Below are positions 1 to 64,000 of a stretch of 64,000 nt of DNA, one piece after another. Origin of the DNA: Verrucomicrobiota bacterium. Lineage in GTDB: Bacteria; Verrucomicrobiota; Verrucomicrobiia; Limisphaerales; UBA8199. A program made the position numbers and the translations under genes. The stretch lies in NCBI GenBank assembly GCA_029974925.1, contig JARKQH010000168.1, positions 888 through 64,887 of the forward strand, read 5' to 3'. Every line of letters begins with the position of its first letter. Position 1 is the first letter of the stretch. The notes beneath the pieces were generated by a model. The model was not told where the DNA came from. It saw only the letters and a program-made list of their open reading frames with translations, and ran no database searches.

Positions 1-314
1 AGTTTTGCCTCGGCCTCCTCCAGAGACTGTTTGGCGCGGTGAACCAGCAGTTGTTCCGCGGAGCATTCGGTCTTCAGCGTCGAGAGGCGGGCGCCAAAGA
101 GCGCCTGCCGGGCCTCTTCCAGCGCGCGGGCGCGGCGGCGAACCTGGTTCTCCCACCAGGTGCGGCGGTCGCTTTCAATCCAGTCGCGTGTGTGCAGGAC
201 CTCGGCGCTGACCTCTTCAAGCGCGGCACGGGCCTGCGCGGCATAGACCACCAACCGCGCCCGGAAGGCCTCCAGCGCTTCAACGGAAGTAACGCGCGCG
301 CGCGAGTTCATCAT
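1..314 (-). CDS. hypothetical alpha-helical protein, N-terminal part only (gene runs off the window start)
   Basis: Manual reverse translation from the ATG at 314 gives 104 stop-free codons to position 1 (MMNSRARVTSVEALEAFRARLVVYAAQARAALEE...HRAKQSLEEAEAK). The start lies 1 nt after the stop of the upstream WXG100-like ORF. It is absent from the ORF track because it has no stop inside the window. No family recognised. Confidence 0.45.
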   Translation of the reverse strand, partial: MMNSRARVTSVEALEAFRARLVVYAAQARAALEEVSAEVLHTRDWIESDRRTWWENQVRRRARALEEARQALFGARLSTLKTECSAEQLLVHRAKQSLEEAEAK

Positions 315-315
315 C

Positions 316-588
316 TCAGCGCTGGTTCAGGTACTCCTCGATGCGCTGGGCTTTGCGCAGCAGGTAGGGGGTCTGGTGGTTGGAGATTTCCACGAATTTC
401 TTGAGGGTTTTCATCGTCTGACGAAACTCCTCGGCAAACTTCGCGTGCTCCTCGTCCTGCCAGGTGTCGCCCAGCGCGGCGAACCGGGCTTGCAGCGAGG
501 CGATTTTGTCCTGGAGGTCCGTGTTGAAACGCTTGAGCTCCTCGGCAAACCGCCGCACCTGCTCGGGATCCATAATGGCCTGGGCCAT
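316..588 (-). CDS. WXG100-like small helical-hairpin protein (central W-Q-D instead of W-x-G)
   Basis: 90 aa, with the length and layout of Esx/YukE-type proteins. N-terminal MDPEQVRRFAEEL, central LGDTWQDEEHAKFAEEF, helical C-terminus. Tightly followed by another helical ORF. Confidence 0.55.
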   Translation of the reverse strand: MAQAIMDPEQVRRFAEELKRFNTDLQDKIASLQARFAALGDTWQDEEHAKFAEEFRQTMKTLKKFVEISNHQTPYLLRKAQRIEEYLNQR

Positions 589-713
589 AGACTATGCTCG
601 CTTTCCATGCTGCTGCGGCGGGATCATCCCGTCGCCGGCGGGCGAGGATGATTTCCTCGCCTCCCCAAGCCTGCCCTGTTTCGGGCGATAGCGCAACTCG
701 CGCCACGAATCGT

Positions 714-1304
714 TTACTGGTAGCTCACCGGGCCTTTGGGCCCAACCGGCTCGGGAACGCGGTTGGAAAGGGGTGGGATGCTGCGCAGATAAGCGAACAC
801 CGCCTTGAGGTCTTCATCCGAAAGCGCTTTGAGGCTTCGCCATGGCATGGGGGGAAGGATGTCGCGGCCGTCCCCCATGTGTTTTCCGGTTCGCATGGCC
901 TTGCGGAACATCTCCCAGGTCCAGATCCCCATGCCGGTGTTGGTGTCGGGAGTCAGATTCGAGGCGTAGCTGATGCCCCAAGGGCCGGTCCAGGCGGTCA
1001 TGCCGGCGGTGGCGGCAAACCACGGACCCGCCTTCAGCTCGGGGGGCGGCAATTCCACCGATTCGGGGTGGCCGGAGAGCATTCGACTCAGGTCGGGCTG
1101 CGGCCCCTGGTCGGTCATTTTCAACGGGGTGTGGCAATCATTGCACCCGCCGTAGTCCACCAGGTATTTCCCCCGCGCGATGCGCGCTGTTTCCGAGCGG
1201 GACGGGGAGTGGGCTGCCCCAATCAGAAGCACAACCGGCGCGGCACACAAGGTCATGAGCACAACACTTTTCATGGTTTTCACACTTTGGTTTTTCGTTT
1301 TCAT
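714..1304 (-). CDS. secreted monoheme c-type cytochrome
   Basis: One CXXCH motif (CNDCH) after a signal-like MKSVVLMTLCAAPVVLLIGAA. A distal PPMPW methionine is a ligand candidate. Start taken at MKTKNQ (1304); 1274 or 1340 are also possible. Confidence 0.8.
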   Translation of the reverse strand: MKTKNQSVKTMKSVVLMTLCAAPVVLLIGAAHSPSRSETARIARGKYLVDYGGCNDCHTPLKMTDQGPQPDLSRMLSGHPESVELPPPELKAGPWFAATAGMTAWTGPWGISYASNLTPDTNTGMGIWTWEMFRKAMRTGKHMGDGRDILPPMPWRSLKALSDEDLKAVFAYLRSIPPLSNRVPEPVGPKGPVSYQ

Positions 1305-1379
1305 GCCCTGTTGGTTACTGCGTTTCCCCCCAGGGAACAATGGACCGAAAGGTCCATCTCGAGCCGGGAACTACCCGCT

Positions 1380-2027
1380 TTAGGCGGGGGAGTCGGCTTT
1401 GCAAGCGGCGGGCCCGCCGAGAATCTCCAAGGCGCGCAGGGTGGCGGCGCTGCGGGTCTCGACACCCAGGCGGGCGAAGATTTCCAAAAGATGCTTTTTA
1501 ACGGTGGATTCGCTGATTCCCAGGATGCTGGCGATGTCCGCATTGGTTTTGCCTTGCGCGACCCAAAGCAGCACCTCGGCAACCCGGCGCGTGAGGCCGA
1601 GGGCCAGCAGCGGGTCGGGCGAGTCGAAATTCGGTTTGAATTCGCCGCGTCCCAAATGCTCGAGCCGGTTCAGGCGGGCGCGAATGGCGCGGAGCAGGTC
1701 GGCTTTATCCACGGGCTTTGTGAGGTAATCGTCGGCGCCGAGATTCATGCCGTCGCGAACATCATTTCTCTCGCCCTTGGCGGTGAGAAAAATAAACGGG
1801 ATTTGGCGACCAGCCGGGTCCTGATGTAGTGCCTTGAGGACGTCATACCCGCTGATGCCCGGCATCATCACATCGCACAAAACGAGGTCCGGTGCCTGGT
1901 CGCGCGCCAGTTTAAGGCCTTGTTCGCCATTGGCAGCGGTCACCGGCTCAAACCGCTCGAGGCGCAGAATCGTGGCCAGGTTCCGCTGCATCTCGGGTTC
2001 ATCCTCGATAATCAGAATCTTTTTCAT
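1380..2027 (-). CDS. response regulator, receiver domain plus LuxR/FixJ-type HTH
   Basis: MKKILIIEDE...DLVLCDVMMPGISG...LTAKG receiver motifs. C-terminal LTRRVAEVLLWVAQGKTNADIASILGISESTVKKHL. Its start overlaps the kinase stop by 29 nt. Confidence 0.9.
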   Translation of the reverse strand: MKKILIIEDEPEMQRNLATILRLERFEPVTAANGEQGLKLARDQAPDLVLCDVMMPGISGYDVLKALHQDPAGRQIPFIFLTAKGERNDVRDGMNLGADDYLTKPVDKADLLRAIRARLNRLEHLGRGEFKPNFDSPDPLLALGLTRRVAEVLLWVAQGKTNADIASILGISESTVKKHLLEIFARLGVETRSAATLRALEILGGPAACKADSPA

Positions 2028-4209
2028 GGTCAGCTCCGTTGAGTTCCCGGCGGGGTGGATCTGGGGGGGCAAACAGCGGCAGTCGAACCGTCACGGTGGT
2101 TCCGGTTCCTTCGCGGCTTTCAAGCTGCAGGCTGCCGCGGTGCAGCTCGACACATCGCTTGGCAATGACCAGGCCCAGCCCGCTGCCGGGGCGGTGTTGG
2201 ACATTGTGTCCGCGGTGAAACGCCTGGAACAGGCGCGGCTGGTCGGCCTCGGGAATGCCGATACCGCGATCGCGCACCACGCAGACCGCCGACCTGCCCT
2301 CCCGGCGGATGATGAACTCGACCGATTGCCCGGCCTCGGAATATTTGACCGCGTTGGTGAGAAGATTGGCAAAGAGATGGTGAAGCAGGCGTGGGTCGCC
2401 CCAGGCGCTTTCAGCCACGTCCGCCCCCGTGTGAAGTGTGAGGGGGCAACGGTGTTCAGTGGCGGCCTGCACTTCGTCGCTCACTTTCCGGCAAAACGCG
2501 CCCAGGTCCATCCAGTCCGGCTCGAATCCCATTTTGCCCGCTTCCAACCCGCCCAGCAAAAGCACCTCCTCCATCAAGCCAGCCATCCGGCGCGTGTTTT
2601 GGATGATGGAGGCCAGATGCTCCCGGCGTTCCTCCGGCCCGAGCTGGTCGAGGTAATCCTGCAAAATCTCGGCGGACGACTGGATGATGCCCAATGGAGT
2701 CCGGAACTCATGGGACACCATCGAGACGAAGTTGCTCTTGAGCAGACGGAGCTCCCGCTCGCGTTCGAGCGCCCGCCACATTTCCTCTTCCGCCCGCTTG
2801 CGTTCGGTGATGTCGGTTACCACCGCCTGAATCACGCGGCGGCCGGCCATTTCGATGCGGGTGAGGATCACTTCAACCGGGAATTCCGCCCCGTCGGCTT
2901 TGCGCGCCAGCCAGTCAAACCGCGCCGTTCCGGTGCGGAGACACTGCGCGATATGGCGCCGCGCCAGCTCGGCGGTGGGGAACCCGCCGGGTTGAACCGC
3001 TGGAGAAGTCAGAATGGGGTTCTTGCCGGCAAAATCCGCCGCGCTGCTGTACCCGAACATGCGCACGATGGCGGGGTTGACCTCAAGGTACTGGGTTTCG
3101 TCATGAATCATGACGCCGGTGCTGGTGGCTTCGAACAACGCGCGGAACTTGGCCTCGGAGTCACGCAAGGCCTGCTGCGCCCGCACGCGTTCCAGGGCCA
3201 GCGCCGTTTGCTCGGCGACGAACGTCAGCATCCGCTTCTCCTCGTCGCCGTAGGCGGCCGGGTTGCCATAGTCCTGCACGGCCATCGCGCCAATGGCGCG
3301 GCCCCCCAGGCTCAACGGCACCCCCAGCCAGATGGCCGCGGGCGGCCCGCTCTCGACGTAACGCAGGTCGGCAATTCCTTCGAACCACACCTGGTCGCCG
3401 TCACGCCGTTTTCGAGCGATTAATTCCGGCCCCACCAGGAGAGGCTTGTTGTTTCGGATTACGTAACTCGTCAGCCCCGTGCCGAGCGGAATCTGACCCG
3501 GCGAGGGACCGGCTTCGTCAACAAAATAGGGAAAGGAAATCAAACGCCGGGCCGGGTCATACAGGGCGATGTAAAAATTGGCGGCGGGCATGAGCCCGCC
3601 GGTAATGCGATGAATCCGCTCGTACAAACTTGGCAGGTCCTCCACCGCATGCACCGCCTCGGAAATCTCGTACGTCGCCCGCAACCGTTGCTCCCGCCGC
3701 TTCCGTTCGGTGTGATCAATAATGCTGGCCCGGATGCGGCACCGGCGTTCGTCCGGGAGTCGCACCAGCCGGACCTCCGAGGTGAACAGTTGGCCGTTGG
3801 AATGGCGATGGACCCACTCGAAAACCGGCTGACCGCCCGCGAGGGTAAGCTGCTGCTTTTCCCGTGCCACCTCGACGGAGGGCCGGCCATCCGGCTGAAA
3901 CGGCGGGCTGACATCCGCCGGTGTCAGTTGCACCAGTTCCTCCCGCGAGCGGCCAAAAAGCCGCACGGCATTTTCATTCACCATTTCGAAGCGCCCGGTC
4001 AGCCCGTCAAACACGACAATCGCCTCGGGGGCGTGCTCCACCAGCGTGCGAAACTGCGCCTCGCCCGCCTGCAGCTCCGCCACGGCTTCCGCCGCCCACT
4101 GCTCCAGGTTTTGACGCGATCGCACCAGCGTCTCCGTATCCCGCTGCCCGGCGCCCGCCACGCTGGGTCTTTCGTTCCATTTTCCCGCGGACGCCAATGC
4201 CGTATTCAT
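1999..4209 (-). CDS. PAS/GAF-containing sensor histidine kinase
   Basis: Repeated PAS-like blocks and a GAF-like segment. HisKA H-box SHEFRTPL. HATPase motifs NLLTNAVKY, DRGIGIP and GSGLGL. Start taken at MNTALAS (4209); the ORF extends to 4344. Confidence 0.85.
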   Translation of the reverse strand: MNTALASAGKWNERPSVAGAGQRDTETLVRSRQNLEQWAAEAVAELQAGEAQFRTLVEHAPEAIVVFDGLTGRFEMVNENAVRLFGRSREELVQLTPADVSPPFQPDGRPSVEVAREKQQLTLAGGQPVFEWVHRHSNGQLFTSEVRLVRLPDERRCRIRASIIDHTERKRREQRLRATYEISEAVHAVEDLPSLYERIHRITGGLMPAANFYIALYDPARRLISFPYFVDEAGPSPGQIPLGTGLTSYVIRNNKPLLVGPELIARKRRDGDQVWFEGIADLRYVESGPPAAIWLGVPLSLGGRAIGAMAVQDYGNPAAYGDEEKRMLTFVAEQTALALERVRAQQALRDSEAKFRALFEATSTGVMIHDETQYLEVNPAIVRMFGYSSAADFAGKNPILTSPAVQPGGFPTAELARRHIAQCLRTGTARFDWLARKADGAEFPVEVILTRIEMAGRRVIQAVVTDITERKRAEEEMWRALERERELRLLKSNFVSMVSHEFRTPLGIIQSSAEILQDYLDQLGPEERREHLASIIQNTRRMAGLMEEVLLLGGLEAGKMGFEPDWMDLGAFCRKVSDEVQAATEHRCPLTLHTGADVAESAWGDPRLLHHLFANLLTNAVKYSEAGQSVEFIIRREGRSAVCVVRDRGIGIPEADQPRLFQAFHRGHNVQHRPGSGLGLVIAKRCVELHRGSLQLESREGTGTTVTVRLPLFAPPDPPRRELNGADHEKDSDYRG

Positions 4210-4598
4210 GGGAAGATGAAACCGAAATGGAATGATCCAAACCGGCTGCAACGTCCGCGGATTGCCCGCGCCGGGCGGCCGCGGGTTGCAGGCGGAGCGG
4301 CCGAGGCGGCCAGTTGGCCGGCGGCGTCTGCCGGCAGCAGCCAAATTGATGCAGCAAATTGCACCGACTTATACTACTCCCCGAGTTCCCCCTTGTCACC
4401 TGTCAATCTGAACGAGGCGATCCAGTGGCAGGCGGCGCGCGTGGCGTTCCTCCGGCGTCACGGTCCCAACGCAACGGGACCGCGGGGCCTCATCCAGAGC
4501 AAGCCATTGCGCAAGGCGCTGCGGGCCATGGAAATGGCGGGATGGGAGGCCGTGTAGGGCGGGGGGTCTGGCGGCAAGCCGAAAGCGGTGCTTCGGGC

Positions 4599-6137
4599 TT
4601 ACCGGACCTCGACATCAATTTTATGCCGCAGCAGCGTGGTGCCTTCCGCCAGGCTAAGCTGGGCCAGGGCGTTGTTGTAATCCGCCAGCGCCCGGATTTC
4701 GGCTCCGCGGGCATCGGTGAGGTCCTTCTGCAACTGCAGGACTTGGAAACTGGTGCTCTTGCCACTTTCGAGCTTTTTCTGCTCCGCTTGGAGCGCGGCC
4801 TCGGCATATTCGCGGGCGGCTCGAGTTGCCGCAACACGCTGGAAGGCGGATTGGGCCGTCTTGAGCGCGTTATCAATCTCGACCATGATCTGCTGCTCCA
4901 GCCGTTTGACCGACAGCACCGAGCGCTCAAGCAAAGCCTTGTTGGACCGGTAGGCATTCCGGGCGCCCGTGTTGGCGAGCGGGAAACTGATCATCCCGCC
5001 ATAGGACCAGGCAGGCAGGTCCCGCCGCCGGATGTCCTCCAGCGCCCCGCTGAACTCGGGACCGGAGCCGTTGTATCCGAAGGTTCCAAAAATGTCCACG
5101 AGAGGGAGGAGTTGATTTTTGGCATATTTGAGCTGAATGCCTGCTTGTTCCAGGTCCAGCTTGGCCTGCAACAGCTCGGGCCGCTTTTCCAAGCCTTTGC
5201 TCCAGCTATCCTGGCGGCTGAAGAGCTGCCGCTCGGCTTTCAACGATTCCGCGGGCACGATCTGCAAATCCGCCCAATCGCTGTATTGGGCCGTAAGAAG
5301 GTTCTTGAGGGTGTTTTCCTGAATGGCCACGGCGTTCTGCGCGGCCAGCAAGTCGGCCCGGCTCGCGGCGGTCTGCGACTCGGCTTGCTTCTCGTCCAGC
5401 GGGGCCATGGCCCCGACCTCGACCCGCTTGCGGTTCTCCTGGAGGAGGCGTTCGGCCAGCTCGACGGCCTTCTCCTGCACTTGGACGTACTCGCGCAATG
5501 CCACCAGGTTGTAGTAGGCCACTTCGGTCTGTGTGACCGTCTGCATCAGGCGGAGCAGCAACTGCAACTCGGAGTACTTCAGACGGTTTTTGGCTACGCG
5601 AATGCCCAACCGGGTGCTGTCAATCCAAAAGTCGCGCAATAAGTGCTGGTTGATGACCAGCGAAGCGGAGCCCTGGCTCGATTCGAAGGGATTCGGCAGG
5701 ATGATCCCGTTCTCGCTTCGAAAACTCGTGCCATAGGTGTCGCTCACATTCCCCTGCAGGTTGTAGGTCATGCCCCAGGGCAGCAGCCCGCCCAGCCCGC
5801 TGCTGAAGGTCTGGCTCTCGGTTTCGGTGCCGGGCAGCTCGAACGCCCCGGAAAAGGTGCGGGAGCCGGATTCCGTGTGTTCGGTTTCGCCGCGAAACGT
5901 AAACGTCGGATCGTAAGCTCCATAGCGGCCCTTGAGGTCGTAAAGCGCCACCTCCGGCAGGTACCGGTCCACTTGAATGTCCAAATTGTGCTTGAGGGAC
6001 AGCTCGATGCATTCGCGCAACGTCAGGGAACGGGTCGGCTCGGCAGAACCGGCGTTCGGGACCCCGCCGCCGACAGCCCAACCGGCTAATGCCGTCAGAA
6101 TCAGTATCCGTCTCATAATCGGCGAAGATTGCGGCAT
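4599..6137 (-). CDS. TolC-family outer membrane efflux protein
   Basis: Signal peptide MRRILILTALAGWAV, LTLRECIELSLKHNLDIQ, and two OEP-type repeat halves with the typical ..AEGTTL.. end. No MFP, RND or ABC partner is adjacent. Confidence 0.85.
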   Translation of the reverse strand: MPQSSPIMRRILILTALAGWAVGGGVPNAGSAEPTRSLTLRECIELSLKHNLDIQVDRYLPEVALYDLKGRYGAYDPTFTFRGETEHTESGSRTFSGAFELPGTETESQTFSSGLGGLLPWGMTYNLQGNVSDTYGTSFRSENGIILPNPFESSQGSASLVINQHLLRDFWIDSTRLGIRVAKNRLKYSELQLLLRLMQTVTQTEVAYYNLVALREYVQVQEKAVELAERLLQENRKRVEVGAMAPLDEKQAESQTAASRADLLAAQNAVAIQENTLKNLLTAQYSDWADLQIVPAESLKAERQLFSRQDSWSKGLEKRPELLQAKLDLEQAGIQLKYAKNQLLPLVDIFGTFGYNGSGPEFSGALEDIRRRDLPAWSYGGMISFPLANTGARNAYRSNKALLERSVLSVKRLEQQIMVEIDNALKTAQSAFQRVAATRAAREYAEAALQAEQKKLESGKSTSFQVLQLQKDLTDARGAEIRALADYNNALAQLSLAEGTTLLRHKIDVEVR

Positions 6138-6237
6138 TCTGAACCGCTCGTCAAATAAACGTAGTGGGAGGTTTCCTCCGCTTTTTCAGCCGGAGACGCT
6201 CAGGAGGTGCGACGGCTGGCAACCGGCATGCGCGAAG

Positions 6238-7260
6238 TCACCCTGCCGCGCGTTTCAACCGGTCGGCGATGGCCCGCCATTCAGGCCGGTCGGGCAGGGC
6301 CTCGACGACCACCAGTTCGACGCCATGCTCATCGGCGAGGTGCAATTCGGCGTAGATCGCCCGGGCAAAAGCCTCGGCATCGTGGGGAATGACGGACACC
6401 CGTGCAAAGCCGGCTGGGGCAGGCACCCGGGAGTGAGCGATGACTTGAATTCGAGCGGGAACGACTCCCGAGTTGCCGACCAGCCTCTTGAGGTCGGCGT
6501 CATTCTCCCAACGCCAGATTCGCAGTGGGGCCCTTGGCGCATAGTGTTTGGGCAGAAGACCAGGGCTCTTCAGGATGGGACCGTCGGCTCCCCCCGCACT
6601 TTGAAGCCGGCCGGTGACAGCGGCCAAGGCCTGATCGTGGATCATGCCGGGACGCAAGACCCGCGGCGGTTCAGCGGTCAGGTCCAGGACCGTGGATTCG
6701 ATCCCGACCTGGCAGGGGCCCCCATCCAAAATCAATGGAATCCGGGCTCCCAACTGAGCGAGAACATGCCCGGCCGTGGTGGGTGATACCCGGTTTGACA
6801 GGTTCGCGCTCGGCGCCGCCAGCGGGAACCCGCACTCGCGGATCACCGCCTGAATCACCGGATGGCTCGGCCATCGCACCGCCACCGTTACGCCCCCCGC
6901 CACCACCACGTCCGGAATCTCCGCGCTGCGAGGCAGCACCACCGTCAGCGGTCCCGGCCAGAACGCACGCGCCAGGCGGTCGGCCAGGTCCGGCCACTCT
7001 TTCACGCAACGCCTGGCCATCGCCTCGTCGGCCACGTGGACAATGAGGGGGTTGTGGGCTGGCCGGCCTTTGACCGAAAAAATCCGGCTCACGGCAGCCG
7101 CGTCCAACGCGTTCGCTGCCAGGCCGTAAACGGTTTCGGTCGGTAACGCCACCACCTCGCCGGCTCGCAGCAAGGCGGCGGCTTGCGCCACGGCCGCGCG
7201 AAACAGTTCGGGCGTGTGCGTGGGCGCCACGGTGGCGCGCGATGGGGCAGAGGAGTGCAA
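6238..7260 (-). CDS. tsaC: L-threonylcarbamoyladenylate synthase (Sua5/YwlC long form)
   Basis: YrdC-domain motif VVALPTETVYGLAANA...KGRPAHNPLIVHV, plus a Sua5 C-terminal domain. Confidence 0.9.
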   Translation of the reverse strand: MHSSAPSRATVAPTHTPELFRAAVAQAAALLRAGEVVALPTETVYGLAANALDAAAVSRIFSVKGRPAHNPLIVHVADEAMARRCVKEWPDLADRLARAFWPGPLTVVLPRSAEIPDVVVAGGVTVAVRWPSHPVIQAVIRECGFPLAAPSANLSNRVSPTTAGHVLAQLGARIPLILDGGPCQVGIESTVLDLTAEPPRVLRPGMIHDQALAAVTGRLQSAGGADGPILKSPGLLPKHYAPRAPLRIWRWENDADLKRLVGNSGVVPARIQVIAHSRVPAPAGFARVSVIPHDAEAFARAIYAELHLADEHGVELVVVEALPDRPEWRAIADRLKRAAG

Positions 7261-7546
7261 AGTGCTTAACAGGGGCCTTGGGCCGGATTAGGAGTGTTTC
7301 CCCGAACGGGTCCCACGCTTCGGCAACTCCTCGGCCGGGGCGCAACTTTTTCCTGGTTCTGCCATGGCGCAATAGTAAGTCCCGCCTGCAAACCAAGTCA
7401 ACCTCGCCCCCGGTGGACCGCCTCCCACGCAAGTGGCTTTGACTCTTTCGAATAGAGATGAAAGGAACGGTCCCCCCTCTTTACTCTCCGCTCCTTCTGT
7501 TTCCCCACCGGTTCCCTACCTGCCGCGGCTTGACACTAAAGAAACA

Positions 7547-7574
7547 TTGACAAACTGAGCCAACCGACTATTGT
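7547..7574 (+). promoter_or_regulatory. candidate sigma70-like promoter (TTGACA, 16 nt spacer, TATTGT) in an AT-rich island
   Basis: TTGACA at 7547-7552 and TATTGT at 7569-7574. A second TTGACA lies at 7530-7535. It sits about 250 nt upstream of the 7822 start codon. Confidence 0.3.
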
Positions 7575-7821
7575 TATAGCATGGCCCCGGGAGTTACCAC
7601 GGACCGAAGGTTCGTGTCTCGGGCGATTGACCCGAGGTTCGGGAGAACGGCGATGCGGTTTAGGTCCGCAAATCTCCCTGAATCATGGAAAACACTCCCG
7701 GCGGCCGGTGGTGATCCCACGAAGGCGCCTCATCCCGTCATTCTTGACTTGAGGCGGGGCTTGGCGAGTCCGCGCGGTGACCCGTCACTCCAACACTCAA
7801 CCCCGAATCAAGGTTCTCGCC

Positions 7822-10359
7822 ATGAACACCATCTCCAGTCCCTCGGCGCAGTCCGTCCCTTCAGGCTGCCTTTCTTGCAACCAAACCCTTCTTTCCCGGC
7901 TTTTGTTGTTGATCCTTGGGCTTGCCCTCCCGGGTTTGCCGACCGCCGGGCTGAGCGCCGATGGCGCCAATCTCTGGGGCTCGGACGGCATTAAGTTGGA
8001 CGAAGAGGTTAGCCCCCACTCTGTCTGGAACGGAGGAGTCGTTTCGGACGGCGACGGGGGTGCAATCGCGGTCTGGGTCCAAGCCCTTGACCTCACGCCT
8101 TCGACCTATAGTGCCATGCTGCGGGCGCAGAGAATCAATGCCAGTGGCAACAAGGTCTGGGCGGGGGGCGGCATCGGTTACTATGTCAGCAGCCGGGCCA
8201 CGTGCCACGACCCCGCCGTGGCCCCGGACGGAGCGGGTGGGCTGCTTGTCGCGTGGTGGACCGGCCAGTCGTTTGTGGACGGCATTTATGCCCAGCGGCT
8301 GAATGCCAGCGGCACGCCGCTTTGGGGTTCGTCGGATGTCAAAGTTGGAGTCTGGCTTGGCAACACTGGCGGTCCGCGGATCGTGCCTGACAACATCGGT
8401 GGCGCTTTCGTGGGTTGGGCGCACCGCCTGACTCACCTGCAACCCTCTGGGGCGCTGGATGCTCCGGGCCTGGAGGGCATCGAAATCATTCCTGGCACCG
8501 AGCAAAATACTTACAAAATGGTCAGTGATGGCACAGGCGGTTCGTTGCCCACGCCGGTCCCCGGTGGCATCTTTGCAGTCTGGTCCACCGCCGGCGGGCA
8601 GCTCGTCGCGCAGCGGGTCAAGGCCGGGCTTCAGTGGGGGCCTTCGGGCATGGTGGTCGCCACTCATGGCGGCATCGTGGGTTACGACCTCGCCCGGGAT
8701 GGCTCCGGCGGATTGCTCCTGTGCTGGGTCGCCACCGACGGAGCCCACCCGTACCGTTACACCGTTCGCGCGCAGCGATTGGACGTCAACGGAAACAAAC
8801 TTTGGGCCCCGGCCGGGGTCATCGTCCTTGATTCCGACGTGGTTGCCGGCAGTTATTCCGCGCCATACTACAGCGCCCCGGCGGTCACCGCCGACGGCGC
8901 GGGCGGCGCCATTGCCACCTGGCTTGACAACCGGAACTGGGGCGTGGTCAGCCCCCTTGGGCTCACCAACTACTACAGCGATCTTTACGCCCAGCGGGTG
9001 GACGCCGGGGGCGCCCGGGCTTGGACTCCTTCCGGAGTACTCCTCCCGCCTTATATTCTGGGACAGGGAGCACTCGGAGGCCAGGGCGAGCCCCGCATCG
9101 TCTCGGACACGCGCTACGGCGCGATGGTCGTTTATGACGACAACGGTGGCTGGAACTGGGACATCGCCGGCACTCGCCTGAATGCCAACGGCCTTAAATA
9201 CTGGTCCCAATGGATCCGTTGGGACGGCTCCTCGCCCTCCAACCCCGGCCTGCCGCAGCGTTCAGTTCAGACGGCATTCGATGCTTCCGGGGCGCTTCCA
9301 AAAGGTGCAGTACTGGTCTGGGACGAGAGCGAGGGGGGACATCACCGCGTTTATGCCCAAAAGGTGGAGCTCGACCTTAACGCCTCGCCAACCTTGGCGA
9401 ACGATGCCTGCACCGGCGCCATTCCCCTTACCGAAAATGTGTATTATGTCCAGAGCACGGCCAACGCCACCGATGACGGCTACTCGCCCTGCCTGGGGCG
9501 GACCCGGACCAAAGGCGTTTGGTTTGCCTACACGCCCACTCAGACCGGTACGGCGACGGTGGACACGTGCCCCAGCGACTTTGACAACAATCTGGAGGTC
9601 TTTGTCGGCGGTTGTGGGGGCCTGACCTCGATTGGCTGCAACGAGGACTCCTTCTCGTGCCCAAATTACTGGCAGGCCTCGTTCAGCTTTGCCTGCGTCG
9701 CTGGAACCACCTACCTCATCTATGCCGGCGGCTACAACGGCCAGTCCGGCAACCTCCAGATACGTGCCCGAACGAGCCAGACCCTTGCCAACGACTTCTG
9801 CAGCGGGGCGATTGCCCTGACGGAAAATGTATATCATGTCCAGAGCACCGCCAGTGCCACCGATGACGGCGATTCGGCCTGCCTGGGCCGCCCCCGGACC
9901 AAGGGCGTGTGGTTCACCTTCACCCCGCGTGCCAATGGCAAGGCCACCGTGGACACCTGCCCCAGCGATTTTGACACCAACCTCGAAGTGTTCACCGGCG
10001 GTTGTGGAGCCCTGACGTCGGTGGGTTGCAACGAGGACTCCTGGGGATGCTCGGCTTATTGGCAGGCCTTCCACACCTTCCCTTGCGCCGCCGGCACGAC
10101 TTACCTCATTTACGCCGGCGGTTACAATGGCCAGTCCGGCAACCTGCAAATCCGCGTGCGTATGCCCGTGCTCTACTGGCACCGTCACCCGAGCCATGTC
10201 CTCAACCTGTCCTGGGTGACGGGTTACATCCTCCAATCCGCTTCCTCGCTGACACCCGAGCGATGGACGGATGTCAGCGAGGGCGTCAATACCAATGGCC
10301 CAACTTGCAGCTTCTCGGCCTCCATGTCCGATAGCACACGTTATTTCCGCCTGCGCTGA
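7822..10359 (+). CDS. large secreted repeat protein: about 8 propeller-like repeats, 2 tandem Cys-rich PPC-like domains, and a YFRL C-terminal tail
   Basis: Signal-like LLLLILGLALPGLPTAGLSA. Recurring DG.GG.[IL].[AV]W ... YAQR[LVI]..[SG]G...W units. Two 130-aa copies of LAND.C.GAI.LTENVY.VQST..ATDDG..CLGR.RTKGVWF...CNEDS.... Ends ...STRYFRLR. Start at MNTISS (7822); the ORF opens with GTG at 7777. Confidence 0.8.
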   Translation: MNTISSPSAQSVPSGCLSCNQTLLSRLLLLILGLALPGLPTAGLSADGANLWGSDGIKLDEEVSPHSVWNGGVVSDGDGGAIAVWVQALDLTPSTYSAMLRAQRINASGNKVWAGGGIGYYVSSRATCHDPAVAPDGAGGLLVAWWTGQSFVDGIYAQRLNASGTPLWGSSDVKVGVWLGNTGGPRIVPDNIGGAFVGWAHRLTHLQPSGALDAPGLEGIEIIPGTEQNTYKMVSDGTGGSLPTPVPGGIFAVWSTAGGQLVAQRVKAGLQWGPSGMVVATHGGIVGYDLARDGSGGLLLCWVATDGAHPYRYTVRAQRLDVNGNKLWAPAGVIVLDSDVVAGSYSAPYYSAPAVTADGAGGAIATWLDNRNWGVVSPLGLTNYYSDLYAQRVDAGGARAWTPSGVLLPPYILGQGALGGQGEPRIVSDTRYGAMVVYDDNGGWNWDIAGTRLNANGLKYWSQWIRWDGSSPSNPGLPQRSVQTAFDASGALPKGAVLVWDESEGGHHRVYAQKVELDLNASPTLANDACTGAIPLTENVYYVQSTANATDDGYSPCLGRTRTKGVWFAYTPTQTGTATVDTCPSDFDNNLEVFVGGCGGLTSIGCNEDSFSCPNYWQASFSFACVAGTTYLIYAGGYNGQSGNLQIRARTSQTLANDFCSGAIALTENVYHVQSTASATDDGDSACLGRPRTKGVWFTFTPRANGKATVDTCPSDFDTNLEVFTGGCGALTSVGCNEDSWGCSAYWQAFHTFPCAAGTTYLIYAGGYNGQSGNLQIRVRMPVLYWHRHPSHVLNLSWVTGYILQSASSLTPERWTDVSEGVNTNGPTCSFSASMSDSTRYFRLR
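9394..10167 (+). repeat. tandem 2 x 390-bp in-frame coding duplication (Cys-rich PPC-like domain)
   Basis: Residues 540-667 and 670-797 (ORF-track numbering from 7777) align colinearly. Similarity is visible at DNA level, e.g. 9412 onward against 9802 onward. Confidence 0.85.
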
Positions 10360-10370
10360 CACCAAGCGCG

Positions 10371-11483
10371 TCACCAACGCTCGACTGGCCCTTTGGGAAC
10401 CGGCAGGGCCTGGCCGGCGACGGTGCCGGCCTCGTGCATAAAGGAAGGGGTCAACGGCAGCGGACGGAAGCGGGGTTTGAGTTCACCGTTTTCGTCGAGA
10501 AACTGGGCGCGCCACTGCCGGTAGGCTGTGAGAATTTCATCGAACTGCAGCCGGCTCGACAACAGCACCACCCGCCGGTTGAACTCGCTGGCCGGGCCAA
10601 ACCGTTTCGCATACCACGGCGCAATCTTCCGAAACATGCGGCAGCCCTGTTCCTCGCCGAACACTTCAACCATCCGATCCAAGTGTCGGCACATCACCCG
10701 CACCCGCTCCTCGAATCCCGGTTCAGGTGGCACCTCGCCCGTGGCCAGGTATCGGGCCGTGTGCTGAAAAATCCAGGGATTGTAAAAAGCCCCGCGGCCA
10801 ATGCTGACCCCTGCACAGCCCGTTTCCTCCAACATGCGCCGCGCCGCCTCCGGCGTCGTCACATCGCCATTCCCGATTACCGGGATGCGCCGCACCGCCT
10901 CGACCACCGCCCGTATCCCCGCCAGGTTCACCCGGCCGCCAAAACCCTGCGCGCGTGTTCGACCATGGACAAAGACCGCCGCCACCCCGGCGTCCTCGAG
11001 TGCCCGCGCCAGGTCGGGCGCGGTCAGGTTGGCCTCGTCCCACCCCAGCCGCATTTTGGCCGTCACGGGAATCCGCACCGCCTGCACCATCCCTTGCACC
11101 AGCCGGGCGGTCCTCTGCAACTGCGTCATCATCGCCGATCCGCCCCCCACCTGGCACACCTTGCGCACCGGACACCCCATGTTGATGTCCACCGCAGCCA
11201 TTCCAAGCGTTTCGACCATTTGCGCGGCATCCCGCATTTCCTCGGGGACAGAGCCAAACAACTGGACGGCCAGCGGTTGATCCCCTGGGGCGGTTTCGAT
11301 GAGCTTGAGTGCCTTGGCCTTCTTCTCGAGCAACGACCTCGCATTGACCAGGTCGGTTGTTGCCAGCCCGAGCCCTCCCAACTCCCGCACCGTCAGCCGG
11401 AAGGGCAGGTTGGTGTAACCTGCCAGCGGCGACAGAAACAGGTTGGAGGATAATGTCAACGACCCGAGACGCATCGGCGCCAT
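10371..11483 (-). CDS. dusB: tRNA-dihydrouridine synthase
   Basis: Dus TIM-barrel motifs LSPLAGYTNLPFR, VDINMGCP and AVFVHGRT, with a C-terminal helical domain. Start at MAPMRLGS (11483). Assignment to the DusB subfamily is tentative. Confidence 0.8.
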   Translation of the reverse strand: MAPMRLGSLTLSSNLFLSPLAGYTNLPFRLTVRELGGLGLATTDLVNARSLLEKKAKALKLIETAPGDQPLAVQLFGSVPEEMRDAAQMVETLGMAAVDINMGCPVRKVCQVGGGSAMMTQLQRTARLVQGMVQAVRIPVTAKMRLGWDEANLTAPDLARALEDAGVAAVFVHGRTRAQGFGGRVNLAGIRAVVEAVRRIPVIGNGDVTTPEAARRMLEETGCAGVSIGRGAFYNPWIFQHTARYLATGEVPPEPGFEERVRVMCRHLDRMVEVFGEEQGCRMFRKIAPWYAKRFGPASEFNRRVVLLSSRLQFDEILTAYRQWRAQFLDENGELKPRFRPLPLTPSFMHEAGTVAGQALPVPKGPVERW

Positions 11484-11565
11484 GATACAATCCCACCCGG
11501 CATTCAAACAAGGCGCCGAAGGCCAACCTTGAAACTCTGCCCACCGCCCCCCTCCGGGGTGGTTC

Positions 11566-12558
11566 TCACGTCATGCTGGGAACGGGCAGGTCGGTAACCA
11601 GCAGCAGCCCGGGGTTGGCCCGCAGGAGTCGTGGCGCGGTGTTCACGAGCGCGGCAACCGTGGCTTGATCGCCCGCGACCCCGCCCGCGAGAACCAGGTC
11701 CAAGGCTGGATCACCCTCGATCTGAACCGCGTCGTGCGGATCGGGCGCGTCGAGGTACATTCTCAGGTCGAGCGTGAGACGGACCTTCCCGTTCACTTTG
11801 ACCTTGGCATGCTGGTGCAGTCCACAGGTCTGGCCTTTGCGAACCGTGACATGCTGAGTCTGGATGTCATGGTCAGCAATCACGGCGTCCCCCGTCTCAG
11901 TAATCGTCTCAGGTTTCCAGCCCAGGCAGTGCGCCAGCAGCGCCGCGGATTCCTTCAGCCCCGCGTGACCCGCCTTGCCCGCGCGGAACAGGCGGCGGAA
12001 CTCACGCGGCGGGAGGCCACTGCCGATCTTCCGCTGAAGGGGACCGCGCCGCGTCGAAGCGTTCACCACCCGTTGCACATGGATGGCGCGAACCTCGCGG
12101 CAGACTCCCGTCAGACAAACCGGCAGCAGGTCCATGACAAAGCCGGGATTCACACCGGTGGCAACCACGCGCGCCTGGTTGCGCCGGCAGACGGCGTCCA
12201 AGCGCGCCGCCAGCCGTGGCTCCCGGAGCTTTGGAAAAAGCAGCTCCTCGCAGGACGACACCACGCTGATGCCTTGCCGCGCCAGGGGTTCGATCTGGGC
12301 GCAGGCGTCGTTGAGCCTGGAAACGGCCGTGTGAAAAACCAAATCGGGTTTCGCGTGCGCCAGCAGCTCGCGCAGCGAACCGTAAACCTTGCGGCCTTTG
12401 AGGTCCGGGACTTGGGTCAGGTCGCCCAGGTCCCGGCCGATCTTGGCCGGGTCAATATCAATCGCGCCGACAATCCGCGCCCACGGTTTTGCGGCGGCGA
12501 GTCTGAGGGTTTCCAGACCGATGGGGCCGAGACCAAACTGGGCAAGGGAAATCTTCAT
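11566..12558 (-). CDS. DapB-like NAD(P)-binding amine dehydrogenase family protein (2,4-diaminopentanoate dehydrogenase-like)
   Basis: N-terminal Rossmann FGLGPIG, the VATGVNPGF signature, and about 330 aa. Family recalled from memory; substrate unknown. Confidence 0.6.
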   Translation of the reverse strand: MKISLAQFGLGPIGLETLRLAAAKPWARIVGAIDIDPAKIGRDLGDLTQVPDLKGRKVYGSLRELLAHAKPDLVFHTAVSRLNDACAQIEPLARQGISVVSSCEELLFPKLREPRLAARLDAVCRRNQARVVATGVNPGFVMDLLPVCLTGVCREVRAIHVQRVVNASTRRGPLQRKIGSGLPPREFRRLFRAGKAGHAGLKESAALLAHCLGWKPETITETGDAVIADHDIQTQHVTVRKGQTCGLHQHAKVKVNGKVRLTLDLRMYLDAPDPHDAVQIEGDPALDLVLAGGVAGDQATVAALVNTAPRLLRANPGLLLVTDLPVPSMT

Positions 12559-12585
12559 GGCAGCTTCAAAGGGGTGCAGGCGAGA

Positions 12586-13566
12586 CTACGGTTGCGCTTT
12601 GCGAATCACCTCCGACAACTTCACGGGCTCGCCGTTTCTCGCCTTGCTGGCATCGGCGGCTTCCATGAAGGCGAAAATCTCAATGGTTTCCTCGGCTGAA
12701 ACGGGCGGCTGGCCGGTCTTGAAGAACTTCATGATTTCCACCAACAACGGCGCATAGCCGTCGAAGGAACCAATCGCCGCCTGCCCGTTCTCCCCCCTGG
12801 CCAGGCCGCGGAATTTGGGGTCTTCGCGGTAGATGCCCTTGCGGCCGCCGGGCCACAGGCCAATGACCTCGATCTTGCCGTCCTGGGTGACGCCGCGCTG
12901 CACGGACTCGCAGCCGGGGCCCATCACCGTGAACAACGCCTCCACCCCGTGGATGCCATACCAGAACAAATCCGGATGATGCGGTTCGAGCGAGCAGGGG
13001 CCGTAGGTTTCGGCATGGGTGACTTTGCCGATTGAACCGTTCCTCACCTCCTGCGTGTTCTTGGCAAACCGCAGGGCGCTCGAGCTGAAGACCGGCACCT
13101 TGGCTTCCTTGGCCAGCCGGAAAATCTCCAGCACGTCCCGCAGCGACCCGGCCATGGGTTTGTCAATGAACACGGTTTTGCCCGCCTTCAACACGGGCTT
13201 GACCTGTTCGAGGTGGGGCCGGCCGTCCACGCTCTCCAGCAGTACCACATCCACGTTCTCCACCAGTTCCTCGATCGAATCGTAGAACCGGACGCCGAAC
13301 TTCTCCTGGAGGGTCTTCGCGTAGCCGTCCACGCGCGTGATGCTGTCCGGAATGTCGGCGCTGCCGCCTTTGAACGCGGCCACGACCTTCCCCCCCGGAA
13401 CATGGTTCCTGGCATCGGGACGGTTCAGCGTTTCGGTGAAGGCGGTTGCATGGGAGGTGTCGCAACCGATGATGCCGATGCGAAGATCAGCGGCGAGGGC
13501 GGCAGTGGCGGCGCCCAGGACGGCCGCCAGCGCCACGGACTTTGTCAGGGCAGATGCGGAACTCAT
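12586..13566 (-). CDS. secreted Gfo/Idh/MocA-family oxidoreductase
   Basis: Signal-like KSVALAAVLGAATAALA, then IGIIGCDTSHA...VDVVLLESVDGRPH...GKTVFIDKP. Confidence 0.8.
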   Translation of the reverse strand: MSSASALTKSVALAAVLGAATAALAADLRIGIIGCDTSHATAFTETLNRPDARNHVPGGKVVAAFKGGSADIPDSITRVDGYAKTLQEKFGVRFYDSIEELVENVDVVLLESVDGRPHLEQVKPVLKAGKTVFIDKPMAGSLRDVLEIFRLAKEAKVPVFSSSALRFAKNTQEVRNGSIGKVTHAETYGPCSLEPHHPDLFWYGIHGVEALFTVMGPGCESVQRGVTQDGKIEVIGLWPGGRKGIYREDPKFRGLARGENGQAAIGSFDGYAPLLVEIMKFFKTGQPPVSAEETIEIFAFMEAADASKARNGEPVKLSEVIRKAQP

Positions 13567-13638
13567 AATAATAACTGGGGGATTATAGGAGGCGGGGCGG
13601 CGGGCGCAAACGAAATGAAATTCATTGACGTTATTTTC

Positions 13639-13667
13639 TTGAAATGATCATGGAGCAACGCTAAACT
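13639..13667 (+). promoter_or_regulatory. candidate sigma70-like promoter for lat (TTGAAA, 17 nt spacer, TAAACT)
   Basis: Hexamers at 13639-13644 and 13662-13667 in an AT-rich divergent intergenic region. The palindrome AATGAA-A-TTCATT lies just upstream at 13614-13626. Confidence 0.35.
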
Positions 13668-13688
13668 TCCCCACAAACCCGGCACGTT

Positions 13689-15065
13689 ATGCATTGCAAA
13701 ACCAATGGCGCGGATGGACCGAACCCCGGACCCCCAGCCGGCGTTCCGATGCCACCACAAGCCGTCCTGCCGGAACTGGAGCGGCATATCCTCCTGGATG
13801 GCTTCAAGCTGGTGTTCGATCCCGACGCAAGCCACGGCTCCGTGTTTGTGGATGCCGTCAGCGGTCGGGAGTTTCTGGATTTTTACGGCTTTTACGCTTC
13901 GCAGCCCATTGGGTTCAACCACCCGCACTTCGACCTGCCGGAGGTGAGGGCGGATTTGGAGCGGGCGGCGCGGGTGAAGGTTGCCAACGCCGATGTCTAT
14001 ACGGTGCAGTATGCGGAGTTTGTCCGAACTTTCCGCCGCGTGATGGGGCTCCCACCCCTCGAACGCTACTTCTTCATCGAAGGGGGGGCGCTGGCGGTCG
14101 AAAACGCGCTCAAGGCCGCCATGGACTGGAAGGTCCGCAAAAACCTGGCTGCGGGACGCGGCGAGCGGGGAACGGAAATCATCCACTTTGAGCGCGCCTT
14201 TCATGGGCGAACCGGCTACACTTTGAGCCTGACAAATACCGACCCGCGAAAGATCGCCTACTTTCCCAAGTTCCCCTGGCCACGCATCCCCGCCCCGGCG
14301 CTGGACTTTGCGCTCCCGGCCGCCGAGCGCCTTCGCGCCGTGATGGAAAAAGAGCGGCTGGCCGAGGCGCAAATCCGGGACGTCCTGCGCCGGAAGGCGG
14401 ACGACATCGCGGCGGTCATCATCGAGCCCATCCAAGGCGAAGGCGGGGACAACCATTTCCGGGGCGAGTTCCTGCAGACCCTGCGGCAAATCTGCGACGA
14501 GAACGAGATTCTCCTCATCTATGACGAGGTGCAATCGGGCATGGGGATAACCGGCAGAAATTGGTGCTGTGAGCATTTTGGCGTGCTGCCAGACCTCCTG
14601 GCCTTTGGGAAAAAGTCGCAGGTTTGCGGCGTCATGGCGGGGCCGCGGCTCGATGAGGTTAGAGACAACTGCTTTCGTTTGCCGGGTCGGATCAGCTCCA
14701 CTTGGGGAGGCAATTTCACCGACTTCGTCCGTTCGACGCACTACCTCCGGGTCATCGAGCAGGAGCACCTGGTCGAGAATGCGGCCATCCAGGGAGCGAG
14801 GCTGCTCAGCGGACTGGAGGAGCTGGCCCGGAAGTATCCGCTGCTGAGCGCGGTTCGTGGCCGTGGCCTGATGATTGGATTTGACCTGCCGAACGCCAGC
14901 GTGCGCGACGCCTTCTGGAAAGGGGCCTACGACCTGGGGCTGTTGGTCGTGCGCTCCGGCGAGCGCTCCATTCGGCTGCGTCCGGTGCTGGACCTTCAAC
15001 CCGGCGTGGTCCGTTCGGCTCTGGAGATATTAGACCGGTTGTGTGCCCGGCTCAGCCGACCATGA
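13689..15065 (+). CDS. lat: L-lysine 6-transaminase (class III aminotransferase)
   Basis: N-terminal HILLDGFKLVFDPDASHGSVFVDAVSGREFLDFYGFYASQPIGFNHP matches the LAT family as I remember it. The PLP region is IYDEVQSGMGITG. An alternative start is at 13749. Confidence 0.85.
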   Translation: MHCKTNGADGPNPGPPAGVPMPPQAVLPELERHILLDGFKLVFDPDASHGSVFVDAVSGREFLDFYGFYASQPIGFNHPHFDLPEVRADLERAARVKVANADVYTVQYAEFVRTFRRVMGLPPLERYFFIEGGALAVENALKAAMDWKVRKNLAAGRGERGTEIIHFERAFHGRTGYTLSLTNTDPRKIAYFPKFPWPRIPAPALDFALPAAERLRAVMEKERLAEAQIRDVLRRKADDIAAVIIEPIQGEGGDNHFRGEFLQTLRQICDENEILLIYDEVQSGMGITGRNWCCEHFGVLPDLLAFGKKSQVCGVMAGPRLDEVRDNCFRLPGRISSTWGGNFTDFVRSTHYLRVIEQEHLVENAAIQGARLLSGLEELARKYPLLSAVRGRGLMIGFDLPNASVRDAFWKGAYDLGLLVVRSGERSIRLRPVLDLQPGVVRSALEILDRLCARLSRP

Positions 15066-15081
15066 AAACCCAGGCAGGCAA

Positions 15082-16662
15082 ATGAATATGCGTAAACGTA
15101 AACTCAAGCCTCCTTCCCGATGGTCCGCCGTTCAGATGGCGGCCGCCCGCACCCTCGCGCGCCTGGGGTTGAAGCCCGACAATCCCGGGGCTTTCTGCGG
15201 CGAATGGCTCGGAACCGGAAAGGCGCTGCCCAGCATTTCACCGATTGACGGACGGAGGCTGGCGGTGGTGCGAACCACCACGCCGAGCGAGTATGAGAAA
15301 GTGCTGGACCGCGCCGCCCGGGCGTTTCAGGCATGGCGGGAGGTCCCCGCTCCGCGTCGAGGAGAGGTGATTCGGCAGTTGGGCAACGCCCTGCGCGAGG
15401 CGAAAGAGGACCTGGGGCGGTTGGTCTCGATCGAGGCGGGCAAAATCATCGCTGAAGGGCAGGGGGAAGTGCAGGAGATGATTGACATTTGTGATTTCGC
15501 CGTGGGGCTGTCGCGGCAATTGTATGGCTTGACGATTGCTTCCGAACGGCCACGGCATCGGATGATGGAGCAATGGCATCCCCTGGGCGTCGTGGGCGTC
15601 ATCACCGCGTTTAATTTTCCGGTGGCCGTGTGGGCCTGGAACTGTGCCCTCGCGACGGTCTGTGGGGATGCCACGGTCTGGAAACCCTCGAGCCAGACGC
15701 CCCTGACCGCTCTGGCGACGATTCGGATTGCCGAGCGCGTCTGCCGTCGAAACCAGGTTGACCCGGCGATTTTCAGCCTCGCCATCGGGGACGGGACAAC
15801 CGTCGGCGAACGCCTTATTAACGACCATCGCGTGGCGCTGATTTCCGCCGCCGGCTCGACTCGCATGGGGAGGCATGTCAGTGAGGCGGTGGCCCGGCGA
15901 TTGGGGCGGTCGCTCCTCGAGCTGGGTGGCAATAACGCGGTGATCGTTACGCCCAGCGCGGATTTGGACCTGGCCGTGCGGGCGATCCTCTTTGGGGCCG
16001 TCGGGACGGCGGGGCAGCGCTGCACGACCACCCGGCGCCTGTTGGTGCATGACCAGGTTCGCGAGGAACTTCTGCGACGGTTGATTGCCGCTTATCAGCA
16101 GGTGAGAATTGGCAATCCTCTCGAGCCCGGGGTGCTTATGGGGCCCCTGATCAACCGGCAGGCCGTTGGGGAAATGCAGGCTGCCCTGCGCGCGCTGCGG
16201 GACCAAGGCGGCCGGGTGCTTTACGGGGGCGAGCCGCTGCGCGGGCCGCGATTCCCCGGGGGGCGTTATGTTCGACCCTGCATCGCCGCCGCGCGCCACG
16301 ACTTCAAAATTGTGCAGGAAGAAACCTTCGCGCCCATCCTGTATGTCATCTCTTACGAAACACTGGACGAGGCGCTGGCGCGGCATAACGAAGTTCCCCA
16401 GGGACTGAGCTCCGCCATCTTCACCAACGACTTGCGCGAGGCCGAGCAGTTCCTTTCGGCATGCGGGAGCGACTGCGGCATCGCCAACGTGAATCTTGGA
16501 ACCAGCGGCGCCGAAATCGGGGGCGCCTTTGGCGGGGAAAAGGAAACGGGGGGCGGGCGCGAGAGTGGCAGCGACGCGTGGAAGGCCTACATGCGGCGGC
16601 AGACCGTCACCGTCAATTACTCCCGAGCCCTGCCTTTGGCCCAAGGCATTGTTTTCGGCTGA
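15082..16662 (+). CDS. pcd: ALDH7-type alpha-aminoadipic semialdehyde / piperideine-6-carboxylate dehydrogenase
   Basis: ALDH7-like GEVQEMIDICDFAVGLSRQLYG, ELGGNNA and a catalytic GQRCTT region. It lies directly downstream of lat. Confidence 0.85.
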   Translation: MNMRKRKLKPPSRWSAVQMAAARTLARLGLKPDNPGAFCGEWLGTGKALPSISPIDGRRLAVVRTTTPSEYEKVLDRAARAFQAWREVPAPRRGEVIRQLGNALREAKEDLGRLVSIEAGKIIAEGQGEVQEMIDICDFAVGLSRQLYGLTIASERPRHRMMEQWHPLGVVGVITAFNFPVAVWAWNCALATVCGDATVWKPSSQTPLTALATIRIAERVCRRNQVDPAIFSLAIGDGTTVGERLINDHRVALISAAGSTRMGRHVSEAVARRLGRSLLELGGNNAVIVTPSADLDLAVRAILFGAVGTAGQRCTTTRRLLVHDQVREELLRRLIAAYQQVRIGNPLEPGVLMGPLINRQAVGEMQAALRALRDQGGRVLYGGEPLRGPRFPGGRYVRPCIAAARHDFKIVQEETFAPILYVISYETLDEALARHNEVPQGLSSAIFTNDLREAEQFLSACGSDCGIANVNLGTSGAEIGGAFGGEKETGGGRESGSDAWKAYMRRQTVTVNYSRALPLAQGIVFG

Positions 16663-16750
16663 GCGCCCGCCCGGACAGGGCCGGGGGCGAATTACTAAAC
16701 AAAGCTAAATTATCCTTGCGCCGCCCCCGCCTTTGGGTTCAATTGCGCCC

Positions 16751-18310
16751 ATGAATCGAACATGCCTTCTCTTGCTGACGGGTTTCCCGGCCCTGTTTGC
16801 CCTCGCCTCCTCCGCCGCCGAATCCTCCGCCGCCCCGGCCCGGCTGATCCTGAGGGCTGATCAGGCCCGGCAGCAAATCAGCCGCAACATTTACGGTCAT
16901 TTTGCCGAACACCTGGGCCGTTGCATCTATGAGGGAATCTGGGTCGGCGAGGACAGCCCCATTCCCAATACGCGCGGGATTCGCAATGACGTGGTGGCGG
17001 CGCTGAAAGCGATCCGGGTGCCTGTGTTGCGCTGGCCGGGGGGCTGCTTTGCCGACGAATACCACTGGAAGGATGGCATTGGCCCCCGCCACCAGCGTCC
17101 GGCCATGATCAACACCCATTGGGGCGGGGTGGTGGAAAACAATCACTTTGGCACGCATGAGTTCATGGACCTGTGCGAGCAGCTTGGAGCGGACCCGTAT
17201 GTGTGCGGCAATGTCGGCAGCGGCTCGGTCCAGGAGATGATGGAGTGGGTCGAGTACATGACCTCGGATGCCGATTCGCCGATGGCCAATCTGCGGCGCA
17301 AAAACGGGCGCGACAAGCCGTGGCGCCTCCCGTATTTCGGGGTGGGGAACGAGAGCTGGGGGTGTGGCGGCAATATGCGGCCCGAGTATTACGCCGATCA
17401 GTACCGGCGTTACAACACCTTCGTAAAAAACTACGCCGGCAATCGCATCTATCGAATTGCCTGCGGCGCCAACGCCTTTGACTTTCGCTGGACCGAGGTG
17501 CTCATGGCCGATGTCGGGCGCCGCATGAACGGCTTGTCACTGCACTTTTATACGGTGCCCACCGGCAACTGGGGTCGCAAAGGTTCCGCGACCCGCTTCG
17601 ACGAGCCGCAATGGCATTCCACCATGCGCGAGGCGCTTAAGATGGAGGACTTGGTCCGGCGTCATGGGGAAATCATGGACAAGGCGGACCCGCAAAAACG
17701 CATTGGCATGATCGTGGATGAGTGGGGGGTCTGGCACGATGTCGAGCCCGGAACCAATCCCGGTTTCCTGTACCAGCAGAATACGCTGCGGGACGCCCTG
17801 GTGGCGGGGCTCACCCTCAACATCTTCAACAATCACTGCGACCGGGTCAAAATGGCCAACATTGCCCAGACCATCAATGTCCTTCAGGCCATGGTGCTCA
17901 CGGACCGCGAAAAGATGCTGGTGACCCCCACCTATCACGTGTTCGAGATGTATGTGCCCCACCATGATGCCATGCTGGTTCCCGCCGAACTGCAGGGGCC
18001 CGAATACGAACTTGACGGTCAAAAGATTCCGCAGGTCAGCGTGTCGGCCTCCCGGGACAAGAATGGCCGCATCCATGTCAGTCTGTGCAACCTGAGCCCC
18101 GCCACGCCCGTTCGCCTGAGCTGCGACCTGGAGGGGGGCAAGGTGGGCGCCATGAAAGGGCGCGTCCTCACCGCGCCTGAAATCAACGCTCACAATACTT
18201 TTGAGCGGCCGGAAGCGGTCAAGCCCGCCCCGTTTGAGGACTTCACGCCCACGCAAAAGGGCTTTGAGACCACCCTTCCGGCAAAATCAATCGTGGTACT
18301 GGAATTGTAA
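16751..18310 (+). CDS. abfA: GH51 alpha-L-arabinofuranosidase, secreted
   Basis: [35 protein letters not shown] and [12 protein letters not shown], preceded by a signal peptide. Confidence 0.85.
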
Positions 18311-18366
18311 GACGACGCCGGCTGGTTCGGCGGCGACAGCCGGCAGCGCTGCGTCTGAATCCGCCA

Positions 18367-20304
18367 TCAGTTTGGCGCCGGTTGAGCCGCGGTTTTCCGA
18401 CTGGCGGGGGGCGGGTTCTCGCCCGCCTGGGTGGCGAAGCTTCTCCAGTATCGCAGCGGAATCAATCCCAGGGCGATAAGCCCGATTTGGGTGGCATTGA
18501 ACAGCATCAGCCACTTGAATGCCGCGTCCATGAAACCATACGAATGGAGGCCGACTCCCAGCATGTTGACGCCAAACCACGAAAAGGCGGTCACAATATT
18601 GCCAAAGATGGCCATGTTCATCAGGCCACGCTCGCGGATCATTCCGCCCCACCGCGCATGCAGGATGATGCCATTCCAGAGCACAATGATCAGCGCGCCA
18701 TTTTCCTTCGGGTCCCAGCCCCAGAACCGGCCCCAGGATTGATCCGCCCAGATGCCGCCCAGGACCGTGCCGACAAAGCTGAACAGCGTGGCAAAACACA
18801 CAATGCCATACACCATGCGGCCCAGGCTCTGGGCCGTCTCGCGGCTCAGGGTGGTGGTCAACAGCCCGCGCAGGATGTAAACAATGGCCAGGAAGCCGGC
18901 CACAAAGGTCGCTGCGTAACCCAGCGTGATGGTAATGACGTGGGTGGCCAGCCAGAAGTTGGTGTCGAGGACGGCGCGCAGCATTTCCATCGTATCGCCG
19001 CCCAGCGCCAGATTGTGGGCGATGATCTGCGTCACCGCCCCCACCGCGGCGGCCGTCACCACGCCAATGCCGTCCCGGTAGATTCGCTCCAACACCAGGC
19101 CCAGGGCCACCGCCGCCCAGCCGATGAACACCGCCGAGGAATACAGATTGGTCACGGGCGGCCGGCCCTCCAGAACCATGCGGAAGATCAGGCCGGCCGT
19201 ATGCACCAGCCACGCCAGCACGGTGATGTAGTAAGCTGACCGCCGGAGGGTTTCCGACCAGTTGAACCAGGAAAAACAGCCCAGCACAAACGCCACCAGG
19301 TAAATGATCATGGCGTGGAGAAACGCCTGGAGCTGGTTGTAGAAAAACTCCGCGCGGCTCTTGCTGACAGCATTGGGCAGCCGGCTCGCCAGCCATTCCC
19401 GATACTGGTCCAGCGCCGTGTTGAAGGCCGCGGCATCGTTCCCGCGGTAGGCGCTGGCCATCCGCGCATACCAGTTCACGGCGGGGTGAAGCTCGTGTCC
19501 GTGCAGCGCCGCATTGAACACCACCTGCCCCATGTTCTGCCACGCCTCGGGATTGGCCAGCGGGTCCGCTGGCGGCACCAGGAGGGGATAGGCGAACCGC
19601 GCCATGAAATCATATTGGCTCAGCGTCCCAACGAACTGGTTGAACACCGCTCGATCATAATCCTGCTTTGCTTCGCGCGCCTTCAAGGCCGCCAGTCCGG
19701 AGGGGGCCAGGTTCTGAAGAGCCGCCAGTTCCGCCGCGAAGTCCTGGGTGCGCTCGGGCTGGTAACTGTTCTTGAGGCGTTTATACAGCGTCAGGGCATT
19801 GTAGATCTTGGCGACCTGCTTTTGATACGCCGTTCGCGCCTGCGTCTCGATCTTCATGACCTGCGACCCCTCCTTTTCAAGGGTCGGAATCGCATTCGTC
19901 AGCTCGTTATAGGTGAAGTAGAACAGCCCGGATTTTTCCTTCCCTTTGCCGCGCAGGTTCAGCTCATTGAGCAGATCGGGGTGGTGAATGAGGAAGATCG
20001 GCCGCTGATCAGCCAGTTCGGGTTTGAGCATCACTTCCAGCAGCCACTGCGTGGCTTTGAGCTTCTCGGGATGCTTCCAGAACTCATAGGACTTCTTTTC
20101 CTCCAACGGCACGCTGGCCGTGCCCCGGATTTGAAGCAGGGCGTTTCGGCCCACTGAATCAAAGGGCTGAACGCGGCCGTTTAAGAGCACGGGCAGGCGG
20201 CCGAAGTCCTGCAAATGCAAATCCTTGTCCGGTTTGGGCAGCAGGATGGCGACAATCTCCGCCACGAAGACGGCGAGTATGAGCCAGGGAATCCATTTCT
20301 TCAT
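18367..20304 (-). CDS. ccsA: cytochrome c biogenesis protein CcsA/ResC (System II), long form
   Basis: WWD-type motif WGRFWGWDPKENGAL and multiple TM segments. Its ATG overlaps the resB stop (ATGA). Confidence 0.9.
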   Translation of the reverse strand: MKKWIPWLILAVFVAEIVAILLPKPDKDLHLQDFGRLPVLLNGRVQPFDSVGRNALLQIRGTASVPLEEKKSYEFWKHPEKLKATQWLLEVMLKPELADQRPIFLIHHPDLLNELNLRGKGKEKSGLFYFTYNELTNAIPTLEKEGSQVMKIETQARTAYQKQVAKIYNALTLYKRLKNSYQPERTQDFAAELAALQNLAPSGLAALKAREAKQDYDRAVFNQFVGTLSQYDFMARFAYPLLVPPADPLANPEAWQNMGQVVFNAALHGHELHPAVNWYARMASAYRGNDAAAFNTALDQYREWLASRLPNAVSKSRAEFFYNQLQAFLHAMIIYLVAFVLGCFSWFNWSETLRRSAYYITVLAWLVHTAGLIFRMVLEGRPPVTNLYSSAVFIGWAAVALGLVLERIYRDGIGVVTAAAVGAVTQIIAHNLALGGDTMEMLRAVLDTNFWLATHVITITLGYAATFVAGFLAIVYILRGLLTTTLSRETAQSLGRMVYGIVCFATLFSFVGTVLGGIWADQSWGRFWGWDPKENGALIIVLWNGIILHARWGGMIRERGLMNMAIFGNIVTAFSWFGVNMLGVGLHSYGFMDAAFKWLMLFNATQIGLIALGLIPLRYWRSFATQAGENPPPASRKTAAQPAPN

Positions 20305-21449
20305 GCCGTCCTCCGTTTCCTGACGAAACCCATCATGTGCATCATGAATTGAATGATCAGCCCCGCGGACACCAGAATGCAGGCAAAGTAGGGCGCCAGC
20401 CAGCTCGGGTTGCGCACGACCTGGAGAATGGTGCCCTCGTTATCCGTGTCAAAACTGGCCTGGTAATAAGTCTCCCCGGCGTAGCGCAGGGGGTTGTTCA
20501 TGTAAATCAACACCTCGCGATCCTCGCCCGTGTCCGGCCGCATCACCCGCACGCGGCTCGAGAAGTTCTTGGGGATGTCCGTGCCGGGATACACATCGTG
20601 CCGGAAATCCAAAAGCTGAATGCTGTAAGGCTTGTAAAGCCGGGTCCGGCGCAGCGACAACTCGTAGGTCCGGCCTTCGTGGGTGAAACGCTGGGGCTGG
20701 TTGATGTAGCCCGAAACCAGCCACGTGCCCAGCGAATTGCCGCCACTCCGCAATTCAATCACGGCGCTGGGCACGTTGCGTTTATCCATTGCGGTCACCG
20801 GCGGTTTTTCCTCCACGACGAGCTGCGGGCCAAAGCCCATGGTGGCCGGCGGCGGTTCCTTGGCGTCCTTGGCCCGGTCCGCCAGAACCGAATTCACGTA
20901 GAACTTGCGAACCTCCACCGCGAAGGGGAGCGCCTCATGCTGAATTGGATTGGGTTTGAGCAGGCGCCGGTAATCAATGGCCACCACTTTATCCGAGTCT
21001 CGGTCCGTCACGTCCGCGATGGCCAGTTCCACATCCGTGTCGGCTTCCGTGTAGTTCTTGGTTTCACCTTCGCGCAGATGCAGCATGCTTTCCTGGGAAA
21101 GCAGGTCCGTCAGCAATTGCCCCACCAACAGGAGGATCAGGCCACTGTGGACGAGGAACAACCCGATCTTTTTGCGGCTGAGCTCGAACCGTTGAATATG
21201 CGCCGCAATGAGGTTGATCAATAAAACCGTGCCCACCAGGTAACCACCCGGGAAGATTGGAATCTTCAGACCGCTCCCCTCCGGCTTCCAATAAATGAAC
21301 AGGCTGCGAAAGAATTCGTTCTGAGCTTGATACAAACCCATCTCGACTTGCGCCATCGTGCCCCAAAAGACCAGCACGAGCCCCAGCCCAAGACAGACCA
21401 CGGTGAGCTTCAAGGAGCTGAAAAACTGAATAATCCGATCAAGAAGCAT
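20301..21449 (-). CDS. resB: cytochrome c biogenesis protein ResB/Ccs1
   Basis: N-terminal FFSSLKLTVVCLGLGLVLVFWGT. ResB-like topology: TM segments, a large loop, and a C-terminal TM. Confidence 0.85.
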   Translation of the reverse strand: MLLDRIIQFFSSLKLTVVCLGLGLVLVFWGTMAQVEMGLYQAQNEFFRSLFIYWKPEGSGLKIPIFPGGYLVGTVLLINLIAAHIQRFELSRKKIGLFLVHSGLILLLVGQLLTDLLSQESMLHLREGETKNYTEADTDVELAIADVTDRDSDKVVAIDYRRLLKPNPIQHEALPFAVEVRKFYVNSVLADRAKDAKEPPPATMGFGPQLVVEEKPPVTAMDKRNVPSAVIELRSGGNSLGTWLVSGYINQPQRFTHEGRTYELSLRRTRLYKPYSIQLLDFRHDVYPGTDIPKNFSSRVRVMRPDTGEDREVLIYMNNPLRYAGETYYQASFDTDNEGTILQVVRNPSWLAPYFACILVSAGLIIQFMMHMMGFVRKRRTA

Positions 21450-22566
21450 TCGAATACCTCGCGGATTTGACGAACTGAATGAAAGCGTCCTTTTCCCGGG
21501 CGACCAATTCCGCGTCGCCCATCAGTTTGTAAAACCAGGTGCGGCCTGGTTGTCCCACAATCGCTCCCAGAATCTTTGCCGGTTTGCCCGACTGAGGGTC
21601 GCTGCCCGTGATTTCCACCACCATAGCTTTGCCGCCCGCCGTCTCCAATTCCGCCACTTGCCCCCGAATTTCCGCTTCGCCCATTTCGGACAAACCCACC
21701 TGTTTACGCCACCGGTTGATGTTCCCGACCAGCCCGCCTCCATCTCCCGGAGACATGCTGACGTTGACGGCGGCCTGGACATCGTTCGGGCCGTTTACCA
21801 CAAACTTGCTGATCAGAAATGCGCCGGCTGCGACCTCCTTCCAGGTGGCCGGCACGGCCCATGCCGGTTTGCCCGCGCCACCGTCCTTACCGCTTGCCGC
21901 CGCAGGCATGGCGCCCATGCCGTCAATCGGCGGATGGTCGGGCGGCAGTTCTCCCTGCGGACTGGTGAAACGCATGGATTTGAGAAACTCCACGAAGAGG
22001 GGTTTGTTTTTCGCCACCAAGGCATCGTCCCCGGTCATCTTGAAAAACCAGGCGACCCCCTCCCGATGAAGAATTCCCGCCAGAATACGGGTCTTCTCGC
22101 CCGATCCGGGATTCTCCCCCGCCAGGTCAAATAATCGTCCCGGGCTTCCCGCGATGGAGACCTCCTCCGCCAGCTTTGCCAAGTCGCCCTCCGTAACCGC
22201 CGGCAGCCCAACTTGTGACCGCCAGCGATTTACATTTCCCAAATCCCCACCCGCAAGCCCGGGCAAGGGGAACACACCCACGTCTGCCGCGCTCGATCCT
22301 TCCTGAACCTTGAACGACGCCAAACGCATTTCCCCGGCAGCGACTTCCTCCCATCCGGACGGCACTTGATACTCAAGGCGAGGCAACCGGCTCCCTGGCT
22401 GTCCGTGCGCCTGCCCCATTCCGGGGGAACCCGATTTTGCCGGATCCTTGGCAACCCGGTAAACTCGCACCTCCTCCCGCTGGCAACCGCTCCCCACCAG
22501 AACGGCCAACAGCAAGCCCCACAACCAAGGCGAGGATTTCGAATCTATGATGCAAAAACTCACCAT
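21439..22566 (-). CDS. lipoprotein of unknown function with two homologous ~138-aa domains
   Basis: Lipobox LLLAVLVGSGC. Domain 1 (aa 79-216 of the ORF-track protein) and domain 2 (aa 250-387) share W.EV..G....F.V...., G.L.N[VI]NRWR.QVGL and WF[FY]K[ML].GD..LV. Its stop overlaps the resB start by 11 nt. Confidence 0.75.
   Translation of the reverse strand: MVSFCIIDSKSSPWLWGLLLAVLVGSGCQREEVRVYRVAKDPAKSGSPGMGQAHGQPGSRLPRLEYQVPSGWEEVAAGEMRLASFKVQEGSSAADVGVFPLPGLAGGDLGNVNRWRSQVGLPAVTEGDLAKLAEEVSIAGSPGRLFDLAGENPGSGEKTRILAGILHREGVAWFFKMTGDDALVAKNKPLFVEFLKSMRFTSPQGELPPDHPPIDGMGAMPAAASGKDGGAGKPAWAVPATWKEVAAGAFLISKFVVNGPNDVQAAVNVSMSPGDGGGLVGNINRWRKQVGLSEMGEAEIRGQVAELETAGGKAMVVEITGSDPQSGKPAKILGAIVGQPGRTWFYKLMGDAELVAREKDAFIQFVKSARYSNAS
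21454..22380 (-). repeat. internal coding duplication (two ~138-aa domains) of the ResB-linked lipoprotein
   Basis: Colinear protein-level similarity between nt 21967-22380 and nt 21454-21867. Confidence 0.7.
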
Positions 22567-22691
22567 GCTTAAGTACAGGCATTTGGACCCCGACGCAAGC
22601 AGGTTGTTCAACACAGGGCAAGAAAGGGTTACCGCGCCTGCCCCGTCTCATCCACGCCAAATCCAAACCCATCCCAAGGCCGATTCCAGGA

Positions 22692-22880
22692 TTGTCGAGG
22701 GCGGCTGCTTGTGCTAGGGTAGGGTGCGTGAGCTGGTTGACCAGGCAGGAACAAATGGTTCTCTGTATTGTGCTGGGCTTGCTGCTGACGGGCTTGGCGG
22801 TCAAGGCGTATCGGACCGCTCACCCACCGGCGGCAGTGACACCACCGGCATCACCCCAAGATGCAAGAAATCAGTTTTGA
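22692..22880 (+). CDS. possible small single-pass membrane protein
   Basis: One hydrophobic helix, MVLCIVLGLLLTGLAV. It overlaps the next start by 20 nt. Start codon uncertain and no family recognised. Confidence 0.3.
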   Translation: MSRAAACARVGCVSWLTRQEQMVLCIVLGLLLTGLAVKAYRTAHPPAAVTPPASPQDARNQF

Positions 22881-23289
22881 CGAGGCACTCGACCTGATCC
22901 GGTCCAAGGATCAACGTTACGAACGGGACGCCTACCTCTTTGTCAGGGAGGCGCTGGACTACACCCAGAAAACCATTGCCCGGGGCGGACGGGGAAGACC
23001 CCGGCATGTGACGGGACAGGAACTGCTTGCGGGGATTCGCGATTACGCGCTGGAGCAGTTCGGGCCCATGGCCGCCACCGTGCTGGAGCATTGGGGAATC
23101 CGCTCCTGCAGCGACTTTGGCGAGATTGTGTTCAACATGGTCGAGATTGGCCTTCTGGCCAAGACGCCCGAAGACAGCCGGGCGGATTTTGCCGAGGGCT
23201 ACGACTTTTTCGAGGCTTTTCAAAAGCCATTTCTGCCCTCCGGCAAACAGCGGCGCTCGTCAACCGCCAGGGCCTCCTCCGGGGTCTGA
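22861..23289 (+). CDS. conserved hypothetical protein, Minf_1886-like (PVC-restricted family)
   Basis: YERDAYLFVREALDYT...HVTGQELLAGIRDYALEQFGPMA...WGI....DFGEIVFNMVE.GLL matches my recollection of this family. Confidence 0.6.
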   Translation: MQEISFDEALDLIRSKDQRYERDAYLFVREALDYTQKTIARGGRGRPRHVTGQELLAGIRDYALEQFGPMAATVLEHWGIRSCSDFGEIVFNMVEIGLLAKTPEDSRADFAEGYDFFEAFQKPFLPSGKQRRSSTARASSGV

Positions 23290-23307
23290 CAAAGACCGGC
23301 CAAGCTC

Positions 23308-25935
23308 ATGCCCGCCAAAGTGCTGCCGGATGCTGCGCCCGGCCTCCTCCCCGCCGTGCCTCCCGGTGTGCGGCTGACGACACTGGAAAACGGACTGACG
23401 ATCATTGTCCGGGAGGATCACAGTGCTCCCGTGGTGTCCGCCCAGGCATGGTGCATGGCGGGGAGCATCCACGAGGGACGATGGCTGGGGGCGGGGCTTT
23501 CGCACGTGCTCGAGCACATGTTGTTCAAAGGCACCAGCCGCCGTGCGGGCAGCCGCATTGATCAGGAGGTGCAGGAGGCGGGGGGCTACATGAATGCCTA
23601 CACCTCCTTCGACCGCACCGTCTTTCACATTGATGTTCCCAGCACCGGCGCGGCCGTGGCTCTCGACATTCTGTGCGATATCATGCAGCACGCCACGCTG
23701 CCTCCGGACGAGCTGGCCAAGGAAATGGAAGTCATCCGCCGCGAAATGGACATGAACGTGGATGACCCGGACCGGCGGGCGGGGCGGCGCCTGTTCGAGA
23801 CTGCCTACACGCGGAGCCCCTACCGCTTTACCGTGATCGGCTATCCGGACATCTTCAACGAGTTGAAGCCGGAGGATATCCGAGCTTACTACCACGAGAA
23901 GTATGCCCCCAACAACGTGTTCTACGTCGTGGCCGGCGACGTGGCTGCCAGCACCGTCATTCAGCAAATCCAGGAAGCCTATGCCGGAGCCAGAGCCCGC
24001 CCCATCGCCCCCTTTGTCCTGCCCGAGGAACCTCCGCAAACAGCGCCTCGCGAGGTGATCGAAGAGGCGCCCATTGAACTGGCTTATCTGCACCTTGCCT
24101 GGCACACCCCGGAGCTGCGCCATCCCGACGTGCCGGTTCTCGATGTTCTGGCTACGCTCCTCGGCAGCGGACGCAGTTCCCGCCTTTATCGTCAGGTGCG
24201 GGAAACTGAGGGTTTGGTGTACTCCGTGCATGCCTGGACTTATAACCCTGGGAACCCGGGACTCCTGGGCATCAGCGCCACGCTGGACCCCGCAAATCTT
24301 GATGCCGCCTCCGCGGCCCTCCTCGCCGAGGTGGAAAGAATGCAGACGGCTCCCGTCGAAGCCCGTGAGTTGGAGAAGGCAGTGAAACAGTTTATCGCCG
24401 GCACGCTGGCCATCCGCAAAACGATGCAAGGCCAGGCCCAGGATCTCGGCGCCAACTGGCTGGCAGCCAACGACTTGGGATTCTCGGATCGCTACCTCGC
24501 TGCCGTTCAACGTGTCACGCCCGCCGATTTGCAGCGCGTCGCTCGTCATTATTTGTCTCCCGACAGCAAAACGCTTTACGCGCTGGTGCCGGAAGGACGG
24601 GCGCCAAAGCGCGCTGCGCACATCGAATCGCTCTCTCAAAACCCCGTTCACAAGCTTGAGCTGCCCAACGGGCTGCGCCTCCTGGTCAAAGAGGATCACC
24701 GGCTTCCCTTCGTGGAGTTCCGCGCCGTATGCCGCGGCGGCGTCCTGAGCGAGAACCCCGCCCGGAATGGCGTTACTCAACTGATGGCCAAGATGCTGGT
24801 CAAAGGGACCGCGCGCCGGTCGGCGGAGGAAATCGCCGGCACAATTGAGTCGGCAGGAGGCAGCATCGAAACCTACGCCGGCAACAACAGTTTTGGTCTT
24901 AACGCGGAAGTCTTGAGCCCCGACTTTGACATCGCCTTGGACTTGGTCGCTGATGTCCTGCGCAATCCGTCCTTTCCCCCCGAGCCCCTCGAGCGGGAGC
25001 GCGAGGCTCAGTTGGCGGCCATTCGGGCGCAAAAAGACCACCTTCTGCAGAGCGCCTTCCGGTTGATGCGGCGTGAGTTGTTTGGTCCCTGCGCTTATGG
25101 GCTTGATCCCTTGGGGACGGAGGAGACTGTGCAGGTCTTGCAGGCCGGCCATCTGCGGGAGACGCATGGCCGGCTTGCTGTTCCGGACAACTGTGTGCTG
25201 GCCATTTTCGGTGATGTCCAACTCCCCGCGGTCGAAACCGCTGTACGAAAAGTGTTGGGGGACTGGAAACGGGGCGGCGGCGTGGTGCAGGCGGACTCGG
25301 GCCGCGCGGCGGCGGAGGAACGGACCACGGCAGGGAGCATGCGGCGGGTTCGGGAACTGCGGGACAAGAAACAGGCCGTGCTGGTGGTGGGTTACCCCGG
25401 CACAACCTTGCGTAGTCCCGACCGCTATGCATTGGATATTCTCCAGGAGGCCTGTAGTGACCTTGGGTCGCGGCTGTTTCTGCGGATTCGCGAACAACTC
25501 GGCCTGGCTTATTACGTGGGCGCCCAGAATTTCAGCGGCCTGGCGCCCGGCTTCTTCGCTTTCTACGCGGGCACCGCGCCGGAAAAAGCTGACTTGGTCG
25601 AGGACGAACTGCTTCGCGAAGTGGATTCGCTTTGCACCGAAGGCCTCACCGAGGAAGAGCTGAAGCGCATCAAGGCCAAAATCCTCGGGCAGAAGAAAAT
25701 CTCCCGTCAGGACCTTGGCGGCCTCGCCATGACCTCCGCGCTGGATGAGCTCTACGGCCTCGGTTACGACCACGGCGACCACGAGGACGCTCTCTATGAG
25801 GCGGTTACCCTCGCGCGAGTGAAAGAGGTTGCGGCGCGGCACTTCCGTCCGGAACGGGCGGTCATCGCCACGATTCTGCCGGAGCCAGGGCTCACGGAGG
25901 CGGGCGACCCGGCCGGGGGCGAAGCAGCAAGGTAA
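23308..25935 (+). CDS. M16-family zinc peptidase, double-length (PqqL-like)
   Basis: Inverted zinc motif HVLEH in GLSHVLEHMLFKG. Four M16/M16_C-like quarters. The second half lacks HXXEH. Confidence 0.9.
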   Translation: MPAKVLPDAAPGLLPAVPPGVRLTTLENGLTIIVREDHSAPVVSAQAWCMAGSIHEGRWLGAGLSHVLEHMLFKGTSRRAGSRIDQEVQEAGGYMNAYTSFDRTVFHIDVPSTGAAVALDILCDIMQHATLPPDELAKEMEVIRREMDMNVDDPDRRAGRRLFETAYTRSPYRFTVIGYPDIFNELKPEDIRAYYHEKYAPNNVFYVVAGDVAASTVIQQIQEAYAGARARPIAPFVLPEEPPQTAPREVIEEAPIELAYLHLAWHTPELRHPDVPVLDVLATLLGSGRSSRLYRQVRETEGLVYSVHAWTYNPGNPGLLGISATLDPANLDAASAALLAEVERMQTAPVEARELEKAVKQFIAGTLAIRKTMQGQAQDLGANWLAANDLGFSDRYLAAVQRVTPADLQRVARHYLSPDSKTLYALVPEGRAPKRAAHIESLSQNPVHKLELPNGLRLLVKEDHRLPFVEFRAVCRGGVLSENPARNGVTQLMAKMLVKGTARRSAEEIAGTIESAGGSIETYAGNNSFGLNAEVLSPDFDIALDLVADVLRNPSFPPEPLEREREAQLAAIRAQKDHLLQSAFRLMRRELFGPCAYGLDPLGTEETVQVLQAGHLRETHGRLAVPDNCVLAIFGDVQLPAVETAVRKVLGDWKRGGGVVQADSGRAAAEERTTAGSMRRVRELRDKKQAVLVVGYPGTTLRSPDRYALDILQEACSDLGSRLFLRIREQLGLAYYVGAQNFSGLAPGFFAFYAGTAPEKADLVEDELLREVDSLCTEGLTEEELKRIKAKILGQKKISRQDLGGLAMTSALDELYGLGYDHGDHEDALYEAVTLARVKEVAARHFRPERAVIATILPEPGLTEAGDPAGGEAAR

Positions 25936-26497
25936 GCGCGAGACAATCGTAGAGGGCGTGCGTGATGGCCGGCGTCAGCACGTTGGACGTCAAGAGATAA
26001 AGCAGACCGAAATACAGCCCGAAGAGACTCGCCAGCAGCGCGTAGAACCAGGTGATGCGGTGGGCAAGCCCAAACAGGGCGCTGGCAACCAGCAGGGCCG
26101 GCCCTTCGCCAAGCAAGTTGTGGAGGCTGTTCTGAAGGGCCCCGCGGAAAAAAGCTTCCTCACACAGACCGGCCAGGATTGAGATCACCAGAATCTGGAC
26201 TCGGGACCAGCCCGCGAACAGGGGATGCAGGAGGGATTGAAGAAAGGCGCGGTAGCGGACCAGGGGCGGCCAGGCAGAGCGCATGCACCAGGCGAAGAGG
26301 GCGGCGGCCGGGCCAACCGCCAGAAGTCCCAGAACTATATCGCCGAAATTCCAACGGCATTGGGCCGCCAGGGGATGCCCAATGAAGGAGCCCCAAGCGG
26401 CCGCAATTGCCAGGAGCGTCAGTTCGAGCGCGGCGCCACCGAGAAAGGACAGGCGCGGAGTCCGAGTCATGGAGAAAGTAAAAAGAAACAAGCGCAA
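25892..26497 (-). CDS. CPBP-family intramembrane glutamic endopeptidase (CAAX protease-like)
   Basis: Motifs GLCEEAFFRG, FGLAHR and THALYD. Its 3' end overlaps the convergent M16 gene by 44 nt. Confidence 0.8.
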   Translation of the reverse strand: MRLFLFTFSMTRTPRLSFLGGAALELTLLAIAAAWGSFIGHPLAAQCRWNFGDIVLGLLAVGPAAALFAWCMRSAWPPLVRYRAFLQSLLHPLFAGWSRVQILVISILAGLCEEAFFRGALQNSLHNLLGEGPALLVASALFGLAHRITWFYALLASLFGLYFGLLYLLTSNVLTPAITHALYDCLALTLLLRPRPGRPPP

Positions 26498-26572
26498 AAA
26501 GAAAGGTCAAACCCCGCCACGACGGGGAGTTGGGGCTTGGCAGCCTCCCGCGCCTTGCTCTAAGGTGAGGCC

Positions 26573-27109
26573 GTGACAGGGTTTCTGAGATACGTGGGCT
26601 TGTTCAATGCGGCGGTGTGGTTTGGGGCCGCAGTGGGGTATGCGGTGTGCATCGCGCCCGTGTTCAGCTCAGCCGCGCTCGAGGGACTGCTCGGGCCCAA
26701 GAACTTCCCCTATTTTTCCGTGGCCATCGGCCACGTGGCGGCCGCGCGGTTTTATCATCTCTGCCTGGTCTGCGGGGTGATTGCCCTCCTGCACTTGGGA
26801 GCGGAGTGGATCTACCTGGGCAAAACGCCCAAACGGCGGTGGGTGTCGGCTGTGTTGGGACTGTTTTGTATCGCCTTGTTCGAGACGGCCTGGCTGCAGC
26901 CGAAATTGAGCCGGGAACATGGGGCCCGGTTCGCGTTGAATTCGACGGCGGCCGAGCGCGCTGCCGCGGCCAAGTCCTTTGCCCTCTGGCTCCGGGTTTC
27001 ACAAGGGTTGAATGTCCTCTCGCTGGGGGGGCTGGGCCTCTATTTGTGGCGCGTGGGAACCAGCGCTGAGCCGCCGCGATTTGTGATCGCCCCGCGCTTT
27101 CGTAGTTGA
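26573..27109 (+). CDS. DUF4149/TMEM205-like membrane protein
   Basis: Four predicted TM helices and N-terminal FNAAVWFGAAVGYAV. GTG start in the track. Confidence 0.55.
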   Translation: MTGFLRYVGLFNAAVWFGAAVGYAVCIAPVFSSAALEGLLGPKNFPYFSVAIGHVAAARFYHLCLVCGVIALLHLGAEWIYLGKTPKRRWVSAVLGLFCIALFETAWLQPKLSREHGARFALNSTAAERAAAAKSFALWLRVSQGLNVLSLGGLGLYLWRVGTSAEPPRFVIAPRFRS

Positions 27110-27136
27110 CACAAATAGGCGGTTGACAATTTGGGA

Positions 27137-27165
27137 TTGTCACGGACCTTAGCATTGGCGATAAT
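27137..27165 (+). promoter_or_regulatory. candidate sigma70-like promoter (TTGTCA, 17 nt spacer, GATAAT) whose -35 lies inside a 7-bp inverted repeat
   Basis: TTGTCA at 27137-27142 and GATAAT at 27160-27165. The inverted repeat TGACAAT-ttggg-ATTGTCA spans 27124-27142. It lies 38 nt upstream of the 27203 ATG. Confidence 0.4.
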
Positions 27166-27202
27166 TGGGAACGCTTTTTTTGAGCGTCCGGGCTAAAAAC
27201 AT

Positions 27203-27502
27203 ATGATTTCAAACGACAGACCATCGCCATACGGCAAACGGTCGCATGGGCATCCGCCTAAACCTCGGGTGGAGGAGGACACCATTCGATCCGAGAAAAT
27301 ACAGATTGAGCGGAAGAGCTTTCTGCTCGCACTGAAGGAGAACGCGCGGGGACGGTTTCTGCGCATCACCGAGGATGTGGGGGGGCGCCGCGACACCATC
27401 ATCATTCCCGCGCCGGGACTGGAGGATTTCCGAAACCTGGTGGACGAGATGCTGAGAGTTTCGAACGAGACGCCGCCCAAGACGCCGCCGGCGGAGGCGT
27501 AA
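27203..27502 (+). CDS. PUR-alpha-like (DUF3276) single-repeat nucleic-acid-binding protein
   Basis: KIQIERKSFLLALKENARGRFLRITEDVGGRRDTIIIPAPGLEDF resembles the bacterial Pur-alpha repeat. Confidence 0.65.
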   Translation: MISNDRPSPYGKRSHGHPPKPRVEEDTIRSEKIQIERKSFLLALKENARGRFLRITEDVGGRRDTIIIPAPGLEDFRNLVDEMLRVSNETPPKTPPAEA

Positions 27503-27518
27503 AGCCCCCTCCGGGCCT

Positions 27519-29855
27519 TCAAAGTCCAGGACGCTGCGCGGGCACAATGAGCCCCGCGTCAACAAGCTGGTTCGTACCGATCTGCCGGCCGTGGATTGCC
27601 AGGAGGTTGTTCCCTGGGCGCAAACTGGCCGCTGCGGCCGGGGAGAGTGGCATTTCAACGTAACCGGCGCTTTGCCCCTTAACCGCAGCCGCAAGGATTC
27701 CGTTGAGATAAACCTCGGCTTCGGCATCGTGACAGATCAGGAGGCGGGGGGTGGCCGTCGGTCCGGAAGGAATCAAGAACTGGCGGCGAAGCCAGATTCC
27801 CGGTGTGCTCCATTCCGTCCGGATGTGGTGGCTGGCCTCAAAGGTGTGCCGTCCAAAGGCGGAGGTCCCTTGGCGCCACAGTCCCGCATCGTATCCTGGG
27901 CGGGCCCAGGCCGGGCCGGGCGGCTGCGTTGTGTACCGCCAGACAACCCGGCCATATGGAGCGGTGGGGGAGAGCCAGTGAATGGAGTTCTCCTGGAGCC
28001 GGCCCCGGTTGGCTGCCCGGACTGATTCCGCATTGATTTTGACCAGGGCCCGGTCATAGGTAACCAGCCCGTTGCACTCTGTTTCCACATCCGAAAGCTG
28101 CGTATAGATGGCCGCGCTTAGCCCGCTGCTGTTGTGCAGCGCCCAAACGCGGTTCAAGAGTTCGGCATAGCGCGCGGTCAGCTCCGCTGTGTCCTGAACG
28201 GTCGCGTAGCTCCAAGTCCTGGGTGCCCATAGATGGTTGGTCATGGCCAAACCCAGTCCCCCAAATTCCCCCAACACCGCCGCCCGAATCGGGTCCGGCG
28301 CCGGGGCCTCGGGTCCCGGGTAACTGTGAATGTCCACCACATCCCCAGTGCGCTTGTCAATCCAACCACTGGCGCTGCTCACGAGCCGTGAGGGATCAAA
28401 GGACTTCAGCCACGCGGTCAGCCGCGGGGTATCATACTGCCCCCATCCCTCATTGAACAAAACCCAGAGCACCACGCTGGGGTGATTGCCGAGGTTCTCG
28501 ACCATGCGCTGCAGCTCGATTTCGAATTGCTGCCGGGCGGCGGGGGTGACGTTGTTGCCACTGGGCATGTCCTGCCAGACAGCCAGGCCGAGGCGATCAC
28601 ACCAGTAATACCACCGCTGGGGTTCGACCTTGACATGCTTCCGAACCGTATTGAAGCCCAGTCCCTTAAGCATCTCGAGATCCTCCCGCCAAGCCTCGTC
28701 CGCCGGCGCAGCATGGAGGCCGTCCGGCCAAAAGCCCTGGTCCAGCACGCCCAACTGCAGCTCGAACCGGCCGTTGAATGCCAGGCGGGGCAAACCGGCC
28801 GCATCGCGCCGAACCGACAGCGAGCGAAGACCGAAATAGCTGGTGACCCGGTCCAGACTCACCTCATTCTGCTCCATTGAAATGTCAAGGTCATACAGGA
28901 AAGGGTCCGCAGGGGACCACAAACGGGGCTGCTCGATTTTGAGTTCAAGCGGGGAATTGGCGGGCCCCTCAGCGCGAACTACCGGCACCCCGTTCGAAAG
29001 GGCCACCACTTTTACCCGGAAGGACTCGTTGATTCGGTTGGCCAGGACCGTGAGCCGCAGGAGGCTGCGGTCGAGGTCGGGATGCATTCGAAGGCCTTCG
29101 ATGCGGGCGAAGGGCACGGGTTCCAGCCAGACCGTCTGCCAAATGCCGGACGACGGCATGTAGAAAATCCCGCCCGGGTTGCGTGATTGTTTGCCCCGGG
29201 GCTGGTTGCCTTCCGTCGGGTCCTGCACCGCAACGAGGATTTCGTTCGGCTCGTGGCGTTTGAGGTAGGAAGAGATTTCCACGCTGAAGGGGTCATAGCC
29301 GCCCCGGTGCCGGGCCGCCTGCCTTCCGTTCACGAATACTCGCGAATCCCAGTCCACTGCCCCGAAGTGCAGCAGGAGGCGGCGCTCGAACCAGTCGGCG
29401 GGGATTTGCACGGTTCGCCGATACCACAAGGTGTTGGTTTCCCACAGCCGCCGGCCCACCCCGGATAACGCCGATTCAACAGGGAACGGAACCAAAATGG
29501 AGCCGTCGAAATTCGTGGGTGGGGGTTCCGAAGCCTCCGTAATGGCGTAGTCCCACAGGCCATTGAGGTTCAACCAATCGGGACGAACCAGTTGGGGGCG
29601 CGGGTATTCAGGGTGAACATTGGTCGGATGGACCGTGGCAGCCCAGCGCGTAACCAGCGGGTTGGGTACCATGCGCCAGTCGGCGGAAAAACCTGAAACA
29701 ACGAAAAGGCCGAGAGCGGGAAGGCCCAATCGCCAGCCCACGGAGAGTGCCAACCGAAGGAGGCAGAAGGTGGGTAAACACAACGCTGCATTCCGGGCTT
29801 CGGACTCGGAGCGGGGAATCAGAGGCGCCGCTGGCTTGGGACAAGGCGAGCTCAT
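27519..29855 (-). CDS. GH2-family glycoside hydrolase with an extra C-terminal jelly-roll-like module
   Basis: Sugar-binding domain WYRRTVQIP..LLLHFGAVDWDSRVFVNG. TIM-barrel acid/base region WVLFNEGWG. Its ATG overlaps the regulator stop (ATGA). Confidence 0.85.
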   Translation of the reverse strand: MSSPCPKPAAPLIPRSESEARNAALCLPTFCLLRLALSVGWRLGLPALGLFVVSGFSADWRMVPNPLVTRWAATVHPTNVHPEYPRPQLVRPDWLNLNGLWDYAITEASEPPPTNFDGSILVPFPVESALSGVGRRLWETNTLWYRRTVQIPADWFERRLLLHFGAVDWDSRVFVNGRQAARHRGGYDPFSVEISSYLKRHEPNEILVAVQDPTEGNQPRGKQSRNPGGIFYMPSSGIWQTVWLEPVPFARIEGLRMHPDLDRSLLRLTVLANRINESFRVKVVALSNGVPVVRAEGPANSPLELKIEQPRLWSPADPFLYDLDISMEQNEVSLDRVTSYFGLRSLSVRRDAAGLPRLAFNGRFELQLGVLDQGFWPDGLHAAPADEAWREDLEMLKGLGFNTVRKHVKVEPQRWYYWCDRLGLAVWQDMPSGNNVTPAARQQFEIELQRMVENLGNHPSVVLWVLFNEGWGQYDTPRLTAWLKSFDPSRLVSSASGWIDKRTGDVVDIHSYPGPEAPAPDPIRAAVLGEFGGLGLAMTNHLWAPRTWSYATVQDTAELTARYAELLNRVWALHNSSGLSAAIYTQLSDVETECNGLVTYDRALVKINAESVRAANRGRLQENSIHWLSPTAPYGRVVWRYTTQPPGPAWARPGYDAGLWRQGTSAFGRHTFEASHHIRTEWSTPGIWLRRQFLIPSGPTATPRLLICHDAEAEVYLNGILAAAVKGQSAGYVEMPLSPAAAASLRPGNNLLAIHGRQIGTNQLVDAGLIVPAQRPGL

Positions 29856-30487
29856 TGGCGGTAGAACTTGGCGACAGCTTCGGTGCGAGTGTGGACGTGC
29901 AGCTTTTCATAGATGCGGCGCACATAGTTCCGAACCGTGTGGATGCTGACCCCAAGGCGGTCGCCAATTTGCTTGTAGGGGCAACCCTCGGCCAGCGCCA
30001 GCAGGACCTCGCGCTCCCGCGCGGACAATTCCGCGTCTCCACCCGCGGCGGGTCGGGGAGATTGAAAAGACTGAACGACTTTGCGGGCAATGGAGGCCGA
30101 CATGGGGGCGCCTCCGCCGTGGACTTCCCGGATGGCTTCCAGCAATTGCGCGGGCGGCATGCGTTTGAGGAGATAACCGCTCGCGCCGGCCGCCAGCGCT
30201 CGAAAAATGCGGTCCGTATCCTCGAACACGGTGAGCATGAGAATTTGGGAATTGGGGAGCAGCGGCTTGAGCCGCTGAACGCACTGAATGCCGTTCAAGC
30301 CCTCCTCGAAATTGATGTCCATGAGCACGACGTCGGGCGCTTCTTTGGGAAGCTGCGCCAACGCTTCGTCGGCCGTCGCATAGGTGCTGACGCAACGAAT
30401 GTCGGCAGCCGAGTTCAAATAGCCGGCGATGTTCTCGCGAACTCCCGGATCGTCTTCAACAAGGGAAACCCGAATGATCGGCTTCAT
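29852..30487 (-). CDS. NarL/FixJ-type response regulator
   Basis: Receiver domain (VSLVEDD, VVLMDINF, MLTVF) plus LuxR HTH (LSAREREVLLALAEGCPYKQIGDRLGVSIHTVRNYV). ATGA overlap with the kinase stop. Confidence 0.9.
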   Translation of the reverse strand: MKPIIRVSLVEDDPGVRENIAGYLNSAADIRCVSTYATADEALAQLPKEAPDVVLMDINFEEGLNGIQCVQRLKPLLPNSQILMLTVFEDTDRIFRALAAGASGYLLKRMPPAQLLEAIREVHGGGAPMSASIARKVVQSFQSPRPAAGGDAELSAREREVLLALAEGCPYKQIGDRLGVSIHTVRNYVRRIYEKLHVHTRTEAVAKFYRQ

Positions 30488-33400
30488 AAGGCTGGGGCGG
30501 GGGCTGGAGAGGCTTCAATGGTGGCCAGCGGCAGGGTCAGCGTTATTGCAGTGCCCCGCCCGGGCTGGCTTTGAATTTCACACCGCCCGCCAATGGTTCC
30601 CAGGCGGGCGCGCATGCCCCGCAAGCCCGTTCCGCCCCGCCGCCAACCGGCGGCGGGTGGGTGGGGAGGCTCGGCCAGGGGCGGCGGAAGCACAAATCCG
30701 CAGCCGTTGTCCGAGATGTGGATTACGAAGCAACCATCGGCAGTGGTCATTCTAATGGCGAGGTGGGTCGCTTTCGAATGTTTGAGCGCATTTCCCAGTG
30801 CCTCCTCGAACGCAAGAAACAGGTTGTGCCGCACCTCGGCTGAGAGCGCTCGCTCGGGAACCGTGCCCGGCATTTTCAGGTCGTAAGGCAGCGCCGTGTT
30901 CTGAAGATACTCCGCCGTGTATTGGCCCAGGTAGGCGACCAGGTGCTCCAAGGAGTCATTGCGTGGATCCACCGCCCAGACAATTTCGTCCAGCGAGTGG
31001 AGCAGGTCCCGCGACGTGCTCGCGATGGAATCAAGCTTGTTGGCGGCAGGGGACACCTCGGCCAGCTCGTTGCGGGCCCGCTCGCACAGAAAATTGATGC
31101 GCGTGAGCTTGGAGCCCAGCTCGTCATGCATGTCGCGGGCAATGCGGGAACGTTCCCTTTCCATCGCCTGCTGGGCCTGCACGCGGGCGAGTTGCCGGCG
31201 CAACCGGCGATGGGAAAGCTTTCGGGCGGCGGTCGCCGCGAGTGCGATGGGCAGGATCACTTCGAGAACAACGATCCAGGGGCTCAGCCACCACGGTGGC
31301 GGCACCACCAAGGCCAGTTCGGTTTCCGCCCCCGTCCAGCTCCCCTCAGCGTCGCTGGCCGTCACCCGAAACCGGTACTCGCCGGCGGGCAACCGCCCAT
31401 ACCGTGCCCGGCGGTTGCCCGGGCTATCCTGCCAATCCGGATCAAAGCCCTCGAGTTGGTGCCGGAACCGCGTGCGTTCCGGAAAGGTCAGCGACGGGGC
31501 GGTGAACTGCAATTCGAGATCGCGCAAGCCGGACGGAAGCCGGAGCGCTGCCGCGGAACTGGCTGCGGCCAGGCGGGGTTGGGCCCGCCCATCGGCCAGC
31601 ACAGCCTCCACTCTCACACGCGGAGCCGGACGAAGCGGTTGAAGGGCCGAAGGCGCGAAATTCACCACCCCCGACTCCGTTGCGAGCCAGATTCGGCCGT
31701 CGCGCGATCGCAGGCTTCGGGGCCAGCCCAAGGCTCCGCTCGGGGCTGTCGCCGCCGGAAACTCGATCAGCAAAGGCAGGCGTTCGTGGGAAGAGGAGCT
31801 GCCCCCGATCCAGGTCCGCGGCAGGCGCGAGACGCCCCTCGCTGTGGCCAGCCAAAGATCCCCTCTGACAGATTCCTCCAAGCCAATCACCGCGTTGTCG
31901 GGCAGACCATTGGTCAAAGTCCAATGACGCCAGGCTTCGCCGGTTTGACAATAAAGGCCGGCCCCGGCGGTGCCCACCCAGAGTCGCCCGGCGGAATCTT
32001 CCAGCAGCGCGGTGATGGGCTTGCCCGAGGCCATGGCAGGGTCCGACACGCGACGAAACCGATTCGGCGGCTCGAAGCGCAGCACCTCGCCCTTGCTGGT
32101 ACCGACCCAGACTCCTGCAGTCGCAGCAGGCCGGATCGCGGTGATCGGGTCTCCCGTCAAGCCCTCTTCCCTCCCAAAACTGACCCGCGCCAGCCCCACG
32201 AAACGATGAAGACAACCATCCCCTGTGGAAACCCAGGTCCGCCCACCTCCGACGGTGCAGGAGGCCAGGATGGAATCATCGCCCAGCCCCTGGGCCAGCG
32301 TGAACCGCATCACCCGACCGTCCAGCATCCGGTGCAATCCATTGCCCAGGGTTCCCAGCCACAGTGTCCTGTCCCGATTGAACGCCAGGGTCGTGATGAG
32401 GTTCTGGGCCGCCAGCGGGGCAGGGACGGTGGCGGGATCGAGCACTCCGCCTCTGCCTGCGAGCAATCCTCCGTGTTGAAACCCGGCCCAGATTGTCCCG
32501 GTGGGGTCTTCTGCCAGGCAAGTGGCCGGCCCGCCCGGCCCGGAAAACCAGCGGACTGTCCGTTCCCGCAAGCGCAGGAGACCGCCCCGCTGCGTGCCGA
32601 CCCAGAGATTGCCCTCCCGATCGGAAAACAGCGCCCTCACTTCCGAGTGGTCCCGGCTCTCCCACAGATCCACAGCACGAAAACGCCCGCCGTCGAAATG
32701 GAACAGGCCCTGCCCCGTCGTCCCAATCCACAGTTCACCCGGCCGCCCTTCGCAGATGGTCCACACCTGAAGCGTGGTGGCGCCTCCGCCGCGAAAATAG
32801 TTGAATCGCCGGCCCGCCGAAAGGTTCAAAAGGTACGAGTCGCCAAAAGCCCACAGCAAACCATGGCGGTCCTCGAAAATGCCCAGGAACGGCGAGCTCT
32901 GTCCCGAAACCTCGGGCCCAAACCGCGCGGGGCGGAGCATTCCGTCAACGACTTGGCGCAAACCCGACCGTGTGCTAACCCATACTCCATTGGAACGGGT
33001 GACATGCAACCCCAGAACGGCGGGGTCGGCCAGGGCCGGGTCGGCCAACAGGCGCTCGAAGCGTCCCTCTTGCCACCTCACCAAGCCCTGATCGGTGCCG
33101 ATCCAGACTTCCCCTTGCTCTCCCGCTCCGAGACAGGAAATCGGCTCGTCTCGCAGCCCCATCGGCGTCGCTTCGCTCTGCCACTCGGTTTCCGAAGCCA
33201 GACGGAACACCCCATGCTTGGGGGTGCCAAACCACAAATGGCCCTTCGCGTCCACGCATTGAGCGGTGACGGCCAGGTTGGTGGCATGATCCGCGCGAGG
33301 ATTGACGGAAACGAATGACCACCCATCGAATCGTACCAAGCCGCGCGGTGTTCCCACCCAAAGGAAGCCATCACCGGTCTGCTCGATGGAGGTGACGGAA

Positions 33401-33621
33401 TTGTCGAGCAGACCGTCCTCGACGGACCAGAACTGAATTTCAAATTCCGCCGTGTCCACCCGATGCGCGGCAGGCGCCCTCCCCGCCCCGATCGCCAGGA
33501 CATACCCCACCCCGGCCATCAACACGGTCCGCAAAAACCTTGGCCGGTCAAAGGGGTGAATTCCGGTTGGCCGTAGCCGCGCCATCATGGATTTCTTATC
33601 AGTGGCCAGGATGAGTGGCAA
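30484..33621 (-). CDS. sensor histidine kinase with periplasmic two-component-regulator propeller repeats and a Y_Y_Y domain
   Basis: Many Reg_prop-like repeats (..LWVGT..GL..). YYY-like region YRFRVTASDAEGSW. One TM segment. HisKA_3 RIARDMHDELGSKL, plus HATPase. Confidence 0.85.
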   Translation of the reverse strand: MPLILATDKKSMMARLRPTGIHPFDRPRFLRTVLMAGVGYVLAIGAGRAPAAHRVDTAEFEIQFWSVEDGLLDNSVTSIEQTGDGFLWVGTPRGLVRFDGWSFVSVNPRADHATNLAVTAQCVDAKGHLWFGTPKHGVFRLASETEWQSEATPMGLRDEPISCLGAGEQGEVWIGTDQGLVRWQEGRFERLLADPALADPAVLGLHVTRSNGVWVSTRSGLRQVVDGMLRPARFGPEVSGQSSPFLGIFEDRHGLLWAFGDSYLLNLSAGRRFNYFRGGGATTLQVWTICEGRPGELWIGTTGQGLFHFDGGRFRAVDLWESRDHSEVRALFSDREGNLWVGTQRGGLLRLRERTVRWFSGPGGPATCLAEDPTGTIWAGFQHGGLLAGRGGVLDPATVPAPLAAQNLITTLAFNRDRTLWLGTLGNGLHRMLDGRVMRFTLAQGLGDDSILASCTVGGGRTWVSTGDGCLHRFVGLARVSFGREEGLTGDPITAIRPAATAGVWVGTSKGEVLRFEPPNRFRRVSDPAMASGKPITALLEDSAGRLWVGTAGAGLYCQTGEAWRHWTLTNGLPDNAVIGLEESVRGDLWLATARGVSRLPRTWIGGSSSSHERLPLLIEFPAATAPSGALGWPRSLRSRDGRIWLATESGVVNFAPSALQPLRPAPRVRVEAVLADGRAQPRLAAASSAAALRLPSGLRDLELQFTAPSLTFPERTRFRHQLEGFDPDWQDSPGNRRARYGRLPAGEYRFRVTASDAEGSWTGAETELALVVPPPWWLSPWIVVLEVILPIALAATAARKLSHRRLRRQLARVQAQQAMERERSRIARDMHDELGSKLTRINFLCERARNELAEVSPAANKLDSIASTSRDLLHSLDEIVWAVDPRNDSLEHLVAYLGQYTAEYLQNTALPYDLKMPGTVPERALSAEVRHNLFLAFEEALGNALKHSKATHLAIRMTTADGCFVIHISDNGCGFVLPPPLAEPPHPPAAGWRRGGTGLRGMRARLGTIGGRCEIQSQPGRGTAITLTLPLATIEASPAPAPAL

Positions 33622-33663
33622 GAAGGCAGTCGGCGCCCGGGGCTCTCCGCATGAGGGCCCCCT

Positions 33664-36600
33664 TCATGGCGTCTGGAGCCGGAAGAAGGTCTTCTCCTCG
33701 ACCGCTGGCAGGGTCAGCAAGAGGGAATCATTCCAGATCGCAGGGGTGTTGGTGACTGGAGTCCATGCCACCGGCGGAGTGAGGTTGGTGGTTTGATGCA
33801 GAACGAGTGGGGACGCCCAGGCCGGCCATGAGAGGGTGAGCTGGCCACCCGAGGCGTTCAGCGTCACGCTCGGCGGCACAAAACTGGCCGTGTAGGTGGT
33901 GTTGCCAGACGGGATGGTAATCACATGGGACCCTGCGCCGCCGTCAGACCAAAGCACGAAGGTGTAGTTGCTGCCACCAAGGGACTGGGGCGAGGGCGCT
34001 TCGAGAGTTCGGGAGAAACCCGCAACCGCCGGGATTACCGCTGGAGTGGTCCATGCCTGGCCATCAAGTTTGATTTCGAGGCCTGCGGGCACGCTCGCCA
34101 GTTCCACGTGCGCGATTTGCGGGGCCAGGTCTCGCCAGACCGTTTGTTGGTTGCCCTGGCTGTCGGTCGTCTGGAGTTTCAGCCGGTAAAAGGCATTGGT
34201 GGTGGCCAAACCGGTGGTTGGGACTTGAAGCGTTCCGTTGGTGACACCACTGACGGGACCGAATGCGGGGCTGCTCAAACCGTCCTGATGCAGTTCCCCA
34301 GACCAGGCGAACGCGGACGGAGCCAGGGGCGAGTCGGCGTAGTCATAAGCCGCGCCGGAGTAGGAGACGACGGCGCCGCCGGAATAGGTGGCGCCGACGG
34401 CCGGCTGGAGGATTACCGGCTGGGGGCCAAACAACTCTGCGGGGGAGAGCGCCCGTGAGCTAAGCCTGATAGAATCCAAACGGCCGTTCAAGTAAGGGTC
34501 GGCAGCGTATTGGCTCCGCCCAAAATACGCGCGCGGCGTGGCGATATCCGACGGCAGAACGTTTGCGCTGTGGTTGACTGCCACCGCCACGCCGTTGGTG
34601 TAAAGAATGGCCTGTCGCCCATCGAAAGTGACGGCGACATGGACCCACACACCGGTGGGCAGGCCGCCGGGAGATCGAACGACCTGCACGTAGTTTGGCC
34701 GGTCCGTGGTGATGGCGGCTTCCAACCGGCCGTCGGAATTGGCGGCGGTTAACATGATCCAGCGGCTGGTGTCGCTGCCAAAATCAAAAATTCGCTGCCA
34801 GGCTCCCCCCCCGTTCCATTTCACCCACGCGGCAAAGGTGCGAAAGGTCCCAACACCCGCCGGCAGGCTGGCGTACTGGTTCGCTCCCGACAGGTTCAGC
34901 ACGCTGCCCCGGACCGCGTCGGTTTGCACCGAAGCGCCGCCCATAAGCGAGGCGTGATAACGGTTGCTGGCATCAAGCCCGCCGGTGGTGAACGGATAAA
35001 ACGAGCCCCAGTCTGTCGTGGAGGTCCCGCGCGTGAGGTGAACGAAAGCAGTCTGCGTGCGGCCTGCGCTGTTGGTGGCGGTTAGCGCCACGCGGCAGAC
35101 CGCGCTCGTGCTCACGTTGGACGGGAGGCTGAAAACGCCCTCGCTGATGCCGCTGAGCGGCCCGACCACGATGTTGGTGGTCCCATTGTCCACCATCTCG
35201 ATTCGCCAAGTCAGCGCGCCGGGGCCCAGTGGCAGCTCGTTGAAATCCGTCGCGCTCCCTTGAAGCACGACGCTCCCGCCAGGCCACCAGGCCGCGCCTT
35301 CGGCCGGCCGGACAATCCGCGGCTGGGGTGCCGCAATTTCCGCTGCGGACAGGGCCCGGCCGTGAACGCGAAACTGGGCGATTTGCCCGTTGAAATCCGG
35401 GTCCGCGGAAAACTTGCTGCGGCCCAGGTGGTTGGTCTGAGCGCGCACATCCAGCGGAGACAGGTTCATTACGGTGTTGGTCGCCACCGGCGCCCCGTTG
35501 AGGTAAAGCACACCGCGGCTGCCATCCAAGGTGACGGCCACATGCGTCCAGACCCCCACCGGGACTGCACTGGTTGTTTCCAGGATTTGGGTCGTGCCAC
35601 TCGCGCGAATGTCGCAACGAAGCCGCCCGTTGCCGGACGACGGCGTCAGCATCACGTAGCTCGAGGTATCATTGCCAAAATCGAAAATGCGCTGCCAGGC
35701 GCCCCCCCCATTCCACTTGATGACCGCCGCAAAGGTGCGCGCGTAGGCCACGCCGGGCGGCAGACGCACATACTGGCCGGCGCCATTCAGATTCAGCACG
35801 CGACCTCGCGCCGGATCCGTAACCACGGTCGCTCCGCCCTCGAGCAGTCCGTAGTACTGTCCGCGCTCGTCTCGCGCATCAGTGTCGAAGTCGTAAATCG
35901 CCGACCAGTCGTTCGTGAACACCGGCCACAGGTCTGGCGTCCAGGACAGCGGCTGGAGGTCGAACTTGGCCTGTCCATAGGCTCCGTACCATGAGGCGTA
36001 GGCATTGGCATCGTAATAATGGTAGCTGAACCAGGTTTGGCCGTCCTGCTCGAGAAAAGCGGCATGGCCGGGACCCACGTACTTACCCGTGCCTTCCAGA
36101 AAGAGCGTGCCGCCTCGGTTCACCAAGTCCACGCCGTTGCGGTCCAGGTAGGGGCCGGTGATGCTCGTGCTGCGCCCCACGCGGATTTGGTAGGTGCTGT
36201 TCACGCCCGAACAGCAGGACCCCCAATTCACAAACAAATAGTAAAAGCCGCCGCGGCGGAGCAACCCGGCGGCCTCGATCGAACCGTTGTAGGCCACCCG
36301 ATAGGTTGGGGAATTTGAGGAAATGCGCAGGCCGGTTGCCAGATCAAGCTGGACCAGGTAGATGCCATTCCAATAAGAGCCAAACGCCAGCCACGGGTTG
36401 CCCGCCCCGTCCAGCACAACACTGGGGTCAATGGTGTTGTAGGGGCTGCCTTCCTGCGACTGGATGACGGGGCCGCGGTCGGTCCATTGATAGGTCGGGT
36501 CAGCCGGATCCAAGGTGGGATTGGTGACCAAGCCGATGGCCGAAACCTGCTTGCCCCACGTCGAAACCGAATAGTAGAGGCGGTATTCCCCGTTCAGATA

Positions 36601-36939
36601 AATGATGTCCGGGGCCCAGAACGTGTTCACGAACCCGGGCACGGCCGCCTGGGTCCAGGCGGGGGGACTCGAGAACACCGTAGGGCCCGCTTTCCAAACC
36701 ACTTTGTCGCTCGAGGATTTCGAAACGATATTGTCCCCCGTGCCATAAACATAGAACCGGTCTTTGCACTGAACGATGGTGGAGGGGTCATGGATGCCCA
36801 AATCACCCCGCAGATGGGGTGGGGCCGCGGGCGTGCCGAGCACGCTGGCGGCCCATGCGGACCCCATGATCGCAATCCGGAATAAATCCCGCCAGTGCCG
36901 GTTCGGACTGGCCGCGGTGGCTGGGAACAACTTTCGCAC
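33664..36939 (-). CDS. secreted GH43 (arabinanase-like) enzyme with 2 x (LamG plus Ig-like) units and an FFRL C-terminal tail
   Basis: GH43 blocks HDPSTIV, FWAPDIIYLNGEYRLYYSVS and IDPSVVLD..G..WLAFGSYW. Two LamG copies (WQRIFDFG.DTS). Ends ...KTFFRLQTP. Confidence 0.85.
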   Translation of the reverse strand: MRKLFPATAASPNRHWRDLFRIAIMGSAWAASVLGTPAAPPHLRGDLGIHDPSTIVQCKDRFYVYGTGDNIVSKSSSDKVVWKAGPTVFSSPPAWTQAAVPGFVNTFWAPDIIYLNGEYRLYYSVSTWGKQVSAIGLVTNPTLDPADPTYQWTDRGPVIQSQEGSPYNTIDPSVVLDGAGNPWLAFGSYWNGIYLVQLDLATGLRISSNSPTYRVAYNGSIEAAGLLRRGGFYYLFVNWGSCCSGVNSTYQIRVGRSTSITGPYLDRNGVDLVNRGGTLFLEGTGKYVGPGHAAFLEQDGQTWFSYHYYDANAYASWYGAYGQAKFDLQPLSWTPDLWPVFTNDWSAIYDFDTDARDERGQYYGLLEGGATVVTDPARGRVLNLNGAGQYVRLPPGVAYARTFAAVIKWNGGGAWQRIFDFGNDTSSYVMLTPSSGNGRLRCDIRASGTTQILETTSAVPVGVWTHVAVTLDGSRGVLYLNGAPVATNTVMNLSPLDVRAQTNHLGRSKFSADPDFNGQIAQFRVHGRALSAAEIAAPQPRIVRPAEGAAWWPGGSVVLQGSATDFNELPLGPGALTWRIEMVDNGTTNIVVGPLSGISEGVFSLPSNVSTSAVCRVALTATNSAGRTQTAFVHLTRGTSTTDWGSFYPFTTGGLDASNRYHASLMGGASVQTDAVRGSVLNLSGANQYASLPAGVGTFRTFAAWVKWNGGGAWQRIFDFGSDTSRWIMLTAANSDGRLEAAITTDRPNYVQVVRSPGGLPTGVWVHVAVTFDGRQAILYTNGVAVAVNHSANVLPSDIATPRAYFGRSQYAADPYLNGRLDSIRLSSRALSPAELFGPQPVILQPAVGATYSGGAVVSYSGAAYDYADSPLAPSAFAWSGELHQDGLSSPAFGPVSGVTNGTLQVPTTGLATTNAFYRLKLQTTDSQGNQQTVWRDLAPQIAHVELASVPAGLEIKLDGQAWTTPAVIPAVAGFSRTLEAPSPQSLGGSNYTFVLWSDGGAGSHVITIPSGNTTYTASFVPPSVTLNASGGQLTLSWPAWASPLVLHQTTNLTPPVAWTPVTNTPAIWNDSLLLTLPAVEEKTFFRLQTP
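34120..35901 (-). repeat. tandem ~295-aa coding duplication (LamG plus Ig-like unit, 2 copies)
   Basis: aa ~347-640 and ~645-940 of the GH43 protein align colinearly (RG.VLNL.GA.QY..LP.GV...RTFAA..KWNGGGAWQRIFDFG). Confidence 0.75.
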
Positions 36940-37027
36940 AAATTTCTTGCCGCCAGTTTACCCTCAAATTGCTCCCCCGTCATGTCCCATTAACGGGTGA
37001 CGCAAGAAATGTGAGAAACGGTCCCAG

Positions 37028-39595
37028 TCAATTGTCCTGCACGTGGGCGAGTCCCAAATCCACGTATTGTCCGCCGCCGGTCTGCCGGCAATGGATCGCC
37101 AGGAGGTTCTTGCCAGGCTTGAGGGCCCCTTGGCCGGCAGCCGTGAGCGGGAACAAGTCATATCCCGTGACGTAACCTGAGCACCGAACGGCCAGAACAC
37201 CATTGATGTAAACCTCGACATCCTCATCGTGGTGCAGCCAGGCCTGGAGATTCTTCAAATTGCCAGCCGGCAATTCGACTTCGCGGCGGAGCCAGATGTC
37301 GCGAGTGTTCCAAGTGGTGCCGAGCACCGCGCCGGGCGTCCCTGGCGTCCCAAAGCCGCTGCGCCCCTCTTTCCAGCTCGAATCATCGAACGACGGCTGA
37401 TACCAATCGCTGGCGGGCTGCGAGGTCGTGTAGCGCCACAAGGCAGGTTCGCGATCGGCGGCGGGAAGCACCGCCGTGATCGTCGGCGGTTGCGGCATGG
37501 GCGCCCATTGCTTCGCCTTGGTCCGGTCGCGACGGGCATATTTTTGCCACACAGACTTGTCGTAGAGCATCTGGGCAAAGACGCCCCCCACCACTGGCCG
37601 CGCCGTAAAGCCGACCTTTCGGGCGGTGCGGGTCTGGTACCAGTCGGTCATCGGGGACCGATCGGGCGTCTCGTTCAGAAAGCGATGGACCGGCTCGACC
37701 AACGCCGCAAAATCTCTGCGATCCTGCGTCAACGTGGCGGTCCACAGTATCCAATCAAGCTTGGTGTAGGTCTGGCGGTTGTCCAATGGCAAGCCGTAGC
37801 GATTCTGGACCTTCCGATAAAACGCCATTTCCTTGCGTGCGACTTCCGCCGGGAACAAATCCAGCCCCAGGATCTCATCCCAGATTAGATTATATTTCTG
37901 GCTCCAGGTGCCGGGCTTGTCGAAGGCGAGCCGGAACTTTTCTCCATCATCGGCCTCCTTGATCCAGCGTTCCGCAAACTGGCGGGCCAAAGCGAAGTAT
38001 TCGTCGGCCCTGGCCTGCTCCCCGCGCATCCGGCAAAGCTTGGCAAAGGAACCCAGGCCGCAAATTGCCTTGGCGCTCAAATTGACGTTGTGGGCGAGGT
38101 GGCCGGCGAAGTCGTCGGTGCAGAGCTGGTTTTCGGGGTCAAACCCCTTGGCCTTCAGGTATTCAGCCCATTTTTCCAATTGCGGCCAGTAGAGCGACGC
38201 AAACCCGGCGTGGCCCTCCATCTGGGCGACCGCCGCCATCAGAATCAGCAGGTTGCCCGATTCCTCGACCGGCATCTGATTCTCCTCGGTCCGCTCGCCT
38301 CCGCCGTAAACCTGGCCGTTGGCCTTGGGATAGGTGCCAAGGTCATGCGGCGCAAAGGGGAATTTCCAGCGGTCGCTTGCCGCATAATTCATGAACGGAA
38401 CCAGAAAGGATTTGGCCAGCGAAGGCCCGAAAAGCAGGAATTGCGGAGCCATGGGATAGAACACGTCGGAGGTGCCGATGCAGCCGTTGGAGTGGTTCTC
38501 CTTGGAGAATTGGAGCGGCTGGCCGTTGGCATCCGCCACGAACTTGCCCGCGGCGAAACACTGGCGGTAGGCGAGCGCGGCCAGCTCGGCGTATTGCCGT
38601 CCGCCTGCCTTCTCCAGGTCGGCCATCAGCTCGTCGTCAAACCTGGCACACCGCTTCTGCAACGCCGAATAGTCCTTCGCCGCGGCCCGCAACAGATCGG
38701 CGGCTTCCCATCCGTTCCGGCGCCAGTAGGGCCGCAGGTTTTTCTTCATGTACTGGATGGAATACAAATCGTCATAAGCCACCAGCAGCCAGCGGGAAAC
38801 CGGTTTCTGACTGACCCGGCCAAAATCCAGAGTCACGAAGCCGGCGGATTCGTTGCCTCCCGTGCCGGCAACCTCCGGCAGGGACGCGCCGGCGCAAAAG
38901 GCCTCCTGCGCCGCGGCCCGGCTGGCGCCGATGCCTTGGCGGGCCGCAACTTTCTTGTCTGCGGCGATGTACAGGTAGCCCCAGTCAATGCGCAGGTCGT
39001 CCCCTTTCTTGACCAGCACCGGCTGCTCGACCGAACCGCAGGCAACCGCGGTCAGCGGCCCGAATTCGTGCCGCTGCCACACGACCGGCTGCTGCGGCTC
39101 ATTGACCGCCAGTTCGGAAGCCGCGTCAAAATACACCGCGACCTCATGGCTGTTGCCGTCGGTGGCCTGGGCGTCCCAAGTCAGATAGGTTACCGGCCGC
39201 GATAACAGGTCTATGTCCTCGGGCAGCGCGGCGGTTAGAAAGGTGAGGGTGACACGGACTCCATTGCCTTCGAAGGAGTAGAGGGTCCGGGTCGGCAGCA
39301 CCGCCACACTGCGCTGCGGCAACGCCGGCACGCTTTCCGGGTCGCGGCCCATCAGACGGAAGGCCTTGCCATCAATCCGAATCAGACTGGCCAAACGATG
39401 CGGCTTGCCCGTCCAATGCACCGTGTCGGCATCGGTCAGTTTGTCCGCCGGTGACCAAATGCTGAAGTAAGGATCGCAAGCGACCAGTGGAACAGCCGGC
39501 GGACGCAGGCTTTGTCCCGGGAGGTTGAAGCTGATGAACACGCCGGCCAACAGGGCCAGGCTCCTCGCTGCCATACGAATTGATGATACGCTCAT
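37028..39595 (-). CDS. glutaminase A-like (DUF4964/DUF5127/DUF4965/DUF1793) putative glycoside hydrolase with a C-terminal jelly-roll-like module
   Basis: N-terminal RPPAVPLVACDPYFSIWS..D.L......HWTG. Long alpha/alpha-barrel-like core. The C-terminal 135 aa are homologous to the GH2 tail. Confidence 0.75.
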   Translation of the reverse strand: MSVSSIRMAARSLALLAGVFISFNLPGQSLRPPAVPLVACDPYFSIWSPADKLTDADTVHWTGKPHRLASLIRIDGKAFRLMGRDPESVPALPQRSVAVLPTRTLYSFEGNGVRVTLTFLTAALPEDIDLLSRPVTYLTWDAQATDGNSHEVAVYFDAASELAVNEPQQPVVWQRHEFGPLTAVACGSVEQPVLVKKGDDLRIDWGYLYIAADKKVAARQGIGASRAAAQEAFCAGASLPEVAGTGGNESAGFVTLDFGRVSQKPVSRWLLVAYDDLYSIQYMKKNLRPYWRRNGWEAADLLRAAAKDYSALQKRCARFDDELMADLEKAGGRQYAELAALAYRQCFAAGKFVADANGQPLQFSKENHSNGCIGTSDVFYPMAPQFLLFGPSLAKSFLVPFMNYAASDRWKFPFAPHDLGTYPKANGQVYGGGERTEENQMPVEESGNLLILMAAVAQMEGHAGFASLYWPQLEKWAEYLKAKGFDPENQLCTDDFAGHLAHNVNLSAKAICGLGSFAKLCRMRGEQARADEYFALARQFAERWIKEADDGEKFRLAFDKPGTWSQKYNLIWDEILGLDLFPAEVARKEMAFYRKVQNRYGLPLDNRQTYTKLDWILWTATLTQDRRDFAALVEPVHRFLNETPDRSPMTDWYQTRTARKVGFTARPVVGGVFAQMLYDKSVWQKYARRDRTKAKQWAPMPQPPTITAVLPAADREPALWRYTTSQPASDWYQPSFDDSSWKEGRSGFGTPGTPGAVLGTTWNTRDIWLRREVELPAGNLKNLQAWLHHDEDVEVYINGVLAVRCSGYVTGYDLFPLTAAGQGALKPGKNLLAIHCRQTGGGQYVDLGLAHVQDN

Positions 39596-39784
39596 GTCAA
39601 TAATGCAACCAAGTTAGCGGCTTCTCCGATTTGGTCCAGTCCATGCGCGCCCCAACGTCGCCCAAACATTCTCCGCCGGCCGGCCGCCGCCTCCAAAAAG
39701 ACAACCGGCGGCTTCCACGCGGAATCGCGCGGGCCGCCGGGTCGTTCGAAAGAAGCGGAAGGTCTCGCCAGGACGCCGTCAAGC

Positions 39785-40786
39785 CTAACGAGGCGACGCC
39801 GGGAATTGCGAGATGGCTTTCATGTATTGCGCGCGCTCGAAGGCGCTCGGGTCCGCGCAATTTTTCTGGCTCAGGCTGCCTTTGAGCTGCTGCACGGAGT
39901 TGTACTCATGCTCCTCCATCCACGCGACCAGGTCGCGCTCGATGACTCCAATCTGCCGGACCCCATGCCGGATCAAGGCCGAGCACAGCATGGTTACGTC
40001 CGCGCCGGCCATGAGCATCTTGAGGACATCGGAAGCTCGATGGATGCCGCTGGTTCCAGCCAGGCTCGCCTTCACCTTGCCGTAAAGCAGGGCGATCCAG
40101 CGCAGCGGCACCCGCATTGCCATGGGAGTGCTCAACAGAATGTTGGGTTTGATCTCCAGGGTTTCGAGGTCAATGTCCGGCTGGTAAAAGCGGTTAAACA
40201 GGACCAAACCATTGGCGCCCGCATCATCCAAACGCCTGGCCATGTTGGCGAAGTTGGTAAAAAACGGGCTGAGCTTCACCGCCACCGGAATCCGCACCTC
40301 GGACTTCACCGCTTTGAGAATCTCGAGGTAGTTCTGTTCCACGTCCAGCGAGGACAGATTCATGTCCGTCGGGATGTAGTAAATATTGAGTTCGAGGGCA
40401 TCCGCTCCGGCTTTTTCAATGGCCTTGGCGTATTGGGTCCAGCCGCCCTTCGAGGAGCCGTTCAAGCTGGCGATCACCGGTATCTTGACCGCCGCCTTGG
40501 CCTTCGAGATGTGTTCCAGATATTCGTCAGGTCCCAGCCGGAATTCCCCCGGCTCGGGGAAATAGGTGAGGGCTTCGGGAAAGCTCTCCGTGCCATGCTC
40601 GAGGTGCCGGGCTAGCTCCAGCCGGTCCTGCCGGAGCTGCTCTTCAAACAGCGAATAAAGCACCACCGCCGCTGCGCCGGCCTCTTCCATTTGCTGGATG
40701 CTGTCAATTTCTTCCGACAGCGGCGAGGCGGCGGCAACGAGCGGAGAACGAAGTTTGAGTCCGAGGTAGGTGGTCGAGAGATCCAT
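39785..40786 (-). CDS. dihydroorotate dehydrogenase-like protein (PFOR-associated type)
   Basis: Class-1 DHOD-like TIM barrel (LGLKLRSPLVAAASPL, LELNIYY, PVAVKLSP) directly downstream of PFOR. Confidence 0.75.
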   Translation of the reverse strand: MDLSTTYLGLKLRSPLVAAASPLSEEIDSIQQMEEAGAAAVVLYSLFEEQLRQDRLELARHLEHGTESFPEALTYFPEPGEFRLGPDEYLEHISKAKAAVKIPVIASLNGSSKGGWTQYAKAIEKAGADALELNIYYIPTDMNLSSLDVEQNYLEILKAVKSEVRIPVAVKLSPFFTNFANMARRLDDAGANGLVLFNRFYQPDIDLETLEIKPNILLSTPMAMRVPLRWIALLYGKVKASLAGTSGIHRASDVLKMLMAGADVTMLCSALIRHGVRQIGVIERDLVAWMEEHEYNSVQQLKGSLSQKNCADPSAFERAQYMKAISQFPASPR

Positions 40787-40850
40787 AGGCGTTATTGAGC
40801 GTTAAGATTGATTGATGGCGATTGGTTCGATCGGTTTTGCCTTTCGGTCG

Positions 40851-40880
40851 CCGCCGCTTCCCGCTTCCGGGAAGCGGCGG
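40851..40880 (-). promoter_or_regulatory. intercistronic GC-rich stem-loop (13-bp perfect stem, 4-nt loop)
   Basis: ccgccgcttcccg-cttc-cgggaagcggcgg, 30 nt after the PFOR stop. No U-tract follows, so it is not a canonical intrinsic terminator. A weaker second hairpin lies at about 40882-40898. Confidence 0.4.
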
Positions 40881-40909
40881 GCGCGCCGCTTGGGCGCGGA
40901 AAGGCGGCG

Positions 40910-43900
40910 TTATGGCTGCTGGTCAATGGTGGTGGGCGGCTTCGGCGCGGGCGCGGGCGCTTCTTTGAAGTCGCGGGCGGCCAGATACTGGTAATACTTC
41001 CAGCGTCGCTCCGCGTCGGTCTGCGCCTGGCCGAAGAACCGTTTGGCGTCCTCCGGCTTGCTCTTGGTGAGCATTTTGAACCGGTTTTCCGAAAGCAGAT
41101 AATCCTGCACTTTGAGCTTCGGCGCGCTGGAGTCGAGTTGCAGCGGGTTCTCGCCACGCTCGGCCCGCCGCGGGTCGAACCGGTAGAGCAGCCATTGGCC
41201 GGACTCCACCGCCAGCTTCTGCTGCTTGGCGCCGATGCCCGCATCCAGGGCGATGCCATGCGCGATGCAGTGGCTGTAGGCGATGATCAGCGACGGCCCC
41301 GGGTAGGACTCGGCTTCGAGGAAGGCTCGCAGCGTGTGCTCGTCCTTGTAACCGATCGCCACACTGGCCACATAAATGTGTCCGTAGGTCATCGCAATCA
41401 GCCCGAGGTCCTTCTTGCCGACCGGCTTGCCGCCGGCGGCAAACTTCGCCACCGCCCCCCGCGGCGTCGCCTTCGAACATTGTCCGCCCGTGTTCGAGTA
41501 CACTTCGGTGTCCAGCACCAGCACATTGACATCGCGGCCGCTGGCCAGCACGTGATCCAGACCGCCGTAGCCGATGTCATAGGCCCAGCCGTCGCCGCCC
41601 ACAATCCACACGCTCTTGCGGACCAGTTGATCGGCCAGACTCAGCAGCATCCTGGCCTCGGCGCCGTCCAGCTTCTGGAGTTTCTCCTTCAGGGCCGCCA
41701 CCCGTTCCCGCTGCTCGTAGATGCCCGCCTCATCGCTTTGATTGGCGTTCAGCAGGCCGCTGACCAAGTCCTGCCCGATTTTCCCCGCCAGCTTCTGCAA
41801 CAGTTCGCCGGCCAGCTCGCGCTGCTTGTCAATCGAGACCCGGAAGCCCATCCCGAACTCCGCGTTGTCCTCGAACAGACTGTTGCACCAAGTCGGCCCG
41901 CGGCCCTCGTTGTTGACGGCGTAGGGCGTGGTCGGCAGGTTGCCGCCGTAAATCGAGGAGCAGCCCGTCGCATTGGCTATGATCATCCGGTCCCCGAACA
42001 ACTGGGTGGCCAGCTTCAGGTACGGGGTTTCGCCGCACCCGGCGCAGGCGCCCGAGAACTCGAACAGCGGGCGCATGACCTGTTGTTGGCGAAGGGTCGT
42101 CAGCTTGATCTTTCGGCGGTCGAGCTCCGGCAGCCGGAGGAAGAACTCCCAGTTCTCGCGTTCGGCCAGCCGCAGCGGCGCTTGCGGCCGCATGTTGATG
42201 GCCTTGAGTTTGGCCTCGGTCTTGTTCCGCGCCGGACACACCTCGACGCACAGCGCGCAGCCCGTGCAATCCTCCGCCGCCACTTGCAGCGTCCATTTCA
42301 TCCCCTTCCATTCCGGCGCCCGGGCGTCGGTGGACTTGAATGACGCCGGGGCGGAGGCCAGCTCCTTGGGATCGTACACCTTGGCGCGGATGGTGGCGTG
42401 CGGGCAGATCGCCACGCACTTCATGCACTGGATGCACACCGCCTCGTCCCAAACCGGGATTTCCAGCGCCAGGTTCCGCTTTTCATATTGCGCGGTGGCG
42501 GTGGGGAAGGTCCCGTCACAAGAAAAGGCACTCACCGGCAGCTCATCGCCCAGGCCGGCCGCCAGCTTGCCCAGCACCGTCCGCACATATTCCGGTGCGT
42601 TCGGGGTGATGGCCGGCAGGAAATCCCCCGTCCCGTTCACCGGCTGCGTCAGCGGCACTTCGTGCAGGTGGTCCAGCGTGTTGTCCACCGCTTTGAGATT
42701 CATCTGGACGATTTCCTCCCCCTTCTTCCCGTAGGTCTTGCGGATGGAATCCTTGATGGCGGCAATCGCTTCGTCCTTCGGCAGCACGCCCGACAGCGCG
42801 AAGAAACACACCTGCATGATGGTGTTGATCCGGCCGCCCATGCCGCTGGCCCGCGCCACCTTGGTCGCGTCAATCACATAGAACTTCGCTTTCTTCGCCA
42901 GCAGCGCCTGTTGGACCGGCGTGGGCAGATGCTTCCAGATCTCTTCCGGGCCAAACGGCGTGTTCAGCAGAAAGGTGCCGCCCGGAACGAGGTTCTTCAC
43001 CATGTCGTAACGCTCGAGGAACACCGGCTGATGGCATGCCACGAAGTTGGCTTTGGTGATCAAATAGCTCGAACGGATGGGCTCCGGTCCGAACCGCAAG
43101 TGCGACACGGTCATGGACCCGGACTTCTTCGAGTCGTAAACGAAATAGCCCTGGGCAAAGTTCGGCGTTTCCTCGCCGATGATCTTGATGGAGTTCTTGT
43201 TCGCCCCCACCGTGCCATCCGCGCCCAGCCCGTAGAACATCGCCCGGATCACGTTGTCCGGTTCGGTGGAAAACTCCGCATCATACTCCAGGCTGGTCTT
43301 GGACACATCGTCGGTAATGCCAACCGTGAAATGGTGCTTCGGCTCGGCTTTGGCCAGATTGTCGAAAACCGCTTTGACCATCGCCGGGGTGAATTCCTTC
43401 GAGGACAGTCCGTAACGCCCGCCGATCACTTTGGGCATGACCTTGATTTTGCCCCAGCCGCTGGCCAGACCTTCGACCAGGGCGGCTATCACGTCTTGAT
43501 ACAGCGGCTCACCGGCGGCGCCGGGTTCCTTGGTCCGGTCCAGGACGGCCACGGCCTTCACGGACGCCGGCAGGGTCTCCATGAACCGTTTGCCATCGAA
43601 GGGGCGATAACAACGAACCTTGACGATCCCGATCTTTTCGCCGCGCCGGGTCAGGTAATCCACCGCCTCGTGCGCCACATCGCAGCCGGAGCCCATCAGC
43701 ACGATCACCCGTTCCGCATCCGGCGCTCCGACATAGTCGAAGAGGTTGTAGCGGCGGCCGGTCCGCGCCGCAAACTCGTCCATGACCTTTTGCGTGATGT
43801 CGGCGCAGGCGGCATAAAAGGGGTTCACCGTTTCCCGGGCCTGGAAGAACGCGTCCGGATTCTGCGCCGTTCCGCGCAGCACCGGCCGGTCCGGAGACAT

Positions 43901-44557
43901 CGCTCGCGCGCGATGACTGGCGATCAGTTCGTCGCTGATCAGCGCCGCCATGTCCTCCTTGCCCAGCACCTCGATCTTCGATACCTCGTGAGACGTCCGG
44001 AATCCGTCAAAGAAATGGATGAAGGGAATGCGGGACCGCAGCGTCGCCGCCTGCGAAATCAGGGCAAAATCCATCGTTTCCTGCACCGACGCCGCCGCCA
44101 GCATCCCCCAGCCGGTCGTCCGGCAGGCCATGACATCGCTGTGGTCGCCAAAGATGGACAACGCGTGCGCGGCCACCGTCCGCGCCGTCACATGAAACAC
44201 CGTTGGCAACAGTTCGCCGGCAATCTTGAACATGTTCGGGATCATCAGCAGCAGCCCTTGCGATGCCGTGAAGGTCGTGCTCAACGTTCCGGTCTGGAGC
44301 GCCCCATGCACCGCTCCCGCCGCTCCCCCTTCGCTTTGCATCTCCACAATCGAAGGAATGGTTCCCCACAGGTTCCGTTTCCCTTCCGAAGCCCATTGAT
44401 CGCACCACTCGGCGATGGGTGACGACGGCGTGATCGGATAAATGGCCATCACCTCATTGAGTTGATACGCAACGTAGGCGGCGGCTTCATTGCCGTCCAA
44501 AGTCTTGAACTCGGCGGCCTTCGCGGCTTTTGCCGGACTGGTCTGTTGGTTGAGCAT
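40910..44557 (-). CDS. nifJ: pyruvate:ferredoxin (flavodoxin) oxidoreductase, single-polypeptide type
   Basis: 1215 aa. N-terminal DGNEAAAYVAYQLNEVMAIYPITPSSP. Two 4Fe-4S ferredoxin motifs (CIQCMKCVAICP, CTGCALCVEVCP). TPP-binding GGDGWAYDIG. Confidence 0.95.
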   Translation of the reverse strand: MLNQQTSPAKAAKAAEFKTLDGNEAAAYVAYQLNEVMAIYPITPSSPIAEWCDQWASEGKRNLWGTIPSIVEMQSEGGAAGAVHGALQTGTLSTTFTASQGLLLMIPNMFKIAGELLPTVFHVTARTVAAHALSIFGDHSDVMACRTTGWGMLAAASVQETMDFALISQAATLRSRIPFIHFFDGFRTSHEVSKIEVLGKEDMAALISDELIASHRARAMSPDRPVLRGTAQNPDAFFQARETVNPFYAACADITQKVMDEFAARTGRRYNLFDYVGAPDAERVIVLMGSGCDVAHEAVDYLTRRGEKIGIVKVRCYRPFDGKRFMETLPASVKAVAVLDRTKEPGAAGEPLYQDVIAALVEGLASGWGKIKVMPKVIGGRYGLSSKEFTPAMVKAVFDNLAKAEPKHHFTVGITDDVSKTSLEYDAEFSTEPDNVIRAMFYGLGADGTVGANKNSIKIIGEETPNFAQGYFVYDSKKSGSMTVSHLRFGPEPIRSSYLITKANFVACHQPVFLERYDMVKNLVPGGTFLLNTPFGPEEIWKHLPTPVQQALLAKKAKFYVIDATKVARASGMGGRINTIMQVCFFALSGVLPKDEAIAAIKDSIRKTYGKKGEEIVQMNLKAVDNTLDHLHEVPLTQPVNGTGDFLPAITPNAPEYVRTVLGKLAAGLGDELPVSAFSCDGTFPTATAQYEKRNLALEIPVWDEAVCIQCMKCVAICPHATIRAKVYDPKELASAPASFKSTDARAPEWKGMKWTLQVAAEDCTGCALCVEVCPARNKTEAKLKAINMRPQAPLRLAERENWEFFLRLPELDRRKIKLTTLRQQQVMRPLFEFSGACAGCGETPYLKLATQLFGDRMIIANATGCSSIYGGNLPTTPYAVNNEGRGPTWCNSLFEDNAEFGMGFRVSIDKQRELAGELLQKLAGKIGQDLVSGLLNANQSDEAGIYEQRERVAALKEKLQKLDGAEARMLLSLADQLVRKSVWIVGGDGWAYDIGYGGLDHVLASGRDVNVLVLDTEVYSNTGGQCSKATPRGAVAKFAAGGKPVGKKDLGLIAMTYGHIYVASVAIGYKDEHTLRAFLEAESYPGPSLIIAYSHCIAHGIALDAGIGAKQQKLAVESGQWLLYRFDPRRAERGENPLQLDSSAPKLKVQDYLLSENRFKMLTKSKPEDAKRFFGQAQTDAERRWKYYQYLAARDFKEAPAPAPKPPTTIDQQP

Positions 44558-44945
44558 AGGCGATTCTCTAAACGTTATTCCGTGTTGTTAAAGTCTTTTC
44601 CCGGTCGCGACCCTCCCGGTTCACAGCCCCGGCTGTCGGCCGGCGGGTAAAACATTTCACCTGTTTCTTGTGGCGAGGAGGGCGCAGCCTCGATTCCACC
44701 CCCGCCCCTCCACCCGAAGGCGATACCCGGCAGGGAGGTCCGACCGGACTTGCCGGTCACCCGTATTCTGAAAGTGTGCCGCTCGAAACGCGAAGCGACT
44801 TCACCGTGATTGTCAAAATCTCACCCTTTTTTGACTCGCCCAGGTTAAAAGGAGCAAAGCCCGCCTTGTCCACAGGCCCGCCCCTTGTCTCATCCGCCGC
44901 TCCCCGCCCGCCGGCCAGGAGAGCGAGAGGAACCTGCCGGGGAGG

Positions 44946-45308
44946 CTATCCTGCCGTTTTTTTCCGGGCCGGCTTGAGGCGCGGGGCGTCCCCCCAGAGG
45001 GTTTCGAGGTCGTAACGTTCGCGGAGGTCCTGGCGCATGATGTGGACGATCACGTCAAAATAATCCAGCACGATCCAGGCGGCGTGGAGGGTGCCGTCCA
45101 CCGCGCGCGGGCGCAGGCCGTGGTCGTCCCGAAGTTTGTCGGAAATCTCGTCCACGATGGCGCGGAGATGGGGTTCACTGGTGCCGGACGCGATGACAAA
45201 GTAGTCGGTGACGGACGACAATTTGCGCACGTCGAGGATGACAATGTCCTCGGCTTTCTTGTTGTCGGCGAGCTCGCGACAAAGTCGCGCCAGTTTTCTC
45301 GGGTCCAT
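44946..45308 (-). CDS. rsfS: ribosome silencing factor
   Basis: KAEDIVILDVRKLSSVTDYFVIASGTS..H..A..D, WIVLDYFDVIVHIM and YDLE.LW. Confidence 0.9.
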   Translation of the reverse strand: MDPRKLARLCRELADNKKAEDIVILDVRKLSSVTDYFVIASGTSEPHLRAIVDEISDKLRDDHGLRPRAVDGTLHAAWIVLDYFDVIVHIMRQDLRERYDLETLWGDAPRLKPARKKTAG

Positions 45309-45335
45309 GTGAGAGGGAAATTGGCCCAGGCCGGT

Positions 45336-45911
45336 CTAAAGATAAAGTCCTTTGTTGTAAATGGCCTCGGCCACCTGGGGCGGGGTGAGGTACTGGATGG
45401 GAAGGCCGGCTTTGACGCGGCTGCGAATCTGCGAGGCCGAAACGCCGAAAGGAAAACCGGAGAGGCGGTGGCCCCGGAACGGAGGCGGAAGGGGCGTTTC
45501 CGGCTCCCCCGGGCGGGTGATGACGAGGAAAGTGGCCAGGCGGGCGAGTTCCGAGGCCTGTCGCCATTGCGGGAGTTTGGGAACGTGGTCGGCGCCAATC
45601 AGGTAGCTGATTTCAGCGTCGGGAAAACGGCGGACGTAATCCTTCAGGGTGTCTATGGTGTAAGAGATGCCACCACGCCGGATTTCTTGATCATCCACTT
45701 CGCACCAAGGCAGTCCGGCCAGCGCGAGACGCAGCAGACAAAGGCGGTCGGCGGCCGGTGCGAGTTGGGATTCCGGTTTGAAGGGGGATTGAGCGGCGGG
45801 GATGAAATAAAGGCGATCCAACTGCCTTTCCTCTCGAGCCGCACAGGCCACCAGCAGATGGCCCGTATGGACCGGATCAAAGGAACCGCCGAAGAGACCA
45901 ATACGTTTCAT
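45336..45911 (-). CDS. nadD: nicotinate-nucleotide adenylyltransferase
   Basis: MKRIGLFGGSFDPVHTGHL, ISYTIDTL and SASQIR. Start verified at the ATG at 45911; the longer track ORF has an implausible N-terminus. Confidence 0.9.
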   Translation of the reverse strand: MKRIGLFGGSFDPVHTGHLLVACAAREERQLDRLYFIPAAQSPFKPESQLAPAADRLCLLRLALAGLPWCEVDDQEIRRGGISYTIDTLKDYVRRFPDAEISYLIGADHVPKLPQWRQASELARLATFLVITRPGEPETPLPPPFRGHRLSGFPFGVSASQIRSRVKAGLPIQYLTPPQVAEAIYNKGLYL

Positions 45912-45961
45912 GATAAGGAGGAATGGATAAAAGAGCTGCGAAATCAGGGGTAAAGCGGCGG

Positions 45962-48352
45962 TTAGCAACAGCGGCGGACGCCGTTGAAACGGGCTTCGGT
46001 TGCCGCGAGATAAAGTCGCTGGTTGTTCTGGCGCTCGAGATTCGCACCGAGAGGGTCTTGGGAAGGGGCGGCGCATGGGCAAAGCGGAGCGTGGGCCTGT
46101 TGCAGGCGTTCGAACTGAGCCTGGCCGCAAAGTTCCTTGGCCAGCGCGAGCGCCAAAGCCAGCAAACTGACAAGGTGCAGCGGGCGGGATTCCGCCACGG
46201 CGTAATGGGGGAGCCAGACCGGCGGCGTCTCGTGCAGGACCGCCAGTTTGCGTCGCGCCAGCAACAGAATCCACTCCCGGACGCTGAGGCAGAGAATGGT
46301 GGTCATCAGAACCATGAACCCACCCGCAACCGCGGCATCCAGGAGGTTGTTGAACCGGAGGGTTCGGTTGGCGCGCAGGGCTTTGCGCGCGGTCTCAATT
46401 GCCGCCGGGTCTTGTAGAGCTTGTGCCGAAGCCAGGGCCTGTTCCAAGGCGGGACGGTTCTTTGCGAGCTGGGCGGCTTGGGCAAGGAACCCGATCCGGG
46501 GATCCGGATGCCAGACTTTTTGAGCTCCGGCAGTCATCGTCACTGCCAGCAACCAGACCAGCGGGAGGAGGGCGATTAAAGCCAGCGCGGGTCGGCCGCG
46601 GCGTGGCCGCACAGGTGGCGCCTCCGGCCCCGTGGAGAGGGGTGCCGGAAAGGAAGGCGCAAGCTGCATTTTGAGAAGAATCGTGGTGGCCAGGCACAGG
46701 GCGATGCCGGCGAGCATCTGATTGGCAATGCCGAACAGGGGCCAGAGCGAATTGATGCCGCCCAGCGGATCGCGAACACCCTGGATCAGGAAATATCCCC
46801 AGCCACCCACCATCAGGAGGCTGGCAACAAGATTGGCCCGGAGGCTGCGCGTGTCCCCCAAGGGCTTCCAGACCTGGCCCAGCATGTCCTGAAGAAGGTA
46901 GCGCCCAACGCGGGTGCCCGCATCAATGGTGGTGAGGATGAACAGCGCTTCAAACATGATGGCGAAGTGATACCAAAGGTCGAGCCACCGCCCGCTCACG
47001 GCGTTGGAGAAGATTTGAGCCATGCCGACAGCGAGGGTGGCCGCGCCACCGGTGCGGCCAAACAGCGAGTGTTCACCGATCTGCCCCGCCAGTTCGTCCA
47101 TGTGCTCGACCGTTACGGGGAAGCCCAGAGCGGTGACTTTTTCAACCGTGGCGGCCGGCTCCCCTTTGACATTCATGCTGAGGTAAACGCCGGGCTCCAT
47201 GGTGCAGGCGGCGATCAGCGCCATCATCGCCACCAGCGACTCGAGGCACATCGCGCCATAGCCAATCGGGCGGGCATACGACTCGCGGGTGATCAGCTTG
47301 GGCGTCGTGCCGCTGGCGATGAGGGTGTGAAATCCCGAGATGGCGCCGCAGGCAATCGTGATAAAACAAAAAGGAAACACTTTGCCTGAGAAAACCAGTC
47401 CGCTCCCATCCACGAACCGCGTCAGCGCGGGCAGTTTCAGGTCCGGCAGCACCAGGAAAATCCCCAACGCCAGGGCGAAAATGGTGCCCAGTTTCATGAA
47501 CGTGCTGAGGTAATCGCGCGGCGCGAGCAGCAGCCACACCGGCAAAATACTGGCCATGAGGCCGTACAAAATGATGGCCCAAGCCAGATTCAGGTCGCGC
47601 AGACTGAACAGGCGCGCAAGCTCCGGGCTTTCATACACAAGTTTTCCGCCCCACACCGCCAACAGGAGCAGCCCCACCCCGATCACGGACCCCTCGAGCA
47701 CTTTTCCCACGCGCCAGAATCGGATGTAATTCCCCATGAACATGGCAATCGGGATGGTGGCGCCCACCGTGAACACGCCCCACGAACTCTCCGCCAGAGC
47801 CTTGACCACCACCAGCGCCAAAACCGCCAGCAGAATGATCAGGATGGCCAGAATCCCAATCAGCGCGATGAATCCCGCCGTCGAGTTGAGCTCCTCTTTC
47901 ACCATCTGCCCGAGGGACTTGCCGTCGCGCCGCATCGAGCAGAACAAAATCATGAAATCCTGGACTGCACCGCCAAGCACCACGCCAATCAGAATCCACA
48001 GCGTTCCCGGCAGATAACCAAACTGGGCCGCCAGGACCGGACCCACCAGCGGCCCGGGACCCGAGATGGCGGCAAAATGATGGCCGAACACAATCCACTT
48101 GTTGGTTTTCACGAAGTCCTTGCCATCCTCGTGGACTTCCGCGGGCGTGGCGCGGCGGTCGTCGAGAACCAGGACGCGCGTGGCAATCCATTTTGAATAA
48201 AAACGGTAGCCGATGGCGTAGGTGCACAATGCCGCGATCAGCAGATAAGCGGAGTTGAGCGGCTCGCCGCGCTGGAAGGCGACGGCGGCGTAAGCTCCCG
48301 CGCCAGCCAGGGCGATCAGGAGCCAGAACAGGTTTAGAGCCAGTTTTTTCAT
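45962..48352 (-). CDS. cstA: carbon starvation protein CstA (peptide/pyruvate transporter family) with a fused YbdD/YjiX-like C-terminal tail
   Basis: CstA N-terminus YRFYSKWIA..VL.LDD.R.TPA and FGHHFAAISGPGPLVGPVLAAQFGYLPG. About 90 extra C-terminal residues ending ...ERQNNQRLYLAATEARFNGVRRCC. Confidence 0.85.
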   Translation of the reverse strand: MKKLALNLFWLLIALAGAGAYAAVAFQRGEPLNSAYLLIAALCTYAIGYRFYSKWIATRVLVLDDRRATPAEVHEDGKDFVKTNKWIVFGHHFAAISGPGPLVGPVLAAQFGYLPGTLWILIGVVLGGAVQDFMILFCSMRRDGKSLGQMVKEELNSTAGFIALIGILAILIILLAVLALVVVKALAESSWGVFTVGATIPIAMFMGNYIRFWRVGKVLEGSVIGVGLLLLAVWGGKLVYESPELARLFSLRDLNLAWAIILYGLMASILPVWLLLAPRDYLSTFMKLGTIFALALGIFLVLPDLKLPALTRFVDGSGLVFSGKVFPFCFITIACGAISGFHTLIASGTTPKLITRESYARPIGYGAMCLESLVAMMALIAACTMEPGVYLSMNVKGEPAATVEKVTALGFPVTVEHMDELAGQIGEHSLFGRTGGAATLAVGMAQIFSNAVSGRWLDLWYHFAIMFEALFILTTIDAGTRVGRYLLQDMLGQVWKPLGDTRSLRANLVASLLMVGGWGYFLIQGVRDPLGGINSLWPLFGIANQMLAGIALCLATTILLKMQLAPSFPAPLSTGPEAPPVRPRRGRPALALIALLPLVWLLAVTMTAGAQKVWHPDPRIGFLAQAAQLAKNRPALEQALASAQALQDPAAIETARKALRANRTLRFNNLLDAAVAGGFMVLMTTILCLSVREWILLLARRKLAVLHETPPVWLPHYAVAESRPLHLVSLLALALALAKELCGQAQFERLQQAHAPLCPCAAPSQDPLGANLERQNNQRLYLAATEARFNGVRRCC

Positions 48353-48409
48353 TGACGAACCAAGCGACCTTGACGGCGGGGCCTTCAAAGTCCGTGAAAA
48401 ATCCGCCCG

Positions 48410-49960
48410 CTACCGCCGGCGACCTCCCAGGATGCCGCCCAGAACGCCGCGGACGATCTGCCGGGTGATGCCACCCACCACGGCCGTCGTCACGGTCCGG
48501 GCGGCGCTCTTGGCGACGAGGGTGCCGAGCGAGTCCGGGGTCCGGCCCCCCGCGCGTTTGGGTGCGGTTGGCAGGACTGGCGCCGGTGCGGTGGAGGCGC
48601 GGCTGCCGAAAAGGGATTCGAAAAAGCCGGGCTTGTCTTGGTGGGCTGCCGGCGCCTGGCGTTGGGCGGGGTTGGCGCTGATCGCGCCGACCAGACGCTC
48701 GAAAGCCGATTCCCGATCAATGGCTTGATCGTAAACACCCGCGACAACGGAGTCAGTCATGACCGCCCGCCGTTCGGCCTCGCTAATGGGGCCGACCTGA
48801 CTGCGAGGCGGCAGGACAAAAGCGCGCTCGACCACTCCCGGCTGGCCGCGCTCGTCCAGCATCGAAACCAGCGCCTCGCCCACGCCCAGTTGCGTGAGCG
48901 TCGCCTCGGTGTCGAGTTTCGGATTGACGCGGAAGGTTTGGGCGGCGGCTTTCACCCCTTTTTGATCGGCCGGCGTGAAGGCGCGCAAGGCGTGCTGAAT
49001 CCGGTTGCCAAGCTGGCCCAACACCCGCTCCGGAACATCGCGCGGATTCTGGGTGACAAAAAACACGCCTACACCCTTGGAGCGCACCAATCGGACCACT
49101 TGCTCGATCTTCTCCAGCAGCGCCTCCGGCAGGTCGTTGAAAAGGAGATGGGCTTCGTCAAAAAAGAAGACCAGCTTCGGCTGCGGCAGGTCCCCCACTT
49201 CGGGCAGGTTCTCAAACAATTCCGACAGCATCCACAGCAGCACCGTGCCGTAAACCTTGGGGGCCTGAAGCAGTTGATCCGCGGCAAGAATGTTGATCAC
49301 GCCCCGCCCTTGGGAATCGGTTTGCAGGAGGTCCGCGAAGTTGAGGGCCGGCTCCCCGAAAAACGCGGCGCCACCCTGTGACTCCAGCGCGAGCAAATTC
49401 CGCTGGATGGCCCCGATGCTGGCGGCGGAGATGTTGCCATATTGCGTCACAAACGCGGCCGCGTTCTGTCCCACGTGGTTGAGAACGGCCCGCAAGTCCT
49501 TGAGGTCCAGCAGCAACAAACCATGCTCGTCCGCGATCCGAAATACCAGGTTCAACACCCCCGCCTGAGTCTCGTTGAGATTCAACAGCCGCGCCAGCAA
49601 GAGCGGGCCCATCTCCGAGAGGGTGGCGCGGACCGGGTGGCCTTGGCGGCCAAAAACGTCCCAGAAGGTCACCGGCCAGCCCGTTGGCGCATAGTCCCCA
49701 AGCTTCAACAAAGCGATTCGCTCCTGAACCTTGGCGGATTGTCCACCCGGCTTGCAGAGACCCGAAAGGTCGCCCTTCACGTCAGCCAGAAAAACCGGCA
49801 CTCCGCGGGCGCTGAAGTTTTCCGCAAGGGTCTGGAGGGTAATGGTTTTGCCCGTGCCGGTGGCCCCGGCGACCAGACCATGCCGATTGGCCATTTGCGG
49901 CAGAAGAAACAGGTCGGTCCTGGTGTTCCGCGCAATCAAAATGGGCTGTTGGGCGCTCAT
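48410..49960 (-). CDS. HerA-like P-loop ATPase, DUF853 (YjgR) family
   Basis: Walker A VAGATGTGKT. DUF853-type N-terminus FLADVKGDLSGL. Walker B-like LVFFFDEAHLLF. Confidence 0.8.
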   Translation of the reverse strand: MSAQQPILIARNTRTDLFLLPQMANRHGLVAGATGTGKTITLQTLAENFSARGVPVFLADVKGDLSGLCKPGGQSAKVQERIALLKLGDYAPTGWPVTFWDVFGRQGHPVRATLSEMGPLLLARLLNLNETQAGVLNLVFRIADEHGLLLLDLKDLRAVLNHVGQNAAAFVTQYGNISAASIGAIQRNLLALESQGGAAFFGEPALNFADLLQTDSQGRGVINILAADQLLQAPKVYGTVLLWMLSELFENLPEVGDLPQPKLVFFFDEAHLLFNDLPEALLEKIEQVVRLVRSKGVGVFFVTQNPRDVPERVLGQLGNRIQHALRAFTPADQKGVKAAAQTFRVNPKLDTEATLTQLGVGEALVSMLDERGQPGVVERAFVLPPRSQVGPISEAERRAVMTDSVVAGVYDQAIDRESAFERLVGAISANPAQRQAPAAHQDKPGFFESLFGSRASTAPAPVLPTAPKRAGGRTPDSLGTLVAKSAARTVTTAVVGGITRQIVRGVLGGILGGRRR

Positions 49961-50063
49961 GACCCGCAGGGTAATGCGCCCATCTCGGAGCGCAAGGGCG
50001 GAACTTGAGCCCGCGGGGCGAATTCTGCTAAGAAAAAGAGGCATCAAAACGGAACAACCAAGC

Positions 50064-50675
50064 TTGATTTATGAACTGAGGTCCATCCTCGAACGGATTG
50101 ACCCGGCCCGGTTGTTTCCGCGCGCCCAACCCTTGGAAATCGAGTTGGGCTGCGGGGATGGTTCCTTCCTTGTCGAATACGCCCGGCGGCATCCCGAGCG
50201 GAATTTCATCGGCGTGGAACGGCTTCTGGGACGAATCCGAAAGCTTGACCGCAAAGGGAGGCAGGCGCGTTTGACCAACCTGCGCGGGGTCCGCCTCGAA
50301 TGCGCCTATTTCCTCGAATACCTGGTCCCGCACCACTCGGCCGCCGCCTTGCACCTTTATTTCCCGGACCCTTGGCCCAAACGACGCCATTGGCGGCACC
50401 GGCTCGTCAATGAGCGGTTTCCGACAGTCGCATGGCGCGCGCTTGCGCTCGGCGGGACGGTCTATCTCCGAACCGACCATCCGGCCTACTTCCAACAAAT
50501 GCGGGAGGTTTTTCAGGCGCGACCGGACTTTCGCGAGGTCGCCACACCGGCGGAGTTGGCGTCGCTGCTGACGGACTTCGAGCGGGAATTTCAGGCGCGG
50601 GGCGTGCAGACCCTGCGCGCAGCTTACCAAACGGTCGGGCCAGCACCCCAAGCGGAACCTGCCGCTCGGGCCTAA
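50064..50675 (+). CDS. trmB: tRNA (guanine46-N7)-methyltransferase
   Basis: EIELGCGDGSF..., NFIGVE, and FPDPWPKRRHWRHRL. No in-frame ATG is nearby, so the TTG at 50064 is proposed as the start (uncertain). Confidence 0.8.
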   Translation: MIYELRSILERIDPARLFPRAQPLEIELGCGDGSFLVEYARRHPERNFIGVERLLGRIRKLDRKGRQARLTNLRGVRLECAYFLEYLVPHHSAAALHLYFPDPWPKRRHWRHRLVNERFPTVAWRALALGGTVYLRTDHPAYFQQMREVFQARPDFREVATPAELASLLTDFEREFQARGVQTLRAAYQTVGPAPQAEPAARA

Positions 50676-51109
50676 ATATCAATCACCGGCCCATTGTCGT
50701 CATCCCGGTTGGGCGGGCGGCGGCGGCGGACCTCGACGCGGGATTTGCCGGTGCCGGTCAGGAAGTTCAGCACGGTGGAGACGATGCTGATGATCAGGGC
50801 GCCCAGCAGGGCCCAGCCAAAACCGTCAATCTCAAAATGATTTCCCAGCAGCAGGCTGACCAAATAAAGCATCAGCGCGTTGATCACCAGCATGAACAGG
50901 CCCAGGCTGAATACCAGCAGGGGCAGGGCCAGAAACATCATGACCGGCCGGATGAACGCGTTGAGAATGCCGAGCATTAGCGACGCCACAAAGGGTGTCA
51001 GCAAACTGTCATTCCGGAACCGGAGTCCAGGAACAAGATAGACGGCCACCAGCACTGCCAGAGTGTTGATGAGCCAGCTTTGCAGAAACTTTTTCAAACC
51101 AGGCTGCAC
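50672..51109 (-). CDS. phage holin family 4 / DUF360 membrane protein (YvlD-like)
   Basis: SWLINTLAVLVAVYLVPG...LGILNAFIRPV...LGLFMLVINALMLYLVS...IDGFGWALLGALIISIV. Start at GTG 51109 or TTG 51097 (no ATG). Confidence 0.7.
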   Translation of the reverse strand: MQPGLKKFLQSWLINTLAVLVAVYLVPGLRFRNDSLLTPFVASLMLGILNAFIRPVMMFLALPLLVFSLGLFMLVINALMLYLVSLLLGNHFEIDGFGWALLGALIISIVSTVLNFLTGTGKSRVEVRRRRPPNRDDDNGPVIDI

Positions 51110-51267
51110 GTGTCGGGCGGATGAAACACCTCCTGCAGCATGGCCGAGGAAGCGGAGATTGACAAGGGAACACCGCGAATCTGGGGACAGACCGGGGGCC
51201 GCGTGCACGGTTCTCCGCGAGCGGAGGGGTATCAACGAGCCGCACGGAGGGCTCGAGAATGCCGTGC

Positions 51268-54200
51268 TCAGGGCGCAATTCGGATTCGATAATAGCGCGC
51301 CGGGTTGGTGGGCGCGGCGGTGTCGGTGTAGGTGTCGGTGAATACCTGGGTCGAGGCAACCCCCGGCGGCGCCGGGTCCATCTCGTTGGTTAAGGGGCGC
51401 GTCACGTCCTTGAAACTGCCGGTGAAGTTCCCGTTCGTGTCCGAATTGGAGACTTGGATGCGGTACCGCGTGCCCCCTGCCGAGGCCCACGCCAGATTGA
51501 CCCAGCCATTGGTGAGGCGTTCCAGGCTCAAGATGCGAAAAGCCGAGGCGGCATTCGTTGGGTTGGTGTTCGCCCGATATTCTTCGTAATTGCTCTGTCC
51601 GTCCTGATCTTCATCCCCCGCCGGGTCGGTGATGCCATAAGCGGCTTCCCATGCATCCGGCAGGCCGTTGGTATTATCATCTGGCGGGGCAATGATCGCC
51701 AGATTCAGCGTGGCAATCGAACTGGTGGCCTGGCCGTCAGTGGCAGCGAACGTGAATCGGTCCGTGCCCCGGAAACCGTGGGCAGGGTGGTAGGTGACCG
51801 TGCCCGCCTCGGGCACAAAATCACGCAGCAGTCCCTGGGTGGTCGGCGCGCGGATTTGGAACGTCAGGGCATCGCCGTTGGGGTCCGAGGCGGTCAGCGT
51901 CAGGTTGGTGGGTGCATCGCCGAAGATCGTGCGGCTCAGGTTCACCACGGTCGGCGGGTTGTTGGACTGTCCCGTGCGAAACCGCCAGACGGGGCTGGTG
52001 GCGGTCTGGCCACTGCCATCGGTCACGGTGACAAACCACTCGTAAGACTTGCCGGCTTTCAAGCCGGGCCAAACGCAACTGCTCACACTGCCCGGCTGCA
52101 ACCCGGCCTCCGTGCCCAGGACAACGAAGTTCGTGTCCGGCGGAATCCGGCCATCGGCTTGCAGGTTGTAGGGGAACGAAAACTCGCTATCCTCGTCCGC
52201 CTCGTATTGACGCAGCCAGGGGGAGTAGGTTTCGACCCGGACGAGGTTGTTGCTGGGAGAGAAGGTCATGATGCGCAGCAGGCCCTGCCCGCCGTTGTCG
52301 TAAAACTGATAGTCGGAAATCAGGGAGTGAACCGTGTTTCCAGCAAAGGTATCCTTGCGCCAGCCTTCGCCGCTGACATGGCCGCCCAGCATGAGGAACA
52401 GGTTGGTGTGCCCTTTCAAGGCGTGGTAGATGGCGCTGGCCTGCGCGCTCAGGGTGGTGGGCGTTTGCGCGCCCCCCAGGTAGTGGGTCACGACAATGGC
52501 GCGGCGGTGGGCGTTGGTGCGGAGCACCTCGCTGCCCCAGGCGAGCACCGCCGGATTGGCGTTCGTGTCATACTCGAAATACAACACGATGAAGTCCAGG
52601 CCGCTGGCGCTGAAGAAGTCGAAGTGGTTGTTGTTATTGGTGCCGTAATGGCCGCCGTAATACGACCGGCCCGCGAAACGCGACACGCCGAAGTAGGTGT
52701 TGTAGTAGAGGGTCGTGCCATTGGGATCGCCATTGGGTTCCTGGTCATGATTGCCGACCGCCACGCCATAGGGAATGCCATCCGGCAGTTGCGTGCGGTT
52801 GGGGTTCTCGAGGCGGTACATCGCGTTGGTGGCATTGCGCCACTGTGTGAGATTGGGCTGCCCCTGATAAATGTCCCCGTCGTTGACGATATCGCCGAGG
52901 TTGGACACGTAAGCAATGTTGCGCGCCACGCGGTTGGTGATGATCCATTCGGTTTGGGCGATGAACATCTCCTTGGTGCCGCCATATTTCTCCGCGGCGT
53001 AGTTCTGGGTGTCGGGTAGCAGGACAATCGAGAAATCCGGCGCCGGGTAGGGGACAAACACCTCGCGGCCATAAAACCTGGCCGTCAGGTTGCCCGGAAC
53101 GTGGTTGGTGACCAGCACCTGCAGAGCGGTTGACACCCCGGCATTCGGCGTGTTGTTCGTGGGCGAAATCAAGTGGGCTCGGGCGGGAACCAGCAGCGCT
53201 GTCACGTTGGCCGGATCCAGCCCATGATACGCCGGGTCGGCGCTTACCGCCGGCGAGAGGACCAGCATGTACGGCAGAACCTCGGTCGAGGGATTGTTCT
53301 GGCCGGTCACCGTTACCGTATGCGGCACGTTCCACTCATGAGGTCTGAAGGTCAGGGTGGACGGGCTGGGAATGCCGCGGCCAGGTTGGCTGCTGCTGAC
53401 CGCGACGGTGACGTTCGTAGCAGGGCGGGAATGGAGCACCACGCTGAAAGTCGCCGTCCCGCCATAGGCGGCAGTCACCAGGTTGTTCGTGGGAGTGACC
53501 GTGAAGCCGGGGGACGGCGCGGGGATGAAGACAAACGAGGCCACCGGTTCGTTGTCCGGCGTCTGCAAGCCGTTTCCGGGGGTGTCGCGGGACTGGATTT
53601 CCCAGCCGTCCCCGGTGATTTGATAGCTCAGGATATTATCACCGTTCCATGCGCCGCCGCCCTCGGGCGAGAGAATCAGCACGCCATTGGTGGGCGAACG
53701 GCCGGGAATGCGCAAGTCCCACCTTCCCGGGCCGAGATTGGTGACGGTGAATTGCGGGCTGGCGCCGCTGAACAGGTCAATGCTTCCGTCGCCCCGGAAG
53801 CGCCCCGAGATAAGGGCCGTGTTCGTCCGCGGAATGAAGACAAACGCAACCGGGTCCTGCTCGTAACTGGAGTAGGCAGTCTGGGCATTGTCACGGACGA
53901 AAACGTTCCAGGTGCCGTCGTTGGTGTTAACTTGAGACAAGGCGAAATTGTTCTCGTCTTTGGCGCCGCTCACCAGCAGCACCCCGCTGGTCCGCGAGTC
54001 AATGCCGTGGCTCCGGAGGTCCACGACCGAGCGGCCCGCCGCCACGCCCCGGAAGTGCGTGCCCAGCACCAGACCCGGCGAGCCGGTGAAAAGGTCGTTT
54101 GTTCCGCCGTTGACGCCGGCCGAGTTGCGCGCGAACCCGCCAAGATACCGGTCGTAGGGAAACCATGCCGCCGCCACGTTCACGTTATACTCAATCGCAT

Positions 54201-54945
54201 TTCCCGCCCCGCCTTCCGTCGCAAGAAACGTCACGATCCGATGCGCGCCGCTGGCGTTGGTCTCGAACGCGGAGATGGGGTAGCCGTTTGATCCAAAGTT
54301 GTCGCGGCCGTTTTCGGTCACCGAAGTCATGACCACCCCCCGCTGCGCATCTTCGACGGACTCTGTGCCCACGCCCACGCGAAAGCTGTAGTCGCCGCGG
54401 TTGTAGGAAATCAGTTGAAAATTGTTGATGCTGAGGGTCTGGATCACCTCGGCGTTGTTGTTGGTTTCAACGTCCGAGACCTGATTCACTTTCAGCATGC
54501 CGGCCGCCACGCCATGATGAACCGGTTCCGCAAGGGCTGATGAGGCAACCAGGAGCAAAACGGCCAGAGCGGAAGCCACGCCAATCGCGGTCGTTGCCGC
54601 CGTGAATGCCTGCCCGGCGGCGGCTGGAGACCCATCCCGCGACGGTTGGGCAGCACGGACATTTCTGTCCGCCCGCTTTCGGCGACTCCTGCCTTCCAGA
54701 CGGACAAGAATGTCCGCGCTCCGACGGAGGATGCGACGCGTGGTGAGCGGCGATGATGGGGCGGCCGCCACGTCCGGGACCGGGGTTGTTTCAAACGCAG
54801 GAGAAATACGCATCGGAGGATTGGCTGGCCCGCCACCCCGGCGGCGGTGGCGGCTCATTCGTGCAAGTTCGCCTTGGGGCGCCAAGGGCCCGGAAAAAAG
54901 CGGGACGGCGACTCCGCCGTCCCGCTTCGAAACACCATAAGTCAA
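51268..54945 (-). CDS. giant secreted protein: shared N-module, Calx-beta/cadherin-like repeat, calcineurin-like metallophosphoesterase core, Ig-like domain, TSP3-like acidic linker, YYRI tail
   Basis: Signal-like TAIGVASALAVLLLVASSALA. Metallophosphoesterase motifs LPDTQNY, GDIVNDGD, GNHD, VVTHY and GGHVSGEG. Linker DEDQDGQSNYEEYRANTNPTN. Ends ARYYRIRIAP. The true start is uncertain because the signal peptide begins at about aa 115 of the maximal ORF. Confidence 0.8.
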   Translation of the reverse strand: MTYGVSKRDGGVAVPLFSGPLAPQGELARMSRHRRRGGGPANPPMRISPAFETTPVPDVAAAPSSPLTTRRILRRSADILVRLEGRSRRKRADRNVRAAQPSRDGSPAAAGQAFTAATTAIGVASALAVLLLVASSALAEPVHHGVAAGMLKVNQVSDVETNNNAEVIQTLSINNFQLISYNRGDYSFRVGVGTESVEDAQRGVVMTSVTENGRDNFGSNGYPISAFETNASGAHRIVTFLATEGGAGNAIEYNVNVAAAWFPYDRYLGGFARNSAGVNGGTNDLFTGSPGLVLGTHFRGVAAGRSVVDLRSHGIDSRTSGVLLVSGAKDENNFALSQVNTNDGTWNVFVRDNAQTAYSSYEQDPVAFVFIPRTNTALISGRFRGDGSIDLFSGASPQFTVTNLGPGRWDLRIPGRSPTNGVLILSPEGGGAWNGDNILSYQITGDGWEIQSRDTPGNGLQTPDNEPVASFVFIPAPSPGFTVTPTNNLVTAAYGGTATFSVVLHSRPATNVTVAVSSSQPGRGIPSPSTLTFRPHEWNVPHTVTVTGQNNPSTEVLPYMLVLSPAVSADPAYHGLDPANVTALLVPARAHLISPTNNTPNAGVSTALQVLVTNHVPGNLTARFYGREVFVPYPAPDFSIVLLPDTQNYAAEKYGGTKEMFIAQTEWIITNRVARNIAYVSNLGDIVNDGDIYQGQPNLTQWRNATNAMYRLENPNRTQLPDGIPYGVAVGNHDQEPNGDPNGTTLYYNTYFGVSRFAGRSYYGGHYGTNNNNHFDFFSASGLDFIVLYFEYDTNANPAVLAWGSEVLRTNAHRRAIVVTHYLGGAQTPTTLSAQASAIYHALKGHTNLFLMLGGHVSGEGWRKDTFAGNTVHSLISDYQFYDNGGQGLLRIMTFSPSNNLVRVETYSPWLRQYEADEDSEFSFPYNLQADGRIPPDTNFVVLGTEAGLQPGSVSSCVWPGLKAGKSYEWFVTVTDGSGQTATSPVWRFRTGQSNNPPTVVNLSRTIFGDAPTNLTLTASDPNGDALTFQIRAPTTQGLLRDFVPEAGTVTYHPAHGFRGTDRFTFAATDGQATSSIATLNLAIIAPPDDNTNGLPDAWEAAYGITDPAGDEDQDGQSNYEEYRANTNPTNAASAFRILSLERLTNGWVNLAWASAGGTRYRIQVSNSDTNGNFTGSFKDVTRPLTNEMDPAPPGVASTQVFTDTYTDTAAPTNPARYYRIRIAP

Positions 54946-54957
54946 GCGCCAGCCGGC

Positions 54958-57900
54958 TCAGGGCTCACGAACGCGGTAGAACGCGGCGTTGGGCAGCGGC
55001 GCATTGTCGGTGAACGTGGCGATGCCGCCTTCCGGAACGGCCACGGTGCCCAGTTCCGTCCAACCCGCCCCGAGCGCCGGGGCGCGCAGCACCGTGTAGG
55101 TCTTGCCGACCTCGGCGGCGAACTTGACCTGCACGCTGGTCGGGCCGACCACCGGCGGCAGCATCCGGATCGCCGTGTAGTAGATCACCAACTTCGGTCG
55201 TGCATCGAGCGAGCTGTACTCCGCCGTCGCAATGCCCCAGCCATCGCCGCCATACGGCCACGGCAGGATGACCCAGCCGTAATTGGGCGCTCCGTTGGCC
55301 CAAAGTTGCACATCGGCCGTCATGTCGAATGTCTCGGAGCCGCTGGCCACGTTCGGAGTCAGGGACGGATTGCCGGCAGTGGCCGAAGCCGCTGCCACGG
55401 CTTCGACGCCATCGGCTTGAATCCCTTCGACAAAGAAACTCCAAGTATTGGTATCCTGCCACGGGATCAGCATACGATGGAATGTGCCGCCATCCCCCGG
55501 CCCGGCAGCCGTCCGGCTGAACAGGTGAAGCACAGCCGCCTGAATCTTGGCGCCGTAAGGCACCTGGCCGGCACCGGGACCGAAGATGCCGTCAAACCGG
55601 AACAACACATGTTCCGCGTCCTCCAGGCCGCTGGTGACCTCGAAATCAGGAAACACATGCTCGATGGCGGAGTACTCCGTGTCGGGGGTCCCTTCGCGAA
55701 TGCGGGTGTCCTTGGCGCCGGTGTAGCCGTTTTCGCCCTGCCGGAAGCTCGCCTCGATCAGGCCCGCCGGAATCCACTTGACGACCAGCCGCGGCCGGAA
55801 GGTCACGTTGGTGTGTTCGCACGGACTGAACGCCGTGGCGTTGTTGTTGTCCACCCAGCTTGGCATCACCCAGCCGTAGTTGGGTTCGCCGTTGACCCAG
55901 GCTTGCACATCCGGCAACACCCCCACGCGCATGATTCCGGTTTGCGTGGTGCCGTAGCCCGAACCTGCCCCCGTGCCCATTTGGGAGTAATAGGCGCTCT
56001 TGGCTTCCACGTCATCAAGCTGCACGCCATCCCCGATGCTCTCATACGTCACCGAATCGGCGTCCCAGTCAATCAGCATGCGGTGCAGCGGACTGCCCAC
56101 TCCCGTATCCGTGATGTTGAGATACAAGTCCGCTTCAATCACCGTCGCCCCGGGCGGGATTTGTCCCGGGTTGGTCCCGATAATATCGTCAAACCGCAGC
56201 AACCCTTCACGCGGGATTTCCGTCGCGGTGCGATTGGCCAGTTGAATCCCATTGGCCGGAGAGCTTCCCGCGGGCAGCGGCGTCGAATAGGACGTGATCC
56301 ACACCTCGCAATCCTTCGCGCCGGTATAAACACCAAAGCCGCCGTCCTTGCCCTGCTGGAAGTCACAGACATGCACCAGCGACAGCTCGATCTGCTTGCT
56401 CGCGGCAACCGTGCCGCCGTCGCCATCCGCAAGCGTAACGGTGACGGTGCGCGGATCCATCGAGGGGGTGCTGCTGACGCTGCGGAAGGTGATGTTCCGC
56501 AACAGCGCCTGGGCGGCCTCCGGCGTGGCCGAAACGTTGAGGCTGACCACCAACGGGCTGGTCCCGACTCCGCCGCTGAACGTCCCGATCGTGACGCCGC
56601 CGTAAGTGACGTTGTTGCCACTCACGCCAATCTGGCCAAATTCCGTCCCCGTGTTGCGAATCTCCAACCGGTCATTGCTGGTGCCGTTGGCCGTCAGCGC
56701 CACCGTGAGGGAGCCGCCGTCGTAATCGGTGGTGTCCGGATCGCTGATCGTAGCCAGGCCGTCAATGCCAATGCCCGGCCAGCCAATCCCGTAAACCAGG
56801 GTGCCCGAAGGCAGGGTCAGCACCGGCTCATTGTCCAGCGTCGTCGCGCTGAGTTTCGGCGTCAGCGCCGCATAGGCGGCATCCGTCGAGCTCACCGTGC
56901 CATTCAACGTGTAGGAGACGCCGCCATCGGCGACCAAATCGTCAACCGCGGTCACCGTGAAGCTTTGCGGGACGTTCCAGTTCGCCGGCGTGAACGTCCG
57001 CGAGGCCGGCGTCACCGTTCCCTCGGTGGGATCGCTCGAAGTGAAACTGACAGTCACATCCGCCGCCGGTTGCGAGTTCAATACCGCGGTGAAATTCGCC
57101 GTCGTCCCGGGTTCGCTCACCGTCACCCCGGCAAACGGGCTCAGAGTGATGCCCGGAACATCGTTGTCCAGGTTCACCACCGAGACATCCAGTGCGTTGA
57201 GGCCATTGTAGGCCGGATCCGAGCTGACGGCGGCCGCCGTCACAATCGGGTAGGTCACATTCCCATCCGGAACCGGATCATCCACTCCCGTCACGGTCAC
57301 CGTTTGCGGGAGGTAGTAATCCAGCATGGTGAAGGTGAGGCTCGACGGCGACACGGTGCCCTCGGTGGTGTCGCTTGACGACAGCGCGATCGTCACGTCC
57401 TCCATTGGCTGGGTGTTGAGCACCACGGTGAAGGTGGCGGTCCCCCCGGCCTCCGTCGTCGTCAGGCTGTTGGCGCTGAGGGTGATGCCCGCTTCGTTGT
57501 CGGCGTTGAGCGCGCCGACATCCTGCGGGTCCAGGCCGTTGAATCGCGGGTCGGCGCTGGTGGCTGGCGACAGCACGATCGTGTAGGCCACCTGCCCGTC
57601 GCTGTCGAAGTCGTCCATCCCATACACCGTGTTGGTCTGCGGCTCCCACCAGTTTTCCGGCGTAAAGGTCATGGTGGCCAGTTCCACCGTGCCTTCGGTT
57701 GGATCGCTCGAGCTCACGTTGATCGTGACATCCGCCGTCGGCTTCGTGTTGAGCGACACCGAGAAAGTCGCAAAGCCGCCTGCCTCCGAGGTTTGCAGGT
57801 TGGCCGACGGGGCGACATTGAACCCCGGGCCTGGCGCCGGAATGAACACGAACGAGATGGCGGGCTCGGTGATGATCACCCCGTCAACGATCTTATAGGG

Positions 57901-59103
57901 GGTCTGCCGGCCGTTGCTCGGCGTGTCCCGCGATTCAATCAGCCAGCCCAGGCCGTCATCGGTCATCTGGTAGTTGACAATGTTGTCGAGGTTGTATTGC
58001 CCGCCTCCCTCCGGCGAGATGATCAGCACGCCGTTGGTCGCCGCATAGTTCTTCATCTTGAGCAGCCACTGGCCGACCTTCACCTGTTCCACGGTGAATT
58101 GAGGCTCGGCGCCGCTGTAAATGATAATGCTGCCATCGCCGTTGAAGCGGCCGGAAACCACCGAGGTGTCCGTCCGCGGAATAAAGACAAAAGCCACCGG
58201 GTCCTGCTCGTAGCTGCTCGCGCTCGAGGTGGCGGCATCATGGATGTAAATCGTCCACGTGCCATCCTCGTTGGCTTGCGAGAGCGCGAAGTTCCCTTCG
58301 TCCTTGCCATGATTCACCAGCAGCACCCCGTCGGTCTGCGAATTGATCCCCAGCGACCGCAAATCGAGGAGCGACTTGCCTTGGTCCTGCACCCAACCCC
58401 CGGCGGCGGCCAGCTCGTTGGACACCCCCAGATGAATGAAATGCGTCCCGTAAACAATCTGCGGCGACGCAATCAAAAAATCGTTCGAGCCGCCGTTGAC
58501 GCGGTTCACATTCCGCGCCAGCCCGCCCAGATAGCGGCTGTACGGAAACCAGGCTCCCGCCACATTCACGTTGTACTCGATGGTGTTGCCCGCGCTGAAT
58601 GCATTGCCATACGTGGGATTGTTGCTCCACCGCGAAGCGTGGGTGCAGATGCGGTAGGGAATCGAGTCATGGATGAAACTGTGGGCATACGGGGAGTTCG
58701 TCGGCATCGGCGTCCAGTTGGTCCGGCCGTTCTCCGCCACGCACGAGATCAGAATGCCGTTGGTGATGTCGTCCGCCGCCGTCTCACCAATCTGCACGTA
58801 ATAATCGCCCGTGTTCCAGGTCGGCACGCCGTTGGCCAGGTCGGCTTTCACCGGCCGAAAATCGTTGATCGTGATCAGCGGAAACACATTCAAATTGGTG
58901 TTGGAAGCGTCATTGGGCACCATCTGCTCGACTTTGAGCAGGCCGGCGGAGATGCCGTGGGTGACTTGCTGGGCTTGGGCCAGGGACAGCCCGAAAGCCA
59001 GCAGCGCCATCCCCAGCAAGGCCGCCACTCCCCGCCAGGAATTCACACGCGTTGTTTTGCCTCCTTTGAGGCCCAATCGTCGGATGCAGGTTTGTGTCTT
59101 CAT
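54958..59103 (-). CDS. giant secreted protein: shared N-module, 3 Calx-beta/cadherin-like repeats, 2 DNRLRE-like modules, FYRV tail
   Basis: Signal VAALLGMALLAFGLSLAQA. Repeats of T.EAGGTATF.V.LN.QP..DVT....SSD.TEGTV.P..LTFT..NW..PQ..TV. Two modules with LLRFD/VLFRFD, HRMLI.W and PNYGWV. Ends AAFYRVREP. Confidence 0.85.
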   Translation of the reverse strand: MKTQTCIRRLGLKGGKTTRVNSWRGVAALLGMALLAFGLSLAQAQQVTHGISAGLLKVEQMVPNDASNTNLNVFPLITINDFRPVKADLANGVPTWNTGDYYVQIGETAADDITNGILISCVAENGRTNWTPMPTNSPYAHSFIHDSIPYRICTHASRWSNNPTYGNAFSAGNTIEYNVNVAGAWFPYSRYLGGLARNVNRVNGGSNDFLIASPQIVYGTHFIHLGVSNELAAAGGWVQDQGKSLLDLRSLGINSQTDGVLLVNHGKDEGNFALSQANEDGTWTIYIHDAATSSASSYEQDPVAFVFIPRTDTSVVSGRFNGDGSIIIYSGAEPQFTVEQVKVGQWLLKMKNYAATNGVLIISPEGGGQYNLDNIVNYQMTDDGLGWLIESRDTPSNGRQTPYKIVDGVIITEPAISFVFIPAPGPGFNVAPSANLQTSEAGGFATFSVSLNTKPTADVTINVSSSDPTEGTVELATMTFTPENWWEPQTNTVYGMDDFDSDGQVAYTIVLSPATSADPRFNGLDPQDVGALNADNEAGITLSANSLTTTEAGGTATFTVVLNTQPMEDVTIALSSSDTTEGTVSPSSLTFTMLDYYLPQTVTVTGVDDPVPDGNVTYPIVTAAAVSSDPAYNGLNALDVSVVNLDNDVPGITLSPFAGVTVSEPGTTANFTAVLNSQPAADVTVSFTSSDPTEGTVTPASRTFTPANWNVPQSFTVTAVDDLVADGGVSYTLNGTVSSTDAAYAALTPKLSATTLDNEPVLTLPSGTLVYGIGWPGIGIDGLATISDPDTTDYDGGSLTVALTANGTSNDRLEIRNTGTEFGQIGVSGNNVTYGGVTIGTFSGGVGTSPLVVSLNVSATPEAAQALLRNITFRSVSSTPSMDPRTVTVTLADGDGGTVAASKQIELSLVHVCDFQQGKDGGFGVYTGAKDCEVWITSYSTPLPAGSSPANGIQLANRTATEIPREGLLRFDDIIGTNPGQIPPGATVIEADLYLNITDTGVGSPLHRMLIDWDADSVTYESIGDGVQLDDVEAKSAYYSQMGTGAGSGYGTTQTGIMRVGVLPDVQAWVNGEPNYGWVMPSWVDNNNATAFSPCEHTNVTFRPRLVVKWIPAGLIEASFRQGENGYTGAKDTRIREGTPDTEYSAIEHVFPDFEVTSGLEDAEHVLFRFDGIFGPGAGQVPYGAKIQAAVLHLFSRTAAGPGDGGTFHRMLIPWQDTNTWSFFVEGIQADGVEAVAAASATAGNPSLTPNVASGSETFDMTADVQLWANGAPNYGWVILPWPYGGDGWGIATAEYSSLDARPKLVIYYTAIRMLPPVVGPTSVQVKFAAEVGKTYTVLRAPALGAGWTELGTVAVPEGGIATFTDNAPLPNAAFYRVREP
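56824..57828 (-). repeat. three tandem ~110-aa Calx-beta/cadherin-like coding repeats
   Basis: aa ~441-775 of the 1396-aa track ORF. The repeated consensus is visible by eye. Confidence 0.7.
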
Positions 59104-59166
59104 TTTTGTTGGTTTTACGGTTAAGGTGCTGTGATTGGAAACTGACAAAAATCGCGCTCTCGCGTC

Positions 59167-59988
59167 TCAAGGCATGCCTGGCTGGCGCGCCGAATCATGC
59201 GCCAGGTTCCACACGTGCATGAAGCGCTTCTGCGTTACCCACTCGGCGTGACCGTCGCAAAACACAAAGTTCTGGCCCTCGTTCCCATGGTTGTCGGTCT
59301 TGCTGTCCGGCCAGTTGTTGATGTCCTTCGGGTCTATCGTGGTCACCGTGTCATCGGCGTCCGTCAACAGGAAGATTTGCGACGGCCCGGGCTTGGTCCC
59401 CAGCGCCAGCGAATAGTTGTAAATCACAAAAGTCGCCACCGTGGACTCTTTCTTCTTTGTCGCCACGGCGGTCCCTCCGGAACGGTCGGTGAAATTCCCA
59501 AAACATTCATAGCTGGTGCCTGGCGCGTCCGGCCCGGCCCCGTTGTTGCAGAGGTCACGAAGCGTCTCCCCGTTCCACTTGGCCGTCATGTTCGTCCGAA
59601 TCAGGTTCCGCGTGCTCGGACACAAGTAGCTGCCTTGGGATTTAACGTAGGTCGGCCACAACCAGGTCAGGTCATCATCCGAACTCGACCGGTCGGTTTT
59701 GCCCCCAGCCGGAATATTTCCCACTTCGGGAGCCCACCACGTCGGCCCGCAATAGTTGCCTTGCGAGTCGTCCGCGTACATCTGGCTGCCCAAGCCCAGT
59801 TGCTTGAGATTGTTCAGGCAGCCAATCCGCTTGGCGCGGTTCTTGGCTCGGGCCAGCGCAGGCAGCAGCATGGCAGCCAAAATGGCGATGATCGCAATGA
59901 CCACGAGCAGTTCAATGAGAGTGAATCCGGAGCGACGTTTCGGCTTGGGGGAGTGGAGCATAAGAGAGCAAGAAGATTTCATCATCAT
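59167..59988 (-). CDS. prepilin-type N-terminal cleavage/methylation domain protein, DUF1559 (H-X9-DG-like) pseudopilin
   Basis: [25 protein letters not shown] leader with Glu+5. C-terminal [19 protein letters not shown] (the H-to-DG spacing is 10 here). Start is one of four ATGs between 59982 and 60006. Confidence 0.9.
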
Positions 59989-60035
59989 GTTAGTGGCTGA
60001 AATCATTTTTTAGTGTAGCGCGTTAACGCACCAAC

Positions 60036-60066
60036 CTTTTTACACTATTCTTTTTCATTCTGTCAA
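60036..60066 (-). promoter_or_regulatory. candidate sigma70-like promoter of the pseudopilin/giant-protein operon (TTGACA, 17 nt spacer, GTAAAA)
   Basis: On the minus strand, TTGACA corresponds to plus 60061-60066 and the -10-like GTAAAA/TAAAAA to plus about 60036-60043. It lies in an AT-rich island. The palindrome GCGTTAACGC (60020-60029) sits at the expected transcription start. Confidence 0.4.
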
Positions 60067-60304
60067 CTTCTATCGCAGAGTTTTTTTAATCTCCAGGCTC
60101 TCCATCCGCAACAAAAGGCTTGTTACAATCTGGTAACGGGGGGCGTTAACGTTATTGTGAAGTCTTGCTTCGCCGACTCTTCTCCCATCGCTTCCGCCTT
60201 TCCTTCGCTCCTGAAAAGCCGGTTTGCCCCCAAGCCCCTCTTTCGATTCGTTTCTCAGGTGAAACGCATTGCGAAAGCGCAGTCGTCAACCATAATGGCC
60301 GCGT

Positions 60305-61045
60305 ATGCTGAAACTGGGCGTTAACATTGACCATGTGGCAACGGTGCGGGAAGCGCGCTATCGCGGGCGTGGGAGGGGGGAACCCGACCCCGTGGCCGCG
60401 GCGTTGGCCAGCGAAGCGGCCGGGGCCCATGGCATTACCGCCCACCTGCGCGAAGACCGCCGCCACATCCAGGACCGGGACGTGTGGAAGCTGCGGGAGG
60501 TCATCAAGACGCGCCTCAACCTGGAAATGGCCAACTCTGCGGAAATCATTGAAATCGCGCTGAAGCTTCGGCCCGACATTGTCTGTCTGGTCCCGGAGCG
60601 CCGGCAGGAAGTGACCACCGAGGGCGGATTGGACGTGGCGGGCAACCTTGCCGCGTTAACCGAAACCCGCCGGCGCATGAACGACGCCGGCGTCGAAGTG
60701 AGCTTGTTCATTGCGCCCGACCCGGAACAAATTGAAGCAGCCGCCCGCACCGGCGCCCAGTTCATCGAGCTGCACACCGGTTCCTTTGCCGAGAGTTTTG
60801 CCGCCCAGGCGGGCGTCGAGGAGGAACTGGCCCGCCTCGTTTCAGGCGCGGAACAGGCCCACCGTCTCGGCTTGCGAGTCAATGCCGGCCACGGGCTGAA
60901 CTACGACAACCTGCCGTGGATCCACCGCGTGCCGCACCTGGTGGAATTGAACATCGGCCATAGCATTGTGAGCCGGGCGGTGATGGTGGGCATGGAGGCG
61001 GCGGTGCGGGACATGCTGCGATTGATGGCCCCGTATCGGGGTTGA
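60305..61045 (+). CDS. pdxJ: pyridoxine 5'-phosphate synthase
   Basis: [27 protein letters not shown] and CLVPE.R.E.TTEGGLD. Confidence 0.95.
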
Positions 61046-61054
61046 GGGGGGCGC

Positions 61055-61462
61055 ATGGTGCTGGGTCTGGGCATTGACATTATCGAGGTCGGGCGCATTC
61101 AGGCCTCGTATGAGAAGTTCGGGGAACGGTTCCTCAATCGCATTTTGCACCCCAACGAAATCAGTTACAGCCTGTCCCATAAGACACCCGGGCCGTTTCT
61201 GGCGGCGCGGTTCGCCGCCAAGGAGGCGATTTCGAAGGCGTTCGGGACGGGAATCGGCGCGCAACTGGGCTGGCGGGACATGGAGGTGGCGCGGCGGGAC
61301 AGCGGCGAACCTTACGTCATTTTGCATGACAATGGCCTGAAGCTGCTGCGCGAGCGCGGGGCGCATTCCGTCCGCTTGAGCCTGTCGCACACCCGCGATT
61401 ACGCCGCCGCCGTGGCCATCCTGGAGGGACCCGGCGGGGCTGGATCAGGTTCCGGAACTTAG
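61055..61462 (+). CDS. acpS: holo-[acyl-carrier-protein] synthase
   Basis: GLGIDIIEVGRI, AARFAAKEA..KA.G and SLSH...YA.A. Confidence 0.9.
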   Translation: MVLGLGIDIIEVGRIQASYEKFGERFLNRILHPNEISYSLSHKTPGPFLAARFAAKEAISKAFGTGIGAQLGWRDMEVARRDSGEPYVILHDNGLKLLRERGAHSVRLSLSHTRDYAAAVAILEGPGGAGSGSGT

Positions 61463-61557
61463 CTCGCTTGTTTCGAGCGCCAGGCGCCGCGTGAACGCGG
61501 GCCGCTCCTCGGAGGGGCGCGGGGCCTCCACCTGCGGCGCGGGGCCCGCTGAACCGG

Positions 61558-62079
61558 TTATTCCGGCTCCTCGGCGGGTTCGCCTTCTTCGGCTGGCGCC
61601 GGGTAAGCCGCCGCCTCACGTGGGCGCAGACCCGCGCGCCGGCGGACGCCGTCGCGCTCAAGCTGCTTTTCCGCGGCCGCCGAAAACCGGGTCCAGGGGA
61701 TGGCTTCGAGGCGGCGGGGCTCGATGGGTTTTCCAGTCAATTCGCAGATGCCGTAAGTGCCATTGCGAATTCGGTCTATGGCCTGATCAATCTGGTAGAG
61801 CGCATCCTGTTCCGAAGACAGCACGCTAAGCGCCAGGTCGCGATGATAGTGGTCGGTGCCGGCATCCGCCATGTGCTGGCTGAAACGGGGGCTCGACTCG
61901 AGCGCGTCCTTGGCCAGACCCGCCTGCTGGCGGAGCATCTGCTCCCGCAGCTTCACCAGCCGCTCAAAGTGCGGCCGGAATCGAAGGGGAATGCGGCGCC
62001 GGGACGGCGGCGGCCCCACCACATCCGTGGTGCTGGCCCGGCGGGGGCCTCTGGCAGGCTGGCGTCTTCGTTGGGTCAT
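61558..62079 (-). CDS. TraR/DksA-family protein lacking the C4 zinc finger (one Cys only)
   Basis: DRIRNGTYGICELTGKPIEPRRLEAIPWTRFSAAAEK aligns with the DksA C-x2-C-x17-C-x2-C region. Only the first Cys is retained; the others read T, S and A. Confidence 0.75.
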   Translation of the reverse strand: MTQRRRQPARGPRRASTTDVVGPPPSRRRIPLRFRPHFERLVKLREQMLRQQAGLAKDALESSPRFSQHMADAGTDHYHRDLALSVLSSEQDALYQIDQAIDRIRNGTYGICELTGKPIEPRRLEAIPWTRFSAAAEKQLERDGVRRRAGLRPREAAAYPAPAEEGEPAEEPE

Positions 62080-62183
62080 GCGTTAAAGGTCGCACAAGCG
62101 CGGCTCAAATCAATCCAGGGGTTTGATTTCGTTGGGCTGATTTTGCTGTTGGCGACTCCAGGGCTTTGAACCAAAATCCAGGC

Positions 62184-63752
62184 ATGAAGCGATCCTTTTT
62201 ATCCGCATCCGCCGTGCTCCTGACGCTGGCTTGGACCTGCCTGGGCGCGGCGCCCCGCCCCAACATTCTGTTCATCATGAGCGATGATCATGCGGCGCAC
62301 GCCATCAGTGCTTACGGGAGCCGGATCAATCGGACGCCGCATCTGGACCGCCTGGCCGAAGCGGGCATGCGTTTCGACAATTGCTTCTGCGTCAACTCCA
62401 TCTGTTCTCCCAGCCGCGCCACCATCCTCACCGGCAAATACAGTCATCTCAACGGCGTGCCTACCTTTAACCGTTTCGACGGCTCGCAGCCAACGGTGGC
62501 CAAGTATCTGCAGACGGCCGGTTATCACACCGGCATCGTGGGCAAGTGGCATCTGGGCAGCGAGCCCACCGGCTTCGACCGCTGGATCGTTCTGCCGGGC
62601 CAGGGCCTTTACTACGACCCGGATTTCATTGATCCGGACGGCCGGCGCAAAATTCCGGGCTACGTCACCGATATCATCACCGACCTCGCGATCGAGTTTC
62701 TGCGCAACCGGCCCGCTGACAAGCCCTTCTTCCTGATGTGTCATCATAAAGCCCCTCATCGGGCCTGGGAGCCCAGCCCGAAATACCGGGAGGAGTTCAG
62801 CCGGAAAACCTTTCCCGAGCCGGCGACTCTGTGGGATGACTACCGCGGCCGGGCGGATGCCATTCGCGAATGCGCCCAGAAGGTCTCGCAGAATCTAACT
62901 CGCCGGGACCTGAAGTTGGAGCCGCCGCCGGGCTTGGCGCCGGCGGAGCGCAACCGCTGGCTTTCCACGGCGCCCGATGAGGTCGAGGTCGAGCTGGACG
63001 GCGCCAGGCACATCCTGCGCGGCAACGCCCTTACCGCCTGGAAATATCAGCGATACATGCAGGACTACCTGGGCTGCGTGCAGTCGGTGGACGACAGTGT
63101 GGGCCGCCTGGTCGGCTGGCTGGACGAGCATGGCCTGGGAACCAACACCGTCGTGATCTACACCAGCGACCAGGGCTTCTTCCTCGGCGACCACGGGCTC
63201 TACGACAAGCGGTTCATGTATGAGGAATCCCTGCGCATGCCGTTCCTGGTTCGCTGGCCGGCTGCAACCCGGCCCAACAGTGTCCAGGAGGCGCTGGTCA
63301 TCAATCCTGATTTCGCCCCGACCTTTCTCGAACTGGCAGGCGTGCCCGTGCCGGCTGACATGCAGGGCCGCAGCCTGGTTCCTTTGCTCCAGGGCCGGCA
63401 GCCCGCCGACTGGCGCACGAGCTTCTATTACCGTTATTACCACGATCCCGGCGACCACAACACCCGCGCCCATTACGGGGTGCGGACCCAGACCCATAAA
63501 CTCATTCATTTTTGGAAACAAGATCAGTGGGAAATGTACGATTTGAGGGTGGACCCCGAGGAATTGCGGAATGTCTATCACGAGCCCCATCTCCAAAGCA
63601 CTGTGGCCAAACTCAAAGCCGAACTTTACCGCCTCAAGCAGGCGGTCAAGGATGAGGACCAGTTCGCCGACCGTCAGCCTCCGCACGATGTGGGCGGGCC
63701 GGAACCGCGTCAAAAGGGCAAACAGCCCGCCGCCAAGCAGCCCAAGGCCTGA
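62184..63752 (+). CDS. secreted formylglycine-dependent sulfatase
   Basis: [11 protein letters not shown] and the [11 protein letters not shown] (C-x-P-x-R) motif, preceded by a signal peptide. Substrate not inferable. Confidence 0.9.
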
Positions 63753-63760
63753 CTGGCACC

Positions 63761-64000
63761 ATGAGCGACCTCAGGAGATTTCGAATCGGCGTCCTCGGCT
63801 CCGGCAAGGGCTCGAATTTCGAAGCCATTGCGCAAGCCTGTGCGACAGGGATCGTCCCGGCCGAGGTGGCCCTCGTGCTCAGCGATTGCCCGGACGCGGG
63901 CATCCTCGCCCGGGCGAAGGAACGTGGCATTCCGGCGCGGTACATCCCGCCGGGGCCGTTCAAAACCAAGCTGGATGACGCGGCCGAGCGCGCCTATGTC
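63761..64000 (+). CDS. purN: phosphoribosylglycinamide formyltransferase, N-terminal part (runs off the window end)
   Basis: [16 protein letters not shown]......[11 protein letters not shown]...AGIL.RA...GIP. Confidence 0.85.

Follow-up and report, generated by a model that had tools for sequence, protein, structure and literature searches.

A DUF1559-family pilin gene linked to genes for two giant proteins with a shared N-terminal module in subdivision-3 Verrucomicrobiota

By sequence comparison, a pilin gene of the DUF1559 family and the genes of two giant proteins form a module that is conserved in subdivision-3 Verrucomicrobiota (Pedosphaera/Limisphaerales-type MAGs). Such a pilin gene adjoins giant-1- and giant-2-type genes in more than 20 Verrucomicrobiota species, and the two giants have in common an N-terminal domain, here called the N-module, that is undescribed until now. 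Our best reading, to which we give a probability of about 0.5, is that the products of the module act outside the cell, where they capture an anionic, phosphate-containing polymer and hydrolyse it, with the pilin aiding export or display and the genes falling into two expression units. This would provide a concrete pilin-cargo pairing for DUF1559, a poorly understood family.

The three genes and their products

Within the window (the whole 64-kb stretch of DNA analysed), ORF coordinates place three co-directional genes on the minus strand, in agreement with the initial annotation: the pilin-like gene (59167-60006 as a maximal ORF of 279 aa; an ATG at 59988 was used earlier), giant-1 (54958-59103, 1381 aa from its ATG; maximal ORF up to 59148) and giant-2 (51268-54579, about 1103 aa from a GTG, its likely start). 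The gaps of 18 and 12 nt reported before are true of the maximal ORFs only; with the ATG also used in a relative at 94-97% identity (L004), pilin gene and giant-1 are 63 nt apart.

The pilin-like protein carries a leader (...KRRSG|FTLIELLV) that is canonical for prepilin-peptidase substrates and matches PF07963 at 1.8e-10. Leader and helix are followed by a globular domain, about 230 aa in size. Its earlier description as a DUF1559 pseudopilin stands, but marginally: PF07596 is reached at 23.6 bits against a cut-off of 23.3 over about 27 residues, and although 18 of 21 orthologs match too, the match comprises the first ~30 of 268 profile positions. Like DUF1559 and H-X9-DG families of Planctomycetota and Verrucomicrobiota (PF07596, TIGR04294), it has a prepilin leader, a conserved helix, a post-helix CLNNLKQLG... 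stretch and a C-terminal His...DG, and it shares their taxonomic range; its 13-residue C-terminal motif is, however, of the H-X10-DG type and scores under the TIGR04294 cut-off. One prepilin-motif gene only is present in the window. Our scan of the larger ORFs between 16.7 and 64 kb turned up no machinery of type II secretion or type IV pili (neither prepilin peptidase nor assembly ATPase, platform protein or secretin), and the pilin-like protein's N-terminus is the sole ground for a putative link to a filament.

It is conceivable, if rather unlikely, that the protein is no filament subunit at all, but a periplasmic binding protein anchored in the inner membrane, with a DUF1559 'SBP_bac_10' domain carried by a prepilin-type helix. 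It would capture a phosphoesterase product or signal molecule for a transporter or sensor, and the giants would be exported independently. Its globular part is indeed far larger than in GspG-type pseudopilins, a PDB profile search matched the alpha-1 helix and nothing more, leaving no sequence relative among solved pilins beyond it, and the GspG, GspH and PilA NCBIfam models reach the N-terminus only, far under their cut-offs. On the other hand, the PF07596 match is confined to the start of the profile, no transporter gene is linked in the window and none was noted in relatives, and the leader and G|FTLIE site are those of a prepilin.

Both giants have signal-like N-termini, as first described, directly followed by an N-module of about 385 aa. 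The homology claimed for this region was confirmed by BLASTP (46% identity over about 576 aa, E 5e-128, an alignment spanning the N-module and one repeat). The N-module is built of three tandem beta-sandwich units. No Pfam model exists for it, nor does it have a significant neighbour in the PDB (no match to E 1e-3). The best, weak match of its model is a cyanophage tail fibre (E 7.6e-5), with C1q and single-chain TNF trimers also matched weakly; single-domain matches of about 115 columns are mostly to unnamed or uncharacterised viral proteins, a few of them to phage tail or tail-repeat proteins. Such likenesses might suggest a pseudo-trimeric, tail-fibre-tip-like array that would cap or decorate a type IV pilus, the giants attaching to anionic matrices which the phosphoesterase remodels, with no part in nutrient acquisition. 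The presence of up to 6-7 N-modules in a single protein (L075) and of Calx-beta-like, Big_9 and cadherin-like repeats typical of adhesins would fit, but we regard this as very unlikely: the structural similarity is low (TM about 0.3), and the partners that the N-module is repeatedly fused to are hydrolases (metallophosphoesterases) and CBM-like modules joined elsewhere to phosphatases, which points to substrate processing.

In giant-1, the signal peptide (59103-58969) and N-module (58968-57814) precede three Calx-beta-like repeats (57813-56824), a middle domain with no family match (56823-56389), two CBM96/DNRLRE-like modules (56388-55234) and a C-terminal beta-sandwich ending in AFYRVREP (55233-54961), all on the minus strand, and more than 20 species keep this architecture. 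The protein has no Pfam match and no detected catalytic domain. For its two modules, previously called DNRLRE-like, direct HMM and PDB sequence-profile matches are absent (identity 14-16%), but homologs of the C-terminal region carry PF24517 and the AF2 model (pLDDT 87.8) supports the fold. Foldseek placed 8WAB, 7VBO and 4YCG on top for the C-terminal model, with TMt 0.72 to 8WAB, a chondroitin-sulfate CBM, and 0.66 to 7VBO, an alginate-binding CBM96 (PMC9971899); taken singly, each module reaches TMt 0.66-0.73 at probability 1.0. Characterised members of this type (7VBO, 8WAB) bind polyanionic polymers; here the modules form a tandem pair, and C-terminal homologs are fused to phosphatases (PF00149, PF04185, PF00245, PF09423) and not to polysaccharide lyases. 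We predict a non-catalytic binding or adhesin-like protein, surface-bound or secreted. Known CBM96-like folds bind carbohydrates, not phosphodiester polymers, and this counts against our best reading.

Giant-2 has its signal peptide 5' of the N-module (54531-53506), followed on the same minus strand by one Calx-beta-like repeat (53505-53191), an Ig-like domain (53190-53026), the metallophosphoesterase region (53025-52201), FN3-like (52200-51976) and Big_9/cadherin-like (51963-51694) domains, an acidic TSP3-like linker (51678-51541) and a C-terminal beta-sandwich ending in RYYRIRIAP (51540-51271). The aromatic-aromatic-Arg tails noted before are thus present in both giants (FYRV, YYRI), while the Calx-beta/cadherin-like repeats and TSP3-like linker proposed alongside them gave sub-threshold Pfam and NCBIfam matches for Calx-beta and TSP3, and neither library matched DNRLRE or Metallophos directly in either giant. 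PF00149 does not match giant-2 itself, yet many of the 567 homologs of its enzyme region carry it, and homologs at 50-63% identity pass its cut-off. The motifs D, Q, GD, GNHD, H and GH are all invariant in the subfamily; GD, GNHD, H and GH are those of PF00149 calcineurin-like enzymes, whereas the D-x-H of the first metal motif is an invariant D-x-Q, glutamine replacing histidine. The annotated metallophosphoesterase core is upheld in this indirect way, and giant-2 is a predicted secreted metallophosphoesterase, which agrees with the proposed enzyme/adhesin pair of one non-catalytic binding protein and one enzyme with signal-like N-termini and N-modules in common. We counted the D-x-Q motif, and a profile search that found no solved relative of the enzyme, against this best reading of giant-2.

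Conservation of the linkage

With one genome per species, 72 loci could be assessed; in 24 of them a same-strand prepilin gene precedes the first N-module gene by at most 1.7 kb, against about 2.2 expected (P about 4e-17). The pilins of these loci, directly 5' of that gene, are one orthologous subfamily of the DUF1559 family and not random paralogs: orthologs align over their full length at 45-67% identity, whereas similarity to pilins not adjacent to the module is confined to the N-terminal ~60 aa. A fixed genomic partner sets this subfamily apart from the bulk of the family. None of six flanks tested (pdxJ, a sulfatase, a holin-like gene, orf207, a HerA-like gene and CstA) travels with the module, save in the near-identical L004, where pdxJ and the sulfatase do. 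The adjacency is therefore kept in relatives while flanks change, as an association of pilin and giants demands. Its fixed order is not, since four species have giant-1, pilin, enzyme (L014, L042, L052, L067).

The linkage also extends to other phyla with other pilin families, which flank N-module genes in Chthonomonadaceae (L071 and L072, Armatimonadota) and, in divergent orientation, in Phycisphaerae and Pirellulaceae (5 of 9 planctomycete loci, P about 3e-5). No pilin is encoded nearby in about half of the loci with an N-module gene. To these belong all loci of Verrucomicrobiaceae, in which NMOD-MPE proteins, about 1900 aa long, occur by themselves, and giant-1-like genes lack a pilin in at least L046, L017, L034 and L026; the N-module hence does not need an adjacent pilin. 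Conversely, the enzymes after the pilin in L067 are two PF04185 phosphoesterases without N-module, so that a model in which the N-module strictly docks on the pilin loses weight. In L049 a pilin of the same subfamily precedes a PHP-domain protein, again without N-module. These two loci fit a substrate- or product-centred role, such as that of a periplasmic binding protein, better than docking; for the proposed function in polymer hydrolysis we counted them as support.

Genes may also be neighbours by co-regulation only, for example as members of a regulon that responds to phosphate or a polymer, with no physical or export tie, an interchangeable DUF1559 paralog as pilin and an arrangement that is conserved yet functionally loose. 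The many N-module genes without pilin neighbour, the separate cis-elements and terminator-like hairpin described below, and the 67-79 DUF1559 and PulG-like paralogs per genome in related phyla (PMC13274419, PMC4072686, PMC2754498, PMC10632474) speak for this. We nevertheless consider it improbable: the adjacent pilins form one orthologous subfamily, the linkage outlasts changes in flanks and gene order and recurs in two other phyla, and the window holds a single prepilin-motif gene.

Cis-elements and transcription units

The sharply AT-rich island reported 5' of the pilin gene (60007..60151, minus strand) is borne out by GC content (0.435 in 60000-60199, about 0.6 on both sides). The promoter-like pair seen there, TTGACA (60066-60061) and, after a 17-nt spacer, GTAAAA (60043-60038), is present but was not called by a consensus promoter scan; in 6 species TTGACA precedes the GFTLIE codon by 131-146 nt. 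The island also contains the palindrome GCGTTAACGC (60029-60020), a second copy of CGTTAACG (60151-60144), whose two occurrences in the whole window are both inside the island, and GTTAC-N6-GTAAC (60137-60122). In 8 more species, GCGTTAAC[GC]C stands 5' of the pilin gene.

Beginning 30 nt past the giant-1 stop, RNAfold predicts an intrinsic-terminator-like hairpin (54894..54928, minus strand; 14-bp stem) of sequence GAAGCGGGACGGCG-GAGT-CGCCGUCCCGCUUU, with arms at 54928-54915 and 54910-54897 and a U-run next. In L004 the stem is identical, the flanks have diverged and the T-run is interrupted. Ten further species have a terminator-like hairpin at the same position; hairpin and T-run lie 19-37 nt past the stop in L005, L009, L010, L011, L019, L021, L022, L024 and L046, and the stem sequences are unrelated in five of these nine. 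Further downstream, two copies of CGGACA-N4-TGTCCG (54701-54716 and 54656-54671, minus strand), the only matches in 64 kb (0.05 expected), are a candidate operator pair or 5'-UTR hairpins of a giant-2 unit, and the box GGAGCGCGGACA-N4-TGTCCG is invariant 5' of giant-2/giant-3-type genes in L004, L005, L011 and L002.

The maximal giant-2 ORF (51268-54945, 1225 aa) crosses the hairpin and a stretch that diverges from L004 like non-coding DNA, and we rejected its start as an artefact. For the same reason the start was moved to GTG 54579, the likely start and the first in-frame one past the conserved palindromes, which leaves an intergenic region of about 378 nt. The single pseudopilin-led operon of the initial annotation does not survive this: with separate cis-elements and a terminator, the genes would not all be translated from one message, and they are probably not one simple operon. 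We infer two transcripts from these elements.

A possible mechanism and its precedents

In the reading we prefer, unit 1 would comprise the pilin and giant-1, expressed from the conserved promoter with its GCGTTAACGC operator-like palindrome and ending at the conserved terminator, and unit 2 would be giant-2 under separate control via the palindrome pair. Prepilin peptidase would process the pilin. Built into a filament like those of type II secretion or type IV pili, the pilin would assist the passage of N-module proteins through the outer membrane or keep them attached to the filament; a role in their export or display is probable, a step we infer. Giant-1 may then bind the polymer through its CBM96-like modules, with giant-2 acting on it as a secreted metallophosphoesterase.

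Docking of an exoprotein on a minor pilin has precedents in TcpF-TcpB and CofJ-CofB (PMC10120004, PMC6048534). In these systems of V. cholerae and ETEC, too, a pilin-family gene is linked to a Sec-exported protein (PMC10120004, PMC9565799, PMC6048534), and the part of TcpF and CofJ directly after the signal peptide is recognised by the pilin, a precedent for cargo-specific pilins. There, however, the genes belong to an operon for complete pilus biogenesis, a short disordered peptide serves as the signal, and its partner is a trimer of the minor pilin at the tip; here biogenesis genes are not linked, the module is folded, and the putative partner is of the DUF1559 type.

A pseudopilin inside a substrate-specific degradative gene cluster is found in Verruconatronum alginivorum, whose alginate-utilisation cluster encodes a pulG-like paralog (PMC13274419). 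That cluster differs in its alginate lyases, its lack of an N-module and the absence of evidence for an orthologous pilin-cargo pair across many species. Another pseudopilin of V. alginivorum, encoded outside the two clusters, is over-expressed on alginate (PMC13274419).

Linkage of a prepilin gene to genes with a common N-terminal module

The block comprises, as the initial annotation had it, three minus-strand ORFs, namely a DUF1559-type prepilin-like gene (the pilin; 59167-60006), the gene of a 1381-aa non-catalytic protein (giant-1; 54958-59148, with its ATG at 59103) and that of a putative secreted metallophosphoesterase or MPE (giant-2; maximal ORF 51268-54945), preceded by an AT-rich island (43.5% GC in 60000-60199 vs ~60% in adjacent DNA). 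The shared N-terminal module that had been proposed is also borne out: the giants are 46% identical over ~576 residues (BLASTP, E 5e-128), in an alignment spanning the signal peptide, a ~385-aa module (the N-module) and one ~110-aa repeat. With one genome taken per species, a locus scan found 76 loci; the majority belong to Verrucomicrobiota (MAGs of subdivision 3/Pedosphaera/Limisphaerales type, and Verrucomicrobiaceae) and the others to Pirellulaceae, Phycisphaerae and Chthonomonadaceae. Locus L009 lies in a complete genome (OW818681.1), and among carriers of the pilin-linked genes none was identified as cultivated, L033 being a Limisphaera MAG. Conservation of the pilin/giant adjacency, the test that the initial annotation had itself suggested, was found in 24 of 72 assessable loci, where the first N-module gene is preceded, within 1.7 kb, by a same-strand gene with a prepilin motif; about 2.2 would be expected (P ~4e-17) from a background of only 50 prepilin motifs in 1.38 Mb.

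The gene after the pilin is nearly always of giant-1 type (19 intact cases), with the order N-module, three repeats, middle domain, two CBM96-like modules and C-terminal domain, and is followed by one of giant-2 type; many relatives have in addition a gene for a TPR protein and a third gene of N-module-MPE type. A ~300-aa TPR protein and then this third gene lie downstream of giant-2 in five loci (L002, L005, L010, L011 and L067; TPR genes, for example, at L005:9362-10285 and L010:10421-11422), and the pair is absent from the window and from its closest relative, L004 (94-97% identity). Six genes flanking the block were tested elsewhere and none travels with it, except for pdxJ and a sulfatase in L004, whose downstream flank is already unlike that of the window. 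Other arrangements include the order giant-1, pilin, enzyme (L014, L042, L052, L067), with two beta-propeller/PF04185 phosphoesterases as the enzymes in L067, and a PHP-domain protein in L049. In two Chthonomonadaceae, other pilin families stand directly upstream of small N-module proteins, and in three Phycisphaerae and two Pirellulaceae other pilin families divergently adjoin N-module-MPE genes, a planctomycete linkage seen in 5 of 9 loci (P ~3e-5); next after one Phycisphaerae pilin comes a protein with three lamin-tail domains. The N-module-MPE proteins of Verrucomicrobiaceae (~1900 aa) are without a pilin neighbour.

The adjacent pilins form one orthologous subfamily, 45-67% identical over their full length and invariant at DR..DDD, C-P-x-T-x-N, SYE-x-FG, NNWPD and DNHG...F-x-DGHA; the likeness of pilins not adjoining N-module genes is limited to the N-terminal ~60 residues. 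Judged from sequence, the leader and cleavage site are canonical, with a class III signal peptide made up of a short basic leader (...KRRSG) with Gly at -1, then Phe at +1, Glu at +5 and a hydrophobic alpha-1 helix. The pilin matches PF07963 (1.8e-10) and TIGR02532 (32.6 bits, cut-off 16.3), and a profile search of the PDB recovers the alpha-1 helices of PilA, GspG and PilE; against the model of the T2SS major pseudopilin GspG (TIGR01710) it scores 31.7 bits, below the cut-off of 88.85, over residues 26-78 only. A C-terminal H-X10-DG motif is kept in all orthologs, and the pilin C-terminus scores 16.7 bits against the H-X9-DG model TIGR04294, below its cut-off of 19. One of the two main rivals to an adaptor pilin is that the DUF1559 domain is a membrane-anchored binding protein, the family having been called solute-binding (PMC2754498); the other is mere co-regulation of the genes. 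The corresponding model, PF07596 (DUF1559, SBP_bac_10), matches the pilin at 23.6 bits (cut-off 23.3) over positions 3-29 of 268 only, and matches 18 of 21 orthologs (best E 6e-9) with the globular domain lying outside the match. Among the larger ORFs scanned in the window from 16.7 to 64 kb, there was no prepilin peptidase, assembly ATPase, platform protein or secretin.

Domain composition of the N-module and the two giants

The N-module has no Pfam model and went unmatched when the giants, entire or cut into segments, were scanned with Pfam and NCBIfam. When 1.84 billion cluster representatives were searched exhaustively, only 319 proteins came up at E <= 1e-3, a family size counted in clusters at 50% identity, in which the module usually occupies residues ~50-400 of 1000-4000-aa proteins, at times in several copies. 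In L075 (3683-14539; labelled an Alcaligenaceae MAG) it is iterated up to ~6 times in a 3600-aa protein, and Pirellulaceae proteins of more than 3600 aa (L039, L041) have the repeats, middle domain and two CBM96-like modules duplicated. An AlphaFold model built from a 22-sequence alignment is confident and all-beta (pLDDT 81.7, pTM 0.84). The second and third thirds are homologous (profile-profile probability 95%, E 6e-9); alignment of the first third is in register with these but weak, and every unit closes with an xFVFIP-type strand. Foldseek of the whole module against the PDB gave nothing at E <= 1e-3, nor did PDB sequence and profile searches give a match; a C1q/TNF assignment was rejected, as the best matches, a C1q trimer and a single-chain TNF trimer, reach only TM ~0.3. 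The best match in a viral library is a cyanophage tail fibre (E 7.6e-5), alongside several single-unit matches of ~115 columns, mostly to unnamed or uncharacterised viral proteins. We take the N-module to consist of three jelly-roll-like beta-sandwich units in tandem and to form an undescribed family, and we assign it to no known one.

Giant-1 as a whole has zero Pfam or NCBIfam matches, and the DNRLRE-like modules ascribed to it hold by homology but not by direct HMM match. Neither PF24517 nor NF033679 (CBM96/DNRLRE) matches the whole protein or isolated segments at E up to 1-10, and a PDB sequence-profile search with the C-terminus returned nothing; nevertheless, the last 480 residues have homologs (43-54% identity) that carry PF24517 and the NCBI name DNRLRE domain-containing, and the two giant-1 modules themselves share the fold of the founding structure 7VBO. 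In relatives of the tandem pair the fusion partners are Metallophos, PLC-type phosphoesterase, alkaline phosphatase and PhoD domains, and CBM96-like modules bind polyanionic polymers in both characterised cases. The ~110-aa repeats said to be Calx-beta-like are real repeats, the single one of giant-2 aligning with each of the three in giant-1 at 35-46% identity, but they fall below the PF03160 cut-off (18 bits vs 27, E 0.003).

The metallophosphoesterase core attributed to giant-2 fares similarly. Profile scans reported no PF00149, or any other direct Pfam or NCBIfam match to the core, on the protein or the isolated enzyme segment, but the central 331 residues have 567 homologs (up to 69% identity), many with PF00149, and residues of the expected metal motifs (DxH / GDxxD / GNH[DE] / H / GH) are invariant or nearly so in the enzyme region (D46, Q48, G85-D86, N133-H134-D135, H222, G256-H257). 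The His of the first motif is replaced by an invariant Gln, and the analysis defines a widespread, uncharacterised subfamily of putative secreted MPEs whose first motif reads D-x-Q; no solved structure was detected for this region by sequence or profile searches of the PDB. Residues 995-1084 of the maximal ORF match Big_9 (PF17963, 47.6 bits vs a cut-off of 23.6) and Cadherin_5 (PF17892, 31.1 vs 26.5). The thrombospondin-type-3-like linker was not upheld by profile, the bacterial TSP3 repeat PF18884 scoring 16.1 bits on giant-2 against a cut-off of 25. An Amuc_1099 pilus-system NCBIfam match (24 vs a cut-off of 50), confined to this acidic linker, was set aside, as were sub-threshold LapA and BACON matches.

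Both giants end in a ~90-aa C-terminal beta-sandwich (55233-54961 and 51540-51271) without a Pfam match, which closes with [FY][FY]R[VIL] and 1-6 further residues. This ending occurs in 73 of 858 long ORFs from the window and related loci and so is not giant-specific; other bearers are a GH43+LamG protein (33664-36939, minus strand; ...KTFFRLQTP) and an 860-aa ORF (7777-10359, plus strand; ...TRYFRLR), and the domain could be a general sorting or anchoring domain of these Verrucomicrobiota. On several metagenome contigs (L001-L003, L048, L049) the giants are broken into 2-4 consecutive ORFs. These splits look like frameshift errors of long-read assemblies, and public gene calls and protein lengths for the giant family are therefore often wrong.

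Probable transcription units and conserved cis-elements

The near-zero gaps on which a single operon had been predicated arise artefactually from taking maximal ORFs in GC-rich DNA, and the operon itself is made unlikely by a terminator-like hairpin after giant-1 and a conserved palindrome pair upstream of giant-2. The hairpin, with a 14-bp stem and a following U-run, lies 30 nt past the giant-1 stop. In L004 its stem is identical and the T-run interrupted, the surrounding intergenic sequence having diverged with indels. Nine further species have a hairpin and T-run 19-37 nt past the stop; in five of these the stem sequences are unrelated, which argues that the hairpin is kept for function rather than by inheritance.

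The pair of CGGACA-N4-TGTCCG palindromes (54656-54671 and 54701-54716, ~45 nt apart) stands between the terminator and the probable giant-2 start (GTG 54579), and these are the only two copies in 64 kb, where 0.05 would be expected. They form part of an invariant GGAGCGCGGACA...TGTCCG box, which is also present upstream of second or third N-module genes (giant-2 or giant-3 type) in L004, L005, L011 and L002, and they may be an operator pair or 5'-UTR hairpins. Giant-2 starts at 54945, ATG 54858 and ATG 54813 were rejected: they fall between the terminator and the palindromes, and the extension is unconserved as protein in L004, where a canonical signal peptide begins at an ATG five codons upstream of the position of GTG 54579 in the window.

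Upstream of the pilin, the promoter pair noted earlier (TTGACA, 17-nt spacer, GTAAAA) is present but was not called by a consensus promoter scan, in which promoter-like sites of this region were not above those of shuffled sequence; the sole support for the promoter is the distance from TTGACA to the pilin coding region, which is kept in six species. Just downstream of the hexamers lies a GCGTTAACGC palindrome (60020-60029), with a second copy, CGTTAACG, 120 nt further upstream (60144-60151). In 8 further species the pilin gene likewise has the GCGTTAACGC palindrome upstream, as does a pilin-less giant-1 gene in L046, and GTTAC/GTAAC repeats (60122-60137) likewise recur upstream. The pilin/giant-1 gap is 63 nt and appears hairpin-free by inspection. 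The most economical reading of these elements would be two regulated units, pilin with giant-1 and then giant-2, with partial read-through possible; transcripts would then begin at about 60030 and near 54650-54720, the first of them terminating near 54894. Rfam returned no known RNA element at E <= 1 in 50500-60400, and no E. coli-type Pho boxes were evident upstream by eye.

A possible docking role and its setting

DUF1559/PulG-like prepilin genes, at 67-79 copies per genome (PMC13274419, PMC4072686, PMC2754498, PMC10632474), rank among the largest paralog families of Planctomycetota, Verrucomicrobiota and Armatimonadota and have no assigned function, and the few mentions in the literature searched always concern a large paralog family of unknown function. 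Pseudopilins in degradative clusters are not new, because a 2026 study placed a pulG-like pseudopilin within a verrucomicrobial alginate cluster, in a genome with 67 paralogs (PMC13274419). The novelty lies in the fixed set of partners that one orthologous pilin subfamily keeps across many species, in the shared N-terminal domain, which is undescribed, and in the conserved cis-elements. The partner set is kept in more than 20 species, and the common domain could be the recognition element. The main value of the locus is that it makes DUF1559 function experimentally tractable.

The closest mechanistic precedent for a pilin tied genetically to Sec-exported proteins is provided by TcpB/TcpF and CofB/CofJ, in which a minor pilin is the docking site of the exoprotein N-terminus (PMC10120004, PMC6048534). 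On this pattern we propose that the N-module may link the two giants to the pilin, for their export or display. These type IVb pilus systems resemble the present case in the genetic pilin-cargo linkage; their exoprotein is encoded inside the pilus-biogenesis operon, whereas no biogenesis genes occur at the locus here. The proposal is weakened by the existence of N-module genes without a pilin and of enzymes that follow a pilin yet have no N-module. We give a chance of roughly three in ten to the reading that the N-module is an undescribed export or docking domain for a dedicated DUF1559-type pilin, and that at least some paralogs are cargo-specific adaptor pilins. PVC and Armatimonadota genomes carry tens of DUF1559/PulG-like paralogs, and on this reading the adaptor pilins among them would bring certain large exoproteins to a common machine of the type II secretion or type IV pilus-like kind, either loading them onto it or tethering them there. 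As for the cargo, giant-1 might capture, and giant-2 hydrolyse, an extracellular anionic, phosphate-containing polymer, a proposal made because of the CBM96-like binders, their phosphatase-fused relatives and the other phosphoesterases that the pilin subfamily accompanies. The recurrent association of CBM96-like modules with phosphatases suggests a role in phosphorus scavenging from anionic polymers by soil and freshwater Verrucomicrobiota.

The block is bordered upstream by divergent pdxJ and downstream by genes for a PF04020 membrane protein, a HerA-like ATPase and cstA. The PF04020 (Phage_holin_4_2/DUF360-like) maximal ORF (50672-51490, minus strand) overlaps the giant-2 3' end by ~220 nt, and its domain begins at residue 134, so the true start is probably near 51100. 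Elsewhere in the window, a separate polysaccharide-utilisation neighbourhood (27519-39595) encodes a GH2 protein (27519-29855), a LuxR-type response regulator (29852-30487), a hybrid Reg_prop/Y_Y_Y histidine kinase (30484-33621), the GH43+LamG protein (33664-36939, minus strand) and a glutaminase-A-like six-hairpin protein (37028-39595).

Follow-up and report, generated by a model that had tools for sequence, protein, structure and literature searches.

Two giant genes, ORF A and ORF B, lie on the reverse strand of the window (the whole 64,000-nucleotide stretch of DNA analysed here), and their coordinates and frames agree with the original prediction (Table 1). That prediction held that the N-terminal modules of the two proteins align colinearly and share seven near-identical blocks. 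Our BLASTP comparison confirms this: aa 63-438 of A and aa 143-478 of B form one colinear HSP with 187 of 385 identities (49%, E 2e-110). All seven blocks (7/7) are found in both copies, and the sole deviations are a one-residue shift of the G of GKDE, which reads GAKDE in B, and a one-residue indel before DGTW. A tblastn search of the whole 64-kb window with the module returned these two copies only.

As read from the translation, the segment that precedes the module in A has a positively charged n-region, a hydrophobic stretch and an A-x-A site, and its end, ...SLAQA, lies just ahead of the module; the true start of A is probably the ATG at aa 16. The location directly after the signal peptide, described from the beginning, holds for both window proteins and extends to 143 of 166 family proteins, in which the first module copy begins within 130 aa. 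Because signal peptides directly precede the module and its first copy stands so early in the chain, its placement appears to be extracellular and terminal.

Table 1. Features of the two module-bearing genes and their neighbour, in window coordinates
Feature	Positions	Strand	Description	Basis
ORF A	54958-59148	(-)	1396 aa	
Predicted signal peptide of A	58972..59103	(-)	from ATG at aa 16	read from translation
Module copy, ORF A	57832..58965	(-)	aa 62-439, ~340-375 aa	BLASTP, AF2, module HMM
Unit 1 of A module	58534..58959	(-)	aa 64-205, HGISAG...AWFPYSR	AF2 strands, hhalign to unit 3
Unit 2 of A module	58171..58533	(-)	aa 206-326, YLGG...FVFIPRT	hhalign to unit 3
Unit 3 of A module	57832..58170	(-)	aa 327-439, DTSVVSGRF...FVFIPAP	folds alone in AF2
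Calx-beta-like repeats after A module	56812..57831	(-)	three of ~100 aa, aa 440-779	internal BLASTP
ORF B	51268-54945	(-)	1225 aa	
Hydrophobic core of B signal peptide	54529..54588	(-)	AIGVASALAVLLLVASSALA, directly before module	read from translation
Module copy, ORF B	53512..54519	(-)	aa 143-478	BLASTP, tblastn
Units of B module	U1 54148-54516, U2 53824-54147, U3 53515-53823	(-)		
Calx-beta-like copy after B module	53194-53511	(-)	one copy, aa 479-584	BLASTP to A repeats
Calcineurin-like metallophosphoesterase domain of B	52066..53028	(-)	aa 640-960	homology to L062, motifs
Prepilin-type N_methyl + DUF1559 gene	59167..60006	(-)	63 bp upstream of A's ATG, same strand	Pfam

Beyond the module, the Calx-beta-like repeats of A match one another (internal BLASTP, E 7e-27 and 3e-25) and the single copy of B (E 5e-28), and homologous repeats in other family proteins match Pfam Calx-beta. 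The phosphoesterase domain of B is 48% identical (E 6e-92) to a segment of a Luteolibacter algae protein (L062) that matches Pfam Metallophos PF00149, and the motifs GDxxxDGD, GNHD and GGH are readable in it. This metallophosphoesterase domain is the catalytic cargo joined to the B module.

The original prediction also described a sub-pattern recurring three times within each copy, suggestive of three tandem beta-sandwich-like units. We aligned the units with hhalign, using a 133-sequence alignment and 40 column-shuffled controls. Units 2 and 3 matched with a probability of 88.6% (E 2.6e-6, 70 columns) and a score of 37.7, against 12.4±2.3 for the shuffled controls, none of which (0/40) scored as high; these sequences are clearly homologous. 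Similarly, units 1 and 3 scored 21.9 (controls 11.9±2.5, 0/40 as high), whereas the score of 15.4 for units 1 and 2 was reached by 3 of 40 controls (11.7±2.1) and by itself is not significant. The repeat is therefore real though uneven, and unit 1, with lineage-specific insertions, is the most diverged while keeping the same register as the other units.

The threefold repeat is also visible in the AF2 prediction of the whole A module, a confident, all-beta model (pLDDT 85.3, pTM 0.88) with about eight strands per unit. All units follow a common strand order: x[YW]xVxI, GVLLxx, two more strands and then [AF][WV]F[IP][PY]. For instance, the strands of unit 1 span residues 21-29, 40-48, 69-74, 85-91, 109-114, 119-125 and 150-156 of the model, and unit 3 folds independently when predicted alone (pLDDT 90.6, pTM 0.84, 9-10 strands). 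The three units of the original description thus stand, although in the model they seem to form a single rigid body (pTM 0.88) and not a loose string of beads. Their packing may have pseudo-threefold symmetry.

The statement that the module matches no known domain family holds across every sequence and profile resource searched. Over the module, the two window proteins gave no match in Pfam, NCBIfam or PHROGs. Pfam searches of 7 diverse members, of 33 members at E<=10 and of 39 further members identified flanking domains only, and PDB chains gave no match at E<=10, either by phmmer with a single sequence or by hmmsearch with a 33-sequence profile. CBM and lectin models of Pfam (LamG, galactose-binding-like and similar) did not match the module even at E<=10. 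The module does not meet Calx-beta PF03160, weak or partial matches in relatives being confined to the ~100-aa repeats that follow it. Forms of the protein that end in a PEP-CTERM anchor likewise gave no Pfam or NCBIfam match to the module that reached or approached a curated threshold. Among seven proteins scanned, one such form (P0116) matched the flocculation-associated PepA model floc_PepA (NF033554) over aa 254-397, which cover unit 3 and the sorting tail, with E 7.6e-6. We rejected membership, as its 25.9 bits are far under the cut-off of 80; the FxFxF strand at the C-terminal end and the PEP-CTERM tail probably account for the match. P0116 and PepA do resemble each other as small exosortase-dependent surface proteins.

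Structure searches likewise gave no confident match to a characterised family. With Foldseek, neither the whole module nor unit 3 alone had a PDB match at E<=1e-3. The top match of the whole module, 4zch_A, was not significant (E 0.035, prob 0.18, TM 0.26). This chain is the engineered single-chain APRIL-BAFF-BAFF, one of the TNF/C1q-like jelly-roll trimers, and conceptually it also places three beta-sandwich lobes of one chain in a compact body; at these values the likeness is an analogy at most. The lead was dropped as insignificant and because no TNF or C1q structure appears among the best 50 PDB matches of unit 3 alone. A literature search on single-chain pseudo-trimeric jelly rolls found nothing relevant. 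The top PDB match of unit 3 had E 0.16 and prob 0.10, and its matches to cohesins, ChBD and GH accessory domains all had E>0.1 and prob<=0.13.

The sole high-probability structural neighbours are in BFVD: domains of about 110 residues from predicted phage and giant-virus structures, several of them annotated as tail-fibre or tail proteins (e.g. the tail fibre of Synechococcus phage ACG-2014f), together with small cyanophage and giant-virus proteins of 110-190 aa. Single units match over ~106-126 columns (prob 0.97-1.0, rmsd 2.7-5 Å), the targets being uncharacterised predictions that carry no functional annotation. One match extends over the whole module (E 5e-4, prob 0.99), with a whole-module TM-score of only 0.31. 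A tblastn search of the module against 50,697 phage records gave no match, and therefore the resemblance is structural only. Like the module, the distal beta-sandwich domains of phage tail fibres and tail proteins are all-beta, terminal and extracellular, but they share no sequence similarity with it (tblastn, PHROGs).

The module represents an extracellular domain family, so far without annotation, of the PVC phyla Verrucomicrobiota and Planctomycetota. We define it by an end-to-end match to a 339-column module HMM together with the motifs NGRDN ... E.N.NVA.AWFPY, GVLLV..KNE.N.ALSQ ... EQDPVAFVFIP and GVLIISPEGG...N.DNIVSYQ ... SRD ... SFVFIP. The match spans HMM positions 2-338 in both window copies and in ~100 copies from 75 loci. 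A profile search returned 2396 matches, a number inflated by a ~90-residue Calx-beta-like profile tail, and 461 of them have E<=1e-30; the family comprises several hundred clusters at 50% identity. The genome scan, built on 8 closer sequences, identified 106 genomic relatives, which belong to the same two phyla apart from a few bins with wrong-looking labels. The module is present in 166 of the 180 proteins retrieved. Full-length matches make up 157 of 235 domain matches, and the remainder are mostly pieces of diverged or truncated copies. The three units nearly always occur together across the family, and the module behaves like an indivisible whole.

Family architectures are varied. Some proteins hold two to four copies; in P0039 an array of modules alternates with Calx-beta-like domains, and others (P0116, P0117 and L068) consist of the module only plus a PEP-CTERM anchor. 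Fused phosphoesterases come from several unrelated families: Metallophos and the purple-acid-phosphatase N-terminal domain, the phospholipase C/acid phosphatase family PF04185, and choice_anch_I+LTD+5'-nucleotidase C. Other partners include LamG (LamG_3), Big_7/Ig-like and Calx-beta stalks, PATR, Chlam_PMP, beta-helix and RTX repeats. A purely N-terminal secretion signal, analogous to the TPS domain, was set aside given the two to four internal copies and the module-only PEP-CTERM proteins.

Judging from these architectures, we consider it about an even bet (probability roughly 0.5) that the module is a new extracellular ligand-binding head domain of PVC surface or secreted proteins. An ancestral beta-sandwich unit of ~110 residues would have been triplicated, and the three units would pack as one rigid, three-lobed, all-beta body. 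The module occupies the N-terminus of the mature chain, and so the distal end, in very long proteins that are secreted or at the surface; their remainder is an Ig-like or Calx-beta stalk and a variable "business" part. Each lobe would supply conserved loops rich in Asp, Asn, Glu, Arg and Trp; loops of this kind follow the GVLLxS strand (NGRDN, KNExN, EGGxxxNxDN) and lie near the last strands (ExNxN, EQDP, SRD). The loops may recognise a ligand that is polymeric or exposed on a surface; the most plausible candidates are glycans and other phosphorylated or anionic polymers, and Ca2+ may take part. Binding would carry the fused phosphoesterase of ORF B or the adhesin-like array of ORF A to its target. 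Both the binding function and the kind of ligand are inferred. A binding head is suggested because the arrays alternating with Calx-beta-like domains and the module-only PEP-CTERM proteins fit it. Tail fibres are receptor-binding organelles, and the presence of tail-fibre and tail proteins among the only high-probability structural neighbours lends it further support.

LamG/ConA-like lectins and CBMs offer a familiar parallel as beta-sandwich accessory units of extracellular hydrolases, attached through Ig-like linkers, and there are proteins that carry both LamG_3 and the module. An obligate triplicated unit of ~340 aa is, however, a feature of the module and not of known CBMs. The polar loop residues are very strongly conserved across the two phyla, a pattern seen more typically at structural or metal sites, or where the protein partner is conserved, than at a lectin site that diversifies.

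Such a partner could be encoded next door. The gene upstream of A matches the Pfam models N_methyl (E 1.8e-10) and SBP_bac_10/DUF1559 (E 6.4e-5); it is the only DUF1559 prepilin-like ORF in the window, and the gap to A contains no terminator-like site. Among the paralogous families of unknown function in Planctomycetes, DUF1559 is one of the largest: R. baltica has 74 copies (PMC2754498) and P. limnophila has 68 (PMC10632474). Across the 75 loci, many of which are orthologous so that the counts are not independent, prepilin-like ORFs occur at 1.82 per 10 kb within 1.2 kb of module genes versus 0.30 elsewhere, and 27 of the 28 near module genes are on the same strand. An adjacent prepilin-like gene is found in at least four distinct gene arrangements, a Phycisphaeraceae locus included. 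The module-adjacent copies form a distinct DUF1559 subfamily of ~250 aa, scoring 164-513 bits to the window copy, whereas most non-adjacent copies score 45-83 bits.

This link points to a protein partner, for which the binding-head explanation has no need. The module might dock onto the co-encoded prepilin-like protein, so that the giants would be displayed on, or exported via, a pilin-like fibre or pseudopilus, as tip-associated cargo or a cargo-specific pseudopilin. The loop conservation would suit this arrangement, but we regard it as rather unlikely: none of the Verrucomicrobiaceae loci (L057-L073) has an adjacent prepilin-like gene, internal and multiple copies are hard to square with pure docking or a secretion signal, and the module-only PEP-CTERM proteins already own an anchor. 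It is a similarly speculative idea that the module and this dedicated subfamily form an unrecognised PVC surface-display or secretion pair, in which the three-lobed head would either attach to the DUF1559 pilin-like fibre or be driven outward by it, and, separately, that the head has a new beta fold, pseudo-trimeric within a single chain, for which no relative has been solved.

A site after the signal peptide, a threefold repeat and very diverse cargo also recall the triple SLH module of Gram-positive S-layer proteins and exoenzymes, which shares this N-terminal layout and serves many exoproteins. By analogy, the module could bind an envelope polymer of the producer itself and keep diverse exoenzymes on the surface, and a putative ligand site conserved across two phyla would be consistent with such a role. 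We find this improbable, however. SLH repeats are helical, ~55 aa each, and bind pyruvylated secondary cell-wall polymer; they are related to the module neither in sequence nor in fold. Furthermore, the PEP-CTERM anchor of module-only proteins would make a second anchor redundant, and the arrays of two to four modules with stalk spacers resemble multivalent outward-facing binders.

Finally, since no family match constrains the function, the module might not bind a ligand at all: it could cap the long stalk as a rigid structural element, nucleate its folding or act as its intramolecular chaperone, or the module could be a new type of enzyme, its conserved acidic and amide residues being equally able to form a catalytic or metal centre. 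A mere cap accords poorly with recurrent fusion to complete catalytic domains and with the existence of module-only surface proteins. For an enzyme, three equivalent repeated loop clusters would be unusual as a single active site, and the module showed neither a catalytic motif nor a fold like that of an enzyme. A non-binding role of any of these kinds seems very doubtful.

Whichever role it plays, the module represents a large domain family that Pfam, NCBIfam and the PDB all miss, one that heads many of the biggest secreted proteins in Verrucomicrobiota and Planctomycetota. Members of these phyla abound in soil, lake and ocean habitats, and they break down complex polymers. For the binding head, knowledge of its ligand would help explain the targeting of extracellular phosphatases, nucleotidases and phospholipase-C-type enzymes, and hence phosphorus scavenging, and would also illuminate the adhesin-like giants. 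A fold without a solved neighbour is a good target for structural genomics. In addition, the tie to one DUF1559 subfamily offers a testable way into a long-standing family of unknown function; if true, the display-pair idea would provide the first functional handle on DUF1559.

The N-terminal module of ORF A and ORF B, two adjoining giant ORFs whose products are predicted to be secreted, translates in frame at the coordinates originally assigned to it, and residues 63-438 of A align with residues 143-478 of B as one colinear BLASTP HSP (49% identity, 63% positives, E = 2e-110). The seven near-identical blocks of the original prediction were all found in both proteins, with two one-residue deviations, and the similarity runs on past the module into the first ~100-aa repeat after it. 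As read from the sequence, both signal peptides have typical ends (...SLAQA before QQVTHG in A, ...SSALA before EPVHHG in B), and the module appears to begin directly after them, 3-5 residues downstream, as had been proposed. No further copies were detected in the 64-kb window by tblastn with the module. The failure to assign it to a known domain family also held: neither the window proteins nor several dozen relatives gave a Pfam, NCBIfam, or PHROGs match on the module, even with the threshold relaxed to E<=10, and at that threshold the PDB returned none by sequence or by profile.

Features of the module-encoding region in the window
Feature	Position	Strand	Remarks
DUF1559 gene	59167-60006	-	Prepilin-type N_methyl+DUF1559; ends 63 bp upstream of the ATG of ORF A, same strand
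ORF A	54958-59148	-	1396 aa
Duplicated domain, ORF A	55177-56406	-	aa 915-1324
C-terminal tail, ORF A	54958-55170	-	Beta-rich; ends ...FYRVREP
ORF B	51268-54945	-	1225 aa; adjoins ORF A
Upstream extension, ORF B	54589-54945	-	~120 Arg- and Pro-rich residues
Terminator-like hairpin and T-run	54904-54918		Just past the stop of ORF A
Possible ATG, ORF B	54858		
Unit 1, ORF B module	54148-54516	-	
C-terminal tail, ORF B	51268-51540	-	Beta-rich; ends ...YYRIRIAP

Each copy had been described as containing a sub-pattern that recurs three times. When the module was split at its three [AF][WV]F[IP][PY] strands and the units were compared profile against profile, units 2 and 3 aligned over 73 columns (33 sequences; Prob 88%, E = 2.8e-6) in the register first reported, GVLLV..KNE.N..SQ..DGTW.V..D...EQDPVAFVFIP, and a comparison of 133 sequences agreed (Prob 88.6%, E = 2.6e-6). 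With 40 column shuffles as the control, unit 2 versus unit 3 scored 37.7 (shuffles 12.4+-2.3), unit 1 versus unit 3 scored 21.9 (11.9+-2.5, 0/40 as high), and unit 1 versus unit 2 scored 15.4 (11.7+-2.1, 3/40 as high). The duplication relating units 2 and 3 is therefore secure at the sequence level, and unit 1 is a diverged third copy, weakly indicated by sequence and further supported by the predicted structure. Five family proteins (P0051, P0077, P0085, P0119, and P0130) carry, after a full module, extra partial HMM matches to units 2-3 (positions ~174-338), which may be diverged copies with an undetectable unit 1 or genuine two-unit variants.

The AlphaFold2 model of the whole module, built on the 33-sequence alignment (pLDDT 85.3, pTM 0.88), is entirely beta, and the expected three-fold repeat is visible in it as ~8 strands per unit in an order common to all three; its low-confidence stretches coincide with loop insertions specific to A. 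Unit 3 retains the fold when modeled alone (pLDDT 90.6, pTM 0.84, 9-10 strands). With pTM at 0.88 across the 407 residues modeled, the units are predicted to hold fixed relative positions within one compact body, with a putative pseudo-threefold axis. Conserved residues sit in corresponding loops of each unit, both after the GVLLxS strand (NGRDN, KNExN, and EGGxxxNxDN) and near the last strands (ExNxN, EQDP, and SRD). These matching loops may supply three equivalent sites that perhaps depend on Ca2+; that the module instead plays a non-binding structural or enzymatic role seems very unlikely. Unit 1, as in ORF B, also contains a conserved N-R-G-D-Y motif (family consensus columns 42-46; R and D >=80% conserved in 133 copies), which reads NTGDY in ORF A and is probably structural, although it includes an RGD tripeptide.

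Foldseek searches of the PDB with the whole module and with unit 3 gave nothing at E<=1e-3. The best match of the whole module was 4zch, a single-chain TNF-family trimer (E = 0.035, prob 0.18, TM 0.26), with various jelly-roll capsids next in rank at E around 1, and that of unit 3 reached E = 0.16 (prob 0.10). Among predicted viral structures (BFVD), the whole module matched one cyanophage tail fibre (E = 5e-4, prob 0.99, TM 0.31), and single units gave many matches of ~110 columns (prob 0.97-1.0, rmsd 2.7-5 A), some to phage tail proteins and others to small, uncharacterised proteins of cyanophages and giant viruses. The predicted fold of the unit is thus similar to that of a viral tail-associated beta-sandwich, itself uncharacterised, and to no characterised protein; no sequence-level link to phages was found.

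A word-indexed search yielded 38 relatives only and a genome scan 106, while an exhaustive profile search of 1.84 billion representatives gave 2396 matches with E<=1e-3, of which 461 passed E<=1e-30. Both counts are too high because the profile ends in ~90 Calx-beta-like residues that also draw matches. The module proper is present in 166/180 retrieved proteins. Relatives from the genome scan belong to Verrucomicrobiota (Limisphaerales, Pedosphaera, and subdivision 3; Luteolibacter, Prosthecobacter, and Brevifollis; Akkermansiaceae) and Planctomycetota (Pirellulaceae, Anatilimnocola, and Phycisphaeraceae), and a MAG contig, L003, shares 96% identity with the window. Carriers that can be cultivated include Luteolibacter algae KCTC 22040, Brevifollis gellanilyticus NBRC 108608, and Anatilimnocola sp. 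NA78. Four MAG contigs, L022 and L028 (labelled Bifidobacteriaceae) and L031 and L034 (labelled Akkermansia muciniphila), carry module genes like those of Limisphaerales-type loci, with prepilin-like genes also in L022, L028, and L034; the labels of their bins look wrong or contaminated. In L001 and L002 (ENA ERZ25039503), A-like and B-like genes are broken into 3-4 consecutive same-strand ORFs, likely frameshift errors and not real gene fission, which explains many database "homologues" of only 400-600 aa.

About 100 copies match the module HMM over its full span (positions 2-338), which means that the three units occur together. A single copy per protein is usual and some proteins have 2-4; in 143/166, the first begins within 130 aa. 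Fused phosphoesterase partners include Metallophos, the purple-acid-phosphatase N-terminal domain, PF04185 phosphoesterase with a PLC C-terminal domain, and choice_anch_I+LTD+5'-nucleotidase C; for instance, ORF B aa 640-960 are 48% identical to a Metallophos-positive Luteolibacter segment. Binding, stalk, or repeat partners comprise LamG_3, Big_7, Big_9, Calx-beta, PATR, Chlam_PMP, beta-helix, and RTX repeats, and the minimal architecture is a signal peptide, one or two modules, and PEP-CTERM. Retention on the cell's own envelope, by analogy with SLH, would be an improbable role for the module.

Beyond the module, Pfam and NCBIfam gave no match across the whole of ORF A. A ~200-aa domain is duplicated there (aa 915-1130 versus 1133-1324, 32% identity, E = 4e-22), itself without a Pfam match; a relative, L048, shows a weak sub-threshold Disaggr_repeat match in what is possibly the same kind of region. 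The frame of ORF B continues upstream of its signal-peptide core as an Arg/Pro-rich extension containing a terminator-like hairpin, and its true start therefore probably lies further downstream; hairpin counts in this region showed no excess over chance. The C-terminal tails (~70-90 aa) share no BLASTP similarity between A and B, and the consensus of 39 family proteins (alignment A4) likewise ends in YRxxxx; they may represent a shared sorting or packing domain.

The tandem of A (~1400 aa) and B (~1000-1150 aa) is kept in many Limisphaerales-like MAGs. No terminator-like site was found between ORF A and the DUF1559 gene, the sole N_methyl+DUF1559 ORF in the window. Across 75 loci, many of them orthologous and hence not independent counts, ORFs of this kind number 1.82 per 10 kb at distances of up to 1.2 kb from module genes and 0.30 per 10 kb over the rest of the flanks; 27/28 of the near ones lie on the module-gene strand, and 28/75 loci, among L003-L056 and L068, have one directly beside module genes, as does the window. 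At least four arrangements were seen: the ORF lies upstream of A, separates A from B, follows two-module proteins of 2040 aa, or, in a Phycisphaeraceae MAG, follows a two-module protein with PEP-CTERM. The copies next to module genes group into a subfamily of their own, ~250 aa long, and score 164-513 bits against the window copy; most non-adjacent copies score 45-83 bits. The linkage is absent from Verrucomicrobiaceae loci. In model planctomycetes, DUF1559 paralogues number 68-74, and the family has no known function (PMC2754498, PMC10632474). Docking of the module onto the co-encoded pilin-like protein is conceivable, though we regard it as unlikely.

The best-supported reading, to which we give a probability of about 0.5, is that the module is a new extracellular ligand-binding head. 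The original observation is confirmed, and its interpretation holds. The triplicated beta-sandwich body would form the distal tip of stalked exoproteins and would direct the phosphoesterase or adhesin-like array fused to it towards a ligand that is polymeric or lies on a surface. The module represents a new domain family rather than a biological system of a new kind, and it gains added interest from having no solved structural neighbour and from its linkage to DUF1559 genes.
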